From: Deltaproteobacteria bacterium
GTDB taxonomy: Bacteria; Desulfobacterota; Binatia; HRBIN30; JACQVA1
NCBI GenBank assembly: GCA_016210005.1
Contig: JACQVA010000008.1
Coordinates: 10,625-74,624 of the forward strand
Reading direction: 5' to 3'
DNA length: 64,000 bases
In this document: positions 1 to 64,000 of the stretch, piece by piece
Layout: the number at the start of each line of letters is the position of its first letter
Numbering within the stretch: position 1 is the first letter of the stretch
Notes under the pieces: generated by a model
What the model saw: the letters and a program-made list of their open reading frames with translations, nothing else
The model's database searches: none
What the model was told of the DNA's origin: nothing
Made by a program: the position numbers and the translations under genes

Positions 1-3000
1 CGCGTGATCTCGCCGCTCTCCCACGCCGCGCCACCGGCGGCGCCGGCCCGGACGTAGTTCGTCATCCCGCTCTCGGCATACACCGCCGCGAAGACGCTGC
101 CGCGGCGTAGGCCGTAATTGAGCGTACCGCTGCCGCCCATCGAGCCGCCGAAGAGATACTGGCGATCCTGATCGACGCGGAACTCGCGCTGGACAAAGCT
201 CACAATCGCATCCAACCGCTGCTGGGTGTAGTCCACGATCGGCGCACCGGAGAGCGGCAGGTCTTGATGCCCGGCGTTGGCGCCGAAGCCGAACCACCAG
301 GTGTTGGTGCGGTCGTCGGGAAACACCTGAATGATCGGCCAACCGTAGTCCGTGCCGCCGCCGCCCGGCTCGGCCGGCAGCGCGTAGGTGCCGGTGTAGG
401 CGTGCAGTTGCACCAGCAGCGGCCATGGCGCGCCGGCGGGGTCGTAGCCGGCAGGTACGCCGACGTAGAAGTTGTAGGCGTAGCCCTCCACGTTCGGATT
501 CCAGTCGGCGTAGTCCATGAACTGAGTGTAGACCCAGCCGGTGCGGGTGGCGTTGGTCCACACCCGTACCGGCCGCGGCCAGCCGGCGGCCTCCGCCAGC
601 GGCCCGGCGCGGTTGCTGCCAAAATCATCACGGTTCTCGTTGCCATCCACCACGCTGGTGACGGCGTAGTAGCTCATCACCGGCTCCACCTCACGCGCGG
701 TGAACACGAACAAGCCGACGCCGTTCGCCAAGGGCGCGCCGTCGTCCTGAATGATGAAGCGCGACTGGCCGATAGGCGAGCAGTCCGACCGGTTACTGCA
801 GCCGCTCACCTCATGCGTGTAAGCGCCCGAGTTGGAGCCGACTTCGGCAAGCAACGCGGCCGCGTCGAGGTTCGCCGCCGTGATCGGCTCGCGGTGGCGG
901 TAAACGCGGTGGCTGGCGCCGCCGATTTCGTTCCAGGTGATGAAGGTCTGGCCCGAGCGATGAAAGGCGCTGGCAGCGCCGGCCTGGGGCGGGCGATTCG
1001 GATTGGCGCCCTCGTACGTGATTTCGAGATACGGCCGGCTGCCGGCATCGGCGTTCTCGCGCGCGGGTGCCTCGTAGAGCCGGCCGGGGAGCGAAGGCAG
1101 TGCCAGCCCGTGATTGCTGGTGGGATCGTCAACCCATCGCTGCACGGTGCCGGTGACTTCCCACTCAACCCAGTTGCTGCTCCACTGCGCGAGATTGCCG
1201 AGGTAGGCGCGGCCGGCTTCTGCACCGATGGCGGTGCTGAGGTCGCCGCGCGCTGACCAGGGCACGCCCGGCCGCCGCTCATTGAACGAGGCCCCCGCTT
1301 CAGACCACAAGCCGGCGCTGTCCGGATCAATGATCGGGTGGGCCGGCAACCACACTTCGAGCGGCTCACTGTGCGCAAACAGCGCCAGCCGCACACGCGC
1401 GCTGCGCACGCGCGTGCCCGGGGCCAGCACCGTGAGGTCGAAGCGCAACAGCGCCCAAACGCTGGCACCTGTAGGCTCGCCGACCAGCAGCGACGAATCG
1501 CCGCCCCCGCCCGGCCAAGTGGGATTGGCGGCGTCGAGTGAGGTATCAATTGCCGTCCCGCGGTGCAGCGCGGAAGGGTGTGCTCCCCAACGCTCGGTGA
1601 CCACGGAAGCACCGGCGTTTCCAGCGGCGGTGCTGGTGCGCGTCGGCGTGCGCGAGCGGGTGGGGCTCGGCGTTGGCGTTCGCACCGCTGTCGGCGTTGC
1701 ACTCGAACGCCGCGTGGGGGTCCGCGTCGGCGTTAGCGACGGCGTGCGCGTGGGCCGGCGGGTGTTGGTCGCGGTCGCCGTACGAGTGGGTGTGCGCGAA
1801 GGTGAACGGGTCCAGGTCGCACTCGGCCGGCGGGTTCGTGTTGCCGTCGGCGTCGCCGTGCGGGTTAAGGTCGGGCGGCGGCTGGCGGTGGCCGTTGGGG
1901 TCAAGGTGGGCCGGCGGGTCCACGTTCGCGTCGGCGTCACACTCGGCCGTCGCGTCCACGTCGGCGTGGCCGTGGCTGTTGGCCGGCGCGTCACACTCGG
2001 TGTCGGCGTGGCGGTGTAGCGGCGCGTTGCCGTGCGGGTTGGCGTCGGGGTGGGAACGGCAGTGTTGGCCGGGGTCGGGCCTCCGCCGGGGTTCGGTAGT
2101 AGAATCGCGGCCCCGCCGGCGGGCACCGTCACGCTCGAGACCGCTGTGTAGTTCACGGTCCAGCCGATTGGCAGCACGCCATCGGCGGGCACGTTGCCGC
2201 CGCCGGTCGGTTGGGCTTGGTAGTAGCTGCGGCCGAGGGCAACTATGCGGCTGCTACCGCTGGTATTCACCAGCACCAGGCCGTTGCTGTAGCTGCGGGC
2301 GTACACGCCCCAAGTCTCGTTGAACAGGTCGCCGACATCAGCCGGCGCCGGCGCCGTCGGCGCGCCGATCGGGATCTCGTACTCCGGCCACCACTCCGCC
2401 TCAAGTCCGGCGTCGAGGTTGACGTAGGTACGGTCGCCTTTGATCAGCAGGTAACTGCCGAGGGTGAACAGCCGTTCGGCAGTGCTGGTGATTTCGTAAG
2501 ACTGGCCGATGACGGCGCGGCCGTCGTTGATCAAGCCGAGCGCGCGGTTCATTTGCTGCGCCCAATCCGCCGCGCCGAAATAAAGATAGGCGTCGTTGCC
2601 GAACCCTTCGATCATGACGCCGTCGGCGCCGCTGTAGTCGACGGCATCACGACTAGTGACCCAGAAGCCGACGTTGGGGATGAAGTAGTAACGGCCGGCG
2701 AAACGGCCCTGGAGGTAGGTGATGAAGCGCTCCATCCGCGCTTTCCATTCCTCCTCGAAGGCCGGGTCGTAGCCTGGCAGCGGCGGGTCGTAAGTGCCGC
2801 CGCCGAGGTAGTTCGGCACGCTGAAGCTGTCGGCGAACAACCCGTCGTCGTCGTTGTTGGCCATTTGCCGCATCACCGCGGCGCTCCACCATGTGCGCCA
2901 CGACGGGTCGTCGAGCTGCATTAGATACCAGCCCCAACCGCATTGGTAGACGCGGCGGCCGCCGTAGCGATAGAACCACGAGTCCTGTGCCGGCGCATCG

Positions 3001-4592
3001 CCGGGCCACTCCTGGGTCCAGTCGCCGTCTATGACATACAGGTAGTCGCCGTCTGGGGTGCAGTCGCCGCTGGTGGTGCGATAGCCGAGACCGTGGCCCA
3101 GGCGATAGTGCAAGATGACGAAGTCGGGGTTGAGCGCGCGCAGATCGTCGGCGTCGGCGCGCGTCATCTTCTGCGTGCCGGCGTAATGGCCGGCGGCGAA
3201 GGCGCGCTGCTGCGGGCTAAGCCAAGCCAGTTGATCGTTGAAGACGTGAATGCCGTTGGTGGTGTCGGGCAGCGGCCGCGGTCGCCCGGCGCGCAGGTCG
3301 ATCAGGAAGGGGTCGCCTTGGCCCAGGCCGCCGGCGCCGCAGTCGCCGCCGCGCCCCCAGTCGGAGGCAAAGACCAGGTAGCGACCGTCGCGCGAGATCG
3401 TGGCGCGCGGCTGCACCCAGTAGCCGCAGCTGCTCGAACGGTGATGCGCCAGACGTTCGACCCGGCCGTCGGTGTACTGCAAGAACAGCTCGGCCTCGAA
3501 CGGACTCCAGCCGTTGGTGGAATCGCTACCGGCGGTGACCAGGCACACCCCGGCACGCCCCCGGCAGGAGATGTGCTCGCCATTGCCCCAGTCGAGCACT
3601 TGCACGTAAGTGGGCGCACTCGCGGTTGCGTTTCCCGGCAACGTGCGCCACCCGAGCGCGAGGTTGCCGCTGGGGTGGTACAGCTCGAAGGTCATGAAGA
3701 ACTCGGTATCGCCGTCGGGTTGAACGCCGAGGTCGCCGTGCTGGTGGCCGTCGTAGACGCGGCCGGCGAACGCGCCGGTTTGGAGGTTGAAGGTTTCCAA
3801 GCCGCTGCAGCGCGCGGTACCGTCGCGCGGCCACTGCACCACCAGATAACGGCCGAGCGGCGAAGCGGCGATCCAGTCGGGCTCGATCACGCCCCATTCC
3901 GGATCGGGTGCGCACGGTCCGGCATAGAGATCGGGTATGGCCAGCACAGTGCCCAGAGTGCGGTTCAACACATCGAGTGCGAAGATCACCGCGGCACCGT
4001 CATTGCGGGACAGCATGCCGGTGAGCCAACGCCCGTCGCGCGACAGTTCATCGAAGGATTGGTTTACCCGGACGCGCTGGTACGCCGGCGGGAACGTGAA
4101 CACGGTGGTCGTGGTCAGCGCGTCGAGGTCGGTGAACTGCAAGCGCACTACGGTATCGTCGTTGCTGTCGAAGTGGATTACGGTGTGCGGTCGGGTCGGA
4201 TGCCAACGCGGAGCGTTCCAACTCGAGGTGTCCAGGCCTACGAGCAGAGTCAGATCAGCGGTGCGGCGGATGATATAGCCGTTGCTGCCAGCCAGAAGCA
4301 GGTAAGCATTGTCGGCTGAGAAGGCCTGTAGTTGCGAGTAGATCTGGGTCTCGAAGCCGCCGCTATCGCTCGTGTTCGACACCCGGCGCAGCGTGGTGCC
4401 GAAGACCGGATCGACGACGCTCGCGCCCGCAAGTGGGAGCCCCAGAGCAGCTGGCGTTACCACTCGCGTGGGATCAGTGATGCCGATGGCGCCGGCGGCG
4501 GTGGCACTTGCCAACATCACCGCCGCGGCCATCAGCGCGGCAAAATCCGTGACTGTGACAAAACGCGCGCATCGATACCGGCGGAAAACCAT
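1..4592 (-). CDS. Large secreted multidomain carbohydrate-active protein, 1530 aa or more within the window; the 3' end and stop codon lie off the left edge. It has a signal peptide, a beta-propeller-like region, a glycoside-hydrolase-like region, a Pro/Thr-rich linker, a DNRLRE-like region and a C-terminal alpha/beta-hydrolase esterase.
   Basis: Hand-translated minus frame (ATG at 4592..4590, RBS GAGGAGG about 8 nt upstream) is open with very high GC3 through the plus-strand shadow ORFs 2943..4319, 2211..2924 and 264..1256, all in the same register. N-terminus MVFRRYRCARFVTVTDFAALMAAAVMLASATAAGA reads as a signal peptide. PT repeats map to about 1620-2050. The esterase motif YLFGGSMGGSG maps near 150-190. 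The gene is missing from the ORF track because no stop codon occurs inside the window. Confidence 0.7.
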   Translation of the reverse strand, partial: MVFRRYRCARFVTVTDFAALMAAAVMLASATAAGAIGITDPTRVVTPAALGLPLAGASVVDPVFGTTLRRVSNTSDSGGFETQIYSQLQAFSADNAYLLLAGSNGYIIRRTADLTLLVGLDTSSWNAPRWHPTRPHTVIHFDSNDDTVVRLQFTDLDALTTTTVFTFPPAYQRVRVNQSFDELSRDGRWLTGMLSRNDGAAVIFALDVLNRTLGTVLAIPDLYAGPCAPDPEWGVIEPDWIAASPLGRYLVVQWPRDGTARCSGLETFNLQTGAFAGRVYDGHQHGDLGVQPDGDTEFFMTFELYHPSGNLALGWRTLPGNATASAPTYVQVLDWGNGEHISCRGRAGVCLVTAGSDSTNGWSPFEAELFLQYTDGRVERLAHHRSSSCGYWVQPRATISRDGRYLVFASDWGRGGDCGAGGLGQGDPFLIDLRAGRPRPLPDTTNGIHVFNDQLAWLSPQQRAFAAGHYAGTQKMTRADADDLRALNPDFVILHYRLGHGLGYRTTSGDCTPDGDYLYVIDGDWTQEWPGDAPAQDSWFYRYGGRRVYQCGWGWYLMQLDDPSWRTWWSAAVMRQMANNDDDGLFADSFSVPNYLGGGTYDPPLPGYDPAFEEEWKARMERFITYLQGRFAGRYYFIPNVGFWVTSRDAVDYSGADGVMIEGFGNDAYLYFGAADWAQQMNRALGLINDGRAVIGQSYEITSTAERLFTLGSYLLIKGDRTYVNLDAGLEAEWWPEYEIPIGAPTAPAPADVGDLFNETWGVYARSYSNGLVLVNTSGSSRIVALGRSYYQAQPTGGGNVPADGVLPIGWTVNYTAVSSVTVPAGGAAILLPNPGGGPTPANTAVPTPTPTRTATRRYTATPTPSVTRRPTATATPTWTRRPSVTPTRTWTRRPTLTPTATASRRPTLTRTATPTATRTRRPSATWTRSPSRTPTRTATATNTRRPTRTPSLTPTRTPTRRSSATPTAVRTPTPSPTRSRTPTRTSTAAGNAGASVVTERWGAHPSALHRGTAIDTSLDAANPTWPGGGGDSSLLVGEPTGASVWALLRFDLTVLAPGTRVRSARVRLALFAHSEPLEVWLPAHPIIDPDSAGLWSEAGASFNERRPGVPWSARGDLSTAIGAEAGRAYLGNLAQWSSNWVEWEVTGTVQRWVDDPTSNHGLALPSLPGRLYEAPARENADAGSRPYLEITYEGANPNRPPQAGAASAFHRSGQTFITWNEIGGASHRVYRHREPITAANLDAAALLAEVGSNSGAYTHEVSGCSNRSDCSPIGQSRFIIQDDGAPLANGVGLFVFTAREVEPVMSYYAVTSVVDGNENRDDFGSNRAGPLAEAAGWPRPVRVWTNATRTGWVYTQFMDYADWNPNVEGYAYNFYVGVPAGYDPAGAPWPLLVQLHAYTGTYALPAEPGGGGTDYGWPIIQVFPDDRTNTWWFGFGANAGHQDLPLSGAPIVDYTQQRLDAIVSFVQREFRVDQDRQYLFGGSMGGSGTLNYGLRRGSVFAAVYAESGMTNYVRAGAAGGAAWESGEIT

Positions 4593-4890
4593 ACGGCCGT
4601 GCCTCCTCGACAACTCGCCGGTGAGACGTGCAACGCCGGTGCCAGGCCGAAACAAGTCGGCCGCGGCGCAAGGTGCGGGAGCGACCACGGACAGCGCTGC
4701 ACCTTGCAGTGACGGCAGCGCCGGCGCACGTGGCAGGCACATGATGTGGCGAGCGCTCGCCAAACGCGGCATTCGCCAACACTGAGAGCCTGTGAGGAAA
4801 TCATCGATGTGCCCGCGGTCGCGACGAAGTGCGGCGGGAGCACCGCTCCCGCCTTCAAGATCGGAAGGCGGAGCGAATGGCATCACTGTT

Positions 4891-4927
4891 GAGGGGTGGA
4901 GCATTGCTCCACCCCTCAGAGTTTTTC
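4891..4927 (+). terminator. Rho-independent-type terminator on the plus strand: a 13-bp GC-rich stem followed by a U-tract.
   Basis: gaggggtggagca-t-tgctccacccctc followed by agaGTTTTTc. It sits in the 4593-4949 intergenic region where both flanking genes are on the minus strand. Confidence 0.5.
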
Positions 4928-4949
4928 GCAGCCTCTGAGGCCCTGGACG

Positions 4950-5831
4950 TCAGCTCGCTGCACGCGGCCGGCGCGCGGTCACGATCCACGCAGCCGAGCC
5001 CATACGCACACCCGCCGGAGTAACGAACGGAGCGATCGCCTCGCGTATCGCAGCGGCCACTCGCGGTCGCAAGGCGGGATCGTTGGCATCGCGCAACGCT
5101 TTAGCAGCCGGGCCCATTTGCAGCAGGAACTCCACGGTCTCGTCCAGACCCTGGCCGCCACCGCCGAGCGCAAGCGGTTCGCAGACCGCTTCGAAGGCGA
5201 CGTTGACGAATCCCGCCAGCGTCAGAATGCCCTCGACCCGGGCAGCATCGGCAAACGCGAACGGTCCAGGCGCGCCGGGCGCGGGCAGCGGCAGGGGTGG
5301 CAGGTGTGCTGCGGCCGCTGCCAGGGGCACCACCATCCACGGGTTGTCCTTTAGCGCCTGCCAACAGACGAACGCCAACCGGCCGCCCGGGCGCAGCGCA
5401 GCGCACAGGTTAGCAAACGCCTGTTCGGGATGGGCGAAGAACATCACGCCAAAGCGCGAGTAGAGCACATCGAAGGAATCCGGAGGGAACACTTGCGTCT
5501 GCGCATCTGCGTTCTCGAAGTGCACGTTGTCCGCGGCCTCTCGCGCGGCCCGCTGGCGAGCGCAGTCGAGCATCGGCTGCGACAGGTCGATGCCGGTGAC
5601 GTGACCGGTCGCGCCCACCCGCCGCGCCAATTGCACCGTCGTATGGCCACAGCCGCAGCCGATATCCAGCACCCGTTCCCCGGCGCCGATCGCCGCCCGG
5701 TCCATCGCCATCGCGCCCAGCGGCCCGATCTGCGCGTCGATGAGCGGTTGCACCGCCACCCACTTTTCGCCGGCAATGTCGTTCCAGTACTGAATCTGCT
5801 CTGCGTTCGGCCCACTCACGGCAAGTCCCAT
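4950..5831 (-). CDS. Class I SAM-dependent methyltransferase.
   Basis: ORF of 293 aa with the LDIGCGCG motif (Rossmann motif I) and an AAGGAG RBS 5 nt upstream of the ATG. Confidence 0.85.
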   Translation of the reverse strand: MGLAVSGPNAEQIQYWNDIAGEKWVAVQPLIDAQIGPLGAMAMDRAAIGAGERVLDIGCGCGHTTVQLARRVGATGHVTGIDLSQPMLDCARQRAAREAADNVHFENADAQTQVFPPDSFDVLYSRFGVMFFAHPEQAFANLCAALRPGGRLAFVCWQALKDNPWMVVPLAAAAAHLPPLPLPAPGAPGPFAFADAARVEGILTLAGFVNVAFEAVCEPLALGGGGQGLDETVEFLLQMGPAAKALRDANDPALRPRVAAAIREAIAPFVTPAGVRMGSAAWIVTARRPRAAS

Positions 5832-6004
5832 TCTCGGCTCCTTTCAGCAGCGCTGGGGATAGCAGGTTTGCGGCGGCAGCGGGATAGGGGCGGCGGCACC
5901 CGGGTGCCGGATATCGGCGCCGTTGAATTCGTGCCCGCGCCTGTGGCAACTGAATGGGGCCGGCGCCCGCAAGACCGGCGGCAAGGCCAGGGAGGACGAC
6001 AGCT

Positions 6005-6481
6005 ATGGAAGAAATCCGCTTCGACGACTTGGAACGGCTCCGCGCACACGTGAGCGAGGAATTCGGCGCATGGGGGCCGGAGATCGAGATCACCCAAGCC
6101 ATGATCAACCAGTTCGCCGAGCTCACCGGCGACCATCAGTGGATTCACGTCGATGTCGAACGCTGCAAGCGCGAGAGCCCGTTCAAGCAGCCGATTGCAC
6201 ACGGCTTCTTGACGCTCAGCTTGCTGCCCGCGTTGCGCGCGGCCGCTGACTTCCGCATCGCTGGCTACGGCAACGTGACCAACTATGGCGCCGAGAAGCT
6301 GCGCTTCGTCAGTCCGGTGCCGGCCGGCAGCAAGGTGCGCGCGCGCTCACGCTTGGCGGCGGTGGAGGCGAAGCCGAAAGGGACGCAGCTGACGCAGGAA
6401 ATCGCCGTGCACGTCGCCGGCAACGACCGGCCGGCGTTGCTGTACACGATGCTGCTGCTCTATCACCCGCCGGCAAAGTGA
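6005..6481 (+). CDS. MaoC-like (R)-specific enoyl-CoA hydratase / dehydratase, hot-dog fold.
   Basis: Motif FAELTGDHQWIHVD..IAHGFLTLSL. The likely start is the internal Met (MEEIRFDD) with a GGGAGGA RBS. The ORF-track N-terminal extension is Arg/Pro-rich and looks spurious. Confidence 0.75.
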   Translation: MEEIRFDDLERLRAHVSEEFGAWGPEIEITQAMINQFAELTGDHQWIHVDVERCKRESPFKQPIAHGFLTLSLLPALRAAADFRIAGYGNVTNYGAEKLRFVSPVPAGSKVRARSRLAAVEAKPKGTQLTQEIAVHVAGNDRPALLYTMLLLYHPPAK

Positions 6482-6505
6482 GCCGTGCCGAGTGCCGCCG
6501 GCTGG

Positions 6506-7615
6506 TCACAACAAGTGCATCACCGGCACCCGTGCGAGGCCGAAGGTATCGGCGACGCCAGGGTGGGTGACGTGGCCGCCGAGCGTGTTGACCCCGCGCT
6601 GGAGCGCGGGGTCGGATTCGAGCGCGCGGCGCAGTCCCTTGTTGGCCAAATCGAGGGCGTACGACAAGGTGGCGTTGGTCAGAGCGTAGGTCGAGGTGTG
6701 CGGCACGACGCCGGGCATGTTGGTCACGCAGTAGTGGACGATTCGCTCCTCGACGTAGATGGGGTCGTGGTGTGAGGTCGGGCGGGAGGTTTCGGCGCAA
6801 CCCCCTTGGTCGATGGCGATGTCGACCAGCGCGGCACCGGGCTTCATCGCCCGCAGCAGCTTGCGCCGGATGAGTTTGGGGGCCTTGGCGCCGGGGATCA
6901 GCACCGCCCCGATAACGAGGTCCGCATTCAGCACTTCCTCTTCGATGTTGGCGGTGTTTGACATCACCGTGGTGACGTGGCCGCCGAGGATGTCGTGGAG
7001 GTAGCGCAGCTTGGCCGGGTTCTTGTCGATGATGCTGACGTGGGCGCCGACGCCGACGGCGACCTGGCAGGCATTGGCGCCGGCGACACCGGCGCCGATG
7101 ACCACTACTTTCGCCGGGCGCACACCCGAGGCGCCGCCGAGTAACACCCCGCAGCCGCCGTTGGGCGCCTGCAAGCACCAGGCGCCGACCTGGATCGAAA
7201 GCCGTCCGGCGATCTCGCTCATCGGCGCCAGTAAGGGCAGGGTGCCGTCATCGAGCTCGATGGTCTCGTAGCCGATGGCGGTGACCTTGCGCCGCTGCAG
7301 TTCCCGGGTCAGCGCCTGAGCGGCGGCAAGATGCAGGTAGGTGAACAGGATCAAGCCCTCGCGCAGGTAGCGGTACTCCGGCGGCAACGGCTCCTTGACC
7401 TTGAGAATCATGTCTGCCCGCCGCCAGACCTCGCGCTGCGCCGTGATCTGCGCCCCTGCCGCACGGTAGCCTTGGTCGGGGATGCCGCTTCCCAGACCCG
7501 CGCCCCGCTCCACCAGCACGCGGTGCCCATGCGCCACCAGGGCGCTCACCCCGCTGGGCGTGATCGCCACCCGATTCTCTTCCGGCTTGATCTCCTTTGG
7601 AACGCCGATGATCAT
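6506..7615 (-). CDS. ald: Alanine dehydrogenase.
   Basis: Canonical N-terminus MIIGVPKEIKPEENRV and the NAD-binding motif VVVIGAGVAG. The track ORF carries a spurious 44-aa Arg-rich N-terminal extension. Confidence 0.9.
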   Translation of the reverse strand: MIIGVPKEIKPEENRVAITPSGVSALVAHGHRVLVERGAGLGSGIPDQGYRAAGAQITAQREVWRRADMILKVKEPLPPEYRYLREGLILFTYLHLAAAQALTRELQRRKVTAIGYETIELDDGTLPLLAPMSEIAGRLSIQVGAWCLQAPNGGCGVLLGGASGVRPAKVVVIGAGVAGANACQVAVGVGAHVSIIDKNPAKLRYLHDILGGHVTTVMSNTANIEEEVLNADLVIGAVLIPGAKAPKLIRRKLLRAMKPGAALVDIAIDQGGCAETSRPTSHHDPIYVEERIVHYCVTNMPGVVPHTSTYALTNATLSYALDLANKGLRRALESDPALQRGVNTLGGHVTHPGVADTFGLARVPVMHLL

Positions 7616-7827
7616 GGGCGAGCAAACTAAATCGGCGCGCGCGAAACGTAAAGGGGGCAGGCGATGCATATTGTCGCCCGGGTAGTGAAACGCGCGCTGA
7701 GCCCGCCGCGGCGTGCTGTGCCGCACACTGTCAGCGACCGACCGCACTCGCCCGTGAACTCCTTTTCGTCTATGGTCAACCGCTCAGTACGGGCGCGGCG
7801 CGGACGGGCGGACATGGAGGAGAGACA

Positions 7828-9285
7828 GTGGGCAGTGAGCGAGTGAACCCAACCGAAGTGCGCGAAGTCGGCAGCGTGAAGAGTTGGGATATCGAGGCCG
7901 ATGTCGTCGTCGTCGGTTTGGGCTGTGCCGGTGCCTGTGCCGCGATCGAGGCTGCGGAGGCCGGCGCCGAGGTGCTGGTGCTCGAGCGCGCCGGTGGCGG
8001 CGGCGGCACGTCGGCGAACTCCGGCGGACTGATATACATGGGCGGCGGCACGCCGGTGCAGCGCGCCTGTGGCTTCGACGACACCCCCGAAGAGATGTTC
8101 CAGTTCCTGCTGGCGGCCCTGGGGCCTGAGCCTGACGAGGCCAAGCTGCGGCTCTTCTGCGGCGAGAGCGTGGCGCACTTCAACTGGTTCGAAAGCCACG
8201 GCGTACCGTTCAAGTACACCTTCTACCCCGAGCCCGGTACTGAAGCGCCGAGCGACGACTGCCTGGTCTACTCGGGCGGTGAGGACACCTTCCCGTTCAA
8301 CCGCATCGCCCGGCCGGCGCCGCGGGCGCACAAGCCGCGACATCCGGCGGCGGCGGGCGGCTTCTTGATGCAGAAGCTGGTCGCCGCCGCCGAGCGCAGC
8401 GGCGCTCGCATCGTGTGCGATGCCCGCGCCGAGACCCTCGTCATTGACCGCGACGGCGCAGTGGCGGGCCTGGTGCTCTGGCGCGACCTGCGCGAGCAGT
8501 ACGTGCGCGCCCGCCGCGGTGTCATTCTGACTGCCGGTGGCTTCATCAACAACCGCGACATGGTGGCGCGCCACAGCCCGCGTATCTGGCAGTGCAGTTT
8601 CAAGCTCGGCGTCGAAGGTGACGACGGCCGCGCCATCCGCATGGCCATGGGCGCCGGTGCCGACATCATCCACATGGACGCCGCGGAAGTGGCCATCCCG
8701 CTGACGCCGCCGCGCCGGCTGATGCGCGGCATCGTCGTCAACCGCTTCGGCCAGCGCTTCATCAACGAAGATACCTATTACGGCCGCGTGGGCCAGGAGG
8801 CGCTCTTCAAGCACGATGGCCATATCTACCTGATCGCCGACACCGCCATCTACGAACGCAACATGATCGGGTTCGAGCCCACGTACGTCGAGGACACGAT
8901 CGCGGAACTGGAGCAGAGCATGGGCTTGCCGGCGGCGTCACTGCAAACCACCGTCGAGTATTACAACCGCTTCGCCGCCCGCGGCGAGGACCCGCTGTTC
9001 CACAAGCTGCCCGAATTCATCCAGCCGCTAACCACGCCGCCGTACGCCGCCATCGATTGCCGCCCCGAGCGGGTGCTGTGGGCCACCTTCACCCTCGGCG
9101 GCTTGCACACGTTGCCGACCGGCGAAGTGCTGGACCCGGACGGCCGCCTCATTCCCGGTCTCTACGCCGCCGGGCGGACCACCTCGGGCATCGCGGCCTG
9201 GGGCTACTGTAGCGGCATTTCACTCGGCGACGGCACCTTCTTCGGCCGCCAAGCCGGCTGCCGAGCAGCAGCGGCGCTGCGCTAG
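7828..9285 (+). CDS. FAD-dependent oxidoreductase of the fumarate-reductase / 3-ketosteroid-dehydrogenase flavoprotein type.
   Basis: GTG start with a GGAGGAGAG RBS. FAD dinucleotide motif VVVVGLGCAGACAAIEAAEAGAEVLVLER. Overall 485 aa with typical composition. Confidence 0.8.
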   Translation: MGSERVNPTEVREVGSVKSWDIEADVVVVGLGCAGACAAIEAAEAGAEVLVLERAGGGGGTSANSGGLIYMGGGTPVQRACGFDDTPEEMFQFLLAALGPEPDEAKLRLFCGESVAHFNWFESHGVPFKYTFYPEPGTEAPSDDCLVYSGGEDTFPFNRIARPAPRAHKPRHPAAAGGFLMQKLVAAAERSGARIVCDARAETLVIDRDGAVAGLVLWRDLREQYVRARRGVILTAGGFINNRDMVARHSPRIWQCSFKLGVEGDDGRAIRMAMGAGADIIHMDAAEVAIPLTPPRRLMRGIVVNRFGQRFINEDTYYGRVGQEALFKHDGHIYLIADTAIYERNMIGFEPTYVEDTIAELEQSMGLPAASLQTTVEYYNRFAARGEDPLFHKLPEFIQPLTTPPYAAIDCRPERVLWATFTLGGLHTLPTGEVLDPDGRLIPGLYAAGRTTSGIAAWGYCSGISLGDGTFFGRQAGCRAAAALR

Positions 9286-9302
9286 CAGCCGGCGGGCTGG
9301 CT

Positions 9303-9701
9303 TCAGCCGCCGAGCAGCACCGCCTGGGCGTGCATGGTGTCCATGTATTCCTTGAGCTGGACGATCTTGCCGTCGCGCACGATCACTAGGAAGTGATACT
9401 GATTGTGATATCTCTTGCCGCTGGCGTGGCGCCCGTCTGATTCGGCCTCGACCGCGACCCGCTCGCCTTCGGCGGTCATGGCGGTGATGGTGAACTGTAA
9501 GCCGTCGGGAAACAGACCGAGGATCTGATCCATGCCCTGTAACGCTTGGGTCTTGTTGAAGGTACCCGAGAACGGCAGAGTCCCGGCCGTCCACAGGGTG
9601 AAGTCGTCTGCGTACATCTCGGCAACGGCGGCAGCGTCGGCGCGGCTGAGCGCGGCGAAGAGTGCGCGCGTGATCTGCTTGTTCTGTTCGCTCTCGCTCA
9701 T
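9303..9701 (-). CDS. SnoaL-like / NTF2-fold protein.
   Basis: The real product starts MSESEQNKQITRALFAALSRAD... (about 132 aa). Upstream of this, the track ORF is Arg/Gly-rich and looks spurious. Confidence 0.6.
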   Translation of the reverse strand: MSESEQNKQITRALFAALSRADAAAVAEMYADDFTLWTAGTLPFSGTFNKTQALQGMDQILGLFPDGLQFTITAMTAEGERVAVEAESDGRHASGKRYHNQYHFLVIVRDGKIVQLKEYMDTMHAQAVLLGG

Positions 9702-9727
9702 GGCGTAGTCCTCCCGCAGTCTCATAG

Positions 9728-9842
9728 CGCGGGCTGACGCCCGCAACCCAAAGCTCGACAGGGGTATTCCGTCATGCCCGCAATCCTTAAGCGGGCATCC
9801 AGGGGCGGTGGGGCTCCGGATGGATTCCCGCCTTCGCGGGAA
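9728..9842. repeat. Cluster of three short GC-rich hairpins with GCGGG/CCCGC cores, resembling REP elements or a terminator.
   Basis: gcgggc-tgac-gcccgc; atgcccgc-aatccttaa-gcgggcat; ttcccgc-cttc-gcgggaa. They lie in the intergenic region between two minus-strand genes. Confidence 0.4.
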
Positions 9843-9889
9843 GGACGGAGGGAAATCTGCGCGCGACGCCAGGACTTTCGGCCATAGTT

Positions 9890-10765
9890 TCAGATCTTGT
9901 CCATTACCTGCCGGCGAAAGCGCTCGAACCAGCGGCGCGCCTCCTCCAAGTCGGGCGCTGGCACCGCCACCACCATGCGCTCGACCCCGGCGGCCGCGAG
10001 CTGTTCGGCGTGCTTGATCTCGGGCAGCCCGACGCAAGTCAACGGGATGGCCCCCGGGTCACGCCCGTGGCGCTGTGCCTCCGCGGTCATGATTGCGCGC
10101 AGCCCGGCGAGCTGAGAACCGAAGACGCCCAGCGGGAAGAAGCCGTTGCCGAGACGGCCGGCGCGGCGCGCCGCCGCCGCTGAATGCCCGCCAACGATTA
10201 TTGGCACCCCGCCCGCTTGCACCGGGGTAGGCCGCGATACGACCCGATCGAAATTGACGAACTCGCCGTGGAAGCTTGCGATCGGCTCGCGCCAGAGCGT
10301 GCGCATGACCGCGATGTACTCGTCGGCGCGGCGACCGCGGGTGTGGAAGTCGGTGCCGAGCGCTTGCGCCTCCTCGCGTACCCAGCCCACACCGATGCCC
10401 AACTCGACCCGTCCGCCGGAGAGGCGGTCCATCGTGGCCAGCTCCTTGGCTAGAATCAGCGGGTTGCGCTGCGGCAGGATGAGCACGCCGGTGGCCAAGC
10501 GGATCGTGCGCGTGTGTGCAGCCACGTAAGTCAGCCACAGTAACGGATCGGGCTGAACTACCTCCGCGGTGAACGGCGAACGGCCACTGGGGTCGTAAGG
10601 GTAGACGGAGTCGTATTCCACCGCCATGACCACGTGCTCGACCACCCAGATGGACTCGAAGCCGTACTGCTCGGCCATCTGAGCCAAGGCCACGCTGTAG
10701 TCCGGCGACTCCAGCGGGGCCCGGCCGTACGGCGGGATGACTCCGAATTTCATCGCTTCACGCAC
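9890..10765 (-). CDS. Luciferase-like monooxygenase (LLM-class, F420-dependent-type) oxidoreductase.
   Basis: MKFGVIPPYG...ESIWVVEHV and overall LLM composition. The start may be the MKFGV Met at 10753. Confidence 0.8.
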   Translation of the reverse strand: MREAMKFGVIPPYGRAPLESPDYSVALAQMAEQYGFESIWVVEHVVMAVEYDSVYPYDPSGRSPFTAEVVQPDPLLWLTYVAAHTRTIRLATGVLILPQRNPLILAKELATMDRLSGGRVELGIGVGWVREEAQALGTDFHTRGRRADEYIAVMRTLWREPIASFHGEFVNFDRVVSRPTPVQAGGVPIIVGGHSAAAARRAGRLGNGFFPLGVFGSQLAGLRAIMTAEAQRHGRDPGAIPLTCVGLPEIKHAEQLAAAGVERMVVAVPAPDLEEARRWFERFRRQVMDKI

Positions 10766-10816
10766 ACTCGATCTTGGCCGTGCCCGGGTGTCACTCGCAG
10801 TGCTGCGCCGCCGGCC

Positions 10817-11377
10817 TCACGACAGCGCCAGCCAAAGTAGCAGCAGCACGGTCGCCACCGGCCACACCCACGCCAGCTCGCCCGGACCGCCCGCGCCGGT
10901 TCTGGCGGCGGTGCGCCGGAGACGGATGAGGTGGTAAGTGGCCGTGGCGGCGCGCAGCGCCTCGTCGGTTATGCGCAGCGGATCAATGCCGGCGGCGCGG
11001 GCGGCGAGGCCGCTGTTCAGTAACACCGCGCGCAGCCACTCGCTCTGCGCGCCAGCGCCGGCAAGCTCCTCGGCCGTTGCGGCCCACCAGCCTTCGGGCA
11101 GCCACAGCTCGACCTGCGGCTGCGCCAGAATGTTGCGGTACCAGTCGGAGCCGCTGCCGAAGCCGGCAAGGCAGTAGACGTCGCCGCTGATGATCGCGTA
11201 GTTCAGCGGCGTGAAGCGGCGCCGGCCGCTGCGGCGGCCGGTATGGACCAGCACCATGATCCGTCCGCCGAGCGCGGGCCAGGCATTGACCCAAGCCCCC
11301 AGCCCCAAGCGCCACAACAGCAACATGAAGCGGTTGAAGTACTTGAATCCGCGGCGCAGCCGTTCTTCCACTGGCAC
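10817..11377 (-). CDS. Deazaflavin (F420H2)-dependent nitroreductase-family oxidoreductase of the DUF385 type.
   Basis: N-terminal motif FKYFNRFMLLLWRLGLG..MVLVHTGRRSGRRRFTPL, characteristic of this family. There is a hydrophobic C-terminal tail. Confidence 0.75.
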   Translation of the reverse strand: MPVEERLRRGFKYFNRFMLLLWRLGLGAWVNAWPALGGRIMVLVHTGRRSGRRRFTPLNYAIISGDVYCLAGFGSGSDWYRNILAQPQVELWLPEGWWAATAEELAGAGAQSEWLRAVLLNSGLAARAAGIDPLRITDEALRAATATYHLIRLRRTAARTGAGGPGELAWVWPVATVLLLLWLALS

Positions 11378-11395
11378 GATCGATCTCCGTCCGAG

Positions 11396-11887
11396 TCACG
11401 TCACCGCGGACCCCGCGCAGCGCACGTGCGCGGGAATGATGTCGGTGATCGGCAGCTGGGCCGGGCGCAGTGCCACCTCACATACGCTTACTCCGGGCTC
11501 AGCCTGCGAGCGCACGACGACGAAGCTGGCCCCGGCGCGCTCGGCAATCGCACGATCGAACGCCATCAGCCGATAACAGGCCGCGGTGTCGCCGCTGCCG
11601 CGCAAGGGGCAATGCACGCGCACTTCAGCCCAGACGGTGTCGCCGTCGATGCGGGTGATGGGCACGAGCGCCGGCGAGCCGAAGGCGCTCTGCCAGGCGC
11701 GGCCAATGCCCGCTGAAGTGGTTTGGCGGCGCACGCCGTGCACCCGCGCGGCAGCCGTGCCGAGCCAGCCGACTAGACACTGCGTCGGCCGTCGCAGCGG
11801 TGCCCGCCGAACCAGCGCGGCCAAGACCACCAGCCCGGCATTGAACGCGGCCGTCTCGACGGCGCGGAGGAGGGAGCGGGTTCGCAT
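11396..11887 (-). CDS. Hypothetical protein of about 163 aa, possibly ATC-hydrolase-like.
   Basis: Coding-like composition from MRTRSLLRAVETAAFNAGL...; no family was recognised with confidence. Confidence 0.4.
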   Translation of the reverse strand: MRTRSLLRAVETAAFNAGLVVLAALVRRAPLRRPTQCLVGWLGTAAARVHGVRRQTTSAGIGRAWQSAFGSPALVPITRIDGDTVWAEVRVHCPLRGSGDTAACYRLMAFDRAIAERAGASFVVVRSQAEPGVSVCEVALRPAQLPITDIIPAHVRCAGSAVT

Positions 11888-11978
11888 GCAGCACGTGAGC
11901 CAATAGCTGGCGCAACGGCCGGTGGTATAACTTGGGGGGCAGGATGGGCGCAAGCTGGCGGCGCGGAACGCTCCCGGC

Positions 11979-13052
11979 TCAGCCCTGCAGCAGCGCTACG
12001 ACCTCCCGCGCGCGCCGGGCGTCCTCGGCCGAGCGCAGCGGGAAGTCGGTGGGCAAGTTAATGGTGGTCAAGACCCCGCCCCAGCGCTCCTTCAAGAGCG
12101 CGCCGATTTCGTCGAGGTGGCCGATCGTGCCGAACTCCTGCGCCATCTCGTCGGGGACGAGCTTCGTCATTTCGTCCCACTTGCTCTCGAGCGACAGCGC
12201 GTGCAGCCGCAGACCGAGATCGCCGTAGCCGTGGGCGGCGAAGATCGGGTGATAGGTGCGGGTCGAGCCGTAGAACGCAACCCGGCGCTTGAGCAGTTGC
12301 TTCTCCCGCTGCAGCTCTTCCTGGTTGCGGCCGGTGACAATAATGGGCGCGCCGGTGATGTCGATGCCGGCCGGCTGGCGGCCGGCTTTGCGCGCCCCGG
12401 CGGCCACCTGGGGCAACATCACCTCGCGGATGTACTTGGCGGTGCACGCGGGATGGGGAAACACGCCGTCGCACAGCTCGCCGGCGAGCCGTGACATGTA
12501 GTTGTTGACGGCGGCGAGCTGGAGCGGAATATGCGGGTGCGCGATCGCGCCCGCGGTAAACACCGGCGGTGACATGGTGTACTGGTAGTGCTTGCCCTTG
12601 AAGTACGTCGGCTGCTTGTTGTCCTGGAAGGTCTTGAAGATGGCCTGCAAGCAGAGCACGTACTCGCGCATGCGCGGTCCCGGCGCCGCCGTCCATGGCA
12701 CACCGTAGCGCCGCTCGTTGTGGCCCTTGACCTGGGTGCCGAGGCCGAGGTGGAAGCGCCCGCCGGAGAAGCGCTGGAGATCCCACGCCATTTGCGCCAC
12801 CACCATCGGACTGCGCGGGAAAGCCACCGCCACGCCGGTGCTGAGCTTGATTCGCCCGGTGTGCTCGGCGGCGATGAGCAACGGGAAGAACGGATCGTGG
12901 CCGGCGGTCTCGGCGGACAGGATGCTGTCGAATCCGAGCTCCTCCAGCCGGCGCGCGGCGGCGGCGATGCCGGCGACGCCGAGCGATAGCGGCTCCTCGG
13001 TGAAGCTGTAGCCTTCAATCAAGGCGATGCCGACTTTCACTTGCTCCTCCAA
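11979..13052 (-). CDS. Luciferase-like monooxygenase (LLM-class, F420-dependent-type) oxidoreductase.
   Basis: 357 aa with the VKVGIALIEG start region and LLM signatures (HLGLGTQVKGH). The start may be the GTG at 13040 with a GGAGGAG RBS. Confidence 0.8.
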   Translation of the reverse strand: MEEQVKVGIALIEGYSFTEEPLSLGVAGIAAAARRLEELGFDSILSAETAGHDPFFPLLIAAEHTGRIKLSTGVAVAFPRSPMVVAQMAWDLQRFSGGRFHLGLGTQVKGHNERRYGVPWTAAPGPRMREYVLCLQAIFKTFQDNKQPTYFKGKHYQYTMSPPVFTAGAIAHPHIPLQLAAVNNYMSRLAGELCDGVFPHPACTAKYIREVMLPQVAAGARKAGRQPAGIDITGAPIIVTGRNQEELQREKQLLKRRVAFYGSTRTYHPIFAAHGYGDLGLRLHALSLESKWDEMTKLVPDEMAQEFGTIGHLDEIGALLKERWGGVLTTINLPTDFPLRSAEDARRAREVVALLQG

Positions 13053-13080
13053 GCAGGGGCGAGGACCCGCGTGCGGGTGG

Positions 13081-15969
13081 TCATGCTTTCTCCATCTCTA
13101 CCGGCGCTCCGCGCGGCGAATGTCCGGGCGAGCCGTAGAACATGCGATAGTGAATGTGGCCATAGCCGCCGGCGAGATGAATGGGCTTCCACGGCGCCTC
13201 GACCGGGTCCTGCTGCCCCTGCCAGTTCTTGAACTGGAAGGGCTCCCAGGCGTGGTAGATGATGACCTCGCCCGGCCGCACCGAGGGCGAGGTCTTAGCA
13301 ATGGCTTCGAACTCACCGGCGTCGTTGTGGACGCGGATGCGGTCACCGTCCTGGATCCCGCGCGGATCACAGTCGAGCGGGCTGACGTAGCAGACCGGCT
13401 CGCCCCGCTGCAGTCGCAGCATGAAGCGATGATCGCGCCAGATGGCGTGGATACTCCAGCGAGTGTGGCCGCCGTTGATGCGCAGCGGATACTTGCTGCC
13501 GGCGTGGGGCGGGTCCTTGTGCACCGGCAGTGCCTCGCCGGCCTCCAGGTACCACTCGTGGTCGAGGTAGAACTGCTGCCTGCCGGTGAGTGTCGGCCAC
13601 GGCACCTTGCCTTCAACGAACCAGCGGTGCGTCCAGTGCGTGTCCTGGGGATCGTAGTCACTACAGGTTTGATAGATCGGCGAAGGGCGCGCGGCCCCAA
13701 CGATGCGCACCGCGCCCAGGCGCACCGCCTCGGCGCCGCTGATGTTGCCGACGCTGGGGCTGTTGCTCATGATGTCGTCGATCAACTTGACCGGGTCCTG
13801 GGGGTCACGCGGATCATAGTGGCCGTTGGCGGTGTAATGGTCATAAGCCTTAGTGAGATCGAGGGGCTCGTCGTTGTAACCGCGCACCAGGCCGACGTTG
13901 CGCTCGCCGGCGCGCTGAGCGATGCGCTCGGCGAGCAAGGCAAAGATCTCCCAGTTCGGCTTGGCCTCACCCCGCGGCTTGGCCGCCTGGTCAGACAAAA
14001 TGACGTAGGAGACGTAGCTCTGGGCGTACTTGATGCCGTGCTGCTCGTAGTAGCCGGCGGTCGGTAGCACGTAATCGGCGTACATCGTCGTCGTGCTCAT
14101 GCGGAAGTTCACCGAAACAATGCAGTCGAGCTTCTTGAACAGGTGCTTCTTGGCGTACTGCGGCGCCGGCCAGCGGCGCAACGGGTTGGAGCCGGTGAAG
14201 ATGAGTGCGCGCGGGCGGCGGTCGGGCCGGGGATGCACCTTGGTCCAGCCGCGCTCGATCGACAGCTTCATGTACTCGTCCATCCCGCGCGGCAGTGCCG
14301 GGTCGACCAAATCCTTGCGCGACCACAGCTCGCGGTAGCCGCCGTGGACGTAGAGGAACGGCATCAGCGGGGTGTTGGGCGCTTTCTCGCTGTGCTGGGT
14401 GTACAGGTCCTCGTAATCGCGAGGGGTCAGGCCACGGATGGCCTTGGGAATTATCCGCAACATTTCGAGCGTGCTCATCTTGGAGCCGGTCATCTTCTCC
14501 TGGCCGTCCAAGGCCCACCAAGCGGCCACGCGCAAGCCGCTGCCGGGTTTGCCCTGATTGGCGGTGAGCGCCAGGAGCAGGATCATGGTGCGCTGGAACA
14601 GATCGCTGTGGTGGTGCTTGCACGCGCCCCACGAGGCGAAGATCATGGCGTTGTTGGCGGCGGCCACTTCGTGCGCGAATTGCCGGATCAACGCCGGCGA
14701 CAGCGTGGTGATCTGGCTGGCTTTCTCCGGCGTGTAGTCGGCCAGTTGTGCGCGCAGTCGTTCGAAGACCGGCTTGACCTGGACCTGCCGGCCGCCGGCC
14801 AGCTTCACCGTGAACTCTCCGGTGAGCGCGGGTTTAAGCGCGCCCAGCGCCAACGAGCGCCCGCCGTCGCCTTCGCAGCCCGGCACCCGTACGGGTTTCC
14901 CCGTGGCTTCGTCCCAGAAATAGAAGAGGTTGTCCGCGCCGCCGGCACGGAGGTCGGACTGGCGCAGGAAGCGGCCGGTGTCTTCGCGTACCAGGATGGG
15001 CAGATCGGTCTGCTCGCGGATGAAGTCGGCTTTGTAGAGGTTCTCGTCGATGATGACCTTGGCCGCCGCCAAGCCCAGCGCGGCGTCGCTCTCGGGCTTG
15101 ATGTTCATCCACATGTCGGCGTGGATAGCGCTGGCGTTGTAATCGGGGCCGATCACCACCACCTTGGCGCCGCGGTAACGGGCCTCGTACATGAAGTGGA
15201 CCTCGGGGATACGAGTGTAGACCGGGTTGCCGATCCAGACGATGATGTAATCGGAACGAAACCAATCGTCCGCGGTTCCCTCGCAATTGTACATGCCCCA
15301 GGTTTGCACGCAGCCCATGGGCATGTCGCCGACTCCGGACCACGAATCGAGGACGGTGGCACCGATCGCATCGGTGAGGCGCATCTCACCGGCGGTCTCC
15401 GGGCCGTAGCCGGCATTGGTAGTGCCGTGATCATGAACGATGGACTCGCTGCCCTCGGCCACGGCCGCATCGATTAACTTGTCGGCGATTTCGGTCACCG
15501 CTTGATCCCAGGAGATCCGCTCCCACTTGCCCTCGCCGCGCTCGCCCGTGCGCTTGAGCGGATAGAGCAGCCGCGTGTGACCGGCTTCGAGGTCGCTGTA
15601 GCAAGCACCTTTCTGGCAGCCGCGCGGGTTGAAGTCGGGCACGTCAGTACGCGGCCGCTCGTAGACCGCGTTCTGCTCTTCCTTCCAGACGATGCCGTCC
15701 TTGACGAACGCGTTCCACGAGCACGCCGACACGCAATTGGCCCGGGTGTGAGTGGTCTTGGCGACGCGATCCCACACCCACCGTTGGCGATAGATATCCT
15801 CCCACGTGCGATAGATCGGCGGCCCCCCCACCGCCTGCGCATCGGCGGCCGCGGCGGCGCTCGCACCGAGCTGCGGCTGTAAGCGCTGCAAGCCGAGAGC
15901 GAGTGTGGTCGCGCCCGCACCGATCAAGAAATCCCGTCGCGAAATCTGCATTGACGCCAAGTTACCCAT
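13081..15969 (-). CDS. Tat-exported NarG-like (type II DMSO-reductase family) molybdopterin oxidoreductase catalytic subunit.
   Basis: Twin-arginine signal SRRDFLIGAGA. FeS motif H-x3-C-x3-C (HTRANCVSACSWNAFVKDG). Nar-family blocks TLTGRQQFYLDHEWY and RWSIHAIW. 962 aa. Confidence 0.85.
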   Translation of the reverse strand: MGNLASMQISRRDFLIGAGATTLALGLQRLQPQLGASAAAAADAQAVGGPPIYRTWEDIYRQRWVWDRVAKTTHTRANCVSACSWNAFVKDGIVWKEEQNAVYERPRTDVPDFNPRGCQKGACYSDLEAGHTRLLYPLKRTGERGEGKWERISWDQAVTEIADKLIDAAVAEGSESIVHDHGTTNAGYGPETAGEMRLTDAIGATVLDSWSGVGDMPMGCVQTWGMYNCEGTADDWFRSDYIIVWIGNPVYTRIPEVHFMYEARYRGAKVVVIGPDYNASAIHADMWMNIKPESDAALGLAAAKVIIDENLYKADFIREQTDLPILVREDTGRFLRQSDLRAGGADNLFYFWDEATGKPVRVPGCEGDGGRSLALGALKPALTGEFTVKLAGGRQVQVKPVFERLRAQLADYTPEKASQITTLSPALIRQFAHEVAAANNAMIFASWGACKHHHSDLFQRTMILLLALTANQGKPGSGLRVAAWWALDGQEKMTGSKMSTLEMLRIIPKAIRGLTPRDYEDLYTQHSEKAPNTPLMPFLYVHGGYRELWSRKDLVDPALPRGMDEYMKLSIERGWTKVHPRPDRRPRALIFTGSNPLRRWPAPQYAKKHLFKKLDCIVSVNFRMSTTTMYADYVLPTAGYYEQHGIKYAQSYVSYVILSDQAAKPRGEAKPNWEIFALLAERIAQRAGERNVGLVRGYNDEPLDLTKAYDHYTANGHYDPRDPQDPVKLIDDIMSNSPSVGNISGAEAVRLGAVRIVGAARPSPIYQTCSDYDPQDTHWTHRWFVEGKVPWPTLTGRQQFYLDHEWYLEAGEALPVHKDPPHAGSKYPLRINGGHTRWSIHAIWRDHRFMLRLQRGEPVCYVSPLDCDPRGIQDGDRIRVHNDAGEFEAIAKTSPSVRPGEVIIYHAWEPFQFKNWQGQQDPVEAPWKPIHLAGGYGHIHYRMFYGSPGHSPRGAPVEMEKA

Positions 15970-16299
15970 GCTGCGTTCCTCTTACCGTTGCTACTGACTC
16001 GGCCCTCAAAAGAAGTGGTTCAGCGATCGTCCCAAACGCCTGTTTGGTAACATTTTGCCAGAAAACGACCACCGACAAATGTCATGACTTGGCCTGCCCA
16101 AAGGCGGTCGGCGTTGCCGGCCGACGCAGTGCTCGAGGTGTAAACGGGCGCTGAAGGCAAAGACCGCGAGGGGCTTCATGCTGAGAAGCGAGGCGACGGA
16201 GAACCAGATCACAGATGTGCACATCCCCGCGACCGGCAAGTTGTCAGAAGAATCGGTCACGGCTTCGGTCGGAAGCCAACGACCCCGGGCGGGCCCGCA

Positions 16300-16338
16300 C
16301 GCTTTGGGCAGCTTTCTGCCCAAGCGGCATAATGCCGC
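16300..16338. promoter_or_regulatory. Pair of perfect palindromes in the divergent intergenic region; candidate operator sites.
   Basis: ttgggcag-cttt-ctgcccaa followed immediately by gcggcat-a-atgccgc. The region 15970-16500 also has lower GC and a third hairpin ggcttc-ggtc-ggaagcc at about 16261. Confidence 0.35.
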
Positions 16339-16503
16339 GATCCTGCAAGGAGGCCGAGACAAACCTCGCAGCCCCGCGGCATGGCCGCAGAATTCGCTTG
16401 AAAAAGTTTAAGTGCCCATGGTAACCGTGATTGTCGGTCGGCAATGCGAATCGCATGGTAGCGCCAAAGAGCAGATATCGAGCCCGCGCACGGGCTACCA
16501 GCC

Positions 16504-17228
16504 GTGCCGCGTGGTGGCGCCGCCGGTCTTGAAGAGAGAGAGCTCGTGATCAGATCAGAGGGATCGCTGCCTGAGGCAGCACGCCAGTCGCATGGCATTA
16601 GTTCGCCCAGTGAACCACGGGTTCGCGGCGATGGCGACCTGGTGGTGGTGCAGCCGGCGGTGTTGGCAACGGTCGATCACACCTTCGGCAACATCTTCCA
16701 GCGCCTGTACCACCTGATTCGTACCGCTGCGAGCGGCAACAGCGGAGCGCTGACGACGTTGGAGACGTCGGTGCGCGAACTGCAATCACTGCTGGAGCTT
16801 TTCGTTGATTACGTGGCGCCGACGCCGATGGCTATGCGCTGCCTGAGGATGAGCGATGTCGCCACCAGCTTTCGACGCCACCTCGACGATGGCGTGGGCG
16901 CAGGGCGCGTAGATGTTGTCGTGAGTGAGACGGCTGGCGCGACGGTGACTGCGGACCCCGCCTGTCTGGCGCGGGTTTTCCGCCTGCTAGCGCAGTCCTT
17001 GTGTGCCAGTGCGAGTCCGGCCGGCGTGCGGGCGGCTTGTGGGTTGTCTTCTGAGGAGGGGGGACACTTCGAAATCAGCGTCGTCGGCCCGGGTTCCGTG
17101 GCGACACCACTAACCGAATTACGCTGGGCGCTGGCGCAGAAACTGATCGAACTCCAAGGCGGAGATCTGCGTCAGGAGGTCAACGAGGGTGGGCAGCGAT
17201 GGACCATCCGGTTGCCGCAAGGGGTGGC

Positions 17229-17232
<4 letters not shown>
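16504..17232 (+). CDS. Sensor histidine-kinase-like protein: soluble, with a degenerate ATP-binding region.
   Basis: The H-box-like VDHTFGNIFQRLYHL is followed by an HATPase-like region lacking clear G1/G2 glycine boxes. Its stop overlaps the response-regulator start (ATGA). An alternative GTG start lies at about 16546. Confidence 0.45.
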
Positions 17233-18635
<1,403 letters not shown>

Positions 18636-18757
18636 GTCTGGCGCGGATGCAGTGCCTGGCAGAGCTGCAAGCGGAAAACCGGTGCTTTGCCACGACAGTT
18701 GGTGGAGCGCCTGCCTCGCTGCCGTGTGTATCGCCGGCGGCGTTCATTGACCACTCA

Positions 18758-18772
18758 TGGCACAGCTGTTGC
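18758..18772 (+). promoter_or_regulatory. Sigma-54 (-24/-12) promoter.
   Basis: TGGCAC-agctg-TTGC matches the consensus TGGCAC-N5-TTGC exactly. It sits 25 bp upstream of the ATG at 18797. Confidence 0.6.
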
Positions 18773-18796
18773 GCCACAACGACACGGGGATGATCC

Positions 18797-20803
18797 ATGT
18801 ACTGTGACTTCTACCAGATGTCGGAGCGCCCATTTAACGTGACTCCCGATCCCAAATGCCTCTACCTTAACGCACGCTATCGGGAGGCATTGGCGGCGCT
18901 CCAGTACGGCATCTCGCAGCGCAAAGGATTCATTACGCTCATCGGCGAAGCGGGCACCGGCAAGACGACTTTGCTCAAGCGGCTGCTCGACGAGTTCGAC
19001 CAAAAGACCCGCTCGGTCTTCATCTTCAATACGCACGTCTCGTTCGAGGAGATACTCGAGTACATCTTCGCCGAGTTCGATCTCCCCGTCCACAACGGCA
19101 AGAAGCTCTACATGCTGCAGCGGTTGAACACCTTCCTGCTCGAAGAGCTGCGCGGGGGCGGCAACGTGGCGTTGCTGATCGACGAGGCCCAAGACCTCGA
19201 CTTCGCTGTCCTCGAAGACTTGCGCCTGCTCTCCAACTTGGAAACCGCGAAGGAGAAGATCTTGCAAATCGTTCTCTCCGGCCAGCCCGAGTTGGGCGAG
19301 AAGCTGAATAACCCGAACTTGCGGCAGCTGCGCCAGCGCATAGCCGTCAGCTGCCGGCTGCAACCGCTGTCGCGGGAGGAGCTTGGTGAGTACGTTCAGT
19401 ACCGGCTGCATGCCGTCGGGTGCAGTGATCTGAAGCTCTTCTCGCGCGATGCCGAGGATCAGCTCTACCATTTTTCGCACGGCATTCCGCGGCTGATAAA
19501 TGTGGTGTGCGACAATGCCTTAGTGATCGGCTACGCGCTGGGGAAAAAGCGCATCGGCGGAGATGTTATCAGCGAGGCGGCGGCCGATCTGATGCCGCTG
19601 CAAGAGGTGCGCGAGATTGTGGTTCCTAAAGACGTCCCGCCCGCGCCGGTGGTGGCCGCGGGTGTGCCGTTGCCATCGCGCGCCCGCATCGGGCTGATAG
19701 CGATGGTGCTGGTGGCGATTGCCGTCGGGCTGCTATCCGTCGGGCGCAGCATGTTGCAGCGCCCGGACGGCGGCGAACCGGCCGCCGGTAGCGCCGAACG
19801 GGGGGCAGCGGTGGCGCGGCCGCCCGAGGTGATTCGCCCCGGTTCCCGGGCGGCTGAGCCGGTGGTGGAGCCGGCGCCGCCCGAGGCCGCCGGGCGCGGT
19901 GTGGTACGCCCGCTCGAGGTGCCGGCACCGGCGCCGGCGCAAGAAGCACCGGCCGACTCGCCGTTTTCGGATGCGGGCGCGGCGAGCGCGCCGGTGTCGC
20001 AGGTGGCGGCGCAGCGGTTCGAGCGCGTTGCCCCTAGTGCTGACGAGCCACCGCCTGCCGCCGCTGCTAATAAAGCCGGCGAACCGGAGCAGCTTGCTAG
20101 CGTTGACGCGGTGCCCCACCCCGAGCCGATGGTCTCCGAGCCGATTGCCTCCGAGGCGCCACCGCTGGCTAACGGGCGCGAACGCGCGCGGGCGGCAGAT
20201 GAGCCCCGCCCACAGCGCGCTGCCGAGCGTGCCGCGGTGGCCAGTGCCCCATCGGCGACGACGCTATGGGATGCGGAAGCTGCACCGGTGCCGGCGCCCG
20301 TGCCGGCACCGGTCGCGCTGCCGCCAGAGGAGGGCGAGGCGGGAGTGATGCGGCTGGCGACCAACCAGATGGAGCGGGTGATCGTGCAGCCGGGCGACTC
20401 GGTATCTCGGATCGCGCTCAAGAAGTATGGCCAGGCCAACTACACCATCCTCGACTTGCTGAAGCTGGCCAACCCGAACTTGCGCGATGTCAATGTCATC
20501 GCCGTCGGTCAGGCGTTGCAGCTGCCGGACTTGAGCGAAAGCTCGGTGGTATCGGCCGGCGATCGTCGTTTCGGTGTCCTGGTCTACTCGACCACCGAAG
20601 CGGCGCGCGCCGCGGCGTTGGACGCCGCGTTGCGGGCACGGGGCCAGCGCAGCCGAGTGAGCCGCGCTGAGTTAGGCGCCGGCCGCCCGATCTTTCGGGT
20701 TGTGATCGAAGGCTTTGCGGAGCGAAACGCTGCCGCCGCGGCCAGCAAGGAAGTCCAGCGCTTGTTTCGTGAGGACAGCCGCATGGCGCTGCTGGTGCGC
20801 TAG
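18797..20803 (+). CDS. ExeA/GspA-like AAA ATPase of the PEP-CTERM-locus type. It has a TM segment, an Ala/Pro-rich linker, and C-terminal LysM and SPOR domains.
   Basis: Walker A GEAGTGKTT plus the ExeA-like N-terminus; hydrophobic segment IGLIAMVLVAIAVGLL; LysM-like VQPGDSVSRIALKKYG; SPOR-like C-terminus FGVLVYSTTEAARAAAL...FRVVIEGF. Confidence 0.8.
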   Translation: MYCDFYQMSERPFNVTPDPKCLYLNARYREALAALQYGISQRKGFITLIGEAGTGKTTLLKRLLDEFDQKTRSVFIFNTHVSFEEILEYIFAEFDLPVHNGKKLYMLQRLNTFLLEELRGGGNVALLIDEAQDLDFAVLEDLRLLSNLETAKEKILQIVLSGQPELGEKLNNPNLRQLRQRIAVSCRLQPLSREELGEYVQYRLHAVGCSDLKLFSRDAEDQLYHFSHGIPRLINVVCDNALVIGYALGKKRIGGDVISEAAADLMPLQEVREIVVPKDVPPAPVVAAGVPLPSRARIGLIAMVLVAIAVGLLSVGRSMLQRPDGGEPAAGSAERGAAVARPPEVIRPGSRAAEPVVEPAPPEAAGRGVVRPLEVPAPAPAQEAPADSPFSDAGAASAPVSQVAAQRFERVAPSADEPPPAAAANKAGEPEQLASVDAVPHPEPMVSEPIASEAPPLANGRERARAADEPRPQRAAERAAVASAPSATTLWDAEAAPVPAPVPAPVALPPEEGEAGVMRLATNQMERVIVQPGDSVSRIALKKYGQANYTILDLLKLANPNLRDVNVIAVGQALQLPDLSESSVVSAGDRRFGVLVYSTTEAARAAALDAALRARGQRSRVSRAELGAGRPIFRVVIEGFAERNAAAAASKEVQRLFREDSRMALLVR

Positions 20804-20812
20804 AGGTCCAGG

Positions 20813-21320
20813 CATGCAGTGCGAGAGCCGCCAATGGTTTGTGGTGCGCACCAAGGTGCGCCGCGAGGAGTACGCCGAATGGCAGCTGGCGCGGCGTGGG
20901 GTGCATACGTTCTTGCCGCGTATCTGCGAGAGTGTGCGCGCCGGAATCCATTCGGTGGTTGGCCCGCTGTTCCCGGGCTACCTGCTTGTCCAGATAGATC
21001 TTGAGACCCAGTATTTCGACGTAGTGTGGACGCCCGGAGTCAACAAGTTCGTGGCGTTCGGTGGTGTGCCGTGTCCGCTAGAAGACGCGGTGGTGGAATA
21101 TTTGCGCGCACGCGCCGGGGCCGACGGGGTCATCCATGCTTACCCCGTGTTCCGGCAGGGGGACCGGGTGCGAGTGAAGTACGGACCGTTCGTGGGACTC
21201 GAGGGCATCATCGAGAGTCACGCGAGCGGGCGCGGTCGGGTGCGGATACTGATGGAGCTGCTGCGGCGGCAGACGTGCGTAGAGCTGCCGCAGGAGTTCG
21301 TCGACCGCATGCCGGCGTAG
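20813..21320 (+). CDS. NusG-family transcription antiterminator paralog (RfaH/UpxY-like).
   Basis: N-terminus MQCESRQWFVVRTKVRREE (NGN domain); KOW motif FRQGDRVRVKYGPFVGLEGII. Confidence 0.75.
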
Positions 21321-21321
21321 C

Positions 21322-21356
21322 CGGCCGCGCACAGCATCTGCTGTCGCGGCCGGCAT
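21322..21356 (+). promoter_or_regulatory. Long GC-rich hairpin immediately after the NusG-like gene.
   Basis: ccggccgcgcacagca-tc-tgctgtcgcggccgg: a stem of about 15 bp with one bulge and no U-tract. It lies in the 63-bp gap before the next gene. Confidence 0.45.
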
Positions 21357-21383
21357 TGGCAATGGAGTTCTAGACTCCGCGGG

Positions 21384-23273
21384 GTGGGCCAGAACGGGCC
21401 TTATGGGCGGAGCTATATCCGCCGGCCATGGCAAAGGCAGTACGAAAGGATAATCGTGACATCCGATTCGAGTGATTCAGTGGTGGGGCAGCTGATTGCC
21501 GGCCTCCTTGGTGGGGCGGTTGGTGGGGCTTTGATTGGCCTCGGGGAGGTGGCGCTGATCGTCTTCACGAGCGCTCCGCCGGAGGAGTATTGGCTGGTTC
21601 CTTACGCGGTGATTGCATACGGATCGCTTGGGCTGGTGTTAGCGGCGGGCGGCGCGCTGGTGCGACTGGTGGCCGTGCGCGCTGGCTCGGCAGCGGCTGG
21701 CTTTTCCGCTGGCGTGGCGATCGCTGTGGCGCTGCTGCTGATGGTCGTCGGCCGCTACCACGTCATCCAGCGCGTTTTCCACGAGGAGTTGGTGACCGCC
21801 TCGCCGGCCGGTCTCGGGGTTCACGCAGGGATCGTGACCGGCGGTGTAGTCATCGCCTGGTTGATCGCACGGCTTTGCCGCTTGCTCTACAGCGGCGGGC
21901 GAATGGGTGGTGCGTTTGCGACCCTCGCGCTGTTGCTCGCGGGCAGTGTCGGGCTGGCGTTGGCGACCGCGCCGACCGCGCCAGCCGCAGCCGCTGGGCG
22001 TAAGTCCACCGCCAGCGGGCCGAACGTGATCTTCATCGTGCTGGACACGTTGCGGGCGGATGCGCTGAGCTGTTACGGCGGCAAGGCCGGACAGACCCCG
22101 GCGCTGGATGCGTTTGCGCGCGATGGCGTGCTATTCGAGCACGCCTACGCCCAATCCAGTTGGACACGGCCATCGATCGCCAGCATGCTTACCGGTGTCT
22201 ATCCTTCGGTCCACGGTGCCGTCCATAAGATGGACATGCTGCCGGAGCGGGCGTTGACGCTGGCGGAGGTCTTCGCTGCGGCCGGATACTGGACCGCGGG
22301 AATTGTGACCAATATCAATGTGGCCCCGATCTTCAATTTCCAGCAAGGCTTCGGCGAATATCACTACCTGGAGCCGGAATTCTACTTCTGGGCGACCGAC
22401 TCGGCCACTCGCCTGGCCATCTACAAGGGCCTGCGCACCGCTCGCGAGCGCTTGGGCGCGAGCCGCATGTACTTCTATAACTACTACCAGGACGCCGAAG
22501 TGGTTGGGCAGGCGGTGGGCAAGTGGCTGGAGCAGCGGCCGCCGCAGCCGTTCTTCCTGCTCATTCACTACATGGATCCGCACGACCCGTTCTTCGCCAT
22601 TCCGTACAACGGCTACGGCATCGCCCGGGCCAATACCCCGTCACCACCCGCGTCGCGCCGGGCCGAAGTGCACGACCTTTACTTGCAAGACGTTTCCTAT
22701 CTCGATACCCACCTCGGCCGCTTGTTCGATCAGCTGCGCCAGCTCAAGCTCTATGACGACAGCGTTATCGCCATCGTCGCAGATCATGGTGAGGAGTTCT
22801 TGGAGCACGGTGGCTGGTGGCACGGCACCACGTTGTATGAGGAAGGCGTGCGCGTGCCGCTGCTCATCAAGCGGGCCCGTGAAGCGAACTCCGGGACGCG
22901 ACGGAGCGAAATCGCTCGCACCATCGACGTTGCGTCTACGATGGTGGCGGCAGCCGGTATGGCGGTACCGGAGCGGTTCATGGGCCGTGACCTGTTCGGC
23001 TCGGTGGCTGGGGAGCCGCTGTACGCGGAGGAGGATCTTGAAGGCAACGTCCTGGCATCTATCCGGGTTGGCAATTGGAAGCTCATCACCGCTAATCCCG
23101 GCAATCCGCGCGGGTTGGCTCCGGTAGAGATGTACGATCTGGGCGCTGACCCAGCGGAGCAGACCAACCGCGCCGCCAGCGAACCTGCCCGGGCGGCTTC
23201 GTTGCTGGAGGAGCTGGGTCGGATGCGGGCCCGCATCGCTGAGGGGCGAGCGCTTCGTCAAAGGCAGGGCTAA
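21384..23273 (+). CDS. Membrane-anchored sulfatase-like (alkaline-phosphatase superfamily) hydrolase/transferase.
   Basis: N-terminal multi-TM region, then NVIFIVLDTLRADALSCYGG. The active-site block SSWTRPSIASMLTG has Thr in the position of the sulfatase Cys/Ser and lacks the conserved Arg. Confidence 0.75.
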   Translation: MGQNGPYGRSYIRRPWQRQYERIIVTSDSSDSVVGQLIAGLLGGAVGGALIGLGEVALIVFTSAPPEEYWLVPYAVIAYGSLGLVLAAGGALVRLVAVRAGSAAAGFSAGVAIAVALLLMVVGRYHVIQRVFHEELVTASPAGLGVHAGIVTGGVVIAWLIARLCRLLYSGGRMGGAFATLALLLAGSVGLALATAPTAPAAAAGRKSTASGPNVIFIVLDTLRADALSCYGGKAGQTPALDAFARDGVLFEHAYAQSSWTRPSIASMLTGVYPSVHGAVHKMDMLPERALTLAEVFAAAGYWTAGIVTNINVAPIFNFQQGFGEYHYLEPEFYFWATDSATRLAIYKGLRTARERLGASRMYFYNYYQDAEVVGQAVGKWLEQRPPQPFFLLIHYMDPHDPFFAIPYNGYGIARANTPSPPASRRAEVHDLYLQDVSYLDTHLGRLFDQLRQLKLYDDSVIAIVADHGEEFLEHGGWWHGTTLYEEGVRVPLLIKRAREANSGTRRSEIARTIDVASTMVAAAGMAVPERFMGRDLFGSVAGEPLYAEEDLEGNVLASIRVGNWKLITANPGNPRGLAPVEMYDLGADPAEQTNRAASEPARAASLLEELGRMRARIAEGRALRQRQG

Positions 23274-23280
23274 GGCGCGC

Positions 23281-24939
23281 ATGTTACTGATCTTCGGTCT
23301 CGACGGCGCCACCCTCGAGCTGGTGCGACCATTGGCCGACAAGGGCCTGCTGCCAAACTTGCAGCGGCTGTTTGGTGCCGGTGCCTGGGGGCCGCTGCAA
23401 TCGACGGTGCCGCCGGCCACCTTTCCAGCGTGGACGACGTTCATGACCGGCGTCAACCCGGGGCGGCATGGGATCTTTGATTTCACCCGCCGCGTTAGCG
23501 GCCGGTACGCGGTCGAGTTCGTCAACGGTAGCTTCCGCAAGGTCCCGACAGTGTGGAACCGCCTCAGTGCTGCGGGCAAGCGTGTCGCCGTGCTCGGTGT
23601 GCCGGGAACGTATCCACCCGAGCCGCTGAACGGGTGCATGATTAGCGGCTTCGATACACCGGTGACCGTGAGAGCCGACGCCTCGTTTGTCTACCCGCCG
23701 GAGTTGGCGCCGCTAGTCGAGGCCAGCGGCGGCTTCCCATTTGCCGACTTCCAGGAGTTCCGCGTCGATCGGCAGTGGTACCGCGAGGCCTTGCGCGGGC
23801 TGCTGCAGGGTGTTGCGACCAAGGCGCGACTGGCGACGCGCATATTGCGGCGCGAGCGTTGGGACTGCGCGATGGTGTTGTTCGGCGAGTCCGATACCGT
23901 GGCGCACCACTTCTGGCGCCATTGCGACCCCGCCTCGCCGCGCTTCGACGAGAGCGGTGCCGCCGAGTTTGGCGGCGCGATTCGGAGCGTGTATGCGGCC
24001 CTCGATTCGGCCATTGGCGACTTGATCGAGGCGAGCCAGCCCGATGCGGTGCTGGTGTGCTCGGACCACGGCTTCGGCGGTGCGGCTACGATTGCCGTGC
24101 ACTTGAACCGGCAGCTTGAGCAAGCGGGACTGCTGCGCTGGCGCCAGGGCGGCGTGATGGCGCGTGGCGCCGCTATCGGAAAACGGCATCTGCTGCAATG
24201 GATGCCGGCGCGAATGCAGGCGCGCTGCTTTCGGCTCGCTGGTGGGCGTGTGGCAGGGGCGGTCGAGTCGGCGGCCCGATTCGGCGCTATTGATTGGGAG
24301 CACACACAGGCCTTTTCGGAAGAACTGAATTACTTCCCCTCCGTCTGGCTAAACCTCCGCGACCGGGAGCGGCAGGGAACGGTGGCCGCGGGGCAGTACG
24401 AGCAGGTGTGCGCGGCAGTTACGGCAGTGCTGCGTCAGTTGCGAGACCCGGATACGGGTGCAGCGGTTGTCGAGCGAGTGTGGCGGCGCGACCAGGTGTA
24501 TGAGGGGCCGTGGGTACACCAGGCGCCGGACTTGATCATCGAGTTCGCACTCAAGGACGGCTATTCGTACACCTGCCTGCCCAGTCACGGCGCCGGTGCG
24601 CCGCTGCGGCGAATGTCGAGTGCAGAGGTCGCCGGCGGTAAGCTCAGCGGCCTCAGCGGTAGCCATCGGCGCGATGGCCTGTTTGCGCTGGTGGGTCCGG
24701 TGACACAGGGAGTCTTTCACGGGGCAACCATCGCCGACATGACCCCAACAATTCTCGCCCTCTGCGGCGTGGCGGTTCCAGAGGGGCTCGATGGGCGGGT
24801 TCTGTCGTGCGTCGCCGGGCGATTCACGAAAGCAGTCGCCGGTGGAGAGGATCCGCCGTCCGAGGCAGAGATCGGGTACGACCCGGCGCAGGAGCGCATC
24901 GTGGAGGATCGGCTGCGGGCGCTGGGATATATCGAATGA
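23281..24939 (+). CDS. Alkaline phosphatase family protein of the type I phosphodiesterase / nucleotide pyrophosphatase type.
   Basis: N-terminus MLLIFGLDGATLELV...PATFPAWTTFMTGVNPGRHGIFDF. Confidence 0.7.
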   Translation: MLLIFGLDGATLELVRPLADKGLLPNLQRLFGAGAWGPLQSTVPPATFPAWTTFMTGVNPGRHGIFDFTRRVSGRYAVEFVNGSFRKVPTVWNRLSAAGKRVAVLGVPGTYPPEPLNGCMISGFDTPVTVRADASFVYPPELAPLVEASGGFPFADFQEFRVDRQWYREALRGLLQGVATKARLATRILRRERWDCAMVLFGESDTVAHHFWRHCDPASPRFDESGAAEFGGAIRSVYAALDSAIGDLIEASQPDAVLVCSDHGFGGAATIAVHLNRQLEQAGLLRWRQGGVMARGAAIGKRHLLQWMPARMQARCFRLAGGRVAGAVESAARFGAIDWEHTQAFSEELNYFPSVWLNLRDRERQGTVAAGQYEQVCAAVTAVLRQLRDPDTGAAVVERVWRRDQVYEGPWVHQAPDLIIEFALKDGYSYTCLPSHGAGAPLRRMSSAEVAGGKLSGLSGSHRRDGLFALVGPVTQGVFHGATIADMTPTILALCGVAVPEGLDGRVLSCVAGRFTKAVAGGEDPPSEAEIGYDPAQERIVEDRLRALGYIE

Positions 24940-26231
24940 ACGGCAGTCGCACAGGTTATCGAATTGCCATGGTGGCGGCTTGCCCGTTTCCCAGCCTGCG
25001 CGGTTCGCAGGTGCTGATTCGGGAATTGGCAGAAGCTCTGGCGGCAGCGGGCCACGAAGTTCACGTTGTTGCCTATCCTGCCGGAGAGCATCTGGTTCCG
25101 GTCAAGGGCATGGCTATCCACCGAGCCCGGACCTGGTGGGGGTTGGATGGATGCGGCTCGTGGTGGGCGAAGTTGGTGCTCGACGTGGCGTTGATACTCG
25201 CCCTCTACCGGGTTGTGCGCGCGCACGCGATCGACGTAATTCACGCTCACAACTATGAGGGTCCGCTGGTGGGTTACGCGGTACGGTGGTTGTTGGGTAC
25301 GCCGGTCGTGTACCACACTCACAATGCTATGGCAGACGAACTGCCTTACTACTTCCAGGGATCGTTGGCGTCCCGGTTGGCTCGCCGGTTCGGATCGTTG
25401 CTGGACAGGGTGGTGCCGTTGGGCGCGGATCATTGTCTGGCCCTCACCGATGAATTGAGTGGGTATCTGCGGCGAAAAGGGGTGCCGCGGCCGCGAATTA
25501 CGGTGGTACCACCTGCCATCAGCCAGCCGGCGGCTGGGGGTCTGTCCGCTTCACGTCTGTTTCCGCACAATGAAGTGGTCTTGTACGCTGGGAACATCGA
25601 CCCATACCAGGGAATCGACGTCTTATTGCTGGCTTACGCCCGTTTGCGCGAGCGCCGCCCCGGTGTCCTGTTGGTCATTGCGGCGCATCCGGCGAAGGCG
25701 CCGGCGGTTCGCGGGCGGCTGGCAGAGCTGGCGCAGTTGCCTGGCGTCCGCGTGGTGATGGCGCAAACGTTTGGGGCAACTCGGCCGATCCTGAACCGTG
25801 CGGACGTGGTTGTGTGCTGTCGCTCGTCTTGGTCTGGATTTCCAATCAAATTGCTGAATTTCATGTCTTTTGGCCGTGCAATCGTGGTATGTAAGAGTGC
25901 GGCGAAGGCGGTCAGCGACGGGGTAAGCGGAGTGGTGGTGCCCGATGAGGACGACAAAGCGATGGCCGATGCGATTGAGATGCTTCTTGCGGATGGCCAG
26001 CGCAGGGCGGAGTTGGGGGCTGCCGCTCGGAGGGCGGTGCAAAGGGGCCACAGCTGGGCAGTCGCTGTGTCACTGATCGAGACGGTGTACGCGGGGGTCG
26101 TCGGGGATGACTCAGCTGGTGGGATAGATGGCGAAAAACGGCGGTTCGGGGGTGTGCAAAATCACTTGATGGCGTCGACCGAAGATCGTATAAGCCCGCG
26201 GGCGCAGACCCGGAGGACCGGGAGCGAATGA
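24936..26231 (+). CDS. Glycosyltransferase family 4.
   Basis: The start overlaps the upstream stop (ATGA). N-terminal block IAMVAACPFPSLRGSQVLIRELAEALAAAGHEVHVV and a GT4 C-terminal domain. Confidence 0.8.
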   Translation: MNGSRTGYRIAMVAACPFPSLRGSQVLIRELAEALAAAGHEVHVVAYPAGEHLVPVKGMAIHRARTWWGLDGCGSWWAKLVLDVALILALYRVVRAHAIDVIHAHNYEGPLVGYAVRWLLGTPVVYHTHNAMADELPYYFQGSLASRLARRFGSLLDRVVPLGADHCLALTDELSGYLRRKGVPRPRITVVPPAISQPAAGGLSASRLFPHNEVVLYAGNIDPYQGIDVLLLAYARLRERRPGVLLVIAAHPAKAPAVRGRLAELAQLPGVRVVMAQTFGATRPILNRADVVVCCRSSWSGFPIKLLNFMSFGRAIVVCKSAAKAVSDGVSGVVVPDEDDKAMADAIEMLLADGQRRAELGAAARRAVQRGHSWAVAVSLIETVYAGVVGDDSAGGIDGEKRRFGGVQNHLMASTEDRISPRAQTRRTGSE

Positions 26232-26932
26232 AGAACGCTGTCGTGAAACGTGTTGGACTGGCGCTCGCGTTAGTCGTGATGATGGGGTGTGGCCGCGCTC
26301 GCTCCACCCCGCCCGTGCCGTTGCCGGCTCTGGATGCTTCTGCTCCGGAGGCGAAGACGGCTAGCGAATACCTGATTCAGCCGGGTGACACGTTGCGAGT
26401 GAAGTTCCTCTATCACCCCGATTTGGATGTAAGGCTACCCGTGCGCCCTGACGGCAACATCTCCCTACAAATGACCGGCGATATCGCGGCGGCAGGGATG
26501 AGCGCGAACCATCTGGCGGAGGTTATCCGGGAGCGCTCAGGCGATCGGCTGCGTGACCCCGAGGTGACGGTGATTGTGGCCGAAATCGGCGAGCAAAAGG
26601 TCTATGTTGGCGGCGAAGTGCGACTACCCGGCTTCGTTCCCTATAGGTCCGGTTTGACGCCGCTGCAAGCGATCCTGGATCGTGGCGGGTTTACCGACAC
26701 CGCCCGCGCCGACAGTGTCGTGCACCTGATGGTTGGAGAGAAGGACTACCAGGCCACGCGCCTGGATCTTACGAAAGTGCTCGAAGGCGAACCCGAGTCC
26801 GTGCAGCTAGCAGCCCGCGACATGCTCTACGTGCCGCGAACGACAATTGGTGACATGAACTCGTTTGTTGACCTCTATGTCCGGCGCTTGCTGCCGATCC
26901 CGCCGCGGGTGGGTGTGGGTTTTTCGCCGTGA
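26228..26932 (+). CDS. Polysaccharide export (Wza-like) outer-membrane lipoprotein.
   Basis: Lipobox LALALVVMMGCG; the poly_export motif IQPGDTLRVKF..PDGNISL; and a SLBB-like region. Confidence 0.8.
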   Translation: MKNAVVKRVGLALALVVMMGCGRARSTPPVPLPALDASAPEAKTASEYLIQPGDTLRVKFLYHPDLDVRLPVRPDGNISLQMTGDIAAAGMSANHLAEVIRERSGDRLRDPEVTVIVAEIGEQKVYVGGEVRLPGFVPYRSGLTPLQAILDRGGFTDTARADSVVHLMVGEKDYQATRLDLTKVLEGEPESVQLAARDMLYVPRTTIGDMNSFVDLYVRRLLPIPPRVGVGFSP

Positions 26933-26953
26933 CGGCACTGTGAGTTCATCAGC

Positions 26954-28564
26954 ATGGCAGACGAAATTCAAAGACCGCGAAACGGTACAGGTCATGGCAA
27001 TGGGCACGGCAATACCAACGCCCACGGCAATGGTAACATCCATGGCAACGGTAATGCGCACGGCAACGCTAACGGCTACGGAGGTGGTGGCGGACGGATA
27101 TTGACGGGCGGCGAGCAGTTGCGCGAAGTGCTGCATGTGTTGTTCAAGCGCTGGCGGATGATCGCGGCGCTCTTTGTGGTGGTGGCCTTACCGGGCTTGG
27201 CCGTGTCGACGTGCAGCAAGCCCAAGTACGTGGCCACCGCCAAGGTCCTCATTACCACCCAGCGGGGCGACGCCACCGTTCAGCCAACCGATCTGACGAA
27301 GGTGTCTACCCTGGACTTGAACGAGTCGGCCGTGAACTCGGAAGTGCACATCATTCGTAGCCGGCAGATGTTGGATCACGTTGTTCGCGGGCTGACCTAT
27401 GGCGATAGCAACGGCGACGCGCGGATTGAAAACGTTAGCCTGCAGAATAACGGGGCGGATTTGGGACTGAAGGTGATGGCGCTTGAGCAGGCGCTCGTTG
27501 TAACCCCGATCAAGTCTTCTAACGTTATCCAAATCGACTACAAGGCCCAGAGGCCGGAGACCGCGGCGCAGGTGGTCAATCGTGTGGTTGACGAGTACCT
27601 CGCGTTTCACGCCGAGGTGCACGGCAACAAGAACCTTTCGCACTTCTACGAAGAGCAGCGCCGGGATCTGGAGAAGCGCTTGCGTGTGTCCGAGGACGCC
27701 CTCAAGGAATTCGCGGATCGCGAGGGCATTTCCTCGCCGCGCGAGGAGATTCAGGCCGCGGTCCGCGCGGTGGCTGAGCTCGACACCGCGATGCGGGAGA
27801 TCAATGCGAGCATCAACGGAGCCGAGGAGAAGATGCGGATAGTCCAGCAGCAGTTTGCGGATCAACCACCGATCATCAAGCGCTATCAGTATCTCGAGGT
27901 TAACCCGGTTGTTACCCAGCTGACGCAGCAGTTGGTTGATCGGCAGATCGATCGCGTCAGCCTATTGCGCCGGTACACCGACAAGGATCGCCACGTGCGC
28001 GACAATGCCGAGGAGATCGGCGAGTTACAGGACCAGCTGGACGAGGAGCTGCGAGATCACCCAACGGTGGTGGCGCGCCAGATGTTGCGGACCAACCCAG
28101 TGCGTGAGGATCGCTTGCGGCTGATGCTGGACCTGGAGAGCTCGCTCAAGGAGCTGCGGGCGCGCCGCGCCACGCTGGAAGAGGAAACGGTTCGTGGCAA
28201 TCGCCGGCTGATTTCATTGCGGCAGAAGACGCTGGAGTACGATCGGCTCGATCAAGAAGTGAAGAACCGCCGTGACACCTTCGAGCTCTACGTTAAGCGC
28301 GAACAGGAAGCCCGCATCAGCGAGGCAATGGATCAGGAGCGGCTGGTAAACGTTGACGTGGTACAGCGGCCGGCACTGCCGCTGCCGCGCACCGACAGCC
28401 AGCGGACTTCGGTGTTTCTGTCGCTGATTTCGGGCCTGGCAGTGAGTTTTGGGGCTGCCTTCGGGCTCGAATACCTCAATCGCTCGCTGCGCTCGGAGTA
28501 CGATGTCGAGCAGCACCTGGGATTGCCGCTGCTTGGCAGCATTAACGACTATTCGCAAGCCTGA
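26954..28564 (+). CDS. Chain-length determinant (Wzz/GumC-like, PEP-CTERM-locus type) protein with an N-terminal His-Gly-Asn repeat tail.
   Basis: Repeat stretch HGNGHGNTNAHGNGNIHGNGNAHGNANGYGGGGG, followed by a TM segment, a long coiled-coil periplasmic domain and a C-terminal TM. Confidence 0.8.
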   Translation: MADEIQRPRNGTGHGNGHGNTNAHGNGNIHGNGNAHGNANGYGGGGGRILTGGEQLREVLHVLFKRWRMIAALFVVVALPGLAVSTCSKPKYVATAKVLITTQRGDATVQPTDLTKVSTLDLNESAVNSEVHIIRSRQMLDHVVRGLTYGDSNGDARIENVSLQNNGADLGLKVMALEQALVVTPIKSSNVIQIDYKAQRPETAAQVVNRVVDEYLAFHAEVHGNKNLSHFYEEQRRDLEKRLRVSEDALKEFADREGISSPREEIQAAVRAVAELDTAMREINASINGAEEKMRIVQQQFADQPPIIKRYQYLEVNPVVTQLTQQLVDRQIDRVSLLRRYTDKDRHVRDNAEEIGELQDQLDEELRDHPTVVARQMLRTNPVREDRLRLMLDLESSLKELRARRATLEEETVRGNRRLISLRQKTLEYDRLDQEVKNRRDTFELYVKREQEARISEAMDQERLVNVDVVQRPALPLPRTDSQRTSVFLSLISGLAVSFGAAFGLEYLNRSLRSEYDVEQHLGLPLLGSINDYSQA

Positions 28565-28585
28565 GCGCTGCGCTGGGGCGACCAC

Positions 28586-29326
28586 TTGAGCAAGATCTAC
28601 GAAGCGCTGAAGAAGGCGGAAGAAGAGCGCGAACGCGTGCGCTGGACCGAGCCGGCGCCGGGCGCAGGGGGCGCCGAGCCCGCGTCGCCGCTCGCGCTGC
28701 CGCCCACCGATGTCGTCGCCGAGGATTACCAGCGGCTTCGGGCCAGCTTGGTCTCCGGACTGAGCCCCTCCGCGTTGCACACGATCTTGGTTGCTTCTGC
28801 GCGCCATGGCGAGGGCGCCAGTACGGTTGCCATCGGTTTGGCCACTGCTCTCGCCAAGGAGCGTGAGACGCGGGTGCTGCTGGTGGAAGGCAACTTGCGC
28901 CTGCCCAGTCTGGCCCGGATGCTGCCGGTTGCCCCTAACGGGGGCGTGAGCGATTTCATCAGTGGGCAACGCTCCGCCGAGTCGGTTGTGACCCGAGTGG
29001 ATGCGCTCAACCTGTCGGTGATTGTGGCAGGTAACCATGCGCGCGGTAGCATCGACCTCGAACAGATCAGCGCGCTGCTGGCACGGCTGCGCCCGCAGTT
29101 CGATTTCATTGTGATCGACGCGCCGCCGGTTAACCGCTATGCCGACGCATCAATCTTGGCCCCCAAAGTTGACGGCGTTATCTTGGTTGTGGAAGCTGAC
29201 CGTACGCCGTTGACCGAGGCCGAGACCGCTAAGCGACAGCTCGACAAAGTCGACGCGCGTATTCTCGGCGTCGTGCTAAACCGGCGCCGCTCATACATCC
29301 CGGCCTTTCTCGAAAGCTTGCTGTGA
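28586..29326 (+). CDS. BY-kinase-like (tyrosine autokinase family) protein with a degenerate Walker A motif.
   Basis: The P-loop region SARHGEGASTVAIGLA has GEGAST instead of GEGKST. Walker B IVIDAPP is present. The C-terminus has a single Tyr and no Tyr cluster. Confidence 0.7.
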   Translation: MSKIYEALKKAEEERERVRWTEPAPGAGGAEPASPLALPPTDVVAEDYQRLRASLVSGLSPSALHTILVASARHGEGASTVAIGLATALAKERETRVLLVEGNLRLPSLARMLPVAPNGGVSDFISGQRSAESVVTRVDALNLSVIVAGNHARGSIDLEQISALLARLRPQFDFIVIDAPPVNRYADASILAPKVDGVILVVEADRTPLTEAETAKRQLDKVDARILGVVLNRRRSYIPAFLESLL

Positions 29327-29350
29327 TCTTCTTGTGGTAAGCGGATTGAC

Positions 29351-30781
29351 GTGGCTCAAGCTGTTGTAGTTCGTGACCGCGCGGCCGCGGCGTTCCCGCT
29401 GGGCCCAATTATAGGGCTGGTGGGGGTCGCGGTGCTGGCGACGCTGGCCGACCTGGCGATTGGCGCTGGCGCCTGGTTCTTCATGGTGGCGGCGCTGCTG
29501 GTGCTGGCGTTGGTCATGGCCCGGCCAGAGGTAGGGATCGCGGTTTTCCTGTCGACATTCCTGGTTACATATCCGTCTGTGCTCGCAGGCGCCGGCTATC
29601 TGACCATCAATAACGTGCTGGGACTGGTATTCCTGGTGCTCTTGGCCCATCGCGTTTACAGCACCGGCGACTGGTGGTTTGCCCGCAACCCGGAGATGTT
29701 GCTCTTCGGCCTCATCGTGCTCAGTTACCTCGCTTCGGGCTACTTCAACGGACCAGACCCGCGCTTGTTGCAGTTGATCGGCCCCTCTGAGCGCAATGAG
29801 GCCATGCGCTTGTTCGTTAATCGGGTGGCCTTCGTGCTTTTTGTGATAAATTTCATTCGTACACCGGCGCATATTCGCCTGATATATATGTTGGCGATCT
29901 CACTGATGGTTGCCAGCGGCTTGGTCGGCCTGTACGGGGCCTTAAGCGGCGGCGGGCTATACGGTTACCGGGCCAGCACCTTCATCTGGATTATCGCGGC
30001 ATCCGGTAATCCCAATCGTTTGGCAATGTTCTCGATCATCTCGATGGGCGCGCTGTGGTACTTGTCGCAGCAGGTGTACAGCCGAGTCGGCCGTGCGCTC
30101 TTGATCGCAACCATCGTTGCGCTGGTGTTGGCCGTGTTCATGGCGGCCTCGCGCAGCGGGTTGCTGGCGCTGAGCGCCTGCGTGCTCTTCATTCTCGCCG
30201 ACGAAGGGGCCTCTCCCAGGCGGGTGCTTGGCCTGGTGGCGGCGGGGGTCTTGGCGGTCGTCCTGGTGCTGCAATTTGTGCCCGAAAAGAGCTTGGAGCG
30301 CGCTACTACTTTGCCTGGTACCGAGAGGGCGGAGACCGGCGTTGGTTCTGGGTCGCTGGAGCGGCGACGGTATACACTCTCGGTCGGCTATGAGATCGTG
30401 AGCGAAAACGTGCTCCTCGGAGTCGGCGTCGGCAACTGGGAAATCACGCGCTTCTTGCGCGACCCGGGGCGCTACACCGCGCCACCGCACAATTCGTATC
30501 TGCTGGCGATGGCAGAGGGGGGGCTGTTCTGTTTGCTTGGCTTCGTCGGCTTGTTCTGGCGTACCTGGGGCAACCTGAGCACGGCCCGCCGCCTGCTGCC
30601 ACCGCCTAGGCAGTTGCGGGACATCAACTGGATGGTCAGCGGGGCTCGGGTCGGTCTGATCGCCGTCGTGGTGTTCTCCATGTTCGCCGACCTGTGGCAG
30701 GCGATCCCGCTGTTCTGGTTAGTAGGCCTGGGCGTGACCATGCGACGGTACGCCGAGGCGCGAAGCTACGCGACGGCATGA
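29351..30781 (+). CDS. O-antigen ligase / Wzy-like polymerase family membrane protein.
   Basis: About 10 to 12 TM segments, with a periplasmic loop between TM blocks typical of the Wzy_C / O-antigen-ligase family. Confidence 0.7.
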   Translation: MAQAVVVRDRAAAAFPLGPIIGLVGVAVLATLADLAIGAGAWFFMVAALLVLALVMARPEVGIAVFLSTFLVTYPSVLAGAGYLTINNVLGLVFLVLLAHRVYSTGDWWFARNPEMLLFGLIVLSYLASGYFNGPDPRLLQLIGPSERNEAMRLFVNRVAFVLFVINFIRTPAHIRLIYMLAISLMVASGLVGLYGALSGGGLYGYRASTFIWIIAASGNPNRLAMFSIISMGALWYLSQQVYSRVGRALLIATIVALVLAVFMAASRSGLLALSACVLFILADEGASPRRVLGLVAAGVLAVVLVLQFVPEKSLERATTLPGTERAETGVGSGSLERRRYTLSVGYEIVSENVLLGVGVGNWEITRFLRDPGRYTAPPHNSYLLAMAEGGLFCLLGFVGLFWRTWGNLSTARRLLPPPRQLRDINWMVSGARVGLIAVVVFSMFADLWQAIPLFWLVGLGVTMRRYAEARSYATA

Positions 30782-32187
30782 GCACGTGCGGTAACGGAAT
30801 GCGGCGGGAGGGCGTGCCCGCTGTGGGGTACCTTTTTCCGGCCTTCCCGGTTCTTCATCAGACCTTTGTGTTGTGGGAGGTCCTGGCGTTGCGCGAGCGC
30901 GGCGTGCCGATTCGATTGTATTCCCTCAAGCGGCCGGCGGCCGATGACGCGCAGCAGCCGGAGGCAGCAGCGCTGATGCCGGAAGTGACCTACCTGCCCT
31001 GGGCGCTGCACCCGCGCCTGTGGTGGAGTAATGGCATCGCCCTGCTGCGGCGACCCGCACGATATTGGCAGACTGTCGTCGGCTTGGTGCGCGAGTGGTG
31101 GCGTGACCGGCAGCTCCTCGGTCAGGAAAGCGAGCCGGAGCAGTTGACGCTGCGCGAGCAGCTCCTCGGCTTCTACAATACCAACGCCGTGCTCTACCTA
31201 CTGAAGTCTTTGGTGCTGGCGTGGAAGGCGGTGGACCTGGGGCGGGTTCTGGCTCGCGACGGCGTCGGTCATGTCCATGCCCACTGGGCCAGCTATCCGA
31301 CCACGGTCGCCTATGTCGTGCACCGCCTTTATGGTCTCGAGTTCAGTTTCACAGCGCATGCATACGACGTCTACATGATGCAGTACTTGCTAAGAGAAAA
31401 ACTGCGCACCGCGAGGTTCACGGTTACCTGCGCGGCCACCAACGCTACCTACCTGGAACATACCTTCGGTGCCGAGCGGCACAAGCTCGTGGTCAACTAT
31501 CACGGTACCGACCTCCAGCGTTTTGCTCACCGCTCGCGTCCGCCGCGGCCGGTGCCGCTGATTCTCACCTGCGGCCGGTTGGAGCGTTACAAGGGAATTC
31601 ACATCTTGTTGCAGGCCTGCCGCCAGCTCACGGAAGCGGGTCTGGTGTTCGAGTGCCGAATTGTCGGTGAAGGGCCACAGCGTGGCGATTTTGAAGCGCT
31701 GGCGAGGCAATTGGGCCTGTCTGATCGCGTCGAGTTCGTGGGGCCGGTGACCCAGGAGCGGTTGGCGGAAATGATGGCCGAGGCCACGGTATTCGTGCTG
31801 GCGAGCGTCGTGGTTCAGCGTTTCGGTAAGCGCGATGTCATCCCCAATGTGCTGGTCGAGGCGTTGGCCTCCCGGGTGCCGGTGGTGGCCTCGGACGTCG
31901 GCGGCGTGCGGGAGCTGGTTATCGAGGGCAGCACGGGACGCCTGGTGGCGCCGGGCCGGCCGGTCGAACTGGCCGGGATTATCGCCGAGCTGCTGCGTGA
32001 CCCTGTCACACGCGAGCGCTTGGCCGCAGAAGGCCAGCGCTACGTTCGGCGCTATTTCGATCGTGAGCGGAATGTCGAGGTGCTCGCCGAACTGCTGCGA
32101 GCCGCTACCGGCCGATGCGGGGCGGCAGTTGAAAGCGTGCTGGCCAGGGGCGGCACCGAAGCCCAGCCGTTCTCCGCCAGCGCATGA
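30778..32187 (+). CDS. Glycosyltransferase family 4.
   Basis: The ATG overlaps the upstream stop. GT4 C-terminal block GLSDRVEFVGPV...EALASRVPVVASDVGGVRELV. Confidence 0.8.
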   Translation: MSTCGNGMRREGVPAVGYLFPAFPVLHQTFVLWEVLALRERGVPIRLYSLKRPAADDAQQPEAAALMPEVTYLPWALHPRLWWSNGIALLRRPARYWQTVVGLVREWWRDRQLLGQESEPEQLTLREQLLGFYNTNAVLYLLKSLVLAWKAVDLGRVLARDGVGHVHAHWASYPTTVAYVVHRLYGLEFSFTAHAYDVYMMQYLLREKLRTARFTVTCAATNATYLEHTFGAERHKLVVNYHGTDLQRFAHRSRPPRPVPLILTCGRLERYKGIHILLQACRQLTEAGLVFECRIVGEGPQRGDFEALARQLGLSDRVEFVGPVTQERLAEMMAEATVFVLASVVVQRFGKRDVIPNVLVEALASRVPVVASDVGGVRELVIEGSTGRLVAPGRPVELAGIIAELLRDPVTRERLAAEGQRYVRRYFDRERNVEVLAELLRAATGRCGAAVESVLARGGTEAQPFSASA

Positions 32188-32199
32188 GCAAAGCCAGCG

Positions 32200-33120
32200 A
32201 TGGAAACGGCCTTTGCCAGATTTCTAGCCGGGATCGGACACCGCGTTGTGACCACAGGCAGCGGCGAATGGTTCGATGCCGGTCCGCGGTTCTTCTTGAA
32301 TCTGCCGTTTCACCGCACCATTACTCCGGCTAGCGCGGAGCTGCGACAGGTGTTCCACGCCGGGGGGGCGCTGGGAGTTAGATTTGTGGCACCGCTCGAT
32401 GGCCCGGGACGATTGAGTTACCAAATCGTCTGCGATGCCAAGCCCTACGACCTCGAGCAGTTGAGCGCCAACACCCGCAGCAAGATTCGCCGCGGGTTGC
32501 GTCGCTGTCACATCGAGCCGGCGCCCTGCGCGCTGGTGGCTGAGCAGGGCTGGCCAGCTCATGTTGACACGCTGCGGCGCCAGGGGCGCTTGGTTCGTGA
32601 TGACGAAGCGGCGCGGCGACAGTGGCGGCGCTACTGGGCCGCCGCTGCCAGCACGCCTGAAATCACGGTGTGGACGGCCACGGTCGATGGACAACTGGCG
32701 GCTTACTTGTTGACCATCGCCATCGAGGATCGCGTCGAGTTCCTCCAGGCACGCTCGTGCGACTCGCTGCTGTCGAGCTATCCGAACAATGCCCTGATCT
32801 ACGCGGTGACCCGTGACACGCTGGCCCGGGCCGAAGTGAGCGAGATTACCTTTGGGCTGGAGTCCCTCGAAGCGGTGGATGCCCTCGATCAGTTCAAGTT
32901 CGCCATGGGCTTTCGCCGCCGCCCACTGCGCCAGCGGGTGGTCACGCGAGCCGGGCTGGGCCGCTTGTTGCAGCACCCAGCCGTGCTCCGAGCGGTGCGC
33001 TGGCGGGCGCAGCAACCGGCGGCACACCCGCGCTGGCGGAAGCTGGCGGGCATCATCGAGTTCATGCGTGAGGATGCAACCGCCGCACCGTCTCACGGCG
33101 CGACCACGGCGGTCCACTAG
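32200..33120 (+). CDS. FemAB-like / CelD-like GNAT acyltransferase (PEP-CTERM-locus type).
   Basis: 306 aa with FemAB-family-like layout (ANTRSKIRRGL..; WTATVDGQLAAYLLT). Confidence 0.6.
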   Translation: METAFARFLAGIGHRVVTTGSGEWFDAGPRFFLNLPFHRTITPASAELRQVFHAGGALGVRFVAPLDGPGRLSYQIVCDAKPYDLEQLSANTRSKIRRGLRRCHIEPAPCALVAEQGWPAHVDTLRRQGRLVRDDEAARRQWRRYWAAAASTPEITVWTATVDGQLAAYLLTIAIEDRVEFLQARSCDSLLSSYPNNALIYAVTRDTLARAEVSEITFGLESLEAVDALDQFKFAMGFRRRPLRQRVVTRAGLGRLLQHPAVLRAVRWRAQQPAAHPRWRKLAGIIEFMREDATAAPSHGATTAVH

Positions 33121-33143
33121 AGTACCTGTCGGATGGGTTCAGC

Positions 33144-33785
33144 ATGACGGCGGCGAGTTCAGGAATGGCGGTGGCGACCGAAGCGAAGCCAAGCATCGGC
33201 TTGATGCGGCCCGAGCACGTGGCGACCGTGGCCCGTCTGCACCGCGAGACGTTTCCCGACGAGCTGTTGCCACAGCTGGGTCCGGCGGTGATGGATGTGC
33301 TCTATCGCAGTTACCTCGACAGCCCCCGGGGGGTAGCGGTGGCGGCCACCCAAGACGGCGAGGTGGCAGGCTTTGCCACCGGCGCCATCGGCCCCGGGTT
33401 CGTGCGAGAAGTGGTGCGTCGTCACTGGAAGTTGATCGCGGCTGCGGCCCTGCGGGCGGCGGTGCGGTCTCCGCGCCTGCTCCGTGAGTTGACAGCGGTG
33501 ACGCAGCGCTTGCCGGACCCCTTTCCCGGGGATCCGGCACGACGCTTCTACTGGCGCATCTTGGTGGTTGCGCCGGCATGGCGCGGGCAGCGACTGGCCA
33601 TGCCGCTGGTGCGGGCGATCTTGCTCGAAGCGCGCCGGCGCGGTGCCCACGACGTCTTTTCGCCTGTCTATGACTACAACAGGCCCTCGATCCGCTTGCA
33701 CGAAATCCTCGGGTTCGAGAGCTACCCGGCGGCGCCCGGGTTGCATTTCTATCGCTTGGAGTTGGCCCGCCTAGGGGAGGAGTGA
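33144..33785 (+). CDS. GNAT family N-acetyltransferase.
   Basis: Acetyl-CoA-binding motif RILVVAPAWRGQRLAMPLVRAILLEARRRGAHDV. Confidence 0.75.
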   Translation: MTAASSGMAVATEAKPSIGLMRPEHVATVARLHRETFPDELLPQLGPAVMDVLYRSYLDSPRGVAVAATQDGEVAGFATGAIGPGFVREVVRRHWKLIAAAALRAAVRSPRLLRELTAVTQRLPDPFPGDPARRFYWRILVVAPAWRGQRLAMPLVRAILLEARRRGAHDVFSPVYDYNRPSIRLHEILGFESYPAAPGLHFYRLELARLGEE

Positions 33786-33883
33786 GATGAGCGTGGGGGT
33801 GAGCTTCAAGGAGTGGGCAGGGCCAAGGCCGCGAGCAACCAGCAGCGGCCTGCGCCCGCCGTTGGGTTCGATGCGCGGTTCGT

Positions 33884-35047
33884 GTGGGAGATGCCATGGC
33901 AGCGAGTGATCCGATCCCGTTTCACCGGCCGCCGATCGGCGAAGAAGAAATCGCCGCGGTGGTGGAGGCGCTGCGCTCGGGCTGGCTGACGATGGGGCCG
34001 AAGACGCGCGCCTTCGAGGAAGCCTTCGCCGCCGCGATCGGGGCGCGGCATGCCATCGCGGTGAGTTCCTGCACCGCGGCGCTGCACCTCGGGCTCAACG
34101 CGCTCGGCGTCGGGCCCGGCGACGAGGTCATCACTTCCACCTACACATTCACCGCCACCGCCGCCACCATTGTGCACGCCGGAGCGCGGCCGGTGTTGGC
34201 CGATTGCACCGCCGACACGCTCAACCTCGACCTCGATGACGTACGGCGCAAGATCACAGCGCGCACCAAGGCTATCGTCCCCGTACATTTCGCGGGCCAA
34301 CCGGTCGATATGGACGGGGTTGCGGCTGTGGCCAAAGAACACGGCCTGGTGGTTCTCGAGGACGCCGCACACGCGTTGCCGGCCGCGTTCAACGGCCGGC
34401 CGATCGGAACCATCAGTCCGCTGACCGCCTTTAGCTTCTACGCCACCAAGAACATCACCACCGGCGAAGGGGGCATGCTGACCACCGCCGATGACGACAT
34501 CGCCGACTGTTTGCGTACGCGGCGTTTGCATGGCATGAGCCGCGACGCTTGGCGCCGGTATAGCGCGGAGGGGTCGTGGCGGTATGACGTGGCCTACCCC
34601 GGCTTCAAGTACAACATGACCGACTTGAACGCCGCCCTCGGCTTGGTCCAGTTGAAAAAGATGGAGCGCTTCCGCCAGGCGCGCGAGTCGCTGGCGCAAC
34701 GCTACACGGCGTGCTTTCGCGCGGTGGAGGAGGTGCAGGGGCCGGCGGTGCAGCCGAACCGGCTGCATGCTTGGCATCTCTACGTGCTGCGCATTCTGCC
34801 GGCTGCCCGAATCACGCGCGACCAGCTGATCGAGGAACTCAAACAAGCCGGCATCGGCACCAGCCAACACTTCATCCCGGTCCACCTGCATTCATATTAC
34901 CAGCAAGCCCTCGGCGTGCGGCCCGAGGATTTTCCGGTGGCTACCACCGTTGCCGAACAGAGCCTGTCGCTGCCGTTGTATCCGGATCTGAGTGCACAGG
35001 ACGCTGAGCGGATTGCGTCCACCGTTATTCGCTTGGTTCGGGGGTAG
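33884..35047 (+). CDS. DegT/DnrJ/EryC1/StrS-family sugar aminotransferase (PLP-dependent).
   Basis: N-terminus IPFHRPPIGEEEIAAV; the region AFSFYATKNITTGEGGM with Lys for PLP. Confidence 0.9.
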   Translation: MGDAMAASDPIPFHRPPIGEEEIAAVVEALRSGWLTMGPKTRAFEEAFAAAIGARHAIAVSSCTAALHLGLNALGVGPGDEVITSTYTFTATAATIVHAGARPVLADCTADTLNLDLDDVRRKITARTKAIVPVHFAGQPVDMDGVAAVAKEHGLVVLEDAAHALPAAFNGRPIGTISPLTAFSFYATKNITTGEGGMLTTADDDIADCLRTRRLHGMSRDAWRRYSAEGSWRYDVAYPGFKYNMTDLNAALGLVQLKKMERFRQARESLAQRYTACFRAVEEVQGPAVQPNRLHAWHLYVLRILPAARITRDQLIEELKQAGIGTSQHFIPVHLHSYYQQALGVRPEDFPVATTVAEQSLSLPLYPDLSAQDAERIASTVIRLVRG

Positions 35048-35061
35048 AGGGGAGTTCGACT

Positions 35062-36462
35062 ATGAAGCGGGCCGTTGACTTGACTCTGGCGCTGGCCGGG
35101 TTGGTGTTCTTGCTCCCGCTCATGGCGCTGGTGGCGTTGCTGATCAAGCTCGACTCCGCCGGCCCGGTGTTCTTTCGCCAGCGACGCGTGGGGCGCGACG
35201 CCAAGCCGTTCGAGATCTACAAATTCCGGACGATGGTCGTGGGTGCCTATCAGATGGGCTCACGTCTGACGACCAAGCGCGATCCGCGCGTGACCCGCGT
35301 CGGGCAGATCCTACGGTGGTTCAAGATCGATGAGCTGCCCCAACTCCTCAACGTGGTGAGCGGCGAGATGAGCCTGATCGGCCCCCGGCCCGAGGACCCG
35401 TACTTCGTGCAGTTCTACTCAGCGGCGCAGCGGGCGGCGCTGTCGGTACGGCCCGGAATTGTCGGACCGAGCCAGATCTCAGGGCGCGACGAGCTGGAGA
35501 GCTATCCCGAGGGCTTGAAAGACACCGAAGGGTACTACGTGGACCATATTCTGCCCGATAAGCTCGCGCGCGACCTCGAGTACATCCGCAACGCCACGCT
35601 GATGGGGGACATCAAGTTGCTGCTGCACGGCGTCTGGGTCACTGTCCTGGGTGCAATCAAGACCAAGTACCTGTGGCGGCGCCGCAAGCGCATCGCTTTG
35701 ATGGCGGCCGACCTGGCATTGGTGGCGGTGGCCTATTGGGCAGCGGTCCTAATCCGCTACGAAGGGGCGTGGCCCGATGACGCGGCATTTGCGCTGACGC
35801 CGTTGCTGATCATCGTCCTCGTCCGGCCGGTTTCCTTGATGTACTACGGTGCCTACCAGGGCATTTCAGCCTACTTCGGCCTGTGGGACGTGGTGGCCTT
35901 GGTCAAAGCCGTCTCTTTCAGCGCGGTGGTCGCCGCCGGCCTGACGTTCTTTCTGGGCTTTCAGAAGTTTCCCCGCTCGGTGTTCGCGATTGATTGGGCC
36001 CTGGTCCTTCTGCTCATGGGGAACTTGCGCTACGGCCTGCGCGGCTGGGCGCGCCGCGGCGTGCACCAGCACCGCCCACGCAAGCAAAAGGCCCTCATCG
36101 TCGGTGCCGGCAGCGGCGGCGAGCAAATCAGCCGCATGTTGCTGGAAGATCCGTTGTCGCCCTACCGCCCGATCGGGTTCATCGATGAATCAGCCGAACG
36201 GTGGGGCTCGCTGATCCACGGCATCCGGGTGCTGGGCGGGAGCGCCGAGCTGGCGCTGGCGTTGTCGGCCAATGGCGTCAAAGCCGTGTTCGTGTGCCCG
36301 TCGGATTTACACGACGGCATGGCCGAGGACGTGATAACGACTTGCGAACGGGCGGGCGTTGACTACCGCATTGTCCCCGCCTTGACCGACTTATTGAATA
36401 CCGACGGCTTCACGGTGGAACGGCCGGGCTACGGCGCGCAGCGCAGTGTGGCGTCGGTGTGA
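35062..36462 (+). CDS. Polyprenyl-phosphate sugar-phosphate transferase (bacterial sugar transferase). The catalytic domain is N-terminal, followed by TM helices and a C-terminal Rossmann-like (CoA-binding-type) domain.
   Basis: Catalytic block [24 protein letters not shown]...[21 protein letters not shown] lies within the first 120 aa. Three to four TM segments follow, then [14 protein letters not shown]...GFIDE. Confidence 0.8.
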
Positions 36463-36489
36463 AAGCGTATCACAAGAAGGGAACAGGGC

Positions 36490-37503
36490 ATGTCGCAGGA
36501 TCTCGTGCTGGTAACCGGAGGCGCCGGTTATGTTGGTTCACATCTGGTCCGTAAACTGTTGGCCGATGGCTTCCGGGTGCGGATCTTGGACAATCTCCTT
36601 TACGGCGAGCACGGCATCGCCGATCTCCGTTCTGACCCGCGGCTTCAGGTGAGCGTAGGCGACATCTGCAGCCTGCGCGACGTTGCCCGTGCGGTGCAGG
36701 GGGTGCGCGCGGTGGTGGCTTTGGCGGCGGTGGTCGGTGATCCGGCGTGTGAGGTCGACCCTCAGGAGACCATGCGAATAAACTTCGAGTCGACCCGCTG
36801 TATGCTCGACGCCTGCCGCGAGGCGGGGGTGCGGCGGTTGGTGTTCGCCTCGTCGTGCAGCGTTTATGGGGCGAATGGCCAGGAGCTGTTACACGAGGGC
36901 TCTCATCTCAACCCGGTGTCGCTGTACGCGCGCACGCGCATCATGTCGGAGAACGTGTTGCTGCAGGAGCGTGGTCCGGTCGAGGTAATCATTTTGCGCC
37001 TGGCGACAGTCTGTGGGCAATCAACGCGCATGCGCTTCGATCTGATGGTGAACACGATCACGGCCCGCGCCGCTCGCGAGGGCAGAGTGCGGATCGTCGG
37101 GGTCGAACAGTGGCGCCCGCACTTGCACGTCCGCGACGCAGCCGCGGCGTTTGCTCGGGCTGTCGAAGCGCCGAGCGCGGCGGCCCAGGGAGGCATCTTC
37201 AACGTCGGCCACGAATCGCAGAATTTCACCATCGGTGATGTGGCCGAGAAGGTCGTGCAGCACCTGCCCGATACCGTCGTCGAGTATGCTAACGGCACCG
37301 GCGACCGCCGCAGTTATCGCGTCAGCTTCGAGCGCGTCCGCGAGCAGCTCGGCTTTGTCCCACAGTTCACGGTCGACGACGCGATTCGAGAGATTCGCAC
37401 TCTGCTGACCAACGGGGCGATCGCCGATATCGACGACGCTCAGTTCCACAACGTGAAATGGCTGCGGCGGACGGGCCTGCGCCCGGCGGCGGCGCCGGGC
37501 TGA
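36490..37503 (+). CDS. NAD-dependent epimerase/dehydratase (SDR family).
   Basis: VLVTGGAGYVGSHLV and the catalytic YxxxK region. Confidence 0.85.
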   Translation: MSQDLVLVTGGAGYVGSHLVRKLLADGFRVRILDNLLYGEHGIADLRSDPRLQVSVGDICSLRDVARAVQGVRAVVALAAVVGDPACEVDPQETMRINFESTRCMLDACREAGVRRLVFASSCSVYGANGQELLHEGSHLNPVSLYARTRIMSENVLLQERGPVEVIILRLATVCGQSTRMRFDLMVNTITARAAREGRVRIVGVEQWRPHLHVRDAAAAFARAVEAPSAAAQGGIFNVGHESQNFTIGDVAEKVVQHLPDTVVEYANGTGDRRSYRVSFERVREQLGFVPQFTVDDAIREIRTLLTNGAIADIDDAQFHNVKWLRRTGLRPAAAPG

Positions 37504-37509
37504 CCGCGC

Positions 37510-38571
37510 ATGCAGTCTCGCCCTCGCGTGACGGCCGCACTGATCGGATGCGGCCGCATCGCACAGGTGCACCAGCAGTACCTGGCCACAGTGCCGGAGG
37601 CGGAGCTGGTGGCGGTGTGCGACGCCGACGCCGGCGCGCGGGCGGCGATGAGCGCCCGCGCCGCGGTGCCGCCGTACGCCTCGCTGGAACAGCTGCTGGC
37701 AGCCGCTGCACCCCAGGTGGTCCACATCCTAACCCCGCCGCCAACCCACGCGCCGCTGGCGCTGCAAGCGCTGGCGGCCGGTGCTCACGTGCTGATCGAG
37801 AAGCCGATGGCGCTATCTGCCGCCGACGCGGATAGCCTGGTGGCGGCGGCGCACCGAAATAATTGTATTGTTACCGCAGATCATAATCGGTGGTTCGATC
37901 CGGTGGTGCAGCGGGCGCGGGCGCTGCTCGCCAGCGGCGCGCTCGGTACCCTCACCGGGGTCGAGATCTTCCAGGGCGCGGTCGGTGAGGGCGACGCCGC
38001 GGCGCTGGGCTGGAAGACGGCCTTGCCGGGCGGCCCGCTGCACGACGTCGCTCCGCATCCGCTCTATTTTCTGCGCCACTTCCTGGGCCCGATTGCTACC
38101 TTCGAGGTGATGGCAGAGCGCGACGCCAACGGAAACGTGGCCGAGGCGCGGGCGATCGCCCGGGGTGAAGCCGGGTGGGGGACGGTGACTCTGTCGCTGC
38201 GCGCACGCCCGGCCAGCAATTGGGTGCGGTTGCTGGGTTCGGTCGCCACCGCCGAGATCAACCTCAACCACATGACCTTGGTGGTCTATCGCGACCACCA
38301 GGTGTCGAAGCTGATCGGCAAGGTCCTGCCCAACCTCGACGTGGCCTGGCAGCTGGTGCGCGACACCGCGCGCAACGGGATGGAGTTCGTGCGCGGGAAG
38401 CAGCGTTTCTATCCCGGCATTGGCGCACACCTGCGCGAGTTCTATCGCTGTGTGGCGGGCGGTTTGCCGGCGCCGGTGAGCGCCGAGGCGGCCCGCGACG
38501 TGGTCGCCATGTGCGAGCAGACTTTGGCGGCGAACGGTGCCTCGCAGCCGGCTCGGGCGGTTGGCCTGTGA
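37510..38571 (+). CDS. Gfo/Idh/MocA family oxidoreductase (sugar-nucleotide dehydrogenase type).
   Basis: AALIGCGRIAQVHQ Rossmann N-terminus and the EKP motif (HVLIEKPMAL). Confidence 0.85.
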   Translation: MQSRPRVTAALIGCGRIAQVHQQYLATVPEAELVAVCDADAGARAAMSARAAVPPYASLEQLLAAAAPQVVHILTPPPTHAPLALQALAAGAHVLIEKPMALSAADADSLVAAAHRNNCIVTADHNRWFDPVVQRARALLASGALGTLTGVEIFQGAVGEGDAAALGWKTALPGGPLHDVAPHPLYFLRHFLGPIATFEVMAERDANGNVAEARAIARGEAGWGTVTLSLRARPASNWVRLLGSVATAEINLNHMTLVVYRDHQVSKLIGKVLPNLDVAWQLVRDTARNGMEFVRGKQRFYPGIGAHLREFYRCVAGGLPAPVSAEAARDVVAMCEQTLAANGASQPARAVGL

Positions 38572-39530
38572 GAGCGCTGGTTACAGGCGCCGCCGGGTTT
38601 CTCGGGCGCCACGTAGTTGCACGACTACTGGCAGAGCAGGTGGCGGTGCGCGCGCTGGTGCGCCGCGAGCACGCCGCGCTGCCGGCGGCCGCCGAGCAGA
38701 TCGTCGGTGATATCTGCGACGAGGGGGCGGTGGCCCGCGCCGTGGCGGGCGTGGACTGGGTGATCCACACGGCCGCGCGGGTGGCCACCAGCGGTACGTG
38801 GGCGGAATTCGAGGCGGCTAACGTCGCCGGTACCGAGTTGGTCTTGCGCACTGCCGCCGCCGCCGGGGTGGCGCGCGTGGTGCACGTGAGTTCTTTGAGC
38901 GTCTACGCGGTGCCGGCGAACGGGGTCACGATCACTGAGGACAGCCCGTACGAAGCCGGTGCCGGCGAGCGGGGCTTCTACTCGAAGTCGAAGTTGATCG
39001 CCGATCGCCTGGTCATGCAGGCTGCGCACGGCGGCGCCCCGGCCACCGTGGTGCGGCCGGGGCTGTTGTACGGGCCGGGCCGCCGGCCGCCGTTGGCGCG
39101 CCAGGCGGTGGCGCTCGGACCAGCGCGCGTCATCCTCGGCAGCCGAAAGTATCTGATGCCGATGAGCTACGTCGAAAACACGGCCGCGGCGCTGCTGCTA
39201 GCGGCACGGGCCGAAGGTGCAGCGGGCAGAGCTTACACCGTGGTCGATGCCAACGTACCCCACGCCGAGTATGCGCGGCGTTATCGCCAAGCCGCCGGCC
39301 AGCAGTGGCAGGCGGTATATGTGCCGGCCGGATTACTCATGCCGTTGGCTCGCTGTGCCGAGCTGGCGAGTGCCGTCATCCGTCGTGCCGCGCCGCTTAC
39401 CCGGCACCAACTCCGCCGCGCCACTTGGAGTGCCTTCTACGACTGTGCTCGGGCTGAGCGCGAGCTGGGCTGGCGCCCGCAAGTGGATCTCGAGGAAGGA
39501 TTGCGCCGCAGCTTTGCGGCAATTGACTGA
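38568..39530 (+). CDS. NAD-dependent epimerase/dehydratase.
   Basis: The GTG start overlaps the upstream stop (GTGA). N-terminus VRALVTGAAGFLGRHVV. The N-terminal extension in the track ORF (38175) is spurious. Confidence 0.8.
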   Translation: MRALVTGAAGFLGRHVVARLLAEQVAVRALVRREHAALPAAAEQIVGDICDEGAVARAVAGVDWVIHTAARVATSGTWAEFEAANVAGTELVLRTAAAAGVARVVHVSSLSVYAVPANGVTITEDSPYEAGAGERGFYSKSKLIADRLVMQAAHGGAPATVVRPGLLYGPGRRPPLARQAVALGPARVILGSRKYLMPMSYVENTAAALLLAARAEGAAGRAYTVVDANVPHAEYARRYRQAAGQQWQAVYVPAGLLMPLARCAELASAVIRRAAPLTRHQLRRATWSAFYDCARAERELGWRPQVDLEEGLRRSFAAID

Positions 39531-40276
39531 TGCCGCTTGCAGCGCCGGCCGAAATCCAGGGCTACTATCGTGACCGCGAGGTGGTGGCGCGCTACCTCGA
39601 ACGTCGCACCGCGCAGCCGCTCAACGGTACGTTGCACGCGGCGCAAGTGCGCTTCCTGCGCCGCCTGATCGCCGAGCGCGCTCCGCAACGTGTGCTCGAG
39701 ATTGCCCCCGGACCGGCTCGTTTGACCGCTGAGCTGCCGCTGCCTGGTCTCGGTCTGGCCCTTGAGTACAGCGAAGGCATGCTGGCGGCTGCTAGTGACC
39801 GGATTACACCCACCTCCCATTGGCGCCTGGCCCGCGCCGACGCATTCCACCTGCCGGTGCGCGACGGCCAGGCCGACTTGGTGTTTACGTTGCGATTCAT
39901 TCGCCGCTTTCAAGCCGCCGACCGGCAGCGGGTGTACGCCGAGATCCATCGTGTGCTCAAACCCGGCGGCAGCTTGGTGTTGGATGCGCAGAACCGGGCG
40001 GTGGCGCTGCCCCATCGGCTCGAACGGGGCTTGGAAAAATATCCGGTGCACGACGAGCTATATGATCGGCCGCAGCTCGAGGCGGAGTTAGTGGCGGCCG
40101 GTTTTCGCGTGCGGCACCTCGAAGGCATGATCCGGCACGCGCGGCTCCAGCGCTCACTCAACCGGTTGCGGCGAGTACGCCTCAGTGCGGTCGCGCGAGC
40201 GTTGATCGCGGTTTTGGAGCACGTACCGAGCGCCAATCCGTCGACCTGGATGGTGTTGTGCGAGAAGACAGGCTGA
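39530..40276 (+). CDS. Class I SAM-dependent methyltransferase.
   Basis: VLEIAPGPARLT motif I and VLKPGGSLVLD. Confidence 0.7.
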   Translation: MPLAAPAEIQGYYRDREVVARYLERRTAQPLNGTLHAAQVRFLRRLIAERAPQRVLEIAPGPARLTAELPLPGLGLALEYSEGMLAAASDRITPTSHWRLARADAFHLPVRDGQADLVFTLRFIRRFQAADRQRVYAEIHRVLKPGGSLVLDAQNRAVALPHRLERGLEKYPVHDELYDRPQLEAELVAAGFRVRHLEGMIRHARLQRSLNRLRRVRLSAVARALIAVLEHVPSANPSTWMVLCEKTG

Positions 40277-40279
40277 GCG

Positions 40280-41629
40280 ATGGCGCGGACGGTCGGTAAG
40301 AACGCCCTCTATACCCTGATTGCCGGACTCGGCTCGTTCGCCATGGGTTTGGGCACAGGCATCATCACCGCGCGCATGCTCGGGCCGCACGACCGCGGCA
40401 TCTTCTCGCTGGTGTCGGTGCTGCCGCATACCGTTGTGGCCTTCGTCAAGCTGGGCATGGCGCAGGGCAGCATTTACGCCATTCGCCGCCAGCGTGCCGA
40501 CCCTGGCGCCGTGGCGGGGCAGCTCCTGCTGGCGGCGTTCGCCATCAGCCTGCCGGTTATGGCCGGCGTGTATGTGTACAAGGCGCAGGCAGCGCGGCTG
40601 CTGCTCGCAGGGGCTAACCCGCTGTACTTCCTGCTGGCACTGCCGCTGATCCCGCTGCTGTTGCTCGAGAGCTATTTCTTCGGCGTACTACAGGCGGTGG
40701 ACCGCTTCGGTATCTTCAATCGCCGCCGTTTGCTGGCGGGGGCCGGCGGCCTGATCGGCATGCTGCTGGCCCTGGTGATCTGGCGCGGCGGCTTGACGGC
40801 GGCCATTCTCGTCTCGGTCGGCATTACCGCGCTACTCGATCTCTGGCTGATCGTCACGGTGGCGCGCGTGTGTGGGATGCATTTCCGCTGGGACGGCAAG
40901 TTGGCGCGCGGGCTGCTGAGCTTCGGCCTGAAGTCCCATCTGCAGACAATCGCCACCCACATGCACTTCCGCGCCGACTTGTACTTGGTTGCGCTGCTGC
41001 TAAACCCCACCGACGTCGCATTCTACTCGATTGCGTCACGACTGGCGGAGGTGATTCTGTTCGTTCCCGAGTCGCTGGGCTTGGTGGTCTACCCGAAGCA
41101 GGCGGGCTCCTCTAAGGCGGTGTTGGAAGACCTCACCGCCGCCTCGTGCCGGCACGTGGCGCTGATGACAGTGCTGGCGGGGCTAGCGCTGGTAGCTGTC
41201 GGGCCTTGGCTGGTGGTGGTGTGGTACGGGCGCGATTACGCCCCGGCGGGTGCGCCTCTGTTCTATGTCGTGCCGGGCGTGATCATGATGTCGCTCTTCT
41301 TCATGTTGTCGCGCAGCTTCACCAGCCAGAATCGGCAAGAGATCAACATCGTCGCTTCGGGCGTGGCGCTGGGGTGCAATGTGCTGTTCAACATCTACCT
41401 CATCCCCCGCATGGGCATCTCCGGAGCTGGCTTGTCGACTGCCCTTTCGTATTCGCTGGCCACGCTGATCCTGGCGCGCGTATACCTCAAGGAGTCGGGG
41501 AAGACAGTTCGTGATCTGCTGGTAATCAAGCGTGATGATCTGGTGCTCTACCGCCAGCTGCTGGCCGAAGTGATCGGCCGCCGTGGCAGCATTCGGCCGG
41601 CAGTGGCGACGCAAGGCGGTGCTCGTTGA
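40280..41629 (+). CDS. Wzx-type oligosaccharide flippase (MOP superfamily polysaccharide biosynthesis protein).
   Basis: 449 aa with about 12 to 14 TM helices and a polysaccharide-biosynthesis-protein-like layout. Confidence 0.75.
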   Translation: MARTVGKNALYTLIAGLGSFAMGLGTGIITARMLGPHDRGIFSLVSVLPHTVVAFVKLGMAQGSIYAIRRQRADPGAVAGQLLLAAFAISLPVMAGVYVYKAQAARLLLAGANPLYFLLALPLIPLLLLESYFFGVLQAVDRFGIFNRRRLLAGAGGLIGMLLALVIWRGGLTAAILVSVGITALLDLWLIVTVARVCGMHFRWDGKLARGLLSFGLKSHLQTIATHMHFRADLYLVALLLNPTDVAFYSIASRLAEVILFVPESLGLVVYPKQAGSSKAVLEDLTAASCRHVALMTVLAGLALVAVGPWLVVVWYGRDYAPAGAPLFYVVPGVIMMSLFFMLSRSFTSQNRQEINIVASGVALGCNVLFNIYLIPRMGISGAGLSTALSYSLATLILARVYLKESGKTVRDLLVIKRDDLVLYRQLLAEVIGRRGSIRPAVATQGGAR

Positions 41630-42747
41630 TGGCCGAGCTTCGGTTCAATTTGGCCGGTGCCGGCGGGTCGCTGCGCAGTCACTACGCGCCCTTCATGGCG
41701 TATGCCGAACAGCATCTGTTGCCGCTGCGGATCGCCGCAGGCGAGGTGGCGCCCGTCATCGACGCGGTGCTGGAGTGGCATGAGAGCCCGCCCCCGCAGG
41801 ACCGCCACACGGCCGAACCGGAATTGGCCGGGCTGGAGCGCCTGGATCGCGATCTCTACGTCGGGCCGGGGCGCGTCTGCTGGTTTCGCATCGATGACTT
41901 CCGGGACTTGCACCTGCGCTTTGATTGGGACGGCCGGCAGCTACACGTCCACGGGCACTACTACTTCTACCTCAGCCGCGACCGGCTGCGCGACCGCACC
42001 AAACGTTGGTGGGCCGGCGCGCGCCTGCGGGCGCAACGGCTGAATCGGTTCACCACCTTGCTCTACTATCTGGCCTACTATCCCGCGTTCTGGTGGTGCG
42101 AAACGCAGATGGGCTTTCACCCGATTCATGCGGCCGGGGCGGTGACCGATGCCGGTGCAGTTGTGCTGGCCGGGCCGAGTGGGGTCGGGAAGTCGACCCT
42201 CGCCCTGGCGCTGGCGGCGCAGCCGGCGCAGCTGTTGTCTGAAACGTTTCTGCTGCATCGTGGCGCAACGCTGCGCCCGGTGCGGGAGCCGCTGCTGCTT
42301 GATGAATGGAGCCGCTCATGGCTGGGCAGTGCCATGAGCGGCCTCGAACCGCTGCGCGCGGGCTTCGTGTTCAGCCGCAACGGCTACCATCGACTGGCGG
42401 GGTTGGCCGAAGAAGGCCGGGCGGCGGCGGTGCTCTTGCCGCGCCGGGCGCCGCGCACCTACGTGCGGGCGATCAGCGCCGAAGAGGCCCATCAGCGCCT
42501 CAGTGCCGCCAACCAGATTGTGAAGGATATGCGGCGCTATTGGGCGTTTGCCGCCGCGCTCGATCCGCTGGCGCCGAGTGGGCTGATGGCGCAGCGCGAG
42601 GCGGAGCTGGCTCGGCTGACCGCCGGAGCCCGCTGCGGCGAATTCGGCCTCGGCCCCGAGCTGAAACTCGGGGATGCGGTGCGCCAGGTGCGCGAGTTCC
42701 TGAGCGCCGAGTCTCTCCCTGTGACGCGGCGAGCGCGGTGCGCATGA
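41626..42747 (+). CDS. HPr-kinase/phosphorylase C-terminal-domain-like P-loop protein (HprK-related kinase).
   Basis: VVLAGPSGVGKSTLALALAAQPAQLLSETFLLHRG aligns with the HprK pattern LtGeSGiGKSelALeLikrGhrLvaDD. Start and stop both overlap neighbouring genes (ATGA). Confidence 0.55.
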   Translation: MMAELRFNLAGAGGSLRSHYAPFMAYAEQHLLPLRIAAGEVAPVIDAVLEWHESPPPQDRHTAEPELAGLERLDRDLYVGPGRVCWFRIDDFRDLHLRFDWDGRQLHVHGHYYFYLSRDRLRDRTKRWWAGARLRAQRLNRFTTLLYYLAYYPAFWWCETQMGFHPIHAAGAVTDAGAVVLAGPSGVGKSTLALALAAQPAQLLSETFLLHRGATLRPVREPLLLDEWSRSWLGSAMSGLEPLRAGFVFSRNGYHRLAGLAEEGRAAAVLLPRRAPRTYVRAISAEEAHQRLSAANQIVKDMRRYWAFAAALDPLAPSGLMAQREAELARLTAGARCGEFGLGPELKLGDAVRQVREFLSAESLPVTRRARCA

Positions 42748-43973
42748 GGCCGTTGCGGGTGATGTTCATCGAAGCGTCCAGCGGGGGGGTGGTTGGGGGT
42801 TCGCTGACCGGACTTTACCACCTGATCCGCGGGCTCGACCGGAGCGCGTTTGCCTGCAGCATGGTGCTGTATGAACCGAAGACGATCGAGGCCGATCTGG
42901 CGGCGCTCGGCGTGCCCGTCTATCACGTGTCGCGCCGGCGAGTCCCGAAGCAGCATGCGCTGTTGGGTGTCCAGAGCTACCAGCGCGCCAAGCGCGTCGG
43001 CGTGATTGCGCGCGGCCTGCGTTGCGGCCGCCAAGCGGTACGACTGGCAGTCGAGGAAGGCCCGGCTGCGCTGGGCTTACGCCGCGTCATTCGCCGTGAG
43101 CGGCCCGACGTGTTGCACTTGGGCAACGGACTGCGTGCCAACTTCGATGCCGTGCTGGCTGCCCGCTTAACCGGTACGCCGGTGGTTTGCCACATCAAGG
43201 GTTTCGAGAAGTACAGCACGCGCGAGCGGTTTGCTGCCGCCAAGATCGACGCCCTGGTATGCATGACCCAGGCGGTACAGGCGCACTGCGCCGCGAACGG
43301 TGTGGTCGCCCGGCGCAACGAGGTGGTTTACGACGCGCTCGACGAGGACGGCTTTTGCCCGGCTCGCAGCCCGGCGCAGGTGCGCGCCGAGCTGCCCGGG
43401 CTGGCGCCGCAAACACCGTGCGCCGGGATCGTCGGCAACATCCAGGAGTGGAAAGGGCAAGCGGTAGTGGTGGAAGCCATGGCGCTGGTGCACCGGCGCG
43501 TTCCGCAAGCCCGCTGTCTCATTGTCGGCGGAGCACATCGTGCGGGTGCCGCCTACGAGCTGGAGCTGCGCCGGCGTGTGCGCGAGGCCGGCTTGGAGAA
43601 CGTGGTTCACTTCACCGGGTTTCGTGCCGATATCGCCGACGTCATCAACGCGCTCGACGTCGTCGTCCATGCCTCGGTGCGCCCGGAGCCGTTCGGCCGA
43701 GTGATTCTCGAAGGCATGCTGCTGCGCAAGCCGGTGGTGGCGGCAGCGGCCGGCGGCGTACCGGAGTTGATCGCCGACGGCGACACCGGCTTCCTGGTGC
43801 CCCCGGGCGATGCGGCGGCGCTGGCCGAGCGGCTGATCACACTGCTGGGCGACCCGGAGCTGCGCCAGCGGATCGGCTCGCGGGCCCAGGCCTGGGCCCG
43901 CGAGCGCTTCAGTCTGGCCCACCACGTCGCCAGCATGACCGGCATCTACCATGAAGTGACTAGGACACACTGA
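42744..43973 (+). CDS. Glycosyltransferase family 4.
   Basis: N-terminus MRPLRVMFIEASSGG; C-terminal EPFGRVILEGMLLRKPVVAAAAGGVPELI. Confidence 0.85.
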   Translation: MRPLRVMFIEASSGGVVGGSLTGLYHLIRGLDRSAFACSMVLYEPKTIEADLAALGVPVYHVSRRRVPKQHALLGVQSYQRAKRVGVIARGLRCGRQAVRLAVEEGPAALGLRRVIRRERPDVLHLGNGLRANFDAVLAARLTGTPVVCHIKGFEKYSTRERFAAAKIDALVCMTQAVQAHCAANGVVARRNEVVYDALDEDGFCPARSPAQVRAELPGLAPQTPCAGIVGNIQEWKGQAVVVEAMALVHRRVPQARCLIVGGAHRAGAAYELELRRRVREAGLENVVHFTGFRADIADVINALDVVVHASVRPEPFGRVILEGMLLRKPVVAAAAGGVPELIADGDTGFLVPPGDAAALAERLITLLGDPELRQRIGSRAQAWARERFSLAHHVASMTGIYHEVTRTH

Positions 43974-43975
43974 TT

Positions 43976-45754
43976 ATGCGAATTCTCGGCATCTCGTGCT
44001 TCTATCATGACGCCGCGGCGGCGTTGCTCGACGACGGCGTCTTGGTGGCGGCGGCGGAGGAAGAGCGCTTCTCGCGCAAGAAGCACGATTACGACTTCCC
44101 GGCATTGGCGATCCGGTTCTGCCTGGCGCAGGCCGGCATCACCACCGCTGACCTCGACTATGTCGTCTTCTACGAGAAGCCGTTCGTCAAGTTCGAGCGC
44201 ATCCTGACCACGGCGCTGCAAGTCGTGCCCAAGTCGTGGAAGGTGTTCGGCGATGCCATGACGACATGGCTGCTCGACAAGCTGTGGGTAAAAAACCTCA
44301 TCAGCAAAGAGCTGGGTGTACCACCGTCGAAGATCCTGTTCAGCGAGCATCACCTGTCGCACGCCGCCAGCACCTTTCTTTGTTCGCCCTTTGATGAAGC
44401 GGCGGTGCTGACGATTGACGGCGTCGGCGAGTGGGCGACTGCCACCATGGGGCGTGGAAAGGGCACCGACTTGCAGTTGCTGCGTGAGATCCGCTTTCCG
44501 CACTCGGTCGGCCTGCTCTACAGCGCGTTCACCGCGTTCTTGGGCTTCGAGGTCAACGAGGGCGAATACAAAGTCATGGGCATGGCGCCTTACGGCAAGC
44601 CGCGCTACCTCGACAAAGTCCACAAGCTCATTCAGCTCGGCCGTGATGGCAGCATCTGGCTCGATATGGATTACTTCTGCTTCCACCACTCCTCGCACCA
44701 GACCTACAAGCCGAAGTTCACCGAGCTGTTTGGCGAACCGCGCGATCCCTCGTGGCACTTCTTCACCGAAAGCTCGGGCTATCCGTCGTACTTCGAGCCC
44801 AAACCGGCCAACTACGGCGAGTTGGCCAAGAAGAACGAGTACTACGCGGACGTGGCCGCCAGTATTCAACAGGTTACCGAAGAGATCGTCCTGGCCATGG
44901 CGCGCCGGCTCCACGAAGAGACCGGACTCGACAAGCTCTGTCTGGCTGGCGGGGTGGCGTTGAACAGTGTGGCGAACGGGCGGGTGCAGCGTGAAACCCC
45001 GTTCAAGCAGCTCTTCATCCAGCCGGCCGCGGGTGACGGAGGCGGGGCGCTGGGCGCGGCGCTCTACGCCTATAATTGCGTCTTGGGCCGGCCCCGTAAG
45101 TTTGTGATGCGCCATGCTTACTGGGGGCAGGAGTTCGGCGCCGGCCCGATCAACGACTTCGTACGTTCCACCGGGGCGCCGGCGCAGACCTTTAATAAGG
45201 AAGAGGACCTCCTCGACCGGGTGGTGGAGGAGTTGCAGGCGGGGCGCGTGGTCGGGTGGTACCAAGGCCGCTTCGAATGGGGGCCGCGGGCGCTCGGCGC
45301 CCGCAGCATCATCGCCGATCCGCGCCGCGCTGACATGAAGGAAGTCGTCAACGTCAAGATCAAGTTCCGCGAGCCGTTCCGCCCGTTTGCGCCGTCGGTG
45401 TTGGCGGACGCCGCCGAGCGCTTTTTCGACTTACCCGATGCGCCGTCGCACTATCCCGCTCGCTTCATGCTGTATGTAGTCGATGTCAAGAACGGCCAGG
45501 GCGACGTCGTCCCTGCGATCACGCACGTGGACGGCACGGCGCGCTTGCAGACCGTGCACCGAGCGGAGAGCCCGCTCTACTACCGCTTGATCGAGCGCTT
45601 CGGCGCCGCGACCGGTGTGCCGGTAATCATGAACACCTCGTTCAACCTGAAAGGCGAGCCAATTGTGACCACCCCAGCCAATGCTTTCAGTACCTTTCAG
45701 CGCAGCGGCATGGATACGCTGGTGCTGGGCAACACCGTGGTCTCGAAAGCGTAG
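43976..45754 (+). CDS. Carbamoyltransferase (NodU/CmcH family).
   Basis: N-terminus MRILGISCFYHDAAAALLDDG...; 592 aa with a carbamoyltransferase C-terminal domain. Confidence 0.85.
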   Translation: MRILGISCFYHDAAAALLDDGVLVAAAEEERFSRKKHDYDFPALAIRFCLAQAGITTADLDYVVFYEKPFVKFERILTTALQVVPKSWKVFGDAMTTWLLDKLWVKNLISKELGVPPSKILFSEHHLSHAASTFLCSPFDEAAVLTIDGVGEWATATMGRGKGTDLQLLREIRFPHSVGLLYSAFTAFLGFEVNEGEYKVMGMAPYGKPRYLDKVHKLIQLGRDGSIWLDMDYFCFHHSSHQTYKPKFTELFGEPRDPSWHFFTESSGYPSYFEPKPANYGELAKKNEYYADVAASIQQVTEEIVLAMARRLHEETGLDKLCLAGGVALNSVANGRVQRETPFKQLFIQPAAGDGGGALGAALYAYNCVLGRPRKFVMRHAYWGQEFGAGPINDFVRSTGAPAQTFNKEEDLLDRVVEELQAGRVVGWYQGRFEWGPRALGARSIIADPRRADMKEVVNVKIKFREPFRPFAPSVLADAAERFFDLPDAPSHYPARFMLYVVDVKNGQGDVVPAITHVDGTARLQTVHRAESPLYYRLIERFGAATGVPVIMNTSFNLKGEPIVTTPANAFSTFQRSGMDTLVLGNTVVSKA

Positions 45755-45763
45755 TGCGCGGCC

Positions 45764-46954
45764 GTGACGCGCGGGCAGGAGGTGAGCGCGTGGGCGCTGT
45801 TGCTGCTGCTGGGGCTGCTTCTGGGCGGCGGCCTGGTCGAAGCCGGCGTCCGCGTCTTGCATCTCGTGCCCGATCGCTTTTGGGAGCCGGATGCGAAGCT
45901 GGGGTGGCGGCACAGCGCTGGCAGGACCGGCTGGTGGACGCAAGAGGACCGGGAGTTCCTGGTCCCGATCAGTATAAGTCGGCAGGGACTGCGCGATGTC
46001 GAGCACGCGTATGCCAAGCCTGCCGGAGTGACGCGAGTGTTGCTGTTGGGAGACTCGTTCATTGAGGCATTGCAAGTGCCACTGGCAGCGACCGTAGCAC
46101 GGCGACTAGAGGCGCATCTCGGGGCAACGACCGAAGTCATCAACGCCGGCGTCAGCGGCTATGGCACCGCCAGTGAGTTGCTGTTTCTACGCGATCAAGG
46201 GTTGCGCTACGCCCCCGACGTCGTGCTGCTGGCCTTCTATCCGGGTAATGACGTGAAGAACAACAGTGCGACGCTCGAAGACATCCTGCCACCGGTTTAT
46301 GACGGCGGCGGCAAGCTGGAACGGGTGACGGCTCCACTCGAAGGGTTCGCGCGCGCGCGCACGGGTTGGCGCGATCACGTACAGGCATATCGCTACACCC
46401 GCCAACTGCTGCTGCGTCACCCGGAGCTGACGGCGCCCTTGCGCCGCCTCGGGGTGGCGGCAAGCCTGGATGCCCCGCGCGCGGCGAGGGAGCGCGACGG
46501 TGTGCCGGTTGACTACTGGGTTTATGCCCCTGAGCCCAGCGCCGAGTGGGAAGACGCTTGGCGGCGCACGGAGTCGTTGCTCGCCGCCGTGCGCGCTACG
46601 GCGATCAGTGCCGGGAGCCGGTTCGCGATCGCGGTCATTCCCAGCCGCTATCAGATCTATCCCGAGCTCTGGGCGGAAACGCTCGCCGCGCATCCGGCGA
46701 TGCAGGGACGGGCGTGGGAGTTGGCCGGTCCAACTCGGCGCTTGCTACGGTGGTGCGAAACGCAGGGCGTGCCCTGCCTCGACTTGGCGGCGGGTTTGGT
46801 GGCGGCGGTGAAGACGAGCGCGCCGTTGTACTTCCACCACGATGGCCATTGGACCGCTGCCGGGCACGAAACGGTAGCGCAACAGCTGAAGAACTTCTTG
46901 CGCGAGCGGCAGCTCGTGTCAGTGCAGGAGGCAGAGACGCATGAGCTTCATTGA
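45764..46954 (+). CDS. SGNH/GDSL-hydrolase-family protein (AlgX/AlgJ-like polysaccharide O-acetyltransferase component).
   Basis: Signal anchor; LLLGDSF (GDS block); DGHWT. An alternative GTG start lies at about 45782. Confidence 0.7.
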   Translation: MTRGQEVSAWALLLLLGLLLGGGLVEAGVRVLHLVPDRFWEPDAKLGWRHSAGRTGWWTQEDREFLVPISISRQGLRDVEHAYAKPAGVTRVLLLGDSFIEALQVPLAATVARRLEAHLGATTEVINAGVSGYGTASELLFLRDQGLRYAPDVVLLAFYPGNDVKNNSATLEDILPPVYDGGGKLERVTAPLEGFARARTGWRDHVQAYRYTRQLLLRHPELTAPLRRLGVAASLDAPRAARERDGVPVDYWVYAPEPSAEWEDAWRRTESLLAAVRATAISAGSRFAIAVIPSRYQIYPELWAETLAAHPAMQGRAWELAGPTRRLLRWCETQGVPCLDLAAGLVAAVKTSAPLYFHHDGHWTAAGHETVAQQLKNFLRERQLVSVQEAETHELH

Positions 46955-47120
46955 AGGACTCCGCAACCGCTTGGGCATCGCCGGCGAGCTGCTGTCATTC
47001 CTTTGGCAGCGCAAGCTGTGGTGGATGATTCCGATGGTCTTCGTGCTGCTAGTGTTCGGCGGCCTCATGGTCACCGCCCAGAGCACGGCGCTGGGGCCGT
47101 TCATCTATACGCTGTTCTAG
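46941..47120 (+). CDS. Small membrane protein, DUF5989-like (59 aa). It is not in the ORF track.
   Basis: MSFIEGLRNRLGIAGELLSFLWQRKLWWMIPMVFVLLVFGGLMVTAQSTALGPFIYTLF. The gene overlaps the upstream gene by 14 nt. Confidence 0.6.
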   Translation: MSFIEGLRNRLGIAGELLSFLWQRKLWWMIPMVFVLLVFGGLMVTAQSTALGPFIYTLF

Positions 47121-47166
47121 TGGGACAATCGGTAAGCCATGTCGGTCTATTTCGCGAAGAAGGACC

Positions 47167-50100
47167 ATGATTGACCGATACGGAAAATCCCTGCTCCTGG
47201 CAGTCGCGCTCTTGGGGCTTAGTGCGCCAATGGTGCAAGCTGCGCCGGTCCTGTTTGTTCGCACGACCGGTGACGACGGGGCGGATGGGTTGTCGCCCGC
47301 TACCGCCCTGCAGAGCATCCGTTCGGCGGTGCAGCGCCTAAGTGAAAGCGGCGGACAGGTGATCGTAGGCCCAGGCACATATGTCGAAGGGGATATCTCG
47401 CCGCGGACACTTGCCGGGCCGGGCTTGCTGCGCCCGGATGCGCTGGAGATTATCGCAGATCGCGATGGGCGGCTGACTAGCGAGCTACCCGGGCCGGTGA
47501 TCGTCGACGCCGGCGTGGCCGGCAAGCCGACAGGGTTCGTGCTGCTCGGCGAATCGAATATCCGCATAGATGGATTCCACGTGCGTGGTGCGTCCGACGC
47601 CGGTATTCAAGTTCGGTTCAATACCGCGGCAGGCACGCCGTCCGCGGATGTCACGATCATAAATTGTGTGGCGTTCGCGAACGAGAAGCGCGGTATCGAT
47701 GTTCGCGATGCCGACCGGGTTACGGTGGCGAACAACCTAACGTACAATAACGGCTCGACCGGCATCTCGGTCGGTGGTGGGATCCGTGGCTCCGCCGACG
47801 CTGTAATCATGCAGAACACCAGCGTTGGCAATGGCATCTACGGGATCTTTGTCGGCGATGGCAATCAAAGCGCCGTCGCCTCGAGTAACGTCATCGTCTT
47901 GTCGAATGTGACAGCGTACAATGGCGTGGCGGGGATCAAAGCGGCCCCGGCTTCGCAGCGCACGTACGGCAGTGCTTTCAATGTGAGCGCCGACGCCTTT
48001 GAGCCGGTGACGTCACAAGACCCGACCGACCTGGCCGCGGATCCCTTGCTGGCGAACCCTGCTGGTGCGCCAGGCGGGCTGGGTGGGGGCGAACTTGCCG
48101 ACGATGATTTCCGCCTGCGAGCGGGAAGCCCTGCGCTCGATTACGGACCCGCTGACGCGACAACCGTCGGAATCACCGGCAGCGCGGCGGTGGACGGCGG
48201 CCCTGACGATGGCACGGTTGACGCCGGCTATCATCAGAGCAACACGGCGACGCAACTGGTGGTGCCGGCGATTCCCTTGGTGCCGATCTTCGTTCGCATC
48301 ACCGGCAGTGATTCAAACGGCGGCGGGACGGCGGACCAAGCGTTGCGCACGATTGGGGCTGCAGCCGCTCGCGCTCGTGCCGGAAACCGCGTTGTCGTTG
48401 GCGCTGGGGAGTACCGCGAAGGTGATATCAGCCTGTTGGATCAGTCGGGAACGAAGCATCGGCCGGTAGAGTTTGTCGCGGACCACGATGGCATCTGGAC
48501 TGGTGATCAGGGTGCGGTGATCATAGATGCCACCGGCTGGCAGACTGCTTTTAACCTTCTTGGAAGCCGCTACGTGAAGATCGACGGTTTTAGCGTTACC
48601 GGCGGGCGCGATTCCGGCATCCAGATCCGCGCGCGCGCAACGGTAGATGGCCTACACGGCGCCGACAACGTTACTGTGATCAATTCGCTGGTATTTTCCA
48701 ACGGCGGTAGCGGAATTCTGGTCAGGGATTCAGCCGAAGCGGCAATATACAATAACCTGGTGTATGCCAATGCCACGGGTGGAGTGGCGATCGGCGGTCT
48801 CGAGGTTGGTTCGCCGCGGGCACGCGTCGCCAACAACACCGTGTATCAGAACGGTGGACACGGGATCCTGATCGGGAGCCGGGGCGATCAAGACAGGCGG
48901 GGATCACCCGGGGCACTGGTCCTGAACAATATCCTGGATCGCAACGGCGGCCGCTCCCTGCTGGTGACGCCGCTGTCGCTTCGGGATTTCAGCGCCACTG
49001 CGAACTTGGATGGGGACATCGTCGGCGCGATCGGCTTCGTCAATCCGGCCGGGGCCGACGGCCAGCTCGGCGGCGCGGGCTTCCTGGATGACGACTTTAG
49101 GTTACAGCAGCGCAGTGCCGGGCAGGAAACGACGAGTGTCGCGGTCGATTATAGTGCCGGCATGGCCGCACCGATGGGGCTGCACTTCGGCTCGACGCGC
49201 ACTGACCTGGTCGGCGACGAAGGGCTTGCCGATGCCGGTTTTCACTATCGCCGTGTCGGGCAACGGCCGGTGTTGGGCACGCTCGCTACCCTGCAAGCGC
49301 GCCTGGCCGGCGTTAACGCAAACCGGCTTCTCTTCGTGGCTGTCGATGGCGACAATGGCGATGGGCGGACGCCGGCCAACGCCTTTTCGACCATTCGGGC
49401 AGCAGCTCGCGTGGCAATGCCCGGCGATACAATCGTGGTAGCGCCGGGCCGGTATGCGGAGGGAGATGTCTCGTTCAACAACAGCGGCACTGTGCTGCAA
49501 CCGATCGCAGTAGTGGCGGATTCCAGCGGAGCACTATCAGGCACTGCCCCGGGGCGTGTAGTGGTCGATGCGACAGGGTACGATACAGGTTTCGTGCTGT
49601 TGCGTCGCAGCTTCATTCAGATTCGCGGATTCTACATCAGCGGGGCACGAGAGGCCGGTATTCAAGTGCGGGCATGCTCGGGGGACGGATCGTTGTGTGC
49701 AACGCGTGCAGGATCCGATCACGTCACCATCGCCGGAAATGTGATTTACTCCAGCCGCCGGGGTATCGACGTCATCGACTCCAGCGACGCGGTGATCTTC
49801 AACAATCTTATATACGCCAACGAGAGCACCGGCGTCACCGTTATCGGCGAGGTGCGCTCTGCCGACGGCACGCAGGTGACGAACAACACGCTCTACCGTA
49901 ACGGTGGCGACGCGCTCTTGCTCGCGGGCACACTGGGAGCACCGAACGCCAGCGTAGTTAATAACTTGATTCAAGGGAGTGGTCTCCTCGGGGTGAAGGC
50001 GAAGCCCGAGGCGCGGCCGACGCTGGTGCTGAGCCATAACATCAATCTCGACGGTGCTAGTGCAGGAACGCCGCCGGACCCGGACGACCGAGGAATGGAC

Positions 50101-51300
50101 CCCCTATTTGTCCAGCCGACAGGTGCAGACGGAATCTTGGGCGGTGTGGGCTTTGCTGACGATGACCTCCGGCTTCAGGCTTGGCGCAGCCCCGCAGTGG
50201 ATGCCGGCGCACTCGACGCGGCCGACATGGCGCTCAGTGACGGTGTTGCCCGGAGTGATGGCGTTCGCGACAGCGGGCGCGCCGATCTCGGGTTCCACTA
50301 TGACGTCCTCGGGCCGCTCGCCGATACGGCGCAGCCCGCGGTGACGCTCTACGTCCGGGCGCAGGCAGGGGACGACCGGAACGACGGTCGCACGCCGGCC
50401 TCTGCCTTGCGGACGGTGGCGCGCGCCGCTGCCCAAGCGGGTGCCGGGACCCGGGTCTTCATTGGCACCGGGGTGTACCGTGAAGGGAATCTGCGGCCGG
50501 CTGGCAGCGGAACGGCGACAAATCCGATTGTGTTCGTCGGGGATTCTACCGGCGTCGAGACCGGTGACGGGCCGGGCGAGGTGTTGATCGATGCGACCGG
50601 ATGGAGCACGGGTTTTCGGCTGGTGGGTGGCGGGTATGTCAGATTGGAGAATCTGAGCGTTACCGGGGCGGCTAGCGCGGGCATCCTGGGCCATGCGATT
50701 GCTGGGCTCGAGTTGGCAAACTGCAAGGTGTTCTCCAACCGCAGCACGGGCGTGGCGCTGTGGCGCGTGCGCGGCGCCAGCACGGTTTTCAATAACTTAG
50801 TGTACGCCAACGGTGGCGACGGGGTGCAGCTGCGCTTGCGGCGAGAGCGTGCGGGGGCGGTGCGGCTGGCCAACAACACGGTCTATGGGAACGGCGGCCG
50901 CGGGGTATGGGTCGAGCGCTCGGGGCCGTCGCGCCGCCAAAGTGCTGTGCTGATCGCGCATAACATCATGCACAGCAATGCCGTTGACCTCGTTGTAGCC
51001 TCGCGCCGCGCTACCGGGCTCCGGCTGTTGCCGAACCTGTTGTCTCAGGCGCCAGCTGGCGACATTAGGGATGGGGGACTGCTGGTGAGCCCCCAGCTGT
51101 TTGCTGTGCCAGCCGGCGCCGACGGTGTACTTGGCGGGGCCGGCTTCGCCGACGACGACTTTCGCGTGGAGGCGACTTCCCGCGCCATCGACGCCGGGGT
51201 GGACGGTGCGGCAACCTGGGCTCTGGCTGAGACAACTGTTCGCCATGACGAGCTAGCGGACGAGGGTCTGATTGATCTTGGTTATCACTACCCACGCTGA
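47167..51300 (+). CDS. Secreted protein of 1377 aa composed of four tandem right-handed parallel beta-helix modules.
   Basis: Signal peptide MIDRYGKSLLLAVALLGLSAPMVQA. Four modules of about 340 aa each begin with a related motif (LFVRTTGDDGADGLSPATALQSIRSAV / IFVRITGSDSNGG..ALRTIGAAAA / LFVAVDGDNGDGRTPANAFSTIRAAA / LYVRAQAGDDRNDGRTPASALRTVARAAA). Each is followed by NN..N.. turns and ends with ...LGGAGFADDDFRL. Confidence 0.85.
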   Translation: MIDRYGKSLLLAVALLGLSAPMVQAAPVLFVRTTGDDGADGLSPATALQSIRSAVQRLSESGGQVIVGPGTYVEGDISPRTLAGPGLLRPDALEIIADRDGRLTSELPGPVIVDAGVAGKPTGFVLLGESNIRIDGFHVRGASDAGIQVRFNTAAGTPSADVTIINCVAFANEKRGIDVRDADRVTVANNLTYNNGSTGISVGGGIRGSADAVIMQNTSVGNGIYGIFVGDGNQSAVASSNVIVLSNVTAYNGVAGIKAAPASQRTYGSAFNVSADAFEPVTSQDPTDLAADPLLANPAGAPGGLGGGELADDDFRLRAGSPALDYGPADATTVGITGSAAVDGGPDDGTVDAGYHQSNTATQLVVPAIPLVPIFVRITGSDSNGGGTADQALRTIGAAAARARAGNRVVVGAGEYREGDISLLDQSGTKHRPVEFVADHDGIWTGDQGAVIIDATGWQTAFNLLGSRYVKIDGFSVTGGRDSGIQIRARATVDGLHGADNVTVINSLVFSNGGSGILVRDSAEAAIYNNLVYANATGGVAIGGLEVGSPRARVANNTVYQNGGHGILIGSRGDQDRRGSPGALVLNNILDRNGGRSLLVTPLSLRDFSATANLDGDIVGAIGFVNPAGADGQLGGAGFLDDDFRLQQRSAGQETTSVAVDYSAGMAAPMGLHFGSTRTDLVGDEGLADAGFHYRRVGQRPVLGTLATLQARLAGVNANRLLFVAVDGDNGDGRTPANAFSTIRAAARVAMPGDTIVVAPGRYAEGDVSFNNSGTVLQPIAVVADSSGALSGTAPGRVVVDATGYDTGFVLLRRSFIQIRGFYISGAREAGIQVRACSGDGSLCATRAGSDHVTIAGNVIYSSRRGIDVIDSSDAVIFNNLIYANESTGVTVIGEVRSADGTQVTNNTLYRNGGDALLLAGTLGAPNASVVNNLIQGSGLLGVKAKPEARPTLVLSHNINLDGASAGTPPDPDDRGMDPLFVQPTGADGILGGVGFADDDLRLQAWRSPAVDAGALDAADMALSDGVARSDGVRDSGRADLGFHYDVLGPLADTAQPAVTLYVRAQAGDDRNDGRTPASALRTVARAAAQAGAGTRVFIGTGVYREGNLRPAGSGTATNPIVFVGDSTGVETGDGPGEVLIDATGWSTGFRLVGGGYVRLENLSVTGAASAGILGHAIAGLELANCKVFSNRSTGVALWRVRGASTVFNNLVYANGGDGVQLRLRRERAGAVRLANNTVYGNGGRGVWVERSGPSRRQSAVLIAHNIMHSNAVDLVVASRRATGLRLLPNLLSQAPAGDIRDGGLLVSPQLFAVPAGADGVLGGAGFADDDFRVEATSRAIDAGVDGAATWALAETTVRHDELADEGLIDLGYHYPR

Positions 51301-51304
51301 AACA

Positions 51305-52462
51305 ATGCCGAAGATCCGTATAGTCTACGCCATCAAGTCGATGCCGGTCGGGGGTAGCCAGACGCATTTGGTACAGGTGCTGCGGCTGCTCGACCGCCGG
51401 CGCTTCGAGCCGTCGCTGTACTGTCTGACGGGCGAGGGCGTGCTGCTCGACACCGTCCGTTCGCTCGGGTTGCCGGTGGTTGATGGCCGAGTGGGGCAGG
51501 GCTTTCGCGGCCATCGGGCGGCGGCGGCGGTGTGGCGGTTGGCGCGCTACCTGCGGCGCGAACGAGCCGACGTCGTACACAATTACTTGCTGCGCGCCAA
51601 CGCCATCGGCTCGATGGCGGCGCGGCTGGCGCAGGTGCCGGTCATGCTGTGTAGCAAACGCGGCTGTCATGAACGCAAAGGCTTGGAACTAGCCGGTGCC
51701 AAGCTGGGGAACTGGTTGGCCGATTGCGTCACGGTCAACGCCGAGGCCGTGCGCGACTTTGTTGCCGACAACGAAGGCTGTCCGCGACAAAAGATGGTGG
51801 TCATCCCTAGCGGGGTGGATACGCAACGCTTCCAGCCGCTGGCGGTGGCAGACTACAAGACGGCGCTGGGAGTTGACCCGCAGCGCCTGGTCGTCGGCAT
51901 CGTGACCCGGATGCGGGTGCGCAAAGGGGTCGAGGAATTCCTGCGCGCGATGGTGCGGGTGCGCCAGCAGCTGCCGGCCGCGCACGCGGTGATCGTCGGC
52001 GAGGTCGAGCTTGACGACGACTTGCAACGCCTGGTGGCTGACAGCGGGCTGACCGACCACCTCACCCTGCTCGGGCGCCGCGGCGATATGCCCGAGGTGC
52101 TCTCGGCTTTCGATGTCTTCGTGTTGTCATCCCACGACGAAGGCATGTCCAATGCCATCCTCGAAGCGATGGCGATGGAGAAGCCGGTGGTGGCCACCGA
52201 CGTCGGCGGTACGGGTGAAGTTGTGCGCCACGGGCAGACCGGCCTGCTGGTGCCGCCCAAGGAGCCGCTGCCGCTGGCCGCGGCGATCATTGATGTGCTG
52301 GCGGCCCCGCAGCGCGCACGCGAGATGGGCCGCCTCGGCCGTCGCGTTGTCGACGAGCGCTTCTCGGCGAACGCCATGGTGCGGCAGATGGAAGACCTCT
52401 ACGTTCGGTTGCTGCGCCAGCGGGGTGCGGCGTTGGCGCAAGCCGCGGCGATCGCAAGCTGA
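51305..52462 (+). CDS. Glycosyltransferase family 4.
   Basis: N-terminus MPKIRIVYAIKSMPVGGSQTHLVQ; C-terminal EGMSNAILEAMAMEKPVVATDVGG. Confidence 0.85.
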   Translation: MPKIRIVYAIKSMPVGGSQTHLVQVLRLLDRRRFEPSLYCLTGEGVLLDTVRSLGLPVVDGRVGQGFRGHRAAAAVWRLARYLRRERADVVHNYLLRANAIGSMAARLAQVPVMLCSKRGCHERKGLELAGAKLGNWLADCVTVNAEAVRDFVADNEGCPRQKMVVIPSGVDTQRFQPLAVADYKTALGVDPQRLVVGIVTRMRVRKGVEEFLRAMVRVRQQLPAAHAVIVGEVELDDDLQRLVADSGLTDHLTLLGRRGDMPEVLSAFDVFVLSSHDEGMSNAILEAMAMEKPVVATDVGGTGEVVRHGQTGLLVPPKEPLPLAAAIIDVLAAPQRAREMGRLGRRVVDERFSANAMVRQMEDLYVRLLRQRGAALAQAAAIAS

Positions 52463-52521
52463 AACCGGGCGGGACAGCGGTAGGCAATCCCACACACACT
52501 TCGTTGAGCAGGAAGAGGGCA

Positions 52522-53901
52522 ATGGCTTCGCAACAGTTGAACATCGTGCTGGTCGTTCTCGGCGGCGTACGTGCCGACCACCTCTCGTGCTACGGCTATT
52601 CGCGCCCGACAACGCCGTTCCTTGACCAAGTGGCCCGCGAAGGCGTGCGTTTCCAGCGCTCGTTCGCCACCGCCTCGTGGAGTTTGCCTTCCCATGCCTC
52701 GCTGTTCACCGGCCTGTTCCCCTCCAGCCATGGTGCCACCGACGAACACCTCTTCCTGGCGCCGCGCCACGCGCTGCTGCCGGAGTGCTTGAAGGCGGTG
52801 GGATACCGCACGGCCATCTTCTCGACCGATACGTGGGTGAGCCCGGCGACCGGCTTTGCTCGTGGAGTGGACCACTTCGATACCCAAAGGTTGCCCAACC
52901 CGATCCTGCGCCGCGCCCAGAACTACCGGCGCGCGGTTACCGATCGCTTGCTGCGCCGCGCAGACGCGGGGGCGCGTCGCACCAATCAGGCGCTGCTGCG
53001 GTGGGTGGGGAACTCCGATCAGCCGTTTTTTGCCTTCGTGCATTACAACGAAGTGGGCCTGCGTGCTCACCTGCCCCGTCCCTATGACAAGAAGTTCCTG
53101 CCGCAAGGCGTAAGCGAGAAGCGCGTGCACAGTATCACCCAGCGCTACGACGAGTCCTTGTGCGGCTGTGCCGACATGACCGAGGAGGAGATTGCGATCT
53201 TGACTGCGCGCTACGACAACGGCCTGGCTTACGTCGATTTCCGTGCGCGCGAGATTGCCGAAGCGCTGCAGCGGGGTGGCCGGTGGGACGACACGCTCTT
53301 CATCGTTACAGCCGATCACGGTGAAGACCTCGGTGCGCATCGTAAGGTGGCGCCTAGCTGGGGACTGTACGACACGCAGGTGCGTGTCCCGCTCATCGTA
53401 CGCTGCCCAAGCGTGGTGCCGCAGGGTTTCGTGGTCGAGGAGTTTGCCCAGTCCTGCGACACCATGCCGACGGTGCTCGGGCTCGCAGGCGTTGCCGATG
53501 GTGCGCGTCGGATGCAGGGGCGGCCGCTGATCGCCGGCGGCCGGGCCACGCCGGGCCCGGCGTTTGTGGTCTCGGAGCAGTTTCGGCCGAATCTCGCCGC
53601 GCTGCGGCGTGCCGGGCGCGCCGATGCGCGGCCTTACGATGTGCGCAAGAAAGCCATCCGCACGATTCGCGAGAAGTTCATTTGGCATTCGGATGAAGCC
53701 AACGAGTTCTACGATCTAACCGCTGACCCGGGAGAAACCCACAACCTCATCGATCGCGAGGGCGGCCGTGCCGATGCCCTGCGCAAGCAGCTCTTCGATT
53801 GGCTGGCCCAGCTCGACAAGTTCGAGGGTGAGGAGAGCGTGTCCCGGGAGATGGGTGGGCTCGTGCGCGAGCAGCTACGCGGGCTCGGTCATGTGGCCTG
53901 A
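52522..53901 (+). CDS. Sulfatase-like (alkaline-phosphatase superfamily) enzyme, soluble.
   Basis: NIVLVVLGGVRADHLSCYGY. The active-site block SWSLPSHASLFTG follows the S-x-P-x-H pattern, with His where sulfatases have Arg. Confidence 0.75.
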   Translation: MASQQLNIVLVVLGGVRADHLSCYGYSRPTTPFLDQVAREGVRFQRSFATASWSLPSHASLFTGLFPSSHGATDEHLFLAPRHALLPECLKAVGYRTAIFSTDTWVSPATGFARGVDHFDTQRLPNPILRRAQNYRRAVTDRLLRRADAGARRTNQALLRWVGNSDQPFFAFVHYNEVGLRAHLPRPYDKKFLPQGVSEKRVHSITQRYDESLCGCADMTEEEIAILTARYDNGLAYVDFRAREIAEALQRGGRWDDTLFIVTADHGEDLGAHRKVAPSWGLYDTQVRVPLIVRCPSVVPQGFVVEEFAQSCDTMPTVLGLAGVADGARRMQGRPLIAGGRATPGPAFVVSEQFRPNLAALRRAGRADARPYDVRKKAIRTIREKFIWHSDEANEFYDLTADPGETHNLIDREGGRADALRKQLFDWLAQLDKFEGEESVSREMGGLVREQLRGLGHVA

Positions 53902-53913
53902 GCCAATGCGCCG

Positions 53914-55590
53914 GTGGTCGCGGGCGTGAGGGAACACGGCGTGCGTGATCCTTGGCTGCTGGTCGTACTGGCGCTCAGCGCCAGCCTCGGGCTCTACCAA
54001 CTCACGTGGGGGCTGCCCAATGGCGATCACTCGTGGGCCGCCGACGCGCTCGGGCCGGTGACCGTGCTCGGGATCGTGCGCCGCTCGCTCGCCGAATGGA
54101 ATTCGGGATGGTTCTACTTCAAGTACCCCGTGGGCTATCCCCTGATGCTGTTCGCGGTCTCGGCACCGTACCTGGCGTGGCTGTTTGTGAGCGGGCAGCT
54201 GCGGCAGCCCAAGGCCGTCTATCCCTACGGCTTCAGCGATCCGGAAAACGCGCTCTACGCCATGGCGCTGCTCGGGAGATGCCTGAGCGTGATTTGCCTG
54301 GTGGCAACGGTGGCGCTGACCTACGATATCGGCCGGCGGCTGTTCGGCCGTACCGCCGGCCGCTTGGCGGCGTGGTTTGTCGCCAGTGCCTATCCGGTGC
54401 TCTACTACGCTCACACCACCAACTTAGACGCGGCCTACCTCTGCTGGCTGGCGCTGGCATTGTGGGCCGCGGTGGTGGCGGCCGAGGGCGAGCGGCGCTG
54501 GCCCTATGTCGCGCTCGGCATCGCCGCCGCGATGGCGGTCTCGACCAAGGAGCAGGCGTTTGCCTTCCTGCTGCCGCTGCCGCTGGTTATCGCCGTGCGC
54601 CGGTATCGGGCGCAGCCGGCCGCGCTCGGCGGTGCGCAGCGCTGGGCCACTGCGCTGTGGAACCGCGGCACCCGCGCTGGGCTGACGGCTACGATGCTGG
54701 CCTTGACGATCGGCAGTAACGTGGCGTGGAACCCGAGCGGGTTCGTCAATCGGATTCGCTACCTCAGCGGCCAGCAGATCCCCGGGGTGTCCGCGCGCCT
54801 GGCACCGGTGGAGTTCGGGCTCTTCAAAGGGGCTGACAAGGAGTGGCAGTACTTGCAGCAGCTTTACGACGCAATCGAGAGCAGCCTGGGCCTGCCGCTG
54901 GTACTCACCAGTGCGGCCGGAGTGGTCTACGTGGCACTCAGGTACCGCTCGGCTGCGGCCGCTTTGCTGTTGCCGGCGGCCGCCCAGTACTACCTTTCTC
55001 TGCGGACCCTCGACTTGATCACCCTGCGTTACACGCTGCCGCTGAGCTTGATCATCGCCTTGTGTGCCGGTGCGCTGTGCGCGGATGCGCTGGCCTCACC
55101 CGCGCGCTACCTGGCCGGGGCGGTGGTAGCTGGCCTGTGTGTGCTTGGCCTGGCGCGAGCGATCGAGTTGGATCTGCTGCTGCGTGATGATCCGCGCTAC
55201 TACGCCGAGGCCTGGTTGCGCCGCAACGTGGCGGCTGCCAGCGCGGTGGAAGTATACCAGAAGCCGGTGTATTTGCCGCGGCTGCGCGGCCTGAACGCTC
55301 GAACGGTGGCACTCGAAGAGCGCACGCTCGCGGGCTTGTCACAACGGCGGCCCGACTTCATCGTTACCAGCTCGGCGGCGAAGAAAGGTATCACCCACCG
55401 CTGGCGTACCGACTGGCGCCAGGGACTGCTGGAGCCGGGCGCCGGCGCCCCGGACTTCCTGCGGGCGCTTGAATCCGAGCAGCTCCCCTACCGTGCGGTG
55501 GCGCGCTTTCGCCAGCAGCCGGCGCTGCTGCGCGTGCGCATTACCAGCCTGTGCCCGGAGATCACCGTCTTCGCGCGAAGCAACCCATGA
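53914..55590 (+). CDS. GT-C-fold membrane glycosyltransferase (family-39 / ArnT-PMT-like).
   Basis: Multi-TM N-terminal half with a conserved early loop (..YFKYPVGYPLM..), then a C-terminal soluble domain. Confidence 0.6.
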   Translation: MVAGVREHGVRDPWLLVVLALSASLGLYQLTWGLPNGDHSWAADALGPVTVLGIVRRSLAEWNSGWFYFKYPVGYPLMLFAVSAPYLAWLFVSGQLRQPKAVYPYGFSDPENALYAMALLGRCLSVICLVATVALTYDIGRRLFGRTAGRLAAWFVASAYPVLYYAHTTNLDAAYLCWLALALWAAVVAAEGERRWPYVALGIAAAMAVSTKEQAFAFLLPLPLVIAVRRYRAQPAALGGAQRWATALWNRGTRAGLTATMLALTIGSNVAWNPSGFVNRIRYLSGQQIPGVSARLAPVEFGLFKGADKEWQYLQQLYDAIESSLGLPLVLTSAAGVVYVALRYRSAAAALLLPAAAQYYLSLRTLDLITLRYTLPLSLIIALCAGALCADALASPARYLAGAVVAGLCVLGLARAIELDLLLRDDPRYYAEAWLRRNVAAASAVEVYQKPVYLPRLRGLNARTVALEERTLAGLSQRRPDFIVTSSAAKKGITHRWRTDWRQGLLEPGAGAPDFLRALESEQLPYRAVARFRQQPALLRVRITSLCPEITVFARSNP

Positions 55591-55594
55591 TATT

Positions 55595-57013
55595 ATGATC
55601 TTCAACTCACTGGCGTTCTTGATTTTCTTACCCGTCGTGCTGGTGCTGGTGGCGACCCTGCCCAAGCGCTGGCGCAACGCCATGTTGCTGGTGGCCAGCT
55701 ACATCTTTTACGGCTATTGGGATTGGCGCTTCGTCGGGCTGCTGTTCGCGACCACTGTGGTGGACTTCTGGGTCGGGCAGCACATCTACGCCACCAATGA
55801 TCGCTTGCGCCGCCGGCGGATCCTACTGCTGAGCCTGGGGGTCAACCTCGGGGCACTCGGGTTCTTCAAGTACTTCAACTTCTTCATTTACTCCGCGGCG
55901 GCCGCGCTGCAGTCGGTCGGGCTCCATGGTTCGATTCCGACGCTCTCGATCATTCTGCCGGTGGGGATTTCCTTTTACGTCTTTCAGTCGATGTCGTACA
56001 CCATCGACATCTATCGGCGCGAGATGGAGCCGGCGCAGAGCTTCTGGGATTTCGCCCTCTACGTCGCTTACTTCCCCCAACTAGTCGCCGGCCCGATCGA
56101 GCGTGCCACCCACCTGCTGCCGCAAATCGTCAACCCCGGCCGCTTCTCGCCCGAGCGCGCCAACATCGCCGTGGTATTGATCATTGTCGGCTTCGCCAAG
56201 AAGGTGTTGATCGCTGACAACCTGGCACCGGAGGTCGAGCGCATCTTTTCCGATCCCGGTCACATGAGCAGTGGGGAGCTATTACGGGGCGCCTACTACT
56301 TCGCCTTCCAGATCTACGGTGACTTCGCCGGCTATTCCGATATCGCGCGCGGCGTCAGTGAGTTGCTCGGGATTCGACTGATGTTCAATTTCAACCAACC
56401 CTACCTCTCACAATCAATCACCGAGTTCTGGCGCCGCTGGCACATCTCCCTTTCCACCTGGCTGCGCGACTACCTCTACGTGCCGCTGGGCGGCAACCGC
56501 TTGGGCGAGTGGAAGACCTATCGCAACTTGATGCTGACCATGCTGATCGGCGGGCTGTGGCACGGGGCGAACTGGACCTTTGTCGCCTGGGGCGGCATCA
56601 ACGGGCTGTATCTGGCGGTGGAGCGCCGGCTTGGCATCGGCCGCGGGTTGTCCGCCGCCGAGGCCAATCCGGCGCTGCAATGGGTCGGTCGCGTGGCCCT
56701 AACGTTGCTGACGTTCCACTTGGTAACGCTGACGTGGATCTTCTTTCGCGCGCCGAACTTCGGCGTCGCCTTCGAGTATCTTGCCGGCATCGCGCAATTG
56801 CGCGACCTGACGGCGATCGGAGTGTGGCCGTTCGCTGTCGCCGCGGCTCTCTTAGCCATCGACATTCCTCAGAATCGCTCCGGGGATCACGCGGTGTTTC
56901 TACGCATGCCGTGGTGGGTGCAATCTCCCGTCTATTGCGGCCTGGCGTTCGCGGTTTTGGGCCGGCTGCTCTGGGGCGGGAAGGAATTGCCGTTCATCTA
57001 CTTCCAGTTTTGA
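55595..57013 (+). CDS. MBOAT-family membrane O-acyltransferase (AlgI/DltB-like).
   Basis: MIFNSLAFLIFLPVV N-terminus; conserved His region WRRWHISLSTWLRDYLY. Confidence 0.85.
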   Translation: MIFNSLAFLIFLPVVLVLVATLPKRWRNAMLLVASYIFYGYWDWRFVGLLFATTVVDFWVGQHIYATNDRLRRRRILLLSLGVNLGALGFFKYFNFFIYSAAAALQSVGLHGSIPTLSIILPVGISFYVFQSMSYTIDIYRREMEPAQSFWDFALYVAYFPQLVAGPIERATHLLPQIVNPGRFSPERANIAVVLIIVGFAKKVLIADNLAPEVERIFSDPGHMSSGELLRGAYYFAFQIYGDFAGYSDIARGVSELLGIRLMFNFNQPYLSQSITEFWRRWHISLSTWLRDYLYVPLGGNRLGEWKTYRNLMLTMLIGGLWHGANWTFVAWGGINGLYLAVERRLGIGRGLSAAEANPALQWVGRVALTLLTFHLVTLTWIFFRAPNFGVAFEYLAGIAQLRDLTAIGVWPFAVAAALLAIDIPQNRSGDHAVFLRMPWWVQSPVYCGLAFAVLGRLLWGGKELPFIYFQF

Positions 57014-57030
57014 GGCAAGGAGCAAGCAAC

Positions 57031-57996
57031 GTGAAACAGTCGGCGGTCGTGAATACACCGGCTCGGCCAGGGACGATCGCGGCCTCTGCCGCCGTGGGTT
57101 GCCCGGTGTGCGGCGGGACGGAGTTTGGCGCGATGTTCGGCGGGGGCGCGCGGCCCACGGCGCGTCGCAACGCCGGGGCCTACCGCATCACGCAAAGCTC
57201 GCGCGCCTTGGTCGGCGCCATCCAGCGTTGCCGCAACTGCGGCTTGGGGCTGTTGCCGCCGGCGTTGGTTGACGCCGGCCACTACGAAGAGGGCTTCGAC
57301 GAGCGCTTTGCCGAACAGGCCCAGGTCCGTATCCGTAACGCCGAGCGGCTGCTCGAACTGTTGCCGCCGCCGGTGCCCGGAGCGCGCTTGCTCGATGTCG
57401 GCTGCGCCTACGGCTTTCTGCTCGCGGCGGCGCGCATCGAGGGCTACACCCCGGTCGGGGTCGAGCTGTCGCAACCGGCCGCCGAACACGCCCGCCAAGC
57501 TTACGGGGTCGAGGTGTTCAACGGCCCGGTGCAAGATGCGCCATTCCCGCCCGGAAGTTTCGACGTCATCACGCTCAGCGACGTGATCGAGCATTTCAGT
57601 GATCCTGCACCGGTGGTGGCACGACTGCACCAGTGGCTGCGCCCGAACGGGCGACTGCTCATCCTCACGCCGGATGCCGGCAGCGTGGTGGCCCGCCTGT
57701 TGGGCCGTCACTGGTGGGCCTTGCTGGATGATCACTACTGGTATTTCTCGCGTCCGACGCTGACCCGCTTCTTGGCGCAGCAAGGCTTTGCCGTCGAGCG
57801 GCTGCACTCTTTCGGGCGAGTATTTCCAATCGCGCATTGGGTGTTCAAGCTCAGCCAGTACAACGCCGGCGTGCACCGCCTGCTCGACCGAACCGTGCGC
57901 ATGTTGGGTTTGGCGGAGACGGAAGTGCCACTGAATCTCGGTGATCAGATGGCGTGTGTGGCGCGACGGACGGACCAGGGTAGGCCCAGGAGATAA
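57031..57996 (+). CDS. Class I SAM-dependent methyltransferase with an N-terminal Zn-ribbon (CxxC..CxxC).
   Basis: GTG start with an AAGGA RBS. CPVCGG...CRNCGL, then LLDVGCAYGFLL motif I. The track ORF N-terminal extension overlaps the MBOAT gene and is spurious. Confidence 0.75.
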   Translation: MKQSAVVNTPARPGTIAASAAVGCPVCGGTEFGAMFGGGARPTARRNAGAYRITQSSRALVGAIQRCRNCGLGLLPPALVDAGHYEEGFDERFAEQAQVRIRNAERLLELLPPPVPGARLLDVGCAYGFLLAAARIEGYTPVGVELSQPAAEHARQAYGVEVFNGPVQDAPFPPGSFDVITLSDVIEHFSDPAPVVARLHQWLRPNGRLLILTPDAGSVVARLLGRHWWALLDDHYWYFSRPTLTRFLAQQGFAVERLHSFGRVFPIAHWVFKLSQYNAGVHRLLDRTVRMLGLAETEVPLNLGDQMACVARRTDQGRPRR

Positions 57997-57997
57997 G

Positions 57998-59236
57998 ATG
58001 GCGGTCGAAGCAGCTCGATCTTCAGCGCGGCGGACAGAGCGCGAGGACCAAACCCCCGCGGCGACGCTCCAAGCGGCGGCGCGCCATAGTGCGCGGCGCC
58101 GTGATCCCGGCGTCACCAGCTTGCGTGATTACATTGACTACCTGACGCCTAAGCGAGTGGGTAAGTTGCTCTTCGGCGTGGCGGTCAGCCTGATAGTCGG
58201 CGAGGTTAGCCTGTACTGGCTGACGCCGATGGAGGAATTCCTGCCCAAAGACATTGTGACCAAGGATGCCGAGTTGGGCTTTCGAATGGTGCCCAACTAC
58301 GTCGGGACGATGGTGGTGAAGGAAAACGCCACCCCGTTCTCGTTGCCGTTGCTGACCAACTCTTGGGGGCTGCGCGACCGCGAGTACGGCGAGCGTCCGG
58401 CCGGCGGCATGCGGGTCTACGTCATCGGCGACTCGATGATATTCGGCTACGGTGTGCCGGTGGAACAGACCTTCACGCGGTTCCTGGAGAAATCGCTGCA
58501 GCAGCAGCTGGGGCGTCCGATCGAGGCCGTTAATGGCGGCGTGCCCGGCTATGGGACGGGGGAGGAGTTGGGCTTCTTCGAAAGAACCGCCGATACCGTC
58601 AAACCGGATGTCGTCTTGCTGGCCTTCAACGTCTTCAACGACGTGGACGAGAACATCAACTTCACCGCCGCGGCGCACAAGGCGTCGCGTTTGCCGAGCT
58701 GGTTGGACGAGGTGCGGTTATGGTTGCGCCAGCGCAGCCAGCTGTATTTGCTGGTGCGCCGCTACAAGGCGGCGGCGCGCACCGAACGGATCCTGCAAGT
58801 CCATCGAGTCGAGCCGCCGGCGCGAATCGTCAAAGGTTTGGCCACAACCGAAGACCTGCTGGCGCGTTTCGCGCAAGCCGCAGCCAGTCGCGGCGTTCGC
58901 TTCGCGGTGGTGCTGATTCCCAACTACCGTCAAGTGTTCCCGACGGTGTGGGCGCAGATGGTGGCCAAGCAGGGACAGGCCGCCGCCGCCTTCGATCCGC
59001 AGCAGCCCAACGCCCGGCTGACGGCGGCGCTGCATGCGCGCGGCATTCCGGTCATTGACCTGCTCCCGGTGCTGCGCGCGCACGTCGACGATGCCCTGTA
59101 CTACAGCGTCCATTGGAAGGCGCCCGGGCACGAGCTGGTCGCCAAGACCGTGGCGGATTTCATGCTCGGGAGCGGATTGCTCGCTCCCGCCCCGGCGGTG
59201 TCAGCAACCGCGGCGGCGGCACCCGATCATACGTGA
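57998..59236 (+). CDS. SGNH/GDSL-family protein (AlgJ/AlgX-like).
   Basis: ATG with an AGGAG RBS; RVYVIGDSMIFGYGV (GDS block); signal-anchor TM. Confidence 0.7.
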   Translation: MAVEAARSSARRTEREDQTPAATLQAAARHSARRRDPGVTSLRDYIDYLTPKRVGKLLFGVAVSLIVGEVSLYWLTPMEEFLPKDIVTKDAELGFRMVPNYVGTMVVKENATPFSLPLLTNSWGLRDREYGERPAGGMRVYVIGDSMIFGYGVPVEQTFTRFLEKSLQQQLGRPIEAVNGGVPGYGTGEELGFFERTADTVKPDVVLLAFNVFNDVDENINFTAAAHKASRLPSWLDEVRLWLRQRSQLYLLVRRYKAAARTERILQVHRVEPPARIVKGLATTEDLLARFAQAAASRGVRFAVVLIPNYRQVFPTVWAQMVAKQGQAAAAFDPQQPNARLTAALHARGIPVIDLLPVLRAHVDDALYYSVHWKAPGHELVAKTVADFMLGSGLLAPAPAVSATAAAAPDHT

Positions 59237-59250
59237 ACAAGGAGCACGCG

Positions 59251-60078
59251 ATGGCGACTCAACCAACAACCGCTGCCGTGGTTGCCGCGACTGCGCCAGC
59301 CGCCAGGGGGACGCAGGACCGGCCGAAGGTCGTGGTGGTAATGCCCGCTTACAACGCCGCGCGTACGCTGCGCATGACCTATACCGATCTACCGCATGAC
59401 TCGGTCGATATGGTCATCTTGGTCGACGACGGCAGCACCGATGATACCGTCGCCGTCGCCCGCGAGTTGAACCTCAAGCTGTTCCTGCACGACCGCAACT
59501 ACGGTTACGGCGCCAATCAAAAGACTTGCTACGCCGAAGCCCTACGCGCAGGCGCTGACATCATCGTCATGGTTCACCCCGATTATCAGTACGACCCCCG
59601 CCTGCTGCCCGACATCGTCCACCCCATTCAACGGGGCGAGGCGGACGTCGTACTCGGCTCGCGGCTCAAGAGCGGCTCGGCCCTCAGTGGCGGCATGCCC
59701 TGGTGGAAGTACGTCTCCAATCGCTTCCTCACCGGGGTGGAGAACTGGGCCTTCGGACTGCACTTGTCCGAGTACCACACCGGTTACCGGGCCTACCGCC
59801 GTGAAGTGTTGGAGACCGTTAACTTCCGGCTCAACGCCGACAAGTTCATCTTCGATCAGGAGATCATCGCTCAGGTGGTCGACGCCGGCTTCCGCATCGC
59901 CGAGGTGGCAGTGCCGACCCGCTACTTCGCCGAAGCGTCATCGGCGAGTTTCTTGGCCAGCGTTCGCTACGGGCTCGGCATCCTCTGGGTGGTTGGACGC
60001 TATCTGATGCACCGCTCCGGGCGCTGGCCGCAGCGGCAGTTCCAGAGCCTGCAGGGGCGCTACCGGGCGATCAACTGA
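59251..60078 (+). CDS. Glycosyltransferase family 2, polyprenyl-phosphate sugar synthase type (Dpm1/GtrB/ArnC-like).
   Basis: AAGGAG RBS; VVVVMPAYNAARTL, VDDGSTDDT and the DxD region. Confidence 0.8.
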   Translation: MATQPTTAAVVAATAPAARGTQDRPKVVVVMPAYNAARTLRMTYTDLPHDSVDMVILVDDGSTDDTVAVARELNLKLFLHDRNYGYGANQKTCYAEALRAGADIIVMVHPDYQYDPRLLPDIVHPIQRGEADVVLGSRLKSGSALSGGMPWWKYVSNRFLTGVENWAFGLHLSEYHTGYRAYRREVLETVNFRLNADKFIFDQEIIAQVVDAGFRIAEVAVPTRYFAEASSASFLASVRYGLGILWVVGRYLMHRSGRWPQRQFQSLQGRYRAIN

Positions 60079-61474
60079 GAGGCCGCCGCGCGTATACCTG
60101 CACCGCGTCGATGGTGCCGACGCGCTCGTAGCGCGCGTTGATCTGCGGTTGAAAGTCACTCCAAGTGGTGGGTACAGTCACGATCACCTGGGGCTCGCCG
60201 GCACTGATCAGGGCGCCGATACGCCCGAGGGTCAGGCAATGCCGGGCGGCGGCCTGCGGCTCGGCGAGCTTGCGCGCCATGTTGGCTTCCCAGAAGCCGA
60301 CACCGCGATAACCCGGCCGGCCGGCGAAGGTGGGGTATCCTTCCCACCACGAGAGCACCGGGTCGTTGGGGCGGCTGTGCCGCTGAATCAGCGCCACCAC
60401 CGCCGCTACCGTCGGGCGGCTCCAGAGGCGGTTCTTCGCCTCGCCTTCTTCGGAGAAGACGCTGATCGGTGAGAGGCCGAGCGTGGGGAGTAGACAGAGC
60501 ACATACACCGCCACGGTTGTCGCCAGCGCGCGGCGATGGCGAGCGAGCCGTTGCATGCCCGGCGCGGCCGCGGCGAACAGGAACGGCAGCAGCTGGACTG
60601 CGTAGATCAGGTAGGTCGGGGTGGCCTGCAGCAAAGCCGCGCCGATCAGCACGCAGGCAACGGCGGGCAGTACCGGCACGGAAGCGCCGGCGCCTGCGGT
60701 AACCAGAAGTAACAACAAGTTCTGAGGAAACAGAAGCCACTTCAGCAGGACCGCCGCCTTCTGCCATGCGGCCGCGATCGGGTCGGCGAAATTGCCGCGC
60801 AAGGCGTGGAAGCTGTAGTTGCCGAAGATGAAATTGGCGGGGTCGATCAGGGCCAGGATTCCCGCGGGTGCGAGTGCGAGCGCAAAGCCGGCGGCCAGCG
60901 GCAACAACGCCCGCGCCCGGCCATGCCACCACAGCCCGGCGGCGTACGCCGGCAGCAGCGGCAGCAGCGGCAAACGGCAGCCGACAGCCAAGCCGAGGCA
61001 CAACCCAGCCCAACCGGGCCGGGCGCGCTCGATGGCGATAAAGGACACGAAGGCCAGTAGGTCGGACGGAGCATGCGTAATCGCGGTGGCGTGGGTGCTC
61101 AGCTTCAAGCCATGCAAGACGAAGCAGGCGAAGAGCGCCAGGCGCGCGGTCGCGGACAGCTGCCAGCGGGCGCTCTCGCGGTACAAAACCCACGACAGCA
61201 CGATACTACAGGCGGCTGCCGTGATGCGGGCTGCCGTCAGCAGCGGCAGCCCGGCCAGCACCAGCGGCGCGAACAGATACGGCAGGTACGGCATCTGGGG
61301 ATAGAAATAGTCGCGGTAGAGCACCTGGCCGGCGGCCACCTGCCGGCTGGCGGCGAGGTAGAACCCTTCGTCGGGATTGATGCGGCGGTGAAATACCATC
61401 CAGACGAGCAGCAGCGCCTGCAGCAGCAACAGCAGCCCGGCGGCCGTTGCTGTTCGTCGCGGTGTCAGATGCAT
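60071..61474 (-). CDS. GT-C-like multi-TM membrane protein, a putative polyprenyl-phosphate-sugar-dependent glycosyltransferase.
   Basis: 480-aa ORF with about 10 TM segments and the N-terminal loop motif INPDEGFYLAAS. It converges on the GT2 gene and overlaps it by 8 nt. Confidence 0.5.
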   Translation of the reverse strand: MHLTPRRTATAAGLLLLLQALLLVWMVFHRRINPDEGFYLAASRQVAAGQVLYRDYFYPQMPYLPYLFAPLVLAGLPLLTAARITAAACSIVLSWVLYRESARWQLSATARLALFACFVLHGLKLSTHATAITHAPSDLLAFVSFIAIERARPGWAGLCLGLAVGCRLPLLPLLPAYAAGLWWHGRARALLPLAAGFALALAPAGILALIDPANFIFGNYSFHALRGNFADPIAAAWQKAAVLLKWLLFPQNLLLLLVTAGAGASVPVLPAVACVLIGAALLQATPTYLIYAVQLLPFLFAAAAPGMQRLARHRRALATTVAVYVLCLLPTLGLSPISVFSEEGEAKNRLWSRPTVAAVVALIQRHSRPNDPVLSWWEGYPTFAGRPGYRGVGFWEANMARKLAEPQAAARHCLTLGRIGALISAGEPQVIVTVPTTWSDFQPQINARYERVGTIDAVQVYARRPLS

Positions 61475-61562
61475 AGCGGGGCGCGAGTAGCACTGGCGCT
61501 TCCGCGCTGTCAATGCGCCTCGAGCGGAAAGCCACGATGAGGGCAGCTCCGGGGGCCGGAGA

Positions 61563-63269
61563 TTGCGCCAGCGCTACGCGGTGCCGGGGCGGGGGATGAG
61601 CAGCGGGATGCGGGCGGGCGGACAGAATGGCGCACCGATTGGGCAGGTGATCCGGGACTCCGGCATCGCCTCGGTACTGGCGGTGCTGATCGGCGGGGTG
61701 ACCACTGCCATGCTCCTGCGCGAAGCCGGCGGCAGCCCGTTGGGCTTGCTCCACCGGGGCGCGGGCTCGGCCTTTGCCCTCGGCGCTCTGCTGGCCGGCA
61801 GTGCGTTCAACTTCGGCGGGCGCTGGATCCGCTGGCAATACCTGCTGCGGGTCTGTGAAGTGCGGTTGCCGACGCGGGAAAGCGCGCGGCTGTTCTTCTC
61901 GTCCTTCGCTGTGCTGCTCACACCGCTCTACCTGGGCGAGATCATTTTCAAGGCCTTCGTGCTGCAGCGGCGCCGCACTACGCCGGTGGGGTTGACCGCC
62001 GCCGTAGCGTTGGCCGAACGCCTGTACGACTTTGCTGCTCTCATGCTTATCGCCGGGCTCGCGGGTCTGGCCAGCGGACACGCCACCGGCTGGCTGCTCC
62101 TGCCCACGGCGGCGTTGTGTATCCGGCCGATCCGGCGCGCGCTGATGGCCGCCGCCGCGTGGCCGGTGATGGCGGCGGGCAAGCTCGCACTCGGCGCCGA
62201 TACCCAGCCGGCGCGCGAGACGATGCTCGCGCTGGCCGATGACGCCGTGTCGTTGCCAACCGTCGCGCTGTCGGTGCTGTGTTGGCTGCCGGTGACGCTG
62301 GCGTTGTGGCTGGTGGGGATTGCCGGCGCTTTGCCGATCGGCCTGGTGCCGGGCGCACGGCTGTTCTCGACCTCGGCGCTGCTCGGCGGCGTCTCGCTAC
62401 TCCCGGCTGGAGTGGCCATCGCCGGACAGAGCATGGTGCATGGGCTGACGGAACTCGGCGTGGAATTTCCCCGGGCGGTGGCGGCGGTGGTGCTGGTGCG
62501 TTTGGGGACGCTGGGGCTCGCCATCGGTGTCGGCCTGGCGGCGCTGGCCTGGACGGCCTGGCGCGGCGAATTCGCCGATACCGGGGCGCAAGCGCACTTC
62601 GATCGCGTCAGCGCGGTGTACGACGCCGAGATCCCCTTGCACGTGCGCGACTACGTGGTCCGGCGCAAGGTCGACCTCATGGCCGCCGGCATAACCGGGG
62701 CGGCGCCGGTGGGACTCGATCTCGGCTGCGGCCGCGGCTACTACCTCGAAGAGCTGCGCCGGCGCGGCTATCGCGTGGTCGGCAGCGATCTCTCTGCCGG
62801 GCAGCTCAGAACCGCCCGGGCCGCGGGTGAGGCGGTTGCCGCCGATGCTTCGCAACTGCCGTTTCCCGATGGCACGTTCGATTTTGTATACAGCGTCAAC
62901 ATGTTCCACCATCTGCCTCGGCTGGAGATGCGGCGGCAGGGGTTGGCGGAGATTCGTCGCGTGCTGAAGCCGGGCGGCCGCTTCTTCTTGCACGAGATCA
63001 ATGTGACCAATCCGCTGTTTCGCTTTTACATGAGTTACGTGTTTCCGATTCTGCGCCACATCGACGATGGCACCGAGCGCTGGATCCTGCCCGCCACGCT
63101 GGCGGGGCCACCCGGGCTCAGCCTGTGCGCGGTGCGCTACTTCACCTTCATCCCCGATTTCCTGCCGCGCTGGGCCGCCCGCTGGATGCACGGCCTGGAG
63201 CAGCGCTTGGAAGCCAGCCGCTGGGCGCAGTTCAGCGCCCACTTCGTCGCCGACTTCGAACGAACGTGA
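61563..63269 (+). CDS. Fusion protein: an MprF-type flippase-like TM domain (LPG-synthase-TM / TIGR00374-like) joined to a C-terminal class I SAM methyltransferase.
   Basis: The N-terminal 330 aa are multi-TM with LTPLYLGEIIFKAFVLQRRR..ERLYDFAALMLI. The C-terminus has VGLDLGCGRGYYL and VLKPGGRFFLHE. Confidence 0.65.
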   Translation: MRQRYAVPGRGMSSGMRAGGQNGAPIGQVIRDSGIASVLAVLIGGVTTAMLLREAGGSPLGLLHRGAGSAFALGALLAGSAFNFGGRWIRWQYLLRVCEVRLPTRESARLFFSSFAVLLTPLYLGEIIFKAFVLQRRRTTPVGLTAAVALAERLYDFAALMLIAGLAGLASGHATGWLLLPTAALCIRPIRRALMAAAAWPVMAAGKLALGADTQPARETMLALADDAVSLPTVALSVLCWLPVTLALWLVGIAGALPIGLVPGARLFSTSALLGGVSLLPAGVAIAGQSMVHGLTELGVEFPRAVAAVVLVRLGTLGLAIGVGLAALAWTAWRGEFADTGAQAHFDRVSAVYDAEIPLHVRDYVVRRKVDLMAAGITGAAPVGLDLGCGRGYYLEELRRRGYRVVGSDLSAGQLRTARAAGEAVAADASQLPFPDGTFDFVYSVNMFHHLPRLEMRRQGLAEIRRVLKPGGRFFLHEINVTNPLFRFYMSYVFPILRHIDDGTERWILPATLAGPPGLSLCAVRYFTFIPDFLPRWAARWMHGLEQRLEASRWAQFSAHFVADFERT

Positions 63270-64000
63270 GCGACCGAGCCACGGTGTTTCCGCCCATCCG
63301 GCTGGGGCTGGTGATCGGGCAGCTCAGCGCGGGCGGCGCCGAGGGCCAGCTCTTGCTGCTGTGCCAGGGCCTCGATCGCGCTCGCTTCAGTCCGGTGGTG
63401 TATTGCCTAGGCGATCGGACCATCCCTTACGCGCCGCTGCTCGAGGCCGCGGGCGTGCCGGTACGGGTGATTGCCGGTGCGCGCCCCGCAAGACTGTGGC
63501 GGCTGGCGCAATGGTTGAATCGCGATCGTATCGAGGTGGTGCACGCCTGGCTGTTCATTGCCAACGCTTACGCCTGGCTGGCCAACCGCCATCGGCGCCG
63601 CCCGCTGCTGACTTCCGCCCGTAACTGCAAGCGCCAGGGCTGGCTGCTCGACCGGCTCAACCGCCGCGCCTTCGCTGCCAGTGACGTGATTGTCGCCAAC
63701 TCACAACAAGTGGCACGCTACATCGCAGAGCAATACGGTGCCCCGCCCGGGCGCACCACGGTGGTATACAACGCCATCGATACGCAGCGCTTCCATCCAC
63801 CGGCGCAGCGTGACGGCGGCGGTTTGTGTGTCGTCATGATCGGCCGGCTGGTGCCGCAGAAGGACCCACTGCTGTTCGTCGCCGCCGCCGCCGCCCTCCG
63901 CCAGCAGCTGGCCGGCGTGCGCTTCGTGCTGATCGGCGACGGGCCGTTGCGGGGCGAGGTCGAGGCGGCGGTAACGGCGGCCGGCCTGCAAGCTTGTTGC
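63266..64000 (+). CDS. Glycosyltransferase family 4; the 5' portion only, since the gene runs off the right edge.
   Basis: The GTG overlaps the upstream stop. IRLGLVIGQLSAGGAEGQLLLL is a typical GT4 N-terminus. It is missing from the ORF track because there is no stop in the window. Confidence 0.7.
   Translation, partial: MSDRATVFPPIRLGLVIGQLSAGGAEGQLLLLCQGLDRARFSPVVYCLGDRTIPYAPLLEAAGVPVRVIAGARPARLWRLAQWLNRDRIEVVHAWLFIANAYAWLANRHRRRPLLTSARNCKRQGWLLDRLNRRAFAASDVIVANSQQVARYIAEQYGAPPGRTTVVYNAIDTQRFHPPAQRDGGGLCVVMIGRLVPQKDPLLFVAAAAALRQQLAGVRFVLIGDGPLRGEVEAAVTAAGLQACC

Follow-up and report, generated by a model that had tools for sequence, protein, structure and literature searches.

The gene studied here, which lies in a 64-kb window (the whole stretch of DNA that was analysed, itself part of a contig of at least 143.5 kb), probably encodes a BY pseudokinase that acts together with a PCP-2 co-polymerase lacking a kinase domain and organises it without phosphotransfer while still binding a Mg-nucleotide. 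In the capsule and exopolysaccharide (EPS) model, the co-polymerase cycles between oligomeric states by means of tyrosine autophosphorylation and a phosphatase. The existence of a large and phylogenetically broad set of Wzx/Wzy systems with proteins devoid of the Walker A Lys (K-less proteins) implies that many of these systems would run without such a phosphorylation cycle. The features of the locus and of the protein are collected in Table 1.

Table 1. Features of the pseudokinase and its locus, with positions in the 64-kb window.
Feature	Positions	Strand	Details
Sigma-54-dependent response regulator, PrsR-like, cluster head	17199..18635	+	TIGR02915 394 bits, cutoff 502.6
ExeA-like AAA_22 ATPase with LysM domain	18797..20803	+	TIGR03015 280.7 bits, cutoff 324.5
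Wza-like short OPX export protein, 234 aa	26228..26932	+	Poly_export and SLBB
PCP-2-type co-polymerase without kinase domain, 536 aa	26954..28564	+	Wzz domain, PF02706
Cytoplasmic C-terminal tail of the PCP, NRSLRSEYDVEQHLGLPLLGSINDYSQA	28478..28561	+	about residues 509-536
BY pseudokinase gene (putative)	28586..29326	+	246 aa, TTG start, predicted BY-kinase fold
N-terminal helix MSKIYEALKKAEEERERVR, conserved	28586..28642	+	residues 1-19
Degenerate Walker A / P-loop SARHGEGAST, residues 71-80	28796..28825	+	HMMER alignment
Altered Walker A' VLLVEGNLRLP, residues 97-107	28874..28906	+	R105 and P107 kept
Intact Walker B FIVIDAPP, residues 174-181	29105..29128	+	D178 at 29117-29119
Short C-terminal tail RRRSYIPAFLESLL, residues 233-246	29282..29323	+	14 residues
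Wzy-type polymerase / O-antigen-ligase-like membrane protein	29351..30781	+	profile matches
Priming phosphoglycosyl transferase (Bac_transf), same cluster	35062..36462	+	profile matches
Wzx-type flippase	40280..41629	+	PF01943, PF13440, MurJ

The translation of the open reading frame contains SARHGEGASTVAIGL, followed by FDFIVIDAPP, and its C-terminus is LNRRRSYIPAFLESLL. Judged by profile matches and a predicted structure, the product is a stand-alone cytoplasmic protein with the P-loop fold of BY-kinases. This was seen in phmmer comparisons with solved BY-kinases, in which VpsO (E 1.2e-21) and CapA1B1 (E 1.4e-21) were matched, and in a Foldseek search with an AF2 model (pLDDT 76.5), which gave the kinase domains of VpsO, CapAB, Wzc and Etk as best matches with TM values of 0.67-0.80 and a probability of 1.00. 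In the model, a disordered Pro/Ala/Gly linker (residues 21-43) comes after the N-terminal helix, and the C-terminal tail has a pLDDT below 50. The start is kept in 22 orthologs, with GTG or TTG as its codon every time. On this protein, the BY-kinase models outscore those of MinD and ParA by far, and the identity of a ParA/MinD ATPase was rejected, as the P-loop does not follow the deviant Walker A pattern xKGGxxK[ST] and has neither the signature Lys nor the P-loop Lys.

With 113.6 bits against a curated cutoff of 108.05, the pseudokinase passes the TIGR01007 model (eps_fam, polysaccharide biosynthesis tyrosine autokinase domain), and it is because of this that an identical database protein (P0001) is named “CpsD/CapB family tyrosine-protein kinase”. 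It fails TIGR03018 (XrtA-associated tyrosine autokinase; 110.6 bits against 230.65) and TIGR03029 (EpsG; 97.6 bits against 313.8), as do seven further members of the K-less clade, and membership in these XrtA-associated families was rejected on scores so far below the cutoffs. As the clade passes only the generic TIGR01007 model and is named “tyrosine-protein kinase” accordingly, inferences about tyrosine phosphorylation that are drawn from the name are probably wrong for the clade. Databases widely list the BY pseudokinase type, which was first described in 2025, as a kinase; this would be mended by a family model of its own that checks the Lys and Asp positions.

Three features of canonical BY-kinases are missing from the protein, namely the Walker A Lys, the Walker A' DxD and the Tyr-rich cluster. 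A first-pass annotation had read the P-loop as GEGAST with Ala at the Lys position, and this reading holds: in Walker A (G75-E76-G77-A78-S79-T80) the catalytic Lys is replaced by Ala while G77, S79 and T80 are kept, and in HMMER alignments A78 falls where VpsO (GEGKTT) and CapB (GAGKST) have the Lys of the canonical Walker A pattern GX5GK[ST]. A true Walker A with Lys elsewhere was rejected, since four solved BY-kinases align their P-loop to residues 71-80; in the six-frame translation of the window, the pattern G-x4-GK[ST] occurs only in two genes other than the pseudokinase. The same annotation was right in calling Walker B intact, which follows the hhhhDxxP pattern of canonical BY-kinases, and in giving the C-terminus one Tyr and no YxY cluster, as Y237 (29294-29296), which lies in a conserved [YH]-[IV]-P motif, is the only Tyr of the last 15 residues.

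A change in Walker A' had been missed. The canonical motif is hhhhD-x-D-x-R-x-P, while the pseudokinase reads LLVE101-G-N103-L-R105-L-P107, with E101 (28886-28888) and N103 (28892-28894) standing in place of the D-x-D pair. As the motif is E-G-N and not D-x-D, both acidic positions are altered (D to E and D to N), the second of them being the Asp that is the proposed driver of Tyr phosphorylation in BY-kinases (PMC9800525). The oligomerisation motif ExxRxxR, which in BY-kinases lies on helix alpha2, is partly kept (E46-D-Y-Q49-R-L-R52), with Gln in place of the first Arg in at least 90% of the orthologs. This partial conservation implies that the mode of oligomerisation may differ from that of the Wzc or CapB octamer.

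The same losses are found throughout the relatives of the protein. Among its 120 closest database homologs (58-100% identity), position 78 is Ala in 82, Thr in 33, Val in 3, Ser in 2 and Lys in none, E101, N103, R105 and D178 are invariant, and exactly one Tyr lies within the last 15 residues in every case. As in the pseudokinase, the Lys is replaced in all 22 orthologs, which come from species-representative genomes nearly all labelled Binatia. At greater distance, 125 of the 150 nearest 50%-identity cluster representatives lack the Lys; N103 is present in 92% of these 125, their tails are all short with 0-3 Tyr, and the Lys and the proposed catalytic Asp are gone together in 116 of them. The 23 Lys-bearing representatives have DxD in 17 cases and tails mostly with 2-6 or more Tyr, and a profile search returned 113 matches, all without the Walker A Lys. 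Among the labels of the MAGs with K-less proteins are Binatia, Zixibacteria, Eisenbacteria, Planctomycetes, Desulfobacteraceae, Desulfarculales and Bacteroidota, and a K-less homolog with a differing Walker A' region is present in the cultured Desulforhabdus sp. TSK (L038). On the sequence level, the losses of the Lys, the Walker A' pair and the Tyr cluster are thus a signature of the clade that is conserved under purifying selection, with pairwise dN/dS values of 0.08-0.30 among orthologs of the gene.

As the first-pass annotation had stated, the gene follows those for a Wza-like and a Wzz-domain protein. The short OPX protein has a weak match to the model of M. xanthus EpsY (79 bits), and the PCP reaches 116 bits with TIGR03007, which is under the cutoff. 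The PCP ends about 28 residues past TM2, and its tail motif SLR[ST]ExDVxxxLGLP[LV]L is shared with the orthologs and with distant K-less loci. The pseudokinase gene is separated from its neighbours by 21 and 24 nt, and the gene order Wza-PCP-pseudokinase-Wzy recurs in the 22 Binatia-type ortholog loci, as far as their flanks are covered, and in distant loci as well; the PCP gene is directly upstream in all orthologs with an upstream flank and the Wzy gene directly downstream in nearly all with a downstream flank. The PCP is likely the direct partner of the pseudokinase, and the Wzx-type flippase places the locus in the Wzx/Wzy-dependent pathway class.

The claim that the window holds no other kinase and no PHP phosphatase stood only in part. 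A six-frame HMM search of the 64-kb window and Pfam/NCBIfam searches of its large ORFs gave no second BY-kinase-like ORF, there was no Pfam match to an LMW-PTP or a PHP phosphatase in the window, and a scan of the window for the C-x5-R motif of LMW-PTPs matched only Arg-rich off-frame ORFs. The wording “no other kinase” was too strong, as the window contains the ExeA-like ATPase, whose Walker A is intact (GEAGTGKTT), and an ORF at 41626-42747 with a Walker A and a weak match to HprK-related kinases. Outside the window, a BY-kinase and a phosphatase that act in trans may exist.

BY pseudokinases as a kind have already been published (EcpK 2025, HfsB, Cuthbertson 2009). Blocher et al. 2025 describe EcpK and HfsB as BY pseudokinases that act with kinase-less PCP-2 proteins (PMC12004946). 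The protein studied here has the properties by which these authors recognise a BY pseudokinase, that is the fold without the catalytic residues and without the Tyr-rich tail, and its locus has the bipartite PCP-2 arrangement with a kinase-less PCP-2 partner inside a Wzx/Wzy-dependent cluster. [quoted passage not shown] EcpK, which was compared by its published description and not by sequence, has none of the three Walker motifs left, is also short of several secondary-structure elements and is encoded away from epsV (PMC12004946). The pseudokinase, by contrast, has near-canonical motifs bar two precise substitutions, passes TIGR01007 and is encoded directly downstream of the PCP.

In the passages of PMC12004946 that deal with HfsB from the holdfast system of Caulobacter crescentus, this protein is described as stand-alone, BY-kinase-like and without catalytic residues or Tyr tail, like the pseudokinase; it works with and stabilises the kinase-less PCP-2 HfsA, and its C-terminal helix is predicted to touch the PCP or the membrane. 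HfsB/HfsA and the present locus are likened by description only and belong to different polysaccharide systems and different phyla. According to the same passages, Cuthbertson et al. list pairs of stand-alone non-canonical BY-kinase-like and PCP-2 proteins from Gram-negative Wzx/Wzy loci (PMC12004946). These pairs, known from sequence lists only, are bipartite and lack the catalytic residues, as is the case here, and the PCP::pseudokinase fusions mentioned for that set have equivalents in the single-polypeptide PCP::K-less fusions P0202, P0251, P0257 and P0268.

CapB/CapA of S. aureus, VpsO, Wzc and Etk share with the pseudokinase the fold, Walker B, the R-x-P of Walker A' and the gene position after the PCP, and the tail of about 28 residues can be set beside the 29-residue activator tail of CapA (PMC12004946). 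The pseudokinase differs from them in lacking the Walker A Lys, the D-x-D and the Tyr cluster, in its partial ExxRxxR and in having no phosphatase gene in the locus. Mutants of canonical BY-kinases show what the loss of these residues can do. Kinase activity is reduced or abolished in VpsO K551A, Wzc K540M and A. baumannii Wzc D569N, and it was proposed that an oligomeric state is stabilised (PMC9800525); K551A leads to more EPS and D569N to more high-molecular-weight capsule (PMC9800525, Table 3), while K540M abolishes EPS production in E. coli K-12 (PMC9800525). The natural K to A and second Walker A' D to N changes hit the same positions as these engineered alleles, in two cases with the very same replacement. 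The kinase-dead mutants keep the Tyr cluster and the full oligomerisation motif, however, whereas a short basic/aromatic tail and an N-terminal helix are among the other changes that co-evolved in the natural K-less family. The K540M phenotype shows that a “locked” kinase is not automatically functional, and the K-less family must have adapted. Shi et al. 2014 do not discuss Lys-less homologs, and a search of the literature on PEP-CTERM, Walker A and Binatota EPS found nothing relevant.

In the mechanism that we consider the most probable, the pseudokinase would dock on the cytoplasmic tail of the PCP-2 encoded upstream, which by analogy with the CapA tail may serve as the docking segment (PMC12004946 for the pairs CapA/CapB, EpsV/EcpK and HfsA/HfsB). 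Such contact is supported indirectly by the adjacency of the two genes, by the conserved tail motif of the PCP and by the PCP::K-less fusions. The docked protein would organise or stabilise the PCP oligomer, and the oligomer would couple polymerisation by Wzy to export via the Wza-like protein. As the Walker A Lys, the second Walker A' Asp and the Tyr-rich tail are absent, the cycle of autophosphorylation and dephosphorylation known from Wzc and CapB would not operate, and the pseudokinase would be functionally like a kinase locked in the “unphosphorylated” state. Strong conservation of the P-loop Gly, S79, E101, D178 and N232 suggests that a Mg-nucleotide is still bound, which would then be a structural or conformational cofactor and not a phosphate donor. 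It has to be considered that a strongly conserved Walker scaffold is also compatible with residual or non-canonical catalysis, and that Y237, which is invariant in the orthologs, could be a single phospho-acceptor. The first-pass view of a catalytically dead BY-kinase-like scaffold agrees with the predicted fold, the motif losses and the clade signature and may understate the case, as the Mg/nucleotide ligands are conserved; its suggestion that polymerisation is regulated without phosphotransfer finds in silico support and fits the BY pseudokinase concept (PMC12004946).

Whether a nucleotide is bound at all is where the favoured reading parts from that of an inert scaffold, which would bind neither nucleotide nor Mg and act through protein-protein contacts with the PCP alone, as proposed for EcpK. 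P-loop proteins that lose the Walker A Lys usually bind nucleotides less well, and the P-loop shows no basic residue that could compensate across the family; R73 and H74, which are conserved in close orthologs only, were rejected as such a feature. The relevant passages of PMC12004946 propose EcpK and HfsB as pure scaffolds, but in EcpK all three Walker motifs are decayed, unlike in the pseudokinase. In the K-less representatives, G77 (100%), S/T79 (99%), D/E101 (98%), D178 (96%) and N232 (96%) are kept, and the set comprising these residues together with R105 and P107 is 89-100% conserved against a mean column identity of about 35% in the clade; the Walker-motif columns hold 2.81 bits compared to 1.87 for the remaining protein (p = 3e-6). 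In addition, Wzc with a Lys-to-Met change has been deposited with MgADP or ADP bound, going by PDB entry titles, and we regard the inert scaffold as rather unlikely. The conserved pocket and the invariant Y237 would also suit a rewired but active enzyme comparable to the with-no-lysine kinases, either a slow ATPase or a kinase for Y237 or another substrate, in which R73/H74, R105, the PCP tail or an adjacent subunit would supply the positive charge. R73 occupies, in our own reading of the alignment, the “signature” Lys position of deviant Walker A ATPases, and for A. baumannii Wzc K547Q the entry reads “kinase not affected” (PMC9800525, Table 3). Such an enzyme is improbable, as the Lys and the proposed catalytic Asp are jointly missing in most K-less representatives, R73 is not conserved beyond the orthologs, position 237 is Y or H across the wider clade with His in 28-29%, so that there is no conserved acceptor, and no phosphatase gene was found in the locus; furthermore, K540M, K551A and K589I abolish ATPase/kinase activity in Wzc, VpsO and ExoP, respectively (PMC9800525).

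The pseudokinase could also be a substrate or adaptor of an active canonical BY-kinase with its gene at another site in the genome, which would phosphorylate it or join it in hetero-oligomers. Eukaryotic pseudokinases often act in this way, canonical Lys-bearing, Tyr-rich BY-kinases are present elsewhere in other Binatia genomes (L037, L042), and the window covers 64 kb of a longer contig. We think this very unlikely given the tight operon with PCP, Wza and Wzy genes of its own, which is conserved across the ortholog loci with no kinase or phosphatase nearby, and given the genetics of M. xanthus, which argue that EcpK is independent of active BY-kinases (PMC12004946). That the missing Lys reflects a sequencing or assembly error, or that the gene is a decaying pseudogene, was rejected and has a negligible probability: codon 78 is GCC (28817-28819), from which a Lys codon (AAA or AAG) is reached by no fewer than two substitutions, the 120 homologs without Lys come from independent assemblies, and in orthologs from 10 species-representative genomes the codon is GCC, GCG, GCA, ACG or GTG (Ala, Thr, Val), with synonymous variation among them. 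The low dN/dS and an intact reading frame with conserved start and stop point the same way.

An extension of the preferred reading concerns the ExeA-like ATPase, which is a candidate functional partner of the pseudokinase. The K-less clade might, as a tentative proposal that we hold to be possible but doubtful, be more than a passive scaffold and form a regulatory module in its own right, a Mg-nucleotide-binding switch derived from a BY-kinase and without phosphotransfer that works with an ExeA-like AAA_22 ATPase at the cytoplasmic face of the PCP-2. The link is suggested by the conserved Mg/nucleotide ligands, by single-polypeptide fusions of an ExeA-like ATPase domain with a K-less domain (L029/P0168, P0210) and by the gene order PCP-ATPase-pseudokinase in Zixibacteria and Desulfarculales MAGs. 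As the residues of the nucleotide pocket are kept, unlike in EcpK, the clade is a good system for studying roles of the BY-kinase fold beyond phosphotransfer, and it also suits the question of whether the co-encoded ATPase provides the missing dynamics. If the switch proposal is true, many PEP-CTERM-type EPS systems would have swapped the phosphorylation timer of Wzc for an ATPase-driven or nucleotide-gated assembly cycle. The locus is similar in architecture to PEP-CTERM-type EPS loci, with a PrsR-like regulator, a TIGR03015-like ATPase, a TIGR03027-like exporter, a TIGR03007-like chain-length determinant and a TIGR03097-like ligase/polymerase; no exosortase was found in the window. The PCP-ATPase-pseudokinase order is also found in a Desulfobacteraceae genome, there with one additional gene between.

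The pseudokinase gene starts with TTG, which is credible because the N-terminus MSKIYEAL is the common start point of 22 orthologs from species-representative genomes, nearly all labelled Binatia, and the corresponding codon (window 28586; loci L001-L023) is only ever GTG or TTG, never ATG. With these non-ATG starts, translation may be initiated at a deliberately lower rate than that of the upstream polysaccharide co-polymerase (PCP). The translated P-loop reads S71-A-R-H-G75-E-G77-A78-S79-T80, with A78 encoded by GCC (28817-28819), Walker B reads F-I-V-I-D178-A-P-P and the C-terminus N232-R-R-R-S-Y237-I-P-A-F-L-E-S-L-L. The first-pass annotation had described a GEGAST P-loop, an intact Walker B (IVIDAPP) and a single C-terminal tyrosine, and all three are borne out: in a HMMER alignment to solved bacterial tyrosine kinases (BY-kinases), A78 lies opposite the catalytic lysine of VpsO (GEGKTT) and CapB (GAGKST), and exactly one tyrosine occurs in the last 15 residues of 120 out of 120 close homologs. 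The alignments also show a change absent from that annotation. Walker A', canonically hhhhD-x-D-x-R-x-P (LLIDCDLRKP in VpsO, LVIDGDMRKP in CapA1B1), here reads LLVE101-G-N103-L-R105-L-P107.

The protein has the BY-kinase fold. By sequence it comes closest among PDB entries to VpsO (1.2e-21) and CapA1B1 (1.4e-21), with CapAB, BceF, Wzc and Etk next, and an AlphaFold2 model built with 64 homologs (mean pLDDT 76.5, pTM 0.75) has a confident core, with pLDDT below 50 in the linker (residues 21-43) and tail (236-246). The top Foldseek matches of this model in the PDB are all BY-kinase domains (probability 1.00, TM 0.67-0.80). Pfam gives generic ParA/AAA_31/MipZ P-loop families only. Among NCBIfam models, TIGR01007, a generic domain model called "polysaccharide biosynthesis tyrosine autokinase", is passed by a small margin (113.6 bits, cutoff 108.05); the specific models TIGR03018 (XrtA-associated tyrosine autokinase) and TIGR03029 (EpsG) are failed, at 110.6 and 97.6 bits against cutoffs of 230.65 and 313.8. 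Of seven diverse members lacking the lysine (Lys-less), six pass TIGR01007 and none the other two. As no model beyond TIGR01007 is passed, the Lys-less clade has no curated model of its own and takes over the label "tyrosine-protein kinase". The pseudokinase is mis-annotated as a kinase.

A sequencing error or one-off substitution at residue 78 is ruled out by the homologs. An identical database protein (P0001) is encoded on a 143.5-kb contig of a MAG labelled "Deltaproteobacteria bacterium", and the close homologs mostly bear the label Candidatus Binatia. None of the 120 nearest homologs (58-100% identity) has lysine: residue 78 is A (82), T (33), V (3) or S (2), and G77, E101, N103, R105 and D178 are invariant. 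In a set of ten orthologs, residue 78 is encoded by GCC, GCG, GCA, ACG or GTG, and pairwise dN/dS is 0.08-0.30 with dS near saturation. When 1.84 billion 50%-identity cluster representatives were searched exhaustively with phmmer, 70,929 matched at E < 1e-3; the best 150 of these (27-62% identity to the query) include 125 Lys-less sequences, with A, T, V, C, S, N or G at position 78, and only 23 with lysine. The two Walker changes go together: 116 of the 125 Lys-less representatives have D/E-x-N in Walker A', and 17 of the 23 Lys-bearing ones acidic-x-D. Among the same best 150, Lys-less tails extend 12-18 residues past the last strand with 0-3 tyrosines and the motif N-R-[RK]-[RK]-x-[YH]-[IV]-P-x-x-[LI]-[YE]-x-x-L; Lys-bearing tails are mostly longer, with 2 to 6 or more tyrosines. 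With a profile built from 49 diverse Lys-less sequences, 113 further proteins were recovered; the lysine is absent from all of them, and Asn103 is present in 112. Named MAG labels of Lys-less members include Binatia, Zixibacteria, Eisenbacteria, Planctomycetes, Desulfarculales, Desulfobacteraceae, Bacteroidota and Pseudomonadota, and Desulforhabdus sp. TSK is also a source.

In some Binatia or "Deltaproteobacteria" MAGs (L024, L025, L027, L028, L030, L050) there is another, divergent group of Lys-less paralogs, encoded in a PCP-Wzy locus of its own, with the motifs HSGTG[NST]TT, D-x-N-F-R-T-P and a DYTP tail. Canonical Lys-bearing BY-kinases occur in some Binatia genomes, one with a Tyr-rich tail (L042, 770 aa) and one with only two tail tyrosines (L037, 1123-aa ORF).

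The Walker A lysine is the catalytic lysine of BY-kinases, the second Walker A' aspartate is proposed to recognise the substrate tyrosine and drive chemistry, and the tyrosine cluster is the substrate (PMC9800525). In Wzc K540M, VpsO K551A and ExoP K589I, ATPase activity is abolished and kinase activity abolished or reduced (PMC9800525). The joint absence of all three elements from a clade under purifying selection makes loss of tyrosine autophosphorylation the most economical reading, and the earlier proposal of a catalytically dead BY-kinase-like protein is supported. Residues that remain conserved in the 125 Lys-less representatives are, at Walker A and B, G77 100%, S/T79 99%, T80 85% and D178 96%; in Walker A', D/E101 98%, N103 92%, R105 89% and P107 97%; towards the tail, N232 96% and P239 99%. 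Walker motifs hold 2.81 bits per column against 1.87 elsewhere (Mann-Whitney p = 3e-6) and supply 5 of 14 invariant or near-invariant columns in a diverse alignment (1.65 expected, p = 0.015). The EX2RX2R oligomerisation motif (E 69%, R 78%, R 78% in Lys-bearing relatives) is degraded in the Lys-less clade, pseudokinase orthologs reading E46-x-x-Q49-x-x-R52.

Because Mg- and nucleotide-holding residues are kept, and because Lys-to-Met Wzc is found in the PDB with MgADP or ADP bound (per entry titles) and closes and oligomerises with Mg-nucleotide (PMC9800525), we favour a non-catalytic protein that can bind nucleotide and would dock on the PCP tail, with no catalysis of phosphotransfer. Laboratory mutations at residues naturally substituted here are VpsO K551A, which gives more EPS, and Acinetobacter baumannii Wzc D569N, which gives more high-molecular-weight capsule; both are read as stabilising an oligomeric, polymerisation-competent state (PMC9800525, Table 3).

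The BY pseudokinase concept is already published. Its defining case is Myxococcus xanthus EcpK, whose binding partner EpsV is a kinase-less PCP-2 (Blocher et al. 2025, PMC12004946); examples cited there include HfsB/HfsA of Caulobacter and stand-alone and fused proteins from Cuthbertson et al. 2009, and GumC was termed a "pseudo-BY-kinase" in a 2022 review (PMC9800525). The present protein fits this kind on every feature tested and is a previously uncharacterised BY pseudokinase representing a large clade. It differs from EcpK, as the latter is described, in Walker motifs that are near-canonical apart from two precise, conserved substitutions, in a gene that adjoins its own PCP gene, and in belonging to PEP-CTERM-like loci that also encode an ExeA-like ATPase. 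Two points go beyond the consulted literature, the preserved nucleotide pocket and the fusions with the ATPase, and meanings given to them are hypothetical.

Features of the window and their coordinates
Feature	Coordinates	Strand	Description
ORF	16504-17232	+	no family match
ExeA-like ATPase	18797-20803		AAA_22 + LysM; intact GEAGTGKTT; TIGR03015 280.7 bits (cutoff 324.5)
Short Wza-like OPX	26228-26932	+	234 residues; Poly_export + SLBB; upstream of PCP
PCP/Wzz	26954-28564		536 residues; ends 21 nt upstream of pseudokinase gene
PCP cytoplasmic N-terminus	26954-27100	+	His/Gly/Asn-rich low-complexity stretch, GHGNGHGNTNAHGNGNIHGNGNAHGNANGYGGGGG
Pseudokinase	28586-29326	+	246 residues; TTG start; from translation
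Wzy-like polymerase	29351-30781		begins 24 nt downstream of pseudokinase gene
Priming phosphoglycosyl transferase	35062-36462	+	Bac_transf 2-194, CoA_binding_3 277-439
P-loop ORF	41626-42747	+	373 residues; LAGPSGVGKST; HprK-related kinase A/B 27.9 and 23.3 bits (cutoff 200)
Distal genes	43976-59236	+	polymer-modification genes (see text)
ORF	60071-61513	-	no family match

The expected placement after Wza and Wzz is confirmed by the OPX (Wza-like export protein) and PCP genes, and the order Wza-PCP-pseudokinase-Wzy recurs over 22 ortholog loci wherever flanking sequence extends; upstream regulator, ATPase, sulfatase, phosphodiesterase and GT4 genes are co-conserved in most of them. The PCP ends about 28 residues beyond its second hydrophobic segment in the tail NRSLRSEYDVEQHLGLPLLGSINDYSQA, a motif that orthologs and distant Lys-less loci share. 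This length matches the 29-residue tail with which CapA binds and activates CapB (PMC12004946). All orthologous PCPs have a Gly/Asn-rich stretch at the same N-terminal site, variable in length and sequence. The claim that the window holds no other kinase or PHP phosphatase stands in part: a six-frame HMM search finds the pseudokinase as the only BY-kinase-like ORF, ORFs of at least 150 residues have no PHP or LMW-PTP Pfam domain, and no credible ORF has an LMW-PTP motif, but the Walker A and weak HprK-related match of 41626-42747 mean that the kinase part is not strictly true. This ORF is possibly a P-loop kinase-like protein inside the EPS cluster.

In distant Lys-less loci a homolog of the window ATPase directly adjoins the pseudokinase or its PCP, in the orders PCP-ATPase-pseudokinase (L031, L032, L064), ATPase-pseudokinase (L035, where a PCP homolog was not detected) and ATPase-PCP-pseudokinase (L024, L025, and L027 with about 1.1 kb separating ATPase from PCP). 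In a complete Desulfobacteraceae genome (CP070700.1, L081 5298-10747) the module encodes, in this order, a PCP (Wzz+GNVR), an AAA_22 ATPase, a protein of 429 residues that matches no Pfam family and may be another conserved component, and a Lys-less BY-kinase-like protein; PilZ-domain genes lie on its flanks. Two cluster representatives are single-polypeptide fusions of ATPase and Lys-less domain: P0168 (675 aa), whose layout in L029 (ORF 3049-5076, +) is an AAA_22 ATPase at 1-261 with intact GEAGTGKT and a Lys-less domain at 465-671, and the independent P0210 (530 aa). These fusions are a Rosetta-stone hint that the window ATPase and the pseudokinase may work together. Among loci with enough upstream flank the ATPase is present in 18 of 28 Lys-less versus 4 of 28 Lys-bearing ones, and the Lys-bearing loci with it, five in all, are Acidobacteriota-type MAGs; the association is thus enriched and not exclusive. 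PCP::Lys-less fusions also occur (P0202, P0251, P0257, P0268).

The region 16.5-63 kb is a single large Wzx/Wzy-type EPS cluster with a sigma-54 response regulator, an RfaH-like antiterminator, sulfatase- and phosphodiesterase-family proteins, glycosyltransferases, acetyltransferases, a DegT aminotransferase, epimerases, a priming transferase, a Wzx flippase, a carbamoyltransferase, MBOAT/AlgX-like proteins and a 1377-residue beta-helix protein. Several genes near its head (cluster 16500-63300) resemble XrtA/PEP-CTERM families (TIGR02915, TIGR03015, TIGR03027, TIGR03007, TIGR03018, TIGR03097, TIGR03013 and stp glycosyltransferases), all below curated cutoffs. No exosortase domain was found among the scanned window ORFs, and the cluster resembles a PEP-CTERM-like EPS system in which no exosortase is apparent. 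The OPX matches NCBIfam models below cutoff, best the XrtA/PEP-CTERM exporter TIGR03027, with M. xanthus EpsY among them. EpsY, a periplasmic OPX, depends on a separate beta-barrel in the outer membrane; no barrel of this kind was identified in the window.

The priming transferase has a reversed domain order, TIGR03025 aligning in two stretches with the C-terminal part of the profile first. Since the L001 homolog (489 aa) has the same Pfam order and other ortholog loci hold full-length homologs of similar size, the gene seems to have undergone a real circular permutation or rearrangement of its domains. The distal genes encode the carbamoyltransferase, two SGNH/AlgX-like proteins, an MBOAT protein, methyltransferases, a PMT_2-like membrane protein and the beta-helix protein, which is right-handed; they suggest a polysaccharide with heavy decoration, by O-acylation or carbamoylation, and possibly a polymer-modifying lyase or epimerase.

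Follow-up and report, generated by a model that had tools for sequence, protein, structure and literature searches.

The protein encoded at positions 41629-42747 of the window, that is the whole stretch of 64,000 nucleotides that was analysed, is, judging from its structural model and sequence profiles, a member of the PEPCK/HprK P-loop superfamily, in which it forms a separate uncharacterised family distantly related to HprK and PEPCK. It is apparently a catalytically competent, ATP-dependent phosphotransferase, as the model and the conservation of its residues suggest, and its most constant genomic partner is a SAM methyltransferase (MT). With this MT, the protein may work as a tailoring phosphotransferase on an intermediate of a glycan pathway, a tentative reading that we judge plausible rather than probable.

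Gene model and family

The window carries a complete Wzx/Wzy, XrtA/PEP-CTERM-style EPS locus with many tailoring enzymes. The target gene and its closest neighbours are as follows:

39530-40276, + strand: 248-aa class I SAM methyltransferase, MT (Pfam Methyltransf_11/25)
40280-41629, + strand: Wzx-type flippase, between the MT and the target (PF01943/PF13440/MurJ)
41629-42747, + strand: target gene, P-loop phosphotransferase of the PEPCK/HprK superfamily, family uncharacterised (ORF, sequence, AF2 model and fold matches)
42744-43973, + strand: GT4 glycosyltransferase, ATGA-coupled to the target (Pfam; NCBIfam)
43976-45754, + strand: carbamoyltransferase of the tailoring block (Pfam)
45764-46954, + strand: SGNH/AlgX-like protein of the tailoring block (Pfam)
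46941-47120, + strand: 59-aa ORF of the tailoring block, at the DUF5989 position

On the + strand, the target ORF may start at TTG 41626 or at ATG 41629 and it ends with TGA 42745-42747. Since homologues begin with MAE or MGE and since a 100% identical database protein (P0001, from a Binatia-like MAG and named 'hypothetical protein' by NCBI) has 372 aa, ATG 41629 is the likely start. The ORF given by the first-pass annotation (41626-42747) is confirmed, but its length of 373 aa should probably read 372. Both motifs quoted there were found in the protein, VVLAGPSGVGKSTLALALA at residues 178-196 and LLSETFLLHRG at residues 202-212, and Pfam matches bear out the flanking Wzx-type flippase and GT4 genes. 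An ATGA coupling had been described on both sides of the gene. It is present downstream (ATG 42744, TGA 42745-42747) but not upstream, where the TGA stop of Wzx (41627-41629) has one base in common with the ATG start (TGATG) or three with the TTG start (TTGA).

The gene is real, far beyond chance. A word-indexed search found 189 homologues of the target (best 2e-248), and an exhaustive search at E<=1e-10 gathered a family of 342 clusters at 50% identity.

Fold and relatives

The AF2 model of the target reached a pLDDT of 94.1 and a pTM of 0.92. In a Foldseek search, PckA or HprK/P accounted for all of the top PDB matches (27/27), from which other NTPase classes were absent, including the shikimate- or adenylate-kinase-type fold that had been named as contradicting an HprK-like assignment. 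The best match, over most of the length, was PckA (9a4u_A, E 1.9e-7, TMq 0.49), a match that rests on one integrative-model entry, PEPCK crystal structures being missing from the fold list. HprK/P was matched through 1kkl, 1ko7, 1jb1, 2qmh, 3tqf and 1knx, with E from 3e-4 to 5e-2 and a probability of about 1.0.

Profile searches point in the same direction. The wide family profile (A2) matched ATP-PEPCK 1j3b at 29.0 bits (E 1.7e-6, domain E 4.4e-6) along the segment 'ylerfrglhlLHAsaveldgkgivlaGlgGvGKSTlal', which spans the stretch from the His to the P-loop and reaches past Walker A. Other PEPCKs were matched at E of about 5e-4 and HprK 1jb1 at 1.9e-3. A Pfam search with the target itself gave no match to the PEPCK family HMM, nor to Pkinase or APH. 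It is extremely improbable that the P-loop belongs to another NTPase class and resembles HprK by chance. Many AAA, ABC and nucleotide-kinase matches (E 1e-3 to 1e-8) were indeed returned by Pfam and PDB sequence searches, but all of them cover about 25-30 residues round the P-loop, whereas the alignments with PEPCK and TIGR04352 run upstream of it through the conserved His motif. Moreover, the AAA+, ABC and adenylate- or shikimate-kinase-like classes were rejected on the fold search, which gave PckA and HprK/P alone.

A check against TIGR04352, TIGR04355 and PF07475 had been proposed in the first-pass annotation. TIGR04352 and TIGR04355 are the top two NCBIfam families for the target as well as for 46 and 45, respectively, of 46 clade members. 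Nevertheless, the target scored 27.9 bits with TIGR04352 (E 1.2e-6; query 156-211 on model positions 87-144 of 280) and 23.3 bits with TIGR04355 (query 165-206 on 146-187 of 351), the cut-off being 200 in both cases. These are local homologies of about 40-55 residues round the His motif and the P-loop, and even the best TIGR04352 match among the 46 relatives (E 1.4e-10) is still local. TIGR04355, with 351 model positions, has an overall length similar to the target, but the cassette partners of the two families were not seen at the target locus. PF07475 was matched at 12.2 bits (E 0.13) over residues 176-203 only, against a gathering threshold of 33.3, and ScmC TIGR04249, for which the cut-off is 125, at 15.8 bits. 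In precomputed matches, PF27840 shows '-' for P0001 and weak or faint hits in roughly a third of the homologues. TIGR00679 was weakly matched by six of the 46 relatives (best E 0.006). Membership in PF07475, TIGR04352, TIGR04355 or ScmC (TIGR04249) was rejected, the target lying far under their curated cut-offs. The HprK/P-type kinase fold announced by the first-pass annotation thus holds for the core, but it does not extend to membership of the named families, and the protein should be named neither HPr kinase nor 'HprK-related kinase A/B'. In a literature search on HprK-related and HPr kinase-like kinases, the family was not found.

In common with the target, HprK/P has the fold of the catalytic domain (by Foldseek), a GxSGxGKS-type P-loop that a His precedes by about 15 residues, and an acidic residue that follows the Lys at a distance of about 17. 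Its N-terminal domain, in contrast, is unrelated (no match to the 1ko7 and 1knx N-domains), and the partners of the target are a methyltransferase and GT4; the ORFs annotated in the window and in related loci include neither HPr nor PTS genes. PckA provides the best fold match and the best specific profile match (1j3b, 'MHASA...' segment), but it is about 530 aa long against 372 aa, and it acts in central metabolism whereas the context of the target is glycan tailoring.

Domains and catalytic residues

The protein consists of three parts: a family-specific beta-rich N-terminal domain, a nucleotide-binding core of PEPCK/HprK type and a helical C-terminal region. Its main elements, with conservation counted in 59 sequences of the wide family, are:

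41629-42021, + strand: N-terminal beta-rich domain, residues 1-131 (invariant columns, stand-alone model)
42022-42111, + strand: long aromatic helix, residues 132-161, RFTTLLYYLAYYPAFWWCE, leading to the nucleotide-binding core (secondary structure of the model)
42127-42129, + strand: His167 of the HPIHAAG motif (57/59; aligned with the 'PMHASA' His of ATP-PEPCK 1j3b)
42172-42198, + strand: P-loop / Walker A GPSGVGKST, residues 182-190 (conservation in 59 sequences)
42238-42246, + strand: S204-E205-T206 (family consensus S-D-N; acidic 59/59)
42286-42291, + strand: Glu220-Pro221 of the EP.LLD motif (E220 55/59, P221 42/59)

The charged and aromatic residues Y25, H29, W50, R71, D73, R74, D75, W85, R87 and D89 of the N-terminal domain are invariant in the clade. 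Modelled as a stand-alone domain it reached a pLDDT of 93.8, and it gave no significant fold match in the PDB (best E 0.26), in a library that contains full-length HprK structures. Because this domain on its own has no match, PEPCK included, a 'mini-PEPCK' architecture with a PEPCK-like N-terminal domain was rejected. The aromatic helix that follows carries P152 (59/59) and W155 (47/59).

In the P-loop, G182, G187 and S/T189 are present in all 59 sequences, K188 in 58 and G185 in 57. Downstream of the P-loop helix comes a strand, and position 205, which lies after it, is always acidic (D in 51 sequences, E in 8). This residue may serve as a metal ligand or as a general base, and by its spacing its position is consistent with Asp178/179 of HprK and Asp269 of PEPCK. 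The His...Lys-Thr...Asp spacing of the target also fits the metal-binding residues of PEPCK (H232, K254, T255 and D269 in the E. coli enzyme). R/K250 is conserved in 58/59 sequences. The catalytic set as a whole (His167, GxxGxGK[ST]T, [DE]205 and Glu220) is kept down to about 20% identity.

Genomic partners

Loci related to the target were gathered on metagenome contigs with a profile built from a P-loop-free sub-alignment, and 81 related loci were compared for their neighbours, 60 being informative upstream and 48 downstream. An MT orthologue lies upstream of the target homologue in 41/60 loci and adjoins it in 31/60, while it is absent from the available upstream flank in 19/60. The MT and kinase genes overlap, stop to start, in loci L005 and L006, and there is an overlap in the contig of P0137. 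In a family member with 31% identity the order of the two genes is reversed, with an overlap. The Wzx gene that stands between them in the window is a variable insert, its presence and orientation differing among related loci. MT-kinase pairs also stand alone, outside EPS loci (L005, L007, L036, L041 and L077), without glycan genes within 10 kb, so that the substrate of the kinase need not stem from a local EPS pathway. A convergent thiolase-like gene was considered as a conserved third gene of these stand-alone loci and was set aside, as it probably reflects lineage synteny.

Downstream, a GT4 orthologue with 58-81% identity directly follows the target homologue in 30/48 loci, and the block made of GT4, carbamoyltransferase and SGNH genes is found in 30/48 loci as well, the tailoring block (43976..47120) being conserved in the EPS-embedded clade. 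The best NCBIfam match of the GT4 is stp2, a PEP-CTERM/XrtA-system glycosyltransferase. Co-occurrence with both Wzx and GT4 had been suggested as a check; it is borne out for GT4, but Wzx is variable. In the same way, the kinase had been described as hard-wired into polysaccharide assembly, which is right for the EPS context of the window but overlooks the MT as the more constant partner and the pairs outside EPS loci.

Natural fusions in the family are of the types GT4-kinase, kinase-GT4, GT2-kinase, ABC exporter-kinase and RtcB. The members fused to a GT or an ABC exporter are only about 26-27% identical to the target, and the broad family includes an RtcB-linked branch, so function may not carry across the whole family. 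MT-kinase fusions were looked for among family members and none was found. The long N-terminal extensions of P0130, P0161, P0192 and P0236 seem to be artefacts of gene calling, and P0259 appears, from motifs only, to be a 5'-truncated GT2 fusion.

A defence-system reading of the locus was not supported by PADLOC, in which the target and GT4 had no match and the MT matched mad2 by its generic MTase domain only.

Possible functions

The first-pass annotation had offered a sugar or lipid kinase as an alternative, and this is the reading that we favour. The target and the MT would be the two halves of a tailoring module that acts on the cytoplasmic side, prior to flipping by Wzx, on a glycan-pathway intermediate, which may be a sugar or lipid-linked repeat unit that GT4 builds or lengthens, or the precursor of a small-molecule substituent. 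The N-terminal domain would recognise the substrate, the phosphate would be transferred via the His167 / Lys188-Ser189 / Glu205 / Glu220 site, and methylation of the same substrate, possibly of the phosphate itself, would fall to the MT. The fold, the conservation of the active site and the gene linkage are established; what the substrate is and which of the two reactions comes first are inferences. A glycan role is suggested by the MT linkage, by GT4 downstream of the gene (30/48 loci) and by the fusions with GTs and ABC exporters.

A precedent for the logic of a kinase plus an MT is WbdD, the chain terminator of E. coli O9a, which phosphorylates and then methylates the glycan terminus (PMC3482155). 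The likeness lies in this functional logic only, that is a kinase and a SAM methyltransferase in a polysaccharide locus. The kinase domain of WbdD has a eukaryotic-protein-kinase-like fold, is fused to its MT and serves an ABC-transporter-dependent pathway, whereas the target has the PEPCK/HprK fold, a separate MT gene and a Wzx/Wzy-dependent locus. It would be unlikely, in our view, that the family provides the first glycan-directed PEPCK/HprK kinase, acting on a sugar or lipid-linked oligosaccharide and adding with the MT phosphate and methyl, possibly as methyl-phosphate, to Wzx/Wzy-dependent EPS in Binatia and relatives. If true, WbdD would have a convergent, structurally unrelated counterpart, in the form of a two-gene tailoring module that is portable. 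The tailoring of glycans or small molecules would then be added to the superfamily by a family that is widespread (about 340 clusters at 50% identity) and has a full catalytic set and a new N-terminal domain. This would also give a handle on the phosphate and methyl groups that decorate environmental exopolysaccharides and that are currently unpredictable from sequence. As the MT-kinase pair is small and cloneable, with two genes, the question is directly testable.

The glycan-tailoring role is weakened by the fact that, PEPCK aside, the characterised members of the superfamily, the HprK branch, are known only as kinases of Ser in proteins or peptides, namely HPr (Ser46 for HprK) and the precursors of lasso and LPP RiPPs (PMC8498205, PMC13381572). 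The main rival is therefore a peptide or protein Ser/Thr kinase, whose target would be either a RiPP-like or PEP-CTERM-type secreted peptide or protein, glycosylated later on (phosphoglycosylation), or one of the pathway's own components, the MT or GT4 for instance. We regard it as possible, though on the unlikely side. The RiPP HprK-like kinases (paeninodin PadeK type, pseudomycoidin PsmK, LppK) and ScmC belong to the same superfamily, and many members of the family have weak ScmC matches (PF27840/TIGR04249). Clusters of HprK-like kinases hold MsbA-like exporters and are glycosyltransferase-rich (PMC8498205; PMC13381572). MsbA-like ABC exporters and GTs, as in the LPP clusters (PMC13381572), likewise stand beside some distant members of the family, and distant members adjoin or are fused to ABC_membrane-type exporters. 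The tight coupling with the MT would also suit an enzyme and its substrate or regulator. On the other hand, Pfam annotation revealed neither PqqD/RRE nor a leader peptidase nor an NTP-transferase in the window, L001, L003 or L005, and the annotated loci of the target differ in this, as in having no precursor peptide, from those of RiPP HprK-like kinases. A conserved small ORF beside the gene is absent too, the largest cluster covering 7 of about 80 loci and looking like off-frame shadows, while a 38-aa ORF of L011 overlaps the fusion gene, is unremarkable and looks spurious. The RiPP form of this reading was thus left unsupported in the loci searched. Moreover, fusion with a catalytic GT4 or GT2 domain is more typically seen in enzymes that act at consecutive steps of a pathway, and the family profile links more strongly to PEPCK, which acts on small molecules, than it does to HprK. 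Another explanation, which we find improbable, is that the protein binds a nucleotide without being a kinase and is phosphorylase-like or pyrophosphate-producing, an ATP-driven scaffold or chaperone of the MT and GT4, or a user of PEP- or oxaloacetate-like acids. The superfamily does include the decarboxylating phosphotransfer of PEPCK and the phosphorylase activity of HprK/P, PEPCK is the strongest profile link of the family, and overlapping genes and fusions suit a physical complex. Yet what the family conserves is the whole phosphotransfer set and not the P-loop alone, and the N-terminal domain is unlike the substrate-binding N-domain of PEPCK.

The BY-kinase homologue

Another gene of the window bears on a regulatory role of the target:

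28586-29326, + strand: BY-kinase homologue, Walker A and A' both degenerate (TIGR01007; context only)

It scores 113.6 bits with TIGR01007 (cut-off 108). The Walker A motif reads SARHGEGAST, with Ala in place of Lys, Walker A' reads VEGNLR, with ExN in place of DxD, and the C-terminal Tyr cluster is absent, which agrees with the earlier remark that this kinase looks dead. The degenerate changes recur in an orthologue at 64% identity. It had been proposed from this that the target could be the actual regulatory Ser/Thr kinase; in such a case it would control EPS export and compensate for the degenerate BY-kinase, with the PGT, Wzz or the BY-kinase-like protein as the protein that it phosphorylates. 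The degeneracy, seen in the orthologue as well, and the position of both genes in the same operon-like array speak for this role, which we nevertheless consider very unlikely. The neighbours that are conserved with the target, the MT and GT4, lie about 12 kb away from the Wzz/BY-kinase pair, and the target does not covary with Wzz or BY-kinase, stand-alone MT-target pairs having neither within 10 kb. Fusions in the family involve GTs, ABC exporters and RtcB but in no case Wzz or BY-kinase, and the sole tie between the target and the BY-kinase homologue is their presence in one large locus.

The EPS locus and the kinase-like gene

The window holds a complete Wzx/Wzy-type EPS locus, parts of which best match models of the XrtA/PEP-CTERM system (PMC1569441). 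Its components are given below, those from MT to the beta-helix protein in their order after the GFO and epimerase genes.

ExeA-like ATPase (TIGR03015, 281 bits)
Poly_export protein
Wzz chain-length determinant (TIGR03007)
28586-29326 (+), BY-kinase homologue (TIGR01007, 113.6 bits, cut-off 108)
Wzy_C protein (TIGR03097)
Several GT4s, stp2/EpsE-like
FemAB-like GNAT
DegT
35062-36462 (+), polyprenyl-phosphate glycosylphosphotransferase (priming)
Two epimerases and a GFO oxidoreductase
39530-40276 (+), class I SAM methyltransferase, 248 aa (MT)
40280-41629, Wzx-type flippase
41629-42747 (+), kinase-like gene, from its likely start (the target)
42744-43973, GT4
Carbamoyltransferase
SGNH/AlgX-like protein
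46941-47120 (+), 59-aa hydrophobic ORF overlapping the end of the SGNH gene
47167-51300 (+), 1377-aa secreted beta-helix protein with repeated NosD/Beta_helix units
Further GTs, sulfatase-like proteins, PMT_2, MBOAT and SGNH proteins

The target frame on the + strand has two possible starts, TTG (41626) and ATG (41629), and ends with the TGA at 42745-42747. The ATG is the likely start because the closest homologues begin with MAE or MGE and because the 372-aa database protein P0001 ('MAG: hypothetical protein HY699_01230 [Deltaproteobacteria bacterium]') matches at 100% identity along its full length. The first-pass annotation had described a real ORF, at 373 aa probably one residue too long, and both motifs that it quoted as well as the Wzx-type flippase upstream and the GT4 downstream are present. 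The coupling by ATGA overlaps that it proposed holds for the GT4 junction, a true ATGA, but not for the upstream one, where the Wzx stop and the target ATG have one base in common (TGATG). From 36490 to 47120, neighbouring genes either overlap or stand no more than 10 nt apart.

Fold and family assignment

The target had been read as an HprK-like kinase, with PF07475, TIGR04352 and TIGR04355 as the families concerned. It scored 12.2 bits with PF07475 (cut-off 33.3), 27.9 with TIGR04352 and 23.3 with TIGR04355 (both 200) and 15.8 with ScmC TIGR04249 (125); since every score lies below its cut-off, membership of these four families is ruled out. TIGR04352, TIGR04355 and ScmC are the top NCBIfam matches of the target, as they are in 46, 45 and 21 of 46 clade members, respectively, and the TIGR04352 alignment covers residues 156-211, extending upstream of the P-loop. 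PF27840 (named 'ScmC' in precomputed annotations), a weak precomputed match in many homologues, would be the likeliest family to capture proteins of this type.

From 46 homologues, AlphaFold2 gave a confident model of the target (pLDDT 94.1, pTM 0.92) with four parts.

Residues 1-112, beta-rich N-domain
Residues 119-161, helices including a long aromatic helix
Residues 164-281, alpha/beta core with the P-loop
Residues 284-359, helical C-terminal part

The first 27 PDB fold matches were all B. subtilis PckA or HprK/P. PckA was matched with E 1.9e-7 (TMq 0.49 over 425 columns) through one integrative-model entry, PEPCK crystal structures being missing from the match list, and HprK/P, with five organisms represented, at E 3e-4 to 6e-2. 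No other PDB fold fell below E ~1. Because adenylate-kinase, shikimate-kinase, AAA+ and ABC folds were absent from these matches, the alternative of a shikimate- or adenylate-kinase-like fold finds no footing, and a P-loop from a different NTPase class is extremely improbable. Independently of the fold search, a wide family profile (59 sequences, down to ~20% identity) matched T. thermophilus ATP-PEPCK 1j3b (29 bits, domain E 4.4e-6) with the segment 'ylerfrglhlLHAsaveldgkgivlaGlgGvGKSTlal', other PEPCKs at ~5e-4 and HprK 1jb1 at 1.9e-3.

The N-domain modelled alone (pLDDT 93.8) gave no significant PDB fold match (best E 0.26, TM at most 0.28) and is family-specific, neither PEPCK-type nor HprK-type. 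Its clade-invariant residues are common to EPS-embedded (P0008, P0056) and stand-alone (P0114) homologues. The HprK-like assignment stands for the fold and falls for family membership. The target represents a new, uncharacterised family inside the known PEPCK/HprK superfamily, and its annotation as HPr kinase or HprK-related kinase A/B is to be avoided.

Active site

Among the 59 sequences of the wide family, Pro152, Gly182, Gly187 and Ser/Thr189 are conserved in all, Lys188 and Arg/Lys250 in 58, His167, Gly185 and Asp/Glu300 in 57, Glu220 in 55, and Thr190 and Ser204 in 51; Gly182, Gly185 and Gly187 are the P-loop glycines. Position 205 is acidic throughout (59/59; Asp in 51, Glu in 8, including the target itself). 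These residues are spaced His...(21)...Lys-Ser/Thr...(16)...Asp/Glu, as in the HprK/P set (His140, Lys-Ser and Asp178-179) and in the E. coli PEPCK metal-binding set (His232, Lys254-Thr255 and Asp269); alignments suggest this residue correspondence. Such a conservation pattern would be expected of a working phosphotransferase, whereas a degenerate P-loop would not show it. Firm features of the protein are its superfamily fold, its intact catalytic set and its family-specific N-domain.

Genomic partners of the family

In an exhaustive profile search, 342 clusters (50% identity) passed E<=1e-10 and 103 of them E<=1e-30; most are full-length proteins, 340-390 aa long. Loci were taken from metagenome contigs via a P-loop-free seed (77) and from direct look-ups, and annotated against the window proteins. 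Sixty loci extend 800 nt or more upstream of the target; in 31 of them an MT orthologue (50-71% identity) is immediately adjacent to it, and in 10 others the orthologue lies farther upstream behind a variable insert, often with Wzx and in some cases with GNAT, KASIII/ACP, PLP-decarboxylase or ATP-grasp-like genes. Of the 48 loci that extend 600 nt or more downstream, 30 have a GT4 orthologue (58-81% identity) directly after the target, usually accompanied by carbamoyltransferase and SGNH genes. At least one of these two partners occurs in 33 of the 35 loci informative on both sides. Co-occurrence with GT4 is recovered in other loci; the presence and orientation of Wzx vary among them. Linkage to MT is firmly established, and so, clade-specifically, is that to GT4 and the tailoring block.

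Ten informative loci carry MT-target pairs without the GT4 block, and no other EPS-locus homologues lie beside the pairs with long flanks (L005, L007, L036, L041, L077) within the available 5-10 kb on either side. The two genes overlap in loci L005 and L006, and again in a 31%-identity member where their order is reversed (target then MT). In a neighbour-joining tree most stand-alone copies fall in one clade, and the EPS-type subclade of the window has another stand-alone group as its sister; the MT partnership has therefore outlasted more than one change of context.

The MT-kinase interval (40277-41628 in the window) is an insertion hot-spot (locus L001 1976-9996, locus L003 5417-9854). Many loci have no insert there; others carry Wzx, which may point either way, a GNAT, ATP-grasp-like genes, KASIII together with ACP, or a PALP enzyme together with an Orn/DAP decarboxylase.

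Distant members

Members at ~26-27% identity to the target include GT4-kinase (P0169), kinase-GT4 (P0183), GT2-kinase (P0257) and ABC exporter-kinase (P0163) fusions; P0259 is probably a second GT2-kinase fusion. P0183 and P0169 adjoin an ABC_membrane-type exporter and an APH-family kinase, and the P0257 locus has eight GT genes and Wzx. Another branch is linked to the RtcB RNA-ligase family by two fusions and one overlapping gene pair (L093 5169-7701; proteins P0187 and P0196), which points to an entirely different role for that branch, possibly one related to nucleic acids. Function is thus not uniform across the broad family, and its own clade has to weigh most for the target.

An ABC_membrane-type exporter (618 aa), an APH-family kinase and a kinase/GT4 fusion recur together as a module (L011 4361-12355; L014 1-5713; L013 96-4967), with the exporter fused directly to the kinase in L013. 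It resembles RiPP or glycolipid export clusters. A 38-aa ORF called in L011 looks spurious.

Proposed function

Tentatively, the target may be an ATP phosphotransferase acting on a glycan-pathway intermediate in tandem with MT. Its N-domain would recognise the intermediate, onto a hydroxyl of which the ATP gamma-phosphate would be moved, and in the window locus this would take place on the cytoplasmic side, prior to Wzx flipping. The pair would work much in the manner of WbdD, in which phosphorylation of a glycan terminus is followed by its methylation (PMC3482155). Kinase and MT form a small module that lends itself to testing and that, if the proposal is true, could bring glycan tailoring into the range of the HprK/PEPCK superfamily.

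That the target is instead a Ser kinase for a peptide or protein seems somewhat unlikely. Those relatives outside the PTS that have been characterised are RiPP Ser kinases, such as those of paeninodin and pseudomycoidin (PMC8498205), but PqqD/RRE, peptidase and NTP-transferase were not found in the window or annotated relatives, and no conserved small ORF lies beside the target (best cluster 7 of ~80 loci, with off-frame composition); these missing RiPP hallmarks lower, but do not abolish, the probability of a peptide substrate, and a protein such as MT is a conceivable one. A nucleotide-dependent role other than that of a kinase is improbable, and no defence-system signal was found for the target.

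The BY-kinase homologue had been judged dead, and rightly: its Walker A motif (SARHGEGAST) has Ala in place of Lys (GEGAST), its Walker A' (VEGNLR) has ExN for DxD, and it lacks a C-terminal Tyr cluster. As a 64%-identity orthologue (L065 145-867) has the same Walker substitutions, it is a maintained pseudokinase-like component of the XrtA-style locus. The further idea that the target replaces it as regulator is very improbable, since the target does not co-vary with Wzz or with the BY-kinase homologue. From the initial interpretation the HprK/PEPCK-type fold is retained, the named families are given up, and this replacement lacks support.

Other features of the locus

Three alkaline-phosphatase-superfamily genes (Sulfatase, Phosphodiest, Sulfatase; 21384-24939 (+) and 52504-53901 (+)), the first with a 210-residue N-terminal extension, may act on phospho- or sulfo-groups carried by the polymer; this would be relevant if the target makes a phosphorylated glycan. 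The glycosylphosphotransferase has Bac_transf N-terminal (residues 1-196, aligning to TIGR03025 positions 257-440) and CoA_binding_3 C-terminal (277-439), the reverse of the usual WbaP/WcaJ order; its L003 orthologue (41-1525) has the same arrangement. The 59-aa ORF occupies the position of a 59-aa DUF5989 gene after carbamoyltransferase and SGNH in related loci. Downstream of the tailoring block, the beta-helix protein is conserved in related loci (34-39% identity); candidate identities are polysaccharide lyase, epimerase-like protein and PEP-CTERM-type cargo. At the locus edge, a 568-aa fusion of an LPG_synthase_TM membrane domain with Methyltransf_11 (61563-63269, +) is a second, membrane-anchored methyltransferase.

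Follow-up and report, generated by a model that had tools for sequence, protein, structure and literature searches.

What does a secreted protein built of four tandem β-helix modules do in the middle of an exopolysaccharide (EPS) gene cluster? As a rule, a β-helix protein encoded in a polysaccharide locus has one domain and is a lyase, hydrolase or epimerase. The window analysed here, a stretch of 64,000 nucleotides from a member of the Binatia, a lineage that is widespread in soil and sediment but uncultured, contains such a gene at 47167–51300 (+ strand), supported by the ORF list, Pfam matches and a 100% match to P0001. The original prediction gave its coordinates exactly as they stand in the ORF list. 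The product of 1377 aa is identical to NCBI MBI4514429.1, and P0001 is automatically named 'right-handed parallel beta-helix repeat-containing protein [Deltaproteobacteria bacterium]'. The antisense and off-frame ORFs that overlap it are discounted as genes, because the sense frame carries Pfam matches and has homologues over its full length, and because G+C-rich DNA commonly yields ORFs of this kind. Immediately 5′ of the ATG is an AGGA Shine–Dalgarno-like element, and the ATG of a GT4 glycosyltransferase gene lies at 51305, 4 nt beyond the stop codon; the β-helix gene is translationally coupled within a co-directional EPS cluster.

At the N terminus is a putative Sec-type signal peptide (residues 1–25; 47167–47241, + strand), with predicted cleavage between VQA and AP. 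This segment, MIDRYGKSLLLAVALLGLSAPMVQA followed by AP, is the sole hydrophobic segment of the protein (19-aa hydropathy >1.6), and similar AxA-type leaders directly precede module 1 in homologues, in keeping with the secretion that had been predicted. Among the anchoring signals looked for, no PEP-CTERM, lipobox or dockerin tail is present in the 1377-aa protein. Some homologues end with a double Ca-binding repeat like that of dockerins, a sign that these proteins may be anchored.

Following the leader are the modules M1 (residues 27–371; 47245–48279), M2 (residues 372–720; 48280–49326), M3 (residues 721–1058; 49327–50340) and M4 (residues 1059–1377; 50341–51297), all on the + strand, delimited by module alignment together with AlphaFold2 strands (M1) or models (M2 and M3). 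Pairwise BLASTP aligns them over their full length at 33–43% identity (E 1.7e-34 to 9.7e-59); the comparison must be made module by module to show the repeats, as self-BLAST of the whole protein returns only the identity match. The protein thus consists of four autonomous right-handed parallel β-helix domains, each of about eight coils between an N-cap and a C-cap; M4 is the divergent terminal domain. The modules do not end at the LGGxGFADDDFRL motif, as had been proposed: approximately 50–60 more residues (SPAxDxG ... DxGxxDxGYHY) follow it before the next module begins.

The repeats are old. Within the gene, DNA repeats are short matches only, of 63–73% and 990–1050 nt apart, which excludes both a recent duplication and an assembly artefact. 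Each module is 53–66% identical to its positional orthologue (M4 53–63% to the terminal modules of orthologues), against 33–43% between paralogues; conservation among orthologues is equal for all four. In close orthologues the modules cluster by position, and the duplications are therefore old, upholding the earlier claim of an old duplication under selection. Positional orthology of this kind is valid only within the P0001–P0009 subclade; the modules of distant cassette orthologues are not assignable to the M1–M4 types (score margins <45 bits).

Of the profiles proposed for the search, Beta_helix PF13229 matches at 150.1 bits (cutoff 25.9) in five stretches and NosD PF05048 at 93 bits in four, covering each module. 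DUF1565 PF07602 matches once per module (four stretches, 55.8 bits, gathering score 20.3), and the PbH1 repeat model TIGR03804 scores 60.7 (cutoff 19.45). The prediction of four tandem modules, which was to fall if the modules failed to align or no β-helix profile matched, stands on both counts. The curated family models all stay below their cutoffs on the 1377-aa protein, and a Pfam Chondroitinas_B match covers just 49 N-cap residues.

AlphaFold2 models of three modules each (pLDDT 84.8 and 87.2) contain regular ladders of short strands, those of M1 including residues 145–150, 175–180, 198–203 and 225–229. Whether the modules form a rod or beads was judged through pLDDT and pTM. The M1/M2 junction is modelled at high confidence; at the linkers M2/M3 and M3/M4, on both sides of M3, pLDDT falls below 50, and pTM is 0.49–0.64. 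These values give no support to a single stacked rod. On model confidence, M1 and M2 may form a tightly joined pair, with M3 and M4 carried on flexible linkers. The top Foldseek matches (probability 1.0), namely PL6, Pel9A/PL9, GH136, AlgE4/6, AlgG, GH87 and GH55, are all polysaccharide-active β-helix enzymes. Alignments spread across modules in these three-module models (r.m.s.d. of ~20 Å, TM ≤0.36), and the family ranking is usable, the geometry not. By its periodic strands and its fold matches, the predicted structure is a β-solenoid resembling solved members. A profile built from the four modules finds AlgE4 as the best match among PDB sequences (E 1.8e-7), followed by AlgE6, PL6 and AlgG; phmmer searches of the same sequences with the whole protein or M1 alone give no match.

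Surrounding the gene is a co-directional Wzx/Wzy/Wza-type EPS cluster of ~41 kb, the called genes from ~18.8 to 60.1 kb of the window all lying on the + strand. Genes for Wza, Wzz/Wzc, Wzy, a Wzx-like flippase, a priming phosphotransferase, GT4 and GT2 transferases, sugar-nucleotide enzymes, and MBOAT and SGNH proteins are present, which confirms the predicted site in the middle of an EPS operon. The cluster genes scanned included no UDP-sugar 6-dehydrogenase and no uronic-acid-forming gene, and the lack of the latter slightly favours a hydrolase or binding protein over a lyase or C5-epimerase.

The immediate neighbours, all on the + strand, form a cassette recognized by synteny. It begins with a NodU/CmcH-type carbamoyltransferase (43976–45754; Pfam Carbam_trans_N and Carbam_trans_C), followed by an AlgX-like SGNH/GDSL protein with an N-terminal membrane anchor (45764–46954; ALGX 41 bits, Lipase_GDSL_2 39 bits) and, directly upstream of the β-helix gene, a DUF5989 small membrane protein of 59 aa (46941–47120; PF19451, E 4.3e-20); the GT4 gene (51305–52462; gene call) is directly downstream. 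Literature searches found no paper on DUF5989 and nothing relevant on Binatia and exopolysaccharide. Six syntenic relatives from Binatia and 'Deltaproteobacteria' MAGs were examined (L001, L002, L003, L014, L015 and the P0086 place). The carbamoyltransferase, SGNH/AlgX-like, DUF5989 and β-helix genes occur together in all six, and the GT4 gene follows in all five whose record extends past the β-helix gene, the P0086 place ending where that gene ends.

The protein occupying this slot varies in architecture. A single-protein scan gave 10 loci, again mostly from Binatia and 'Deltaproteobacteria' MAGs. Proteins in the slot have lengths of 810 to 1874 aa with two, three, four or five modules, or one long helix (to about 1200 aa) with one or two modules; a single-module relative adjoins a Wza-like exporter. 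Tandem arrays of the module are also common, in thousands of metagenomic proteins. Quadruplication as a special feature in itself is therefore not supported. Such tolerance of different architectures and lengths, a very long helix included, is commoner among structural or binding proteins than among enzymes.

Retained in M1–M3 is a polar strand patch (xAGIQVR, GI[D/L]V[R/I]D), in which one strand bears Q and R and the following coil D/L, R/I and D. It comprises D144-A-G-I-Q148-V-R150 and G-I-D178-V-R180-D181 in M1, GIQ486-I-R488 and GIL-V-R520-D521 in M2, and GIQ833-V-R835 and GID868-V-I-D871 in M3. M4 has GILGH and GVALWR in place of the patch and lacks the loop that follows the first patch strand. 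Across the family the Q/R pair is kept in ~55 of 71 non-terminal modules, and terminal modules vary. AlgE/AlgG-type β-helix enzymes hold and process polymer on one sheet. The register of the PbH1 repeats would place the patch on this same sheet, and the strand pattern suggests that it is exposed at the surface.

Could the protein then be a uronate-directed enzyme of canonical kind in four copies, either a C5-epimerase of the AlgG/AlgE type or a lyase of the PL6/PL9 type? The rank of AlgE4 (E 1.8e-7) and PL6 (E 1e-4) among PDB sequences, of PL6 and Pel9A in Foldseek, and precomputed Pel9A-like Pfam matches on homologues point that way, as does AlgE1 with its two catalytic β-helix A-modules (PMC12269086). 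The mannuronan C5-epimerases AlgE1 and AlgE3, with two A-modules each, and periplasmic AlgG use β-helix modules on an exported polysaccharide after polymerisation, and AlgX-like SGNH and MBOAT genes lie near the β-helix gene as in the alginate system. The residues and the context differ, however. The AlgG equivalog NF038177 scores 21.1 bits against a 700-bit cutoff, and the catalytic YG[FI]DPH[DE] motif of AlgE/AlgG and the Asp of the next coil are absent: the motif lies opposite a gap in the alignment, local alignments to the epimerases begin only past it and are ambiguous there, AlgE4 D178 aligns with a consensus Arg (HMMER alignment), and M1–M4 have R, R, I and W, respectively, at the equivalent motif position. 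A Pfam scan finds no RTX domains or R-modules. The cluster is Wzx/Wzy-dependent, with Wza, Wzz/Wzc, Wzy, Wzx-like and priming transferase genes, unlike the synthase-dependent alginate type (Alg8/Alg44/AlgK/AlgE/AlgL), and the AlgG-type epimerase implied by the original prediction is not supported.

Two-domain PL6 alginate lyases (AlyGC, 5GKD; BcAlyPL6, 7DMK; BoPL6) offer a close parallel, being also tandem right-handed β-helices in one secreted polypeptide, with a sequence-profile match that spans N-cap and coils. The second of their helices, the C-terminal one, has no catalytic activity yet is functionally needed (PMC12992946), a parallel to the divergent M4. They are built of two domains, not four, and their modelled inter-domain arrangement does not superpose on that predicted here (TM ≤0.25). 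The BoPL6 active site of N201, R207, K240, R261 and H262 (NGGETIR, ExExxxxK and RH motifs; PMC12992946) is not conserved: aligned to 7DMK, the modules lack the catalytic Asn/Arg/Lys/Arg-His set and read NG[IGGG][YHDR][GA][ILV]... and 'AGIKAAP' at the motif positions, which tells against a PL6 lyase. PL6 enzymes are, moreover, catabolic and come from Pseudomonadota and Bacteroidota, whereas this protein belongs to an EPS biosynthesis cluster of Binatia. Pel9A/PL9 and DUF1565 proteins share the N-cap motif (FVxxxGxDxNxGT...TIxxA...GDxI) and overall fold, and Pel9A 1RU4 gives the highest structural-alignment identity, 16%; the PL9 comparison is a fold-level match to this structure only (E 4e-9 to 1e-7). 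To our knowledge DUF1565 has no known function, and the Pel9A/PL9 and DUF1565 members that we know of as described are all single-module. A uronate enzyme of canonical type is therefore improbable.

Two further families are set apart by score. NosD is a periplasmic β-helix protein of N2O-reductase maturation; its Pfam match reflects generic PbH1 repeats, the family model TIGR04247 scores 29 bits against 300, and the neighbours are EPS genes, with no nosZ, nosF, nosY or nosL around the gene. The LIC10774/LIC10365 surface protein family (NF047854) scores 69.1 bits against 380. Judged by its sequence, the four-module protein belongs to none of the characterised enzyme families.

That the cluster harbours, by chance, a depolymerase or tailspike of phage origin or the passenger domain of an adhesin is highly improbable, and this reading can be set aside. 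A viral fold library does give many matches to tailspike and depolymerase β-helices (E down to 5e-13), but these are generic to the fold, at 8–16% identity; the flanks hold no phage genes, Pfam finds no autotransporter barrel or TPS domain, and synteny inside the EPS cluster is strict across many MAGs.

The most likely role is that of an EPS-processing or EPS-binding protein in the periplasm or outside the cell, and the four-module protein is real and probably handles the polysaccharide of its cluster. For a more specific form of this role, an exported, soluble protein acting on that EPS, we see about an even chance. The conserved leader, above-cutoff helix profiles, enzyme fold neighbours and conserved cassette count in its favour; the lack of assignable catalytic residues, with the AlgE/AlgG and PL6 motifs absent, and the variable architecture of the slot count against it. 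After Sec export the soluble protein would meet the Wzx/Wzy-made polysaccharide in the periplasm or outside the cell. With the patch on the presumed polymer-holding sheet, M1–M3 are taken as candidate working sites for glycan trimming, depolymerisation or other tailoring, or at the least for binding glycan tightly. M4, without the patch yet equally conserved, may by analogy with the PL6 C-terminal helix be a non-catalytic helper or docking module.

Somewhat less probable, though a serious contender, is a multivalent protein that is not catalytic but binds EPS or is structural, acting as a matrix cross-linker, surface fibre or spacer, or periplasmic scaffold, whose reach or valency is set by the number of modules or coils. 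The missing catalytic motifs, the orthologous slots with two to five modules or an extended helix, the dockerin-like ends of some homologues and the beads-on-a-string form that flexible linkers would give are consistent with it, and AlgG also has a structural role. Against it, the nearest structural relatives are all enzymes, the protein itself bears no anchoring signal, and the Q/R/D patch is equally compatible with catalysis and binding. The two readings first suggested, a processive or multivalent enzyme and a sheath-like structural protein, fare alike on these data. An elaboration of the EPS-acting role that we regard as speculative would have M1, M2 and M3 each specialised to carry out or recognise a different step on a heavily decorated (carbamoylated, O-acylated, methylated) polymer, with a catalytic or binding patch unlike those of characterised β-helix CAZyme families, M4 docking to the export machinery or matrix, and module number tuning the EPS between lineages; the array would then be a multi-headed machine for tailoring polysaccharide or organising the matrix.

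The finding is incremental, as there are precedents for the fold, the EPS context and tandem β-helix domains, and module arrays occur in thousands of metagenomic proteins. It places in one conserved EPS slot of the Binatia an uncharacterised β-helix family of two to five modules from which known catalytic motifs are absent. Should the Q/R/D patch be catalytic, this would be a new carbohydrate-active family; should it serve for binding, it would be a new type of multivalent matrix protein.

The ORF at 47167–51300 (+) is a real gene for a protein of 1377 aa; the NCBI entry MBI4514429.1, automatically named 'right-handed parallel beta-helix repeat-containing protein [Deltaproteobacteria bacterium]', has the same sequence. 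Shortly 5′ of the gene's ATG is an AGGA element, and the ATG of a GT4 gene at 51305, 4 nt past its stop codon, makes it part of an operon. At the N-terminus is the sole strongly hydrophobic segment of the protein, MIDRYGKSLLLAVALLGLSAPMVQA/AP, and homologues carry equivalent AxA leaders directly before their first module; owing to this combination the protein is probably exported, in keeping with its original description as secreted.

The protein is composed of four tandem β-helix modules, as had been proposed, whose borders were set by splitting it at a recurring N-terminal motif: M1 (aa 27–371), M2 (aa 372–720), M3 (aa 721–1058) and M4 (aa 1059–1377). These align end to end with 33–43% identity (pairwise BLASTP E 1.7e-34 to 9.7e-59). 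The β-helix fold is supported by matches to Pfam Beta_helix (150 bits, five stretches), NosD (93 bits, four stretches) and DUF1565 (56 bits, four stretches), and by a score above the cutoff for the TIGR03804 PbH1 repeat. The motif LGGxGFADDDFRL had been wrongly taken for the module end: in each module SPAxDxG and DxGxxDxGYHY motifs come after GxGFADDDFRL, which lies 50–60 residues short of the module's end. At the DNA level the modules share only short matches of 63–73%, 990–1050 nt apart, so the repeats are ancient and an assembly artefact is excluded.

Among PDB sequences, the four-module profile matches AlgE4 (E 1.8e-7), AlgE6, BcAlyPL6 (E 1e-4) and AlgG (E 8e-4), as well as a GH120 xylosidase over the N-cap only. 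The YGFDPHE motif of AlgE4 falls within a gap of the alignment with this profile, and local alignments of the individual modules to that segment begin only past the motif. The PL6 motifs, with active-site Asn/Arg/Lys/Arg-His (PMC12992946), are likewise not conserved. Against curated models the protein scores 21 bits for AlgG (cutoff 700), 29 bits for NosD (cutoff 300) and 69 bits for LIC10774 (cutoff 380), placing it far below all three thresholds. By these tests it falls outside AlgG/AlgE, PL6 and NosD, and it represents a member with several modules of an uncharacterised β-helix family.

AlphaFold2 models were calculated for aa 24–1058 (M1–M3; mean pLDDT 87.2, pTM 0.64) and aa 372–1377 (M2–M4; mean pLDDT 84.8, pTM 0.49), each from a 24-sequence alignment, and every modelled module has the periodic short strands of a β-solenoid. 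With pLDDT of 86–97 at the M1/M2 junction and below 50 in the M2/M3 and M3/M4 linkers, a rigid M1–M2 pair with tethered M3 and M4 would fit the prediction better than a single stacked rod, an arrangement raised earlier that the models do not support. Ranking first in Foldseek comparisons with the PDB are two-domain PL6 alginate lyases, followed by Pel9A, GH136 lacto-N-biosidases, a PL9 rhamnogalacturonan lyase, AlgE4/AlgE6, AlgG, GH87, GH55 and phage tailspikes. The Foldseek viral library returned only generic depolymerase and tailspike folds, and a phage or adhesin origin of the protein is effectively excluded.

M1–M3 and the orthologous modules share a conserved polar pattern on two stacked strands, referred to here as the patch, reading D/E-x-G-I-Q-[VI]-R on the first strand and (K/R)-G-I-[D/L]-V-[R/I]-D on the next coil (aa 145–150 and 175–180 in the M1 model). 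Judged by PbH1 repeat register, these strands would be placed in the sheet where AlgE4 has its catalytic strands. The Q and R are kept in about 55 of 71 non-terminal modules of the wider family, the terminal modules being highly variable; in M4 the patch is replaced by GILGH and GVALWR, and the loop after the first strand is absent.

Candidatus Binatia and 'Deltaproteobacteria' MAGs provide the nearest genomes. A module HMM run over 109 homologues counted five modules in P0002–P0005 (1714–1738 aa), four in P0006–P0008, three in P0009 and P0010, and two in P0083, P0086 and P0087, which also have a dockerin-like tail; in many homologues one or two standard modules come after a single elongated first helix, made of up to ~1200 aa of repeated coil blocks. 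In a neighbour-joining tree of the modules of P0001 (the protein described here) to P0010, modules cluster with their positional counterparts, M1 with M1 and likewise for the others; an additional M1 copy is present in the five-module proteins, and P0009 lacks M2. Group-specific HMMs confirm this grouping with margins of >290 bits, valid within this subclade only. Each of M1–M4 is 53–66% identical to its positional orthologue, so all four have been kept by selection and, together with the short DNA matches, this upholds the proposed old duplication under selection. At the C-termini of P0032, P0044, P0048, P0083, P0086 and P0087 is a tail of ~65 aa with two 'GDCNGDGxVTIDELIxAVNIALG'-type repeats, dockerin-/EF-hand-like and with conserved Cys, a pattern that suggests Ca-dependent anchoring; the 1377-aa protein has no such tail.

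When 1.84 billion representative proteins were searched exhaustively with the profile, 22,626 matches had E ≤ 1e-3, of which 393 reached E ≤ 1e-30. As these include both stand-alone modules of 340–450 aa and giant proteins with 15–18 matched stretches, the module is a unit in its own right and its tandem arrays are not uncommon. No functionally characterised member was found among the matches, as far as the searches could show.

All called genes at ~18.8–60.1 kb are read from the + strand and together constitute an exopolysaccharide (EPS) cluster of Wzx/Wzy type, which bears out the proposed EPS operon context. Directly upstream is a sigma-54 response regulator, and the cluster head (17199–20803, +) comprises this sigma-54-dependent regulator and then an AAA_22/LysM protein. 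The latter is followed, in order, by genes for a sulfatase-family protein, a phosphodiesterase and a GT4; Wza (Poly_export), Wzz, a ParA-like kinase partner, a Wzy_C polymerase and a GT1; a FemAB-like protein, a GNAT, a DegT aminotransferase and a priming polyprenyl glycosylphosphotransferase; an epimerase, a Gfo/Idh/MocA oxidoreductase, a second epimerase, a methyltransferase and a Wzx-like flippase; a P-loop protein without assigned function, a GT4 and a carbamoyltransferase; an AlgX-like SGNH protein, a 59-aa DUF5989 protein and the β-helix protein; and a GT4, a sulfatase, a PMT_2-like protein, an MBOAT, a methyltransferase, a second AlgX-like SGNH protein and a GT2. Neither a UDP-sugar 6-dehydrogenase among the scanned cluster genes nor an exosortase gene among the scanned ORFs was identified; several of the GT4s have sub-threshold matches to PEP-CTERM/XrtA-system glycosyltransferase models.

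Sharing this cluster are two AlgX-like SGNH paralogues and an MBOAT (AlgI/DltB-like) (45764–46954, 55469–57013 and 57941–59236, +), which for that reason suggest a periplasmic O-acylation system like AlgI/J/X within the Wzx/Wzy pathway. The cluster also encodes two proteins of the sulfatase family and one of the type I phosphodiesterase family (21384–24939 and 52504–53901, +); all are conserved in related loci and may be tailoring enzymes transferring or removing phospho- or sulfo-groups. At 41626–42747 (+) is a ~370-aa protein with a weak P-loop/'HprK-related kinase A' signal and no Pfam match, found at the same position in the related clusters L001, L003 and L015. None of the long ORFs of 480, 330, 263 and 458 aa at 60071–61513 (−) and 264–4319 (+), all putative genes, matches Pfam; the 480-aa ORF, the one of the four run against NCBIfam, has no match there.

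The order carbamoyltransferase, AlgX-like SGNH, DUF5989, β-helix protein is found again in six other loci, in which the β-helix protein has five modules (P0002), three modules (P0009), a long helix and two modules (P0029) or two modules (P0086), or is 1874 aa (P0019) or 1173 aa (P0045) in length. A GT4 completes this cassette in the five loci that extend past the β-helix gene, the P0086 record ending there. Since the cassette loci differ in this way, one conserved EPS-cluster slot accommodates proteins of 810–1874 aa whose module layouts differ considerably. The carbamoyltransferase, SGNH and DUF5989 trio always precedes the β-helix gene in relatives; P0094, a more distant 900-aa relative, has an unrelated gene context, and P0171, a single-module relative, adjoins a Wza-like gene. 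The DUF5989 protein (46941–47120, +) is a membrane mini-protein whose gene shares 14 nt with the end of the SGNH gene, and no mention of DUF5989 was found in the literature searched. Third-codon-position GC is 0.71 in the β-helix gene and 0.77–0.85 in the flanking cassette genes, local GC falling to about 0.63 as well; the lower value could stem from biased amino-acid composition, the level of expression or a separate history.

The best-supported reading, on which our confidence is evenly poised, is that the protein would be exported and act on the polysaccharide of its own cluster, with M1–M3 as working sites, catalytic or at minimum glycan-binding, and M4 as a non-catalytic helper. The role of M4 would resemble that of the C-terminal β-helix of two-domain PL6 lyases, which is inactive yet required (PMC12992946). 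A purely binding or structural protein is the main rival, tentative and the less probable of the two, and is favoured by the absence of known catalytic motifs, the extreme variation in protein length at the cassette slot and the dockerin-like tails of some homologues. A role as canonical C5-epimerase or as PL6/PL9 lyase is improbable.

Both the β-helix fold and the EPS context are expected and tandem arrays are common, making the finding a modest one; the protein merits biochemistry for its conserved but architecture-plastic slot and its non-canonical conserved patch.
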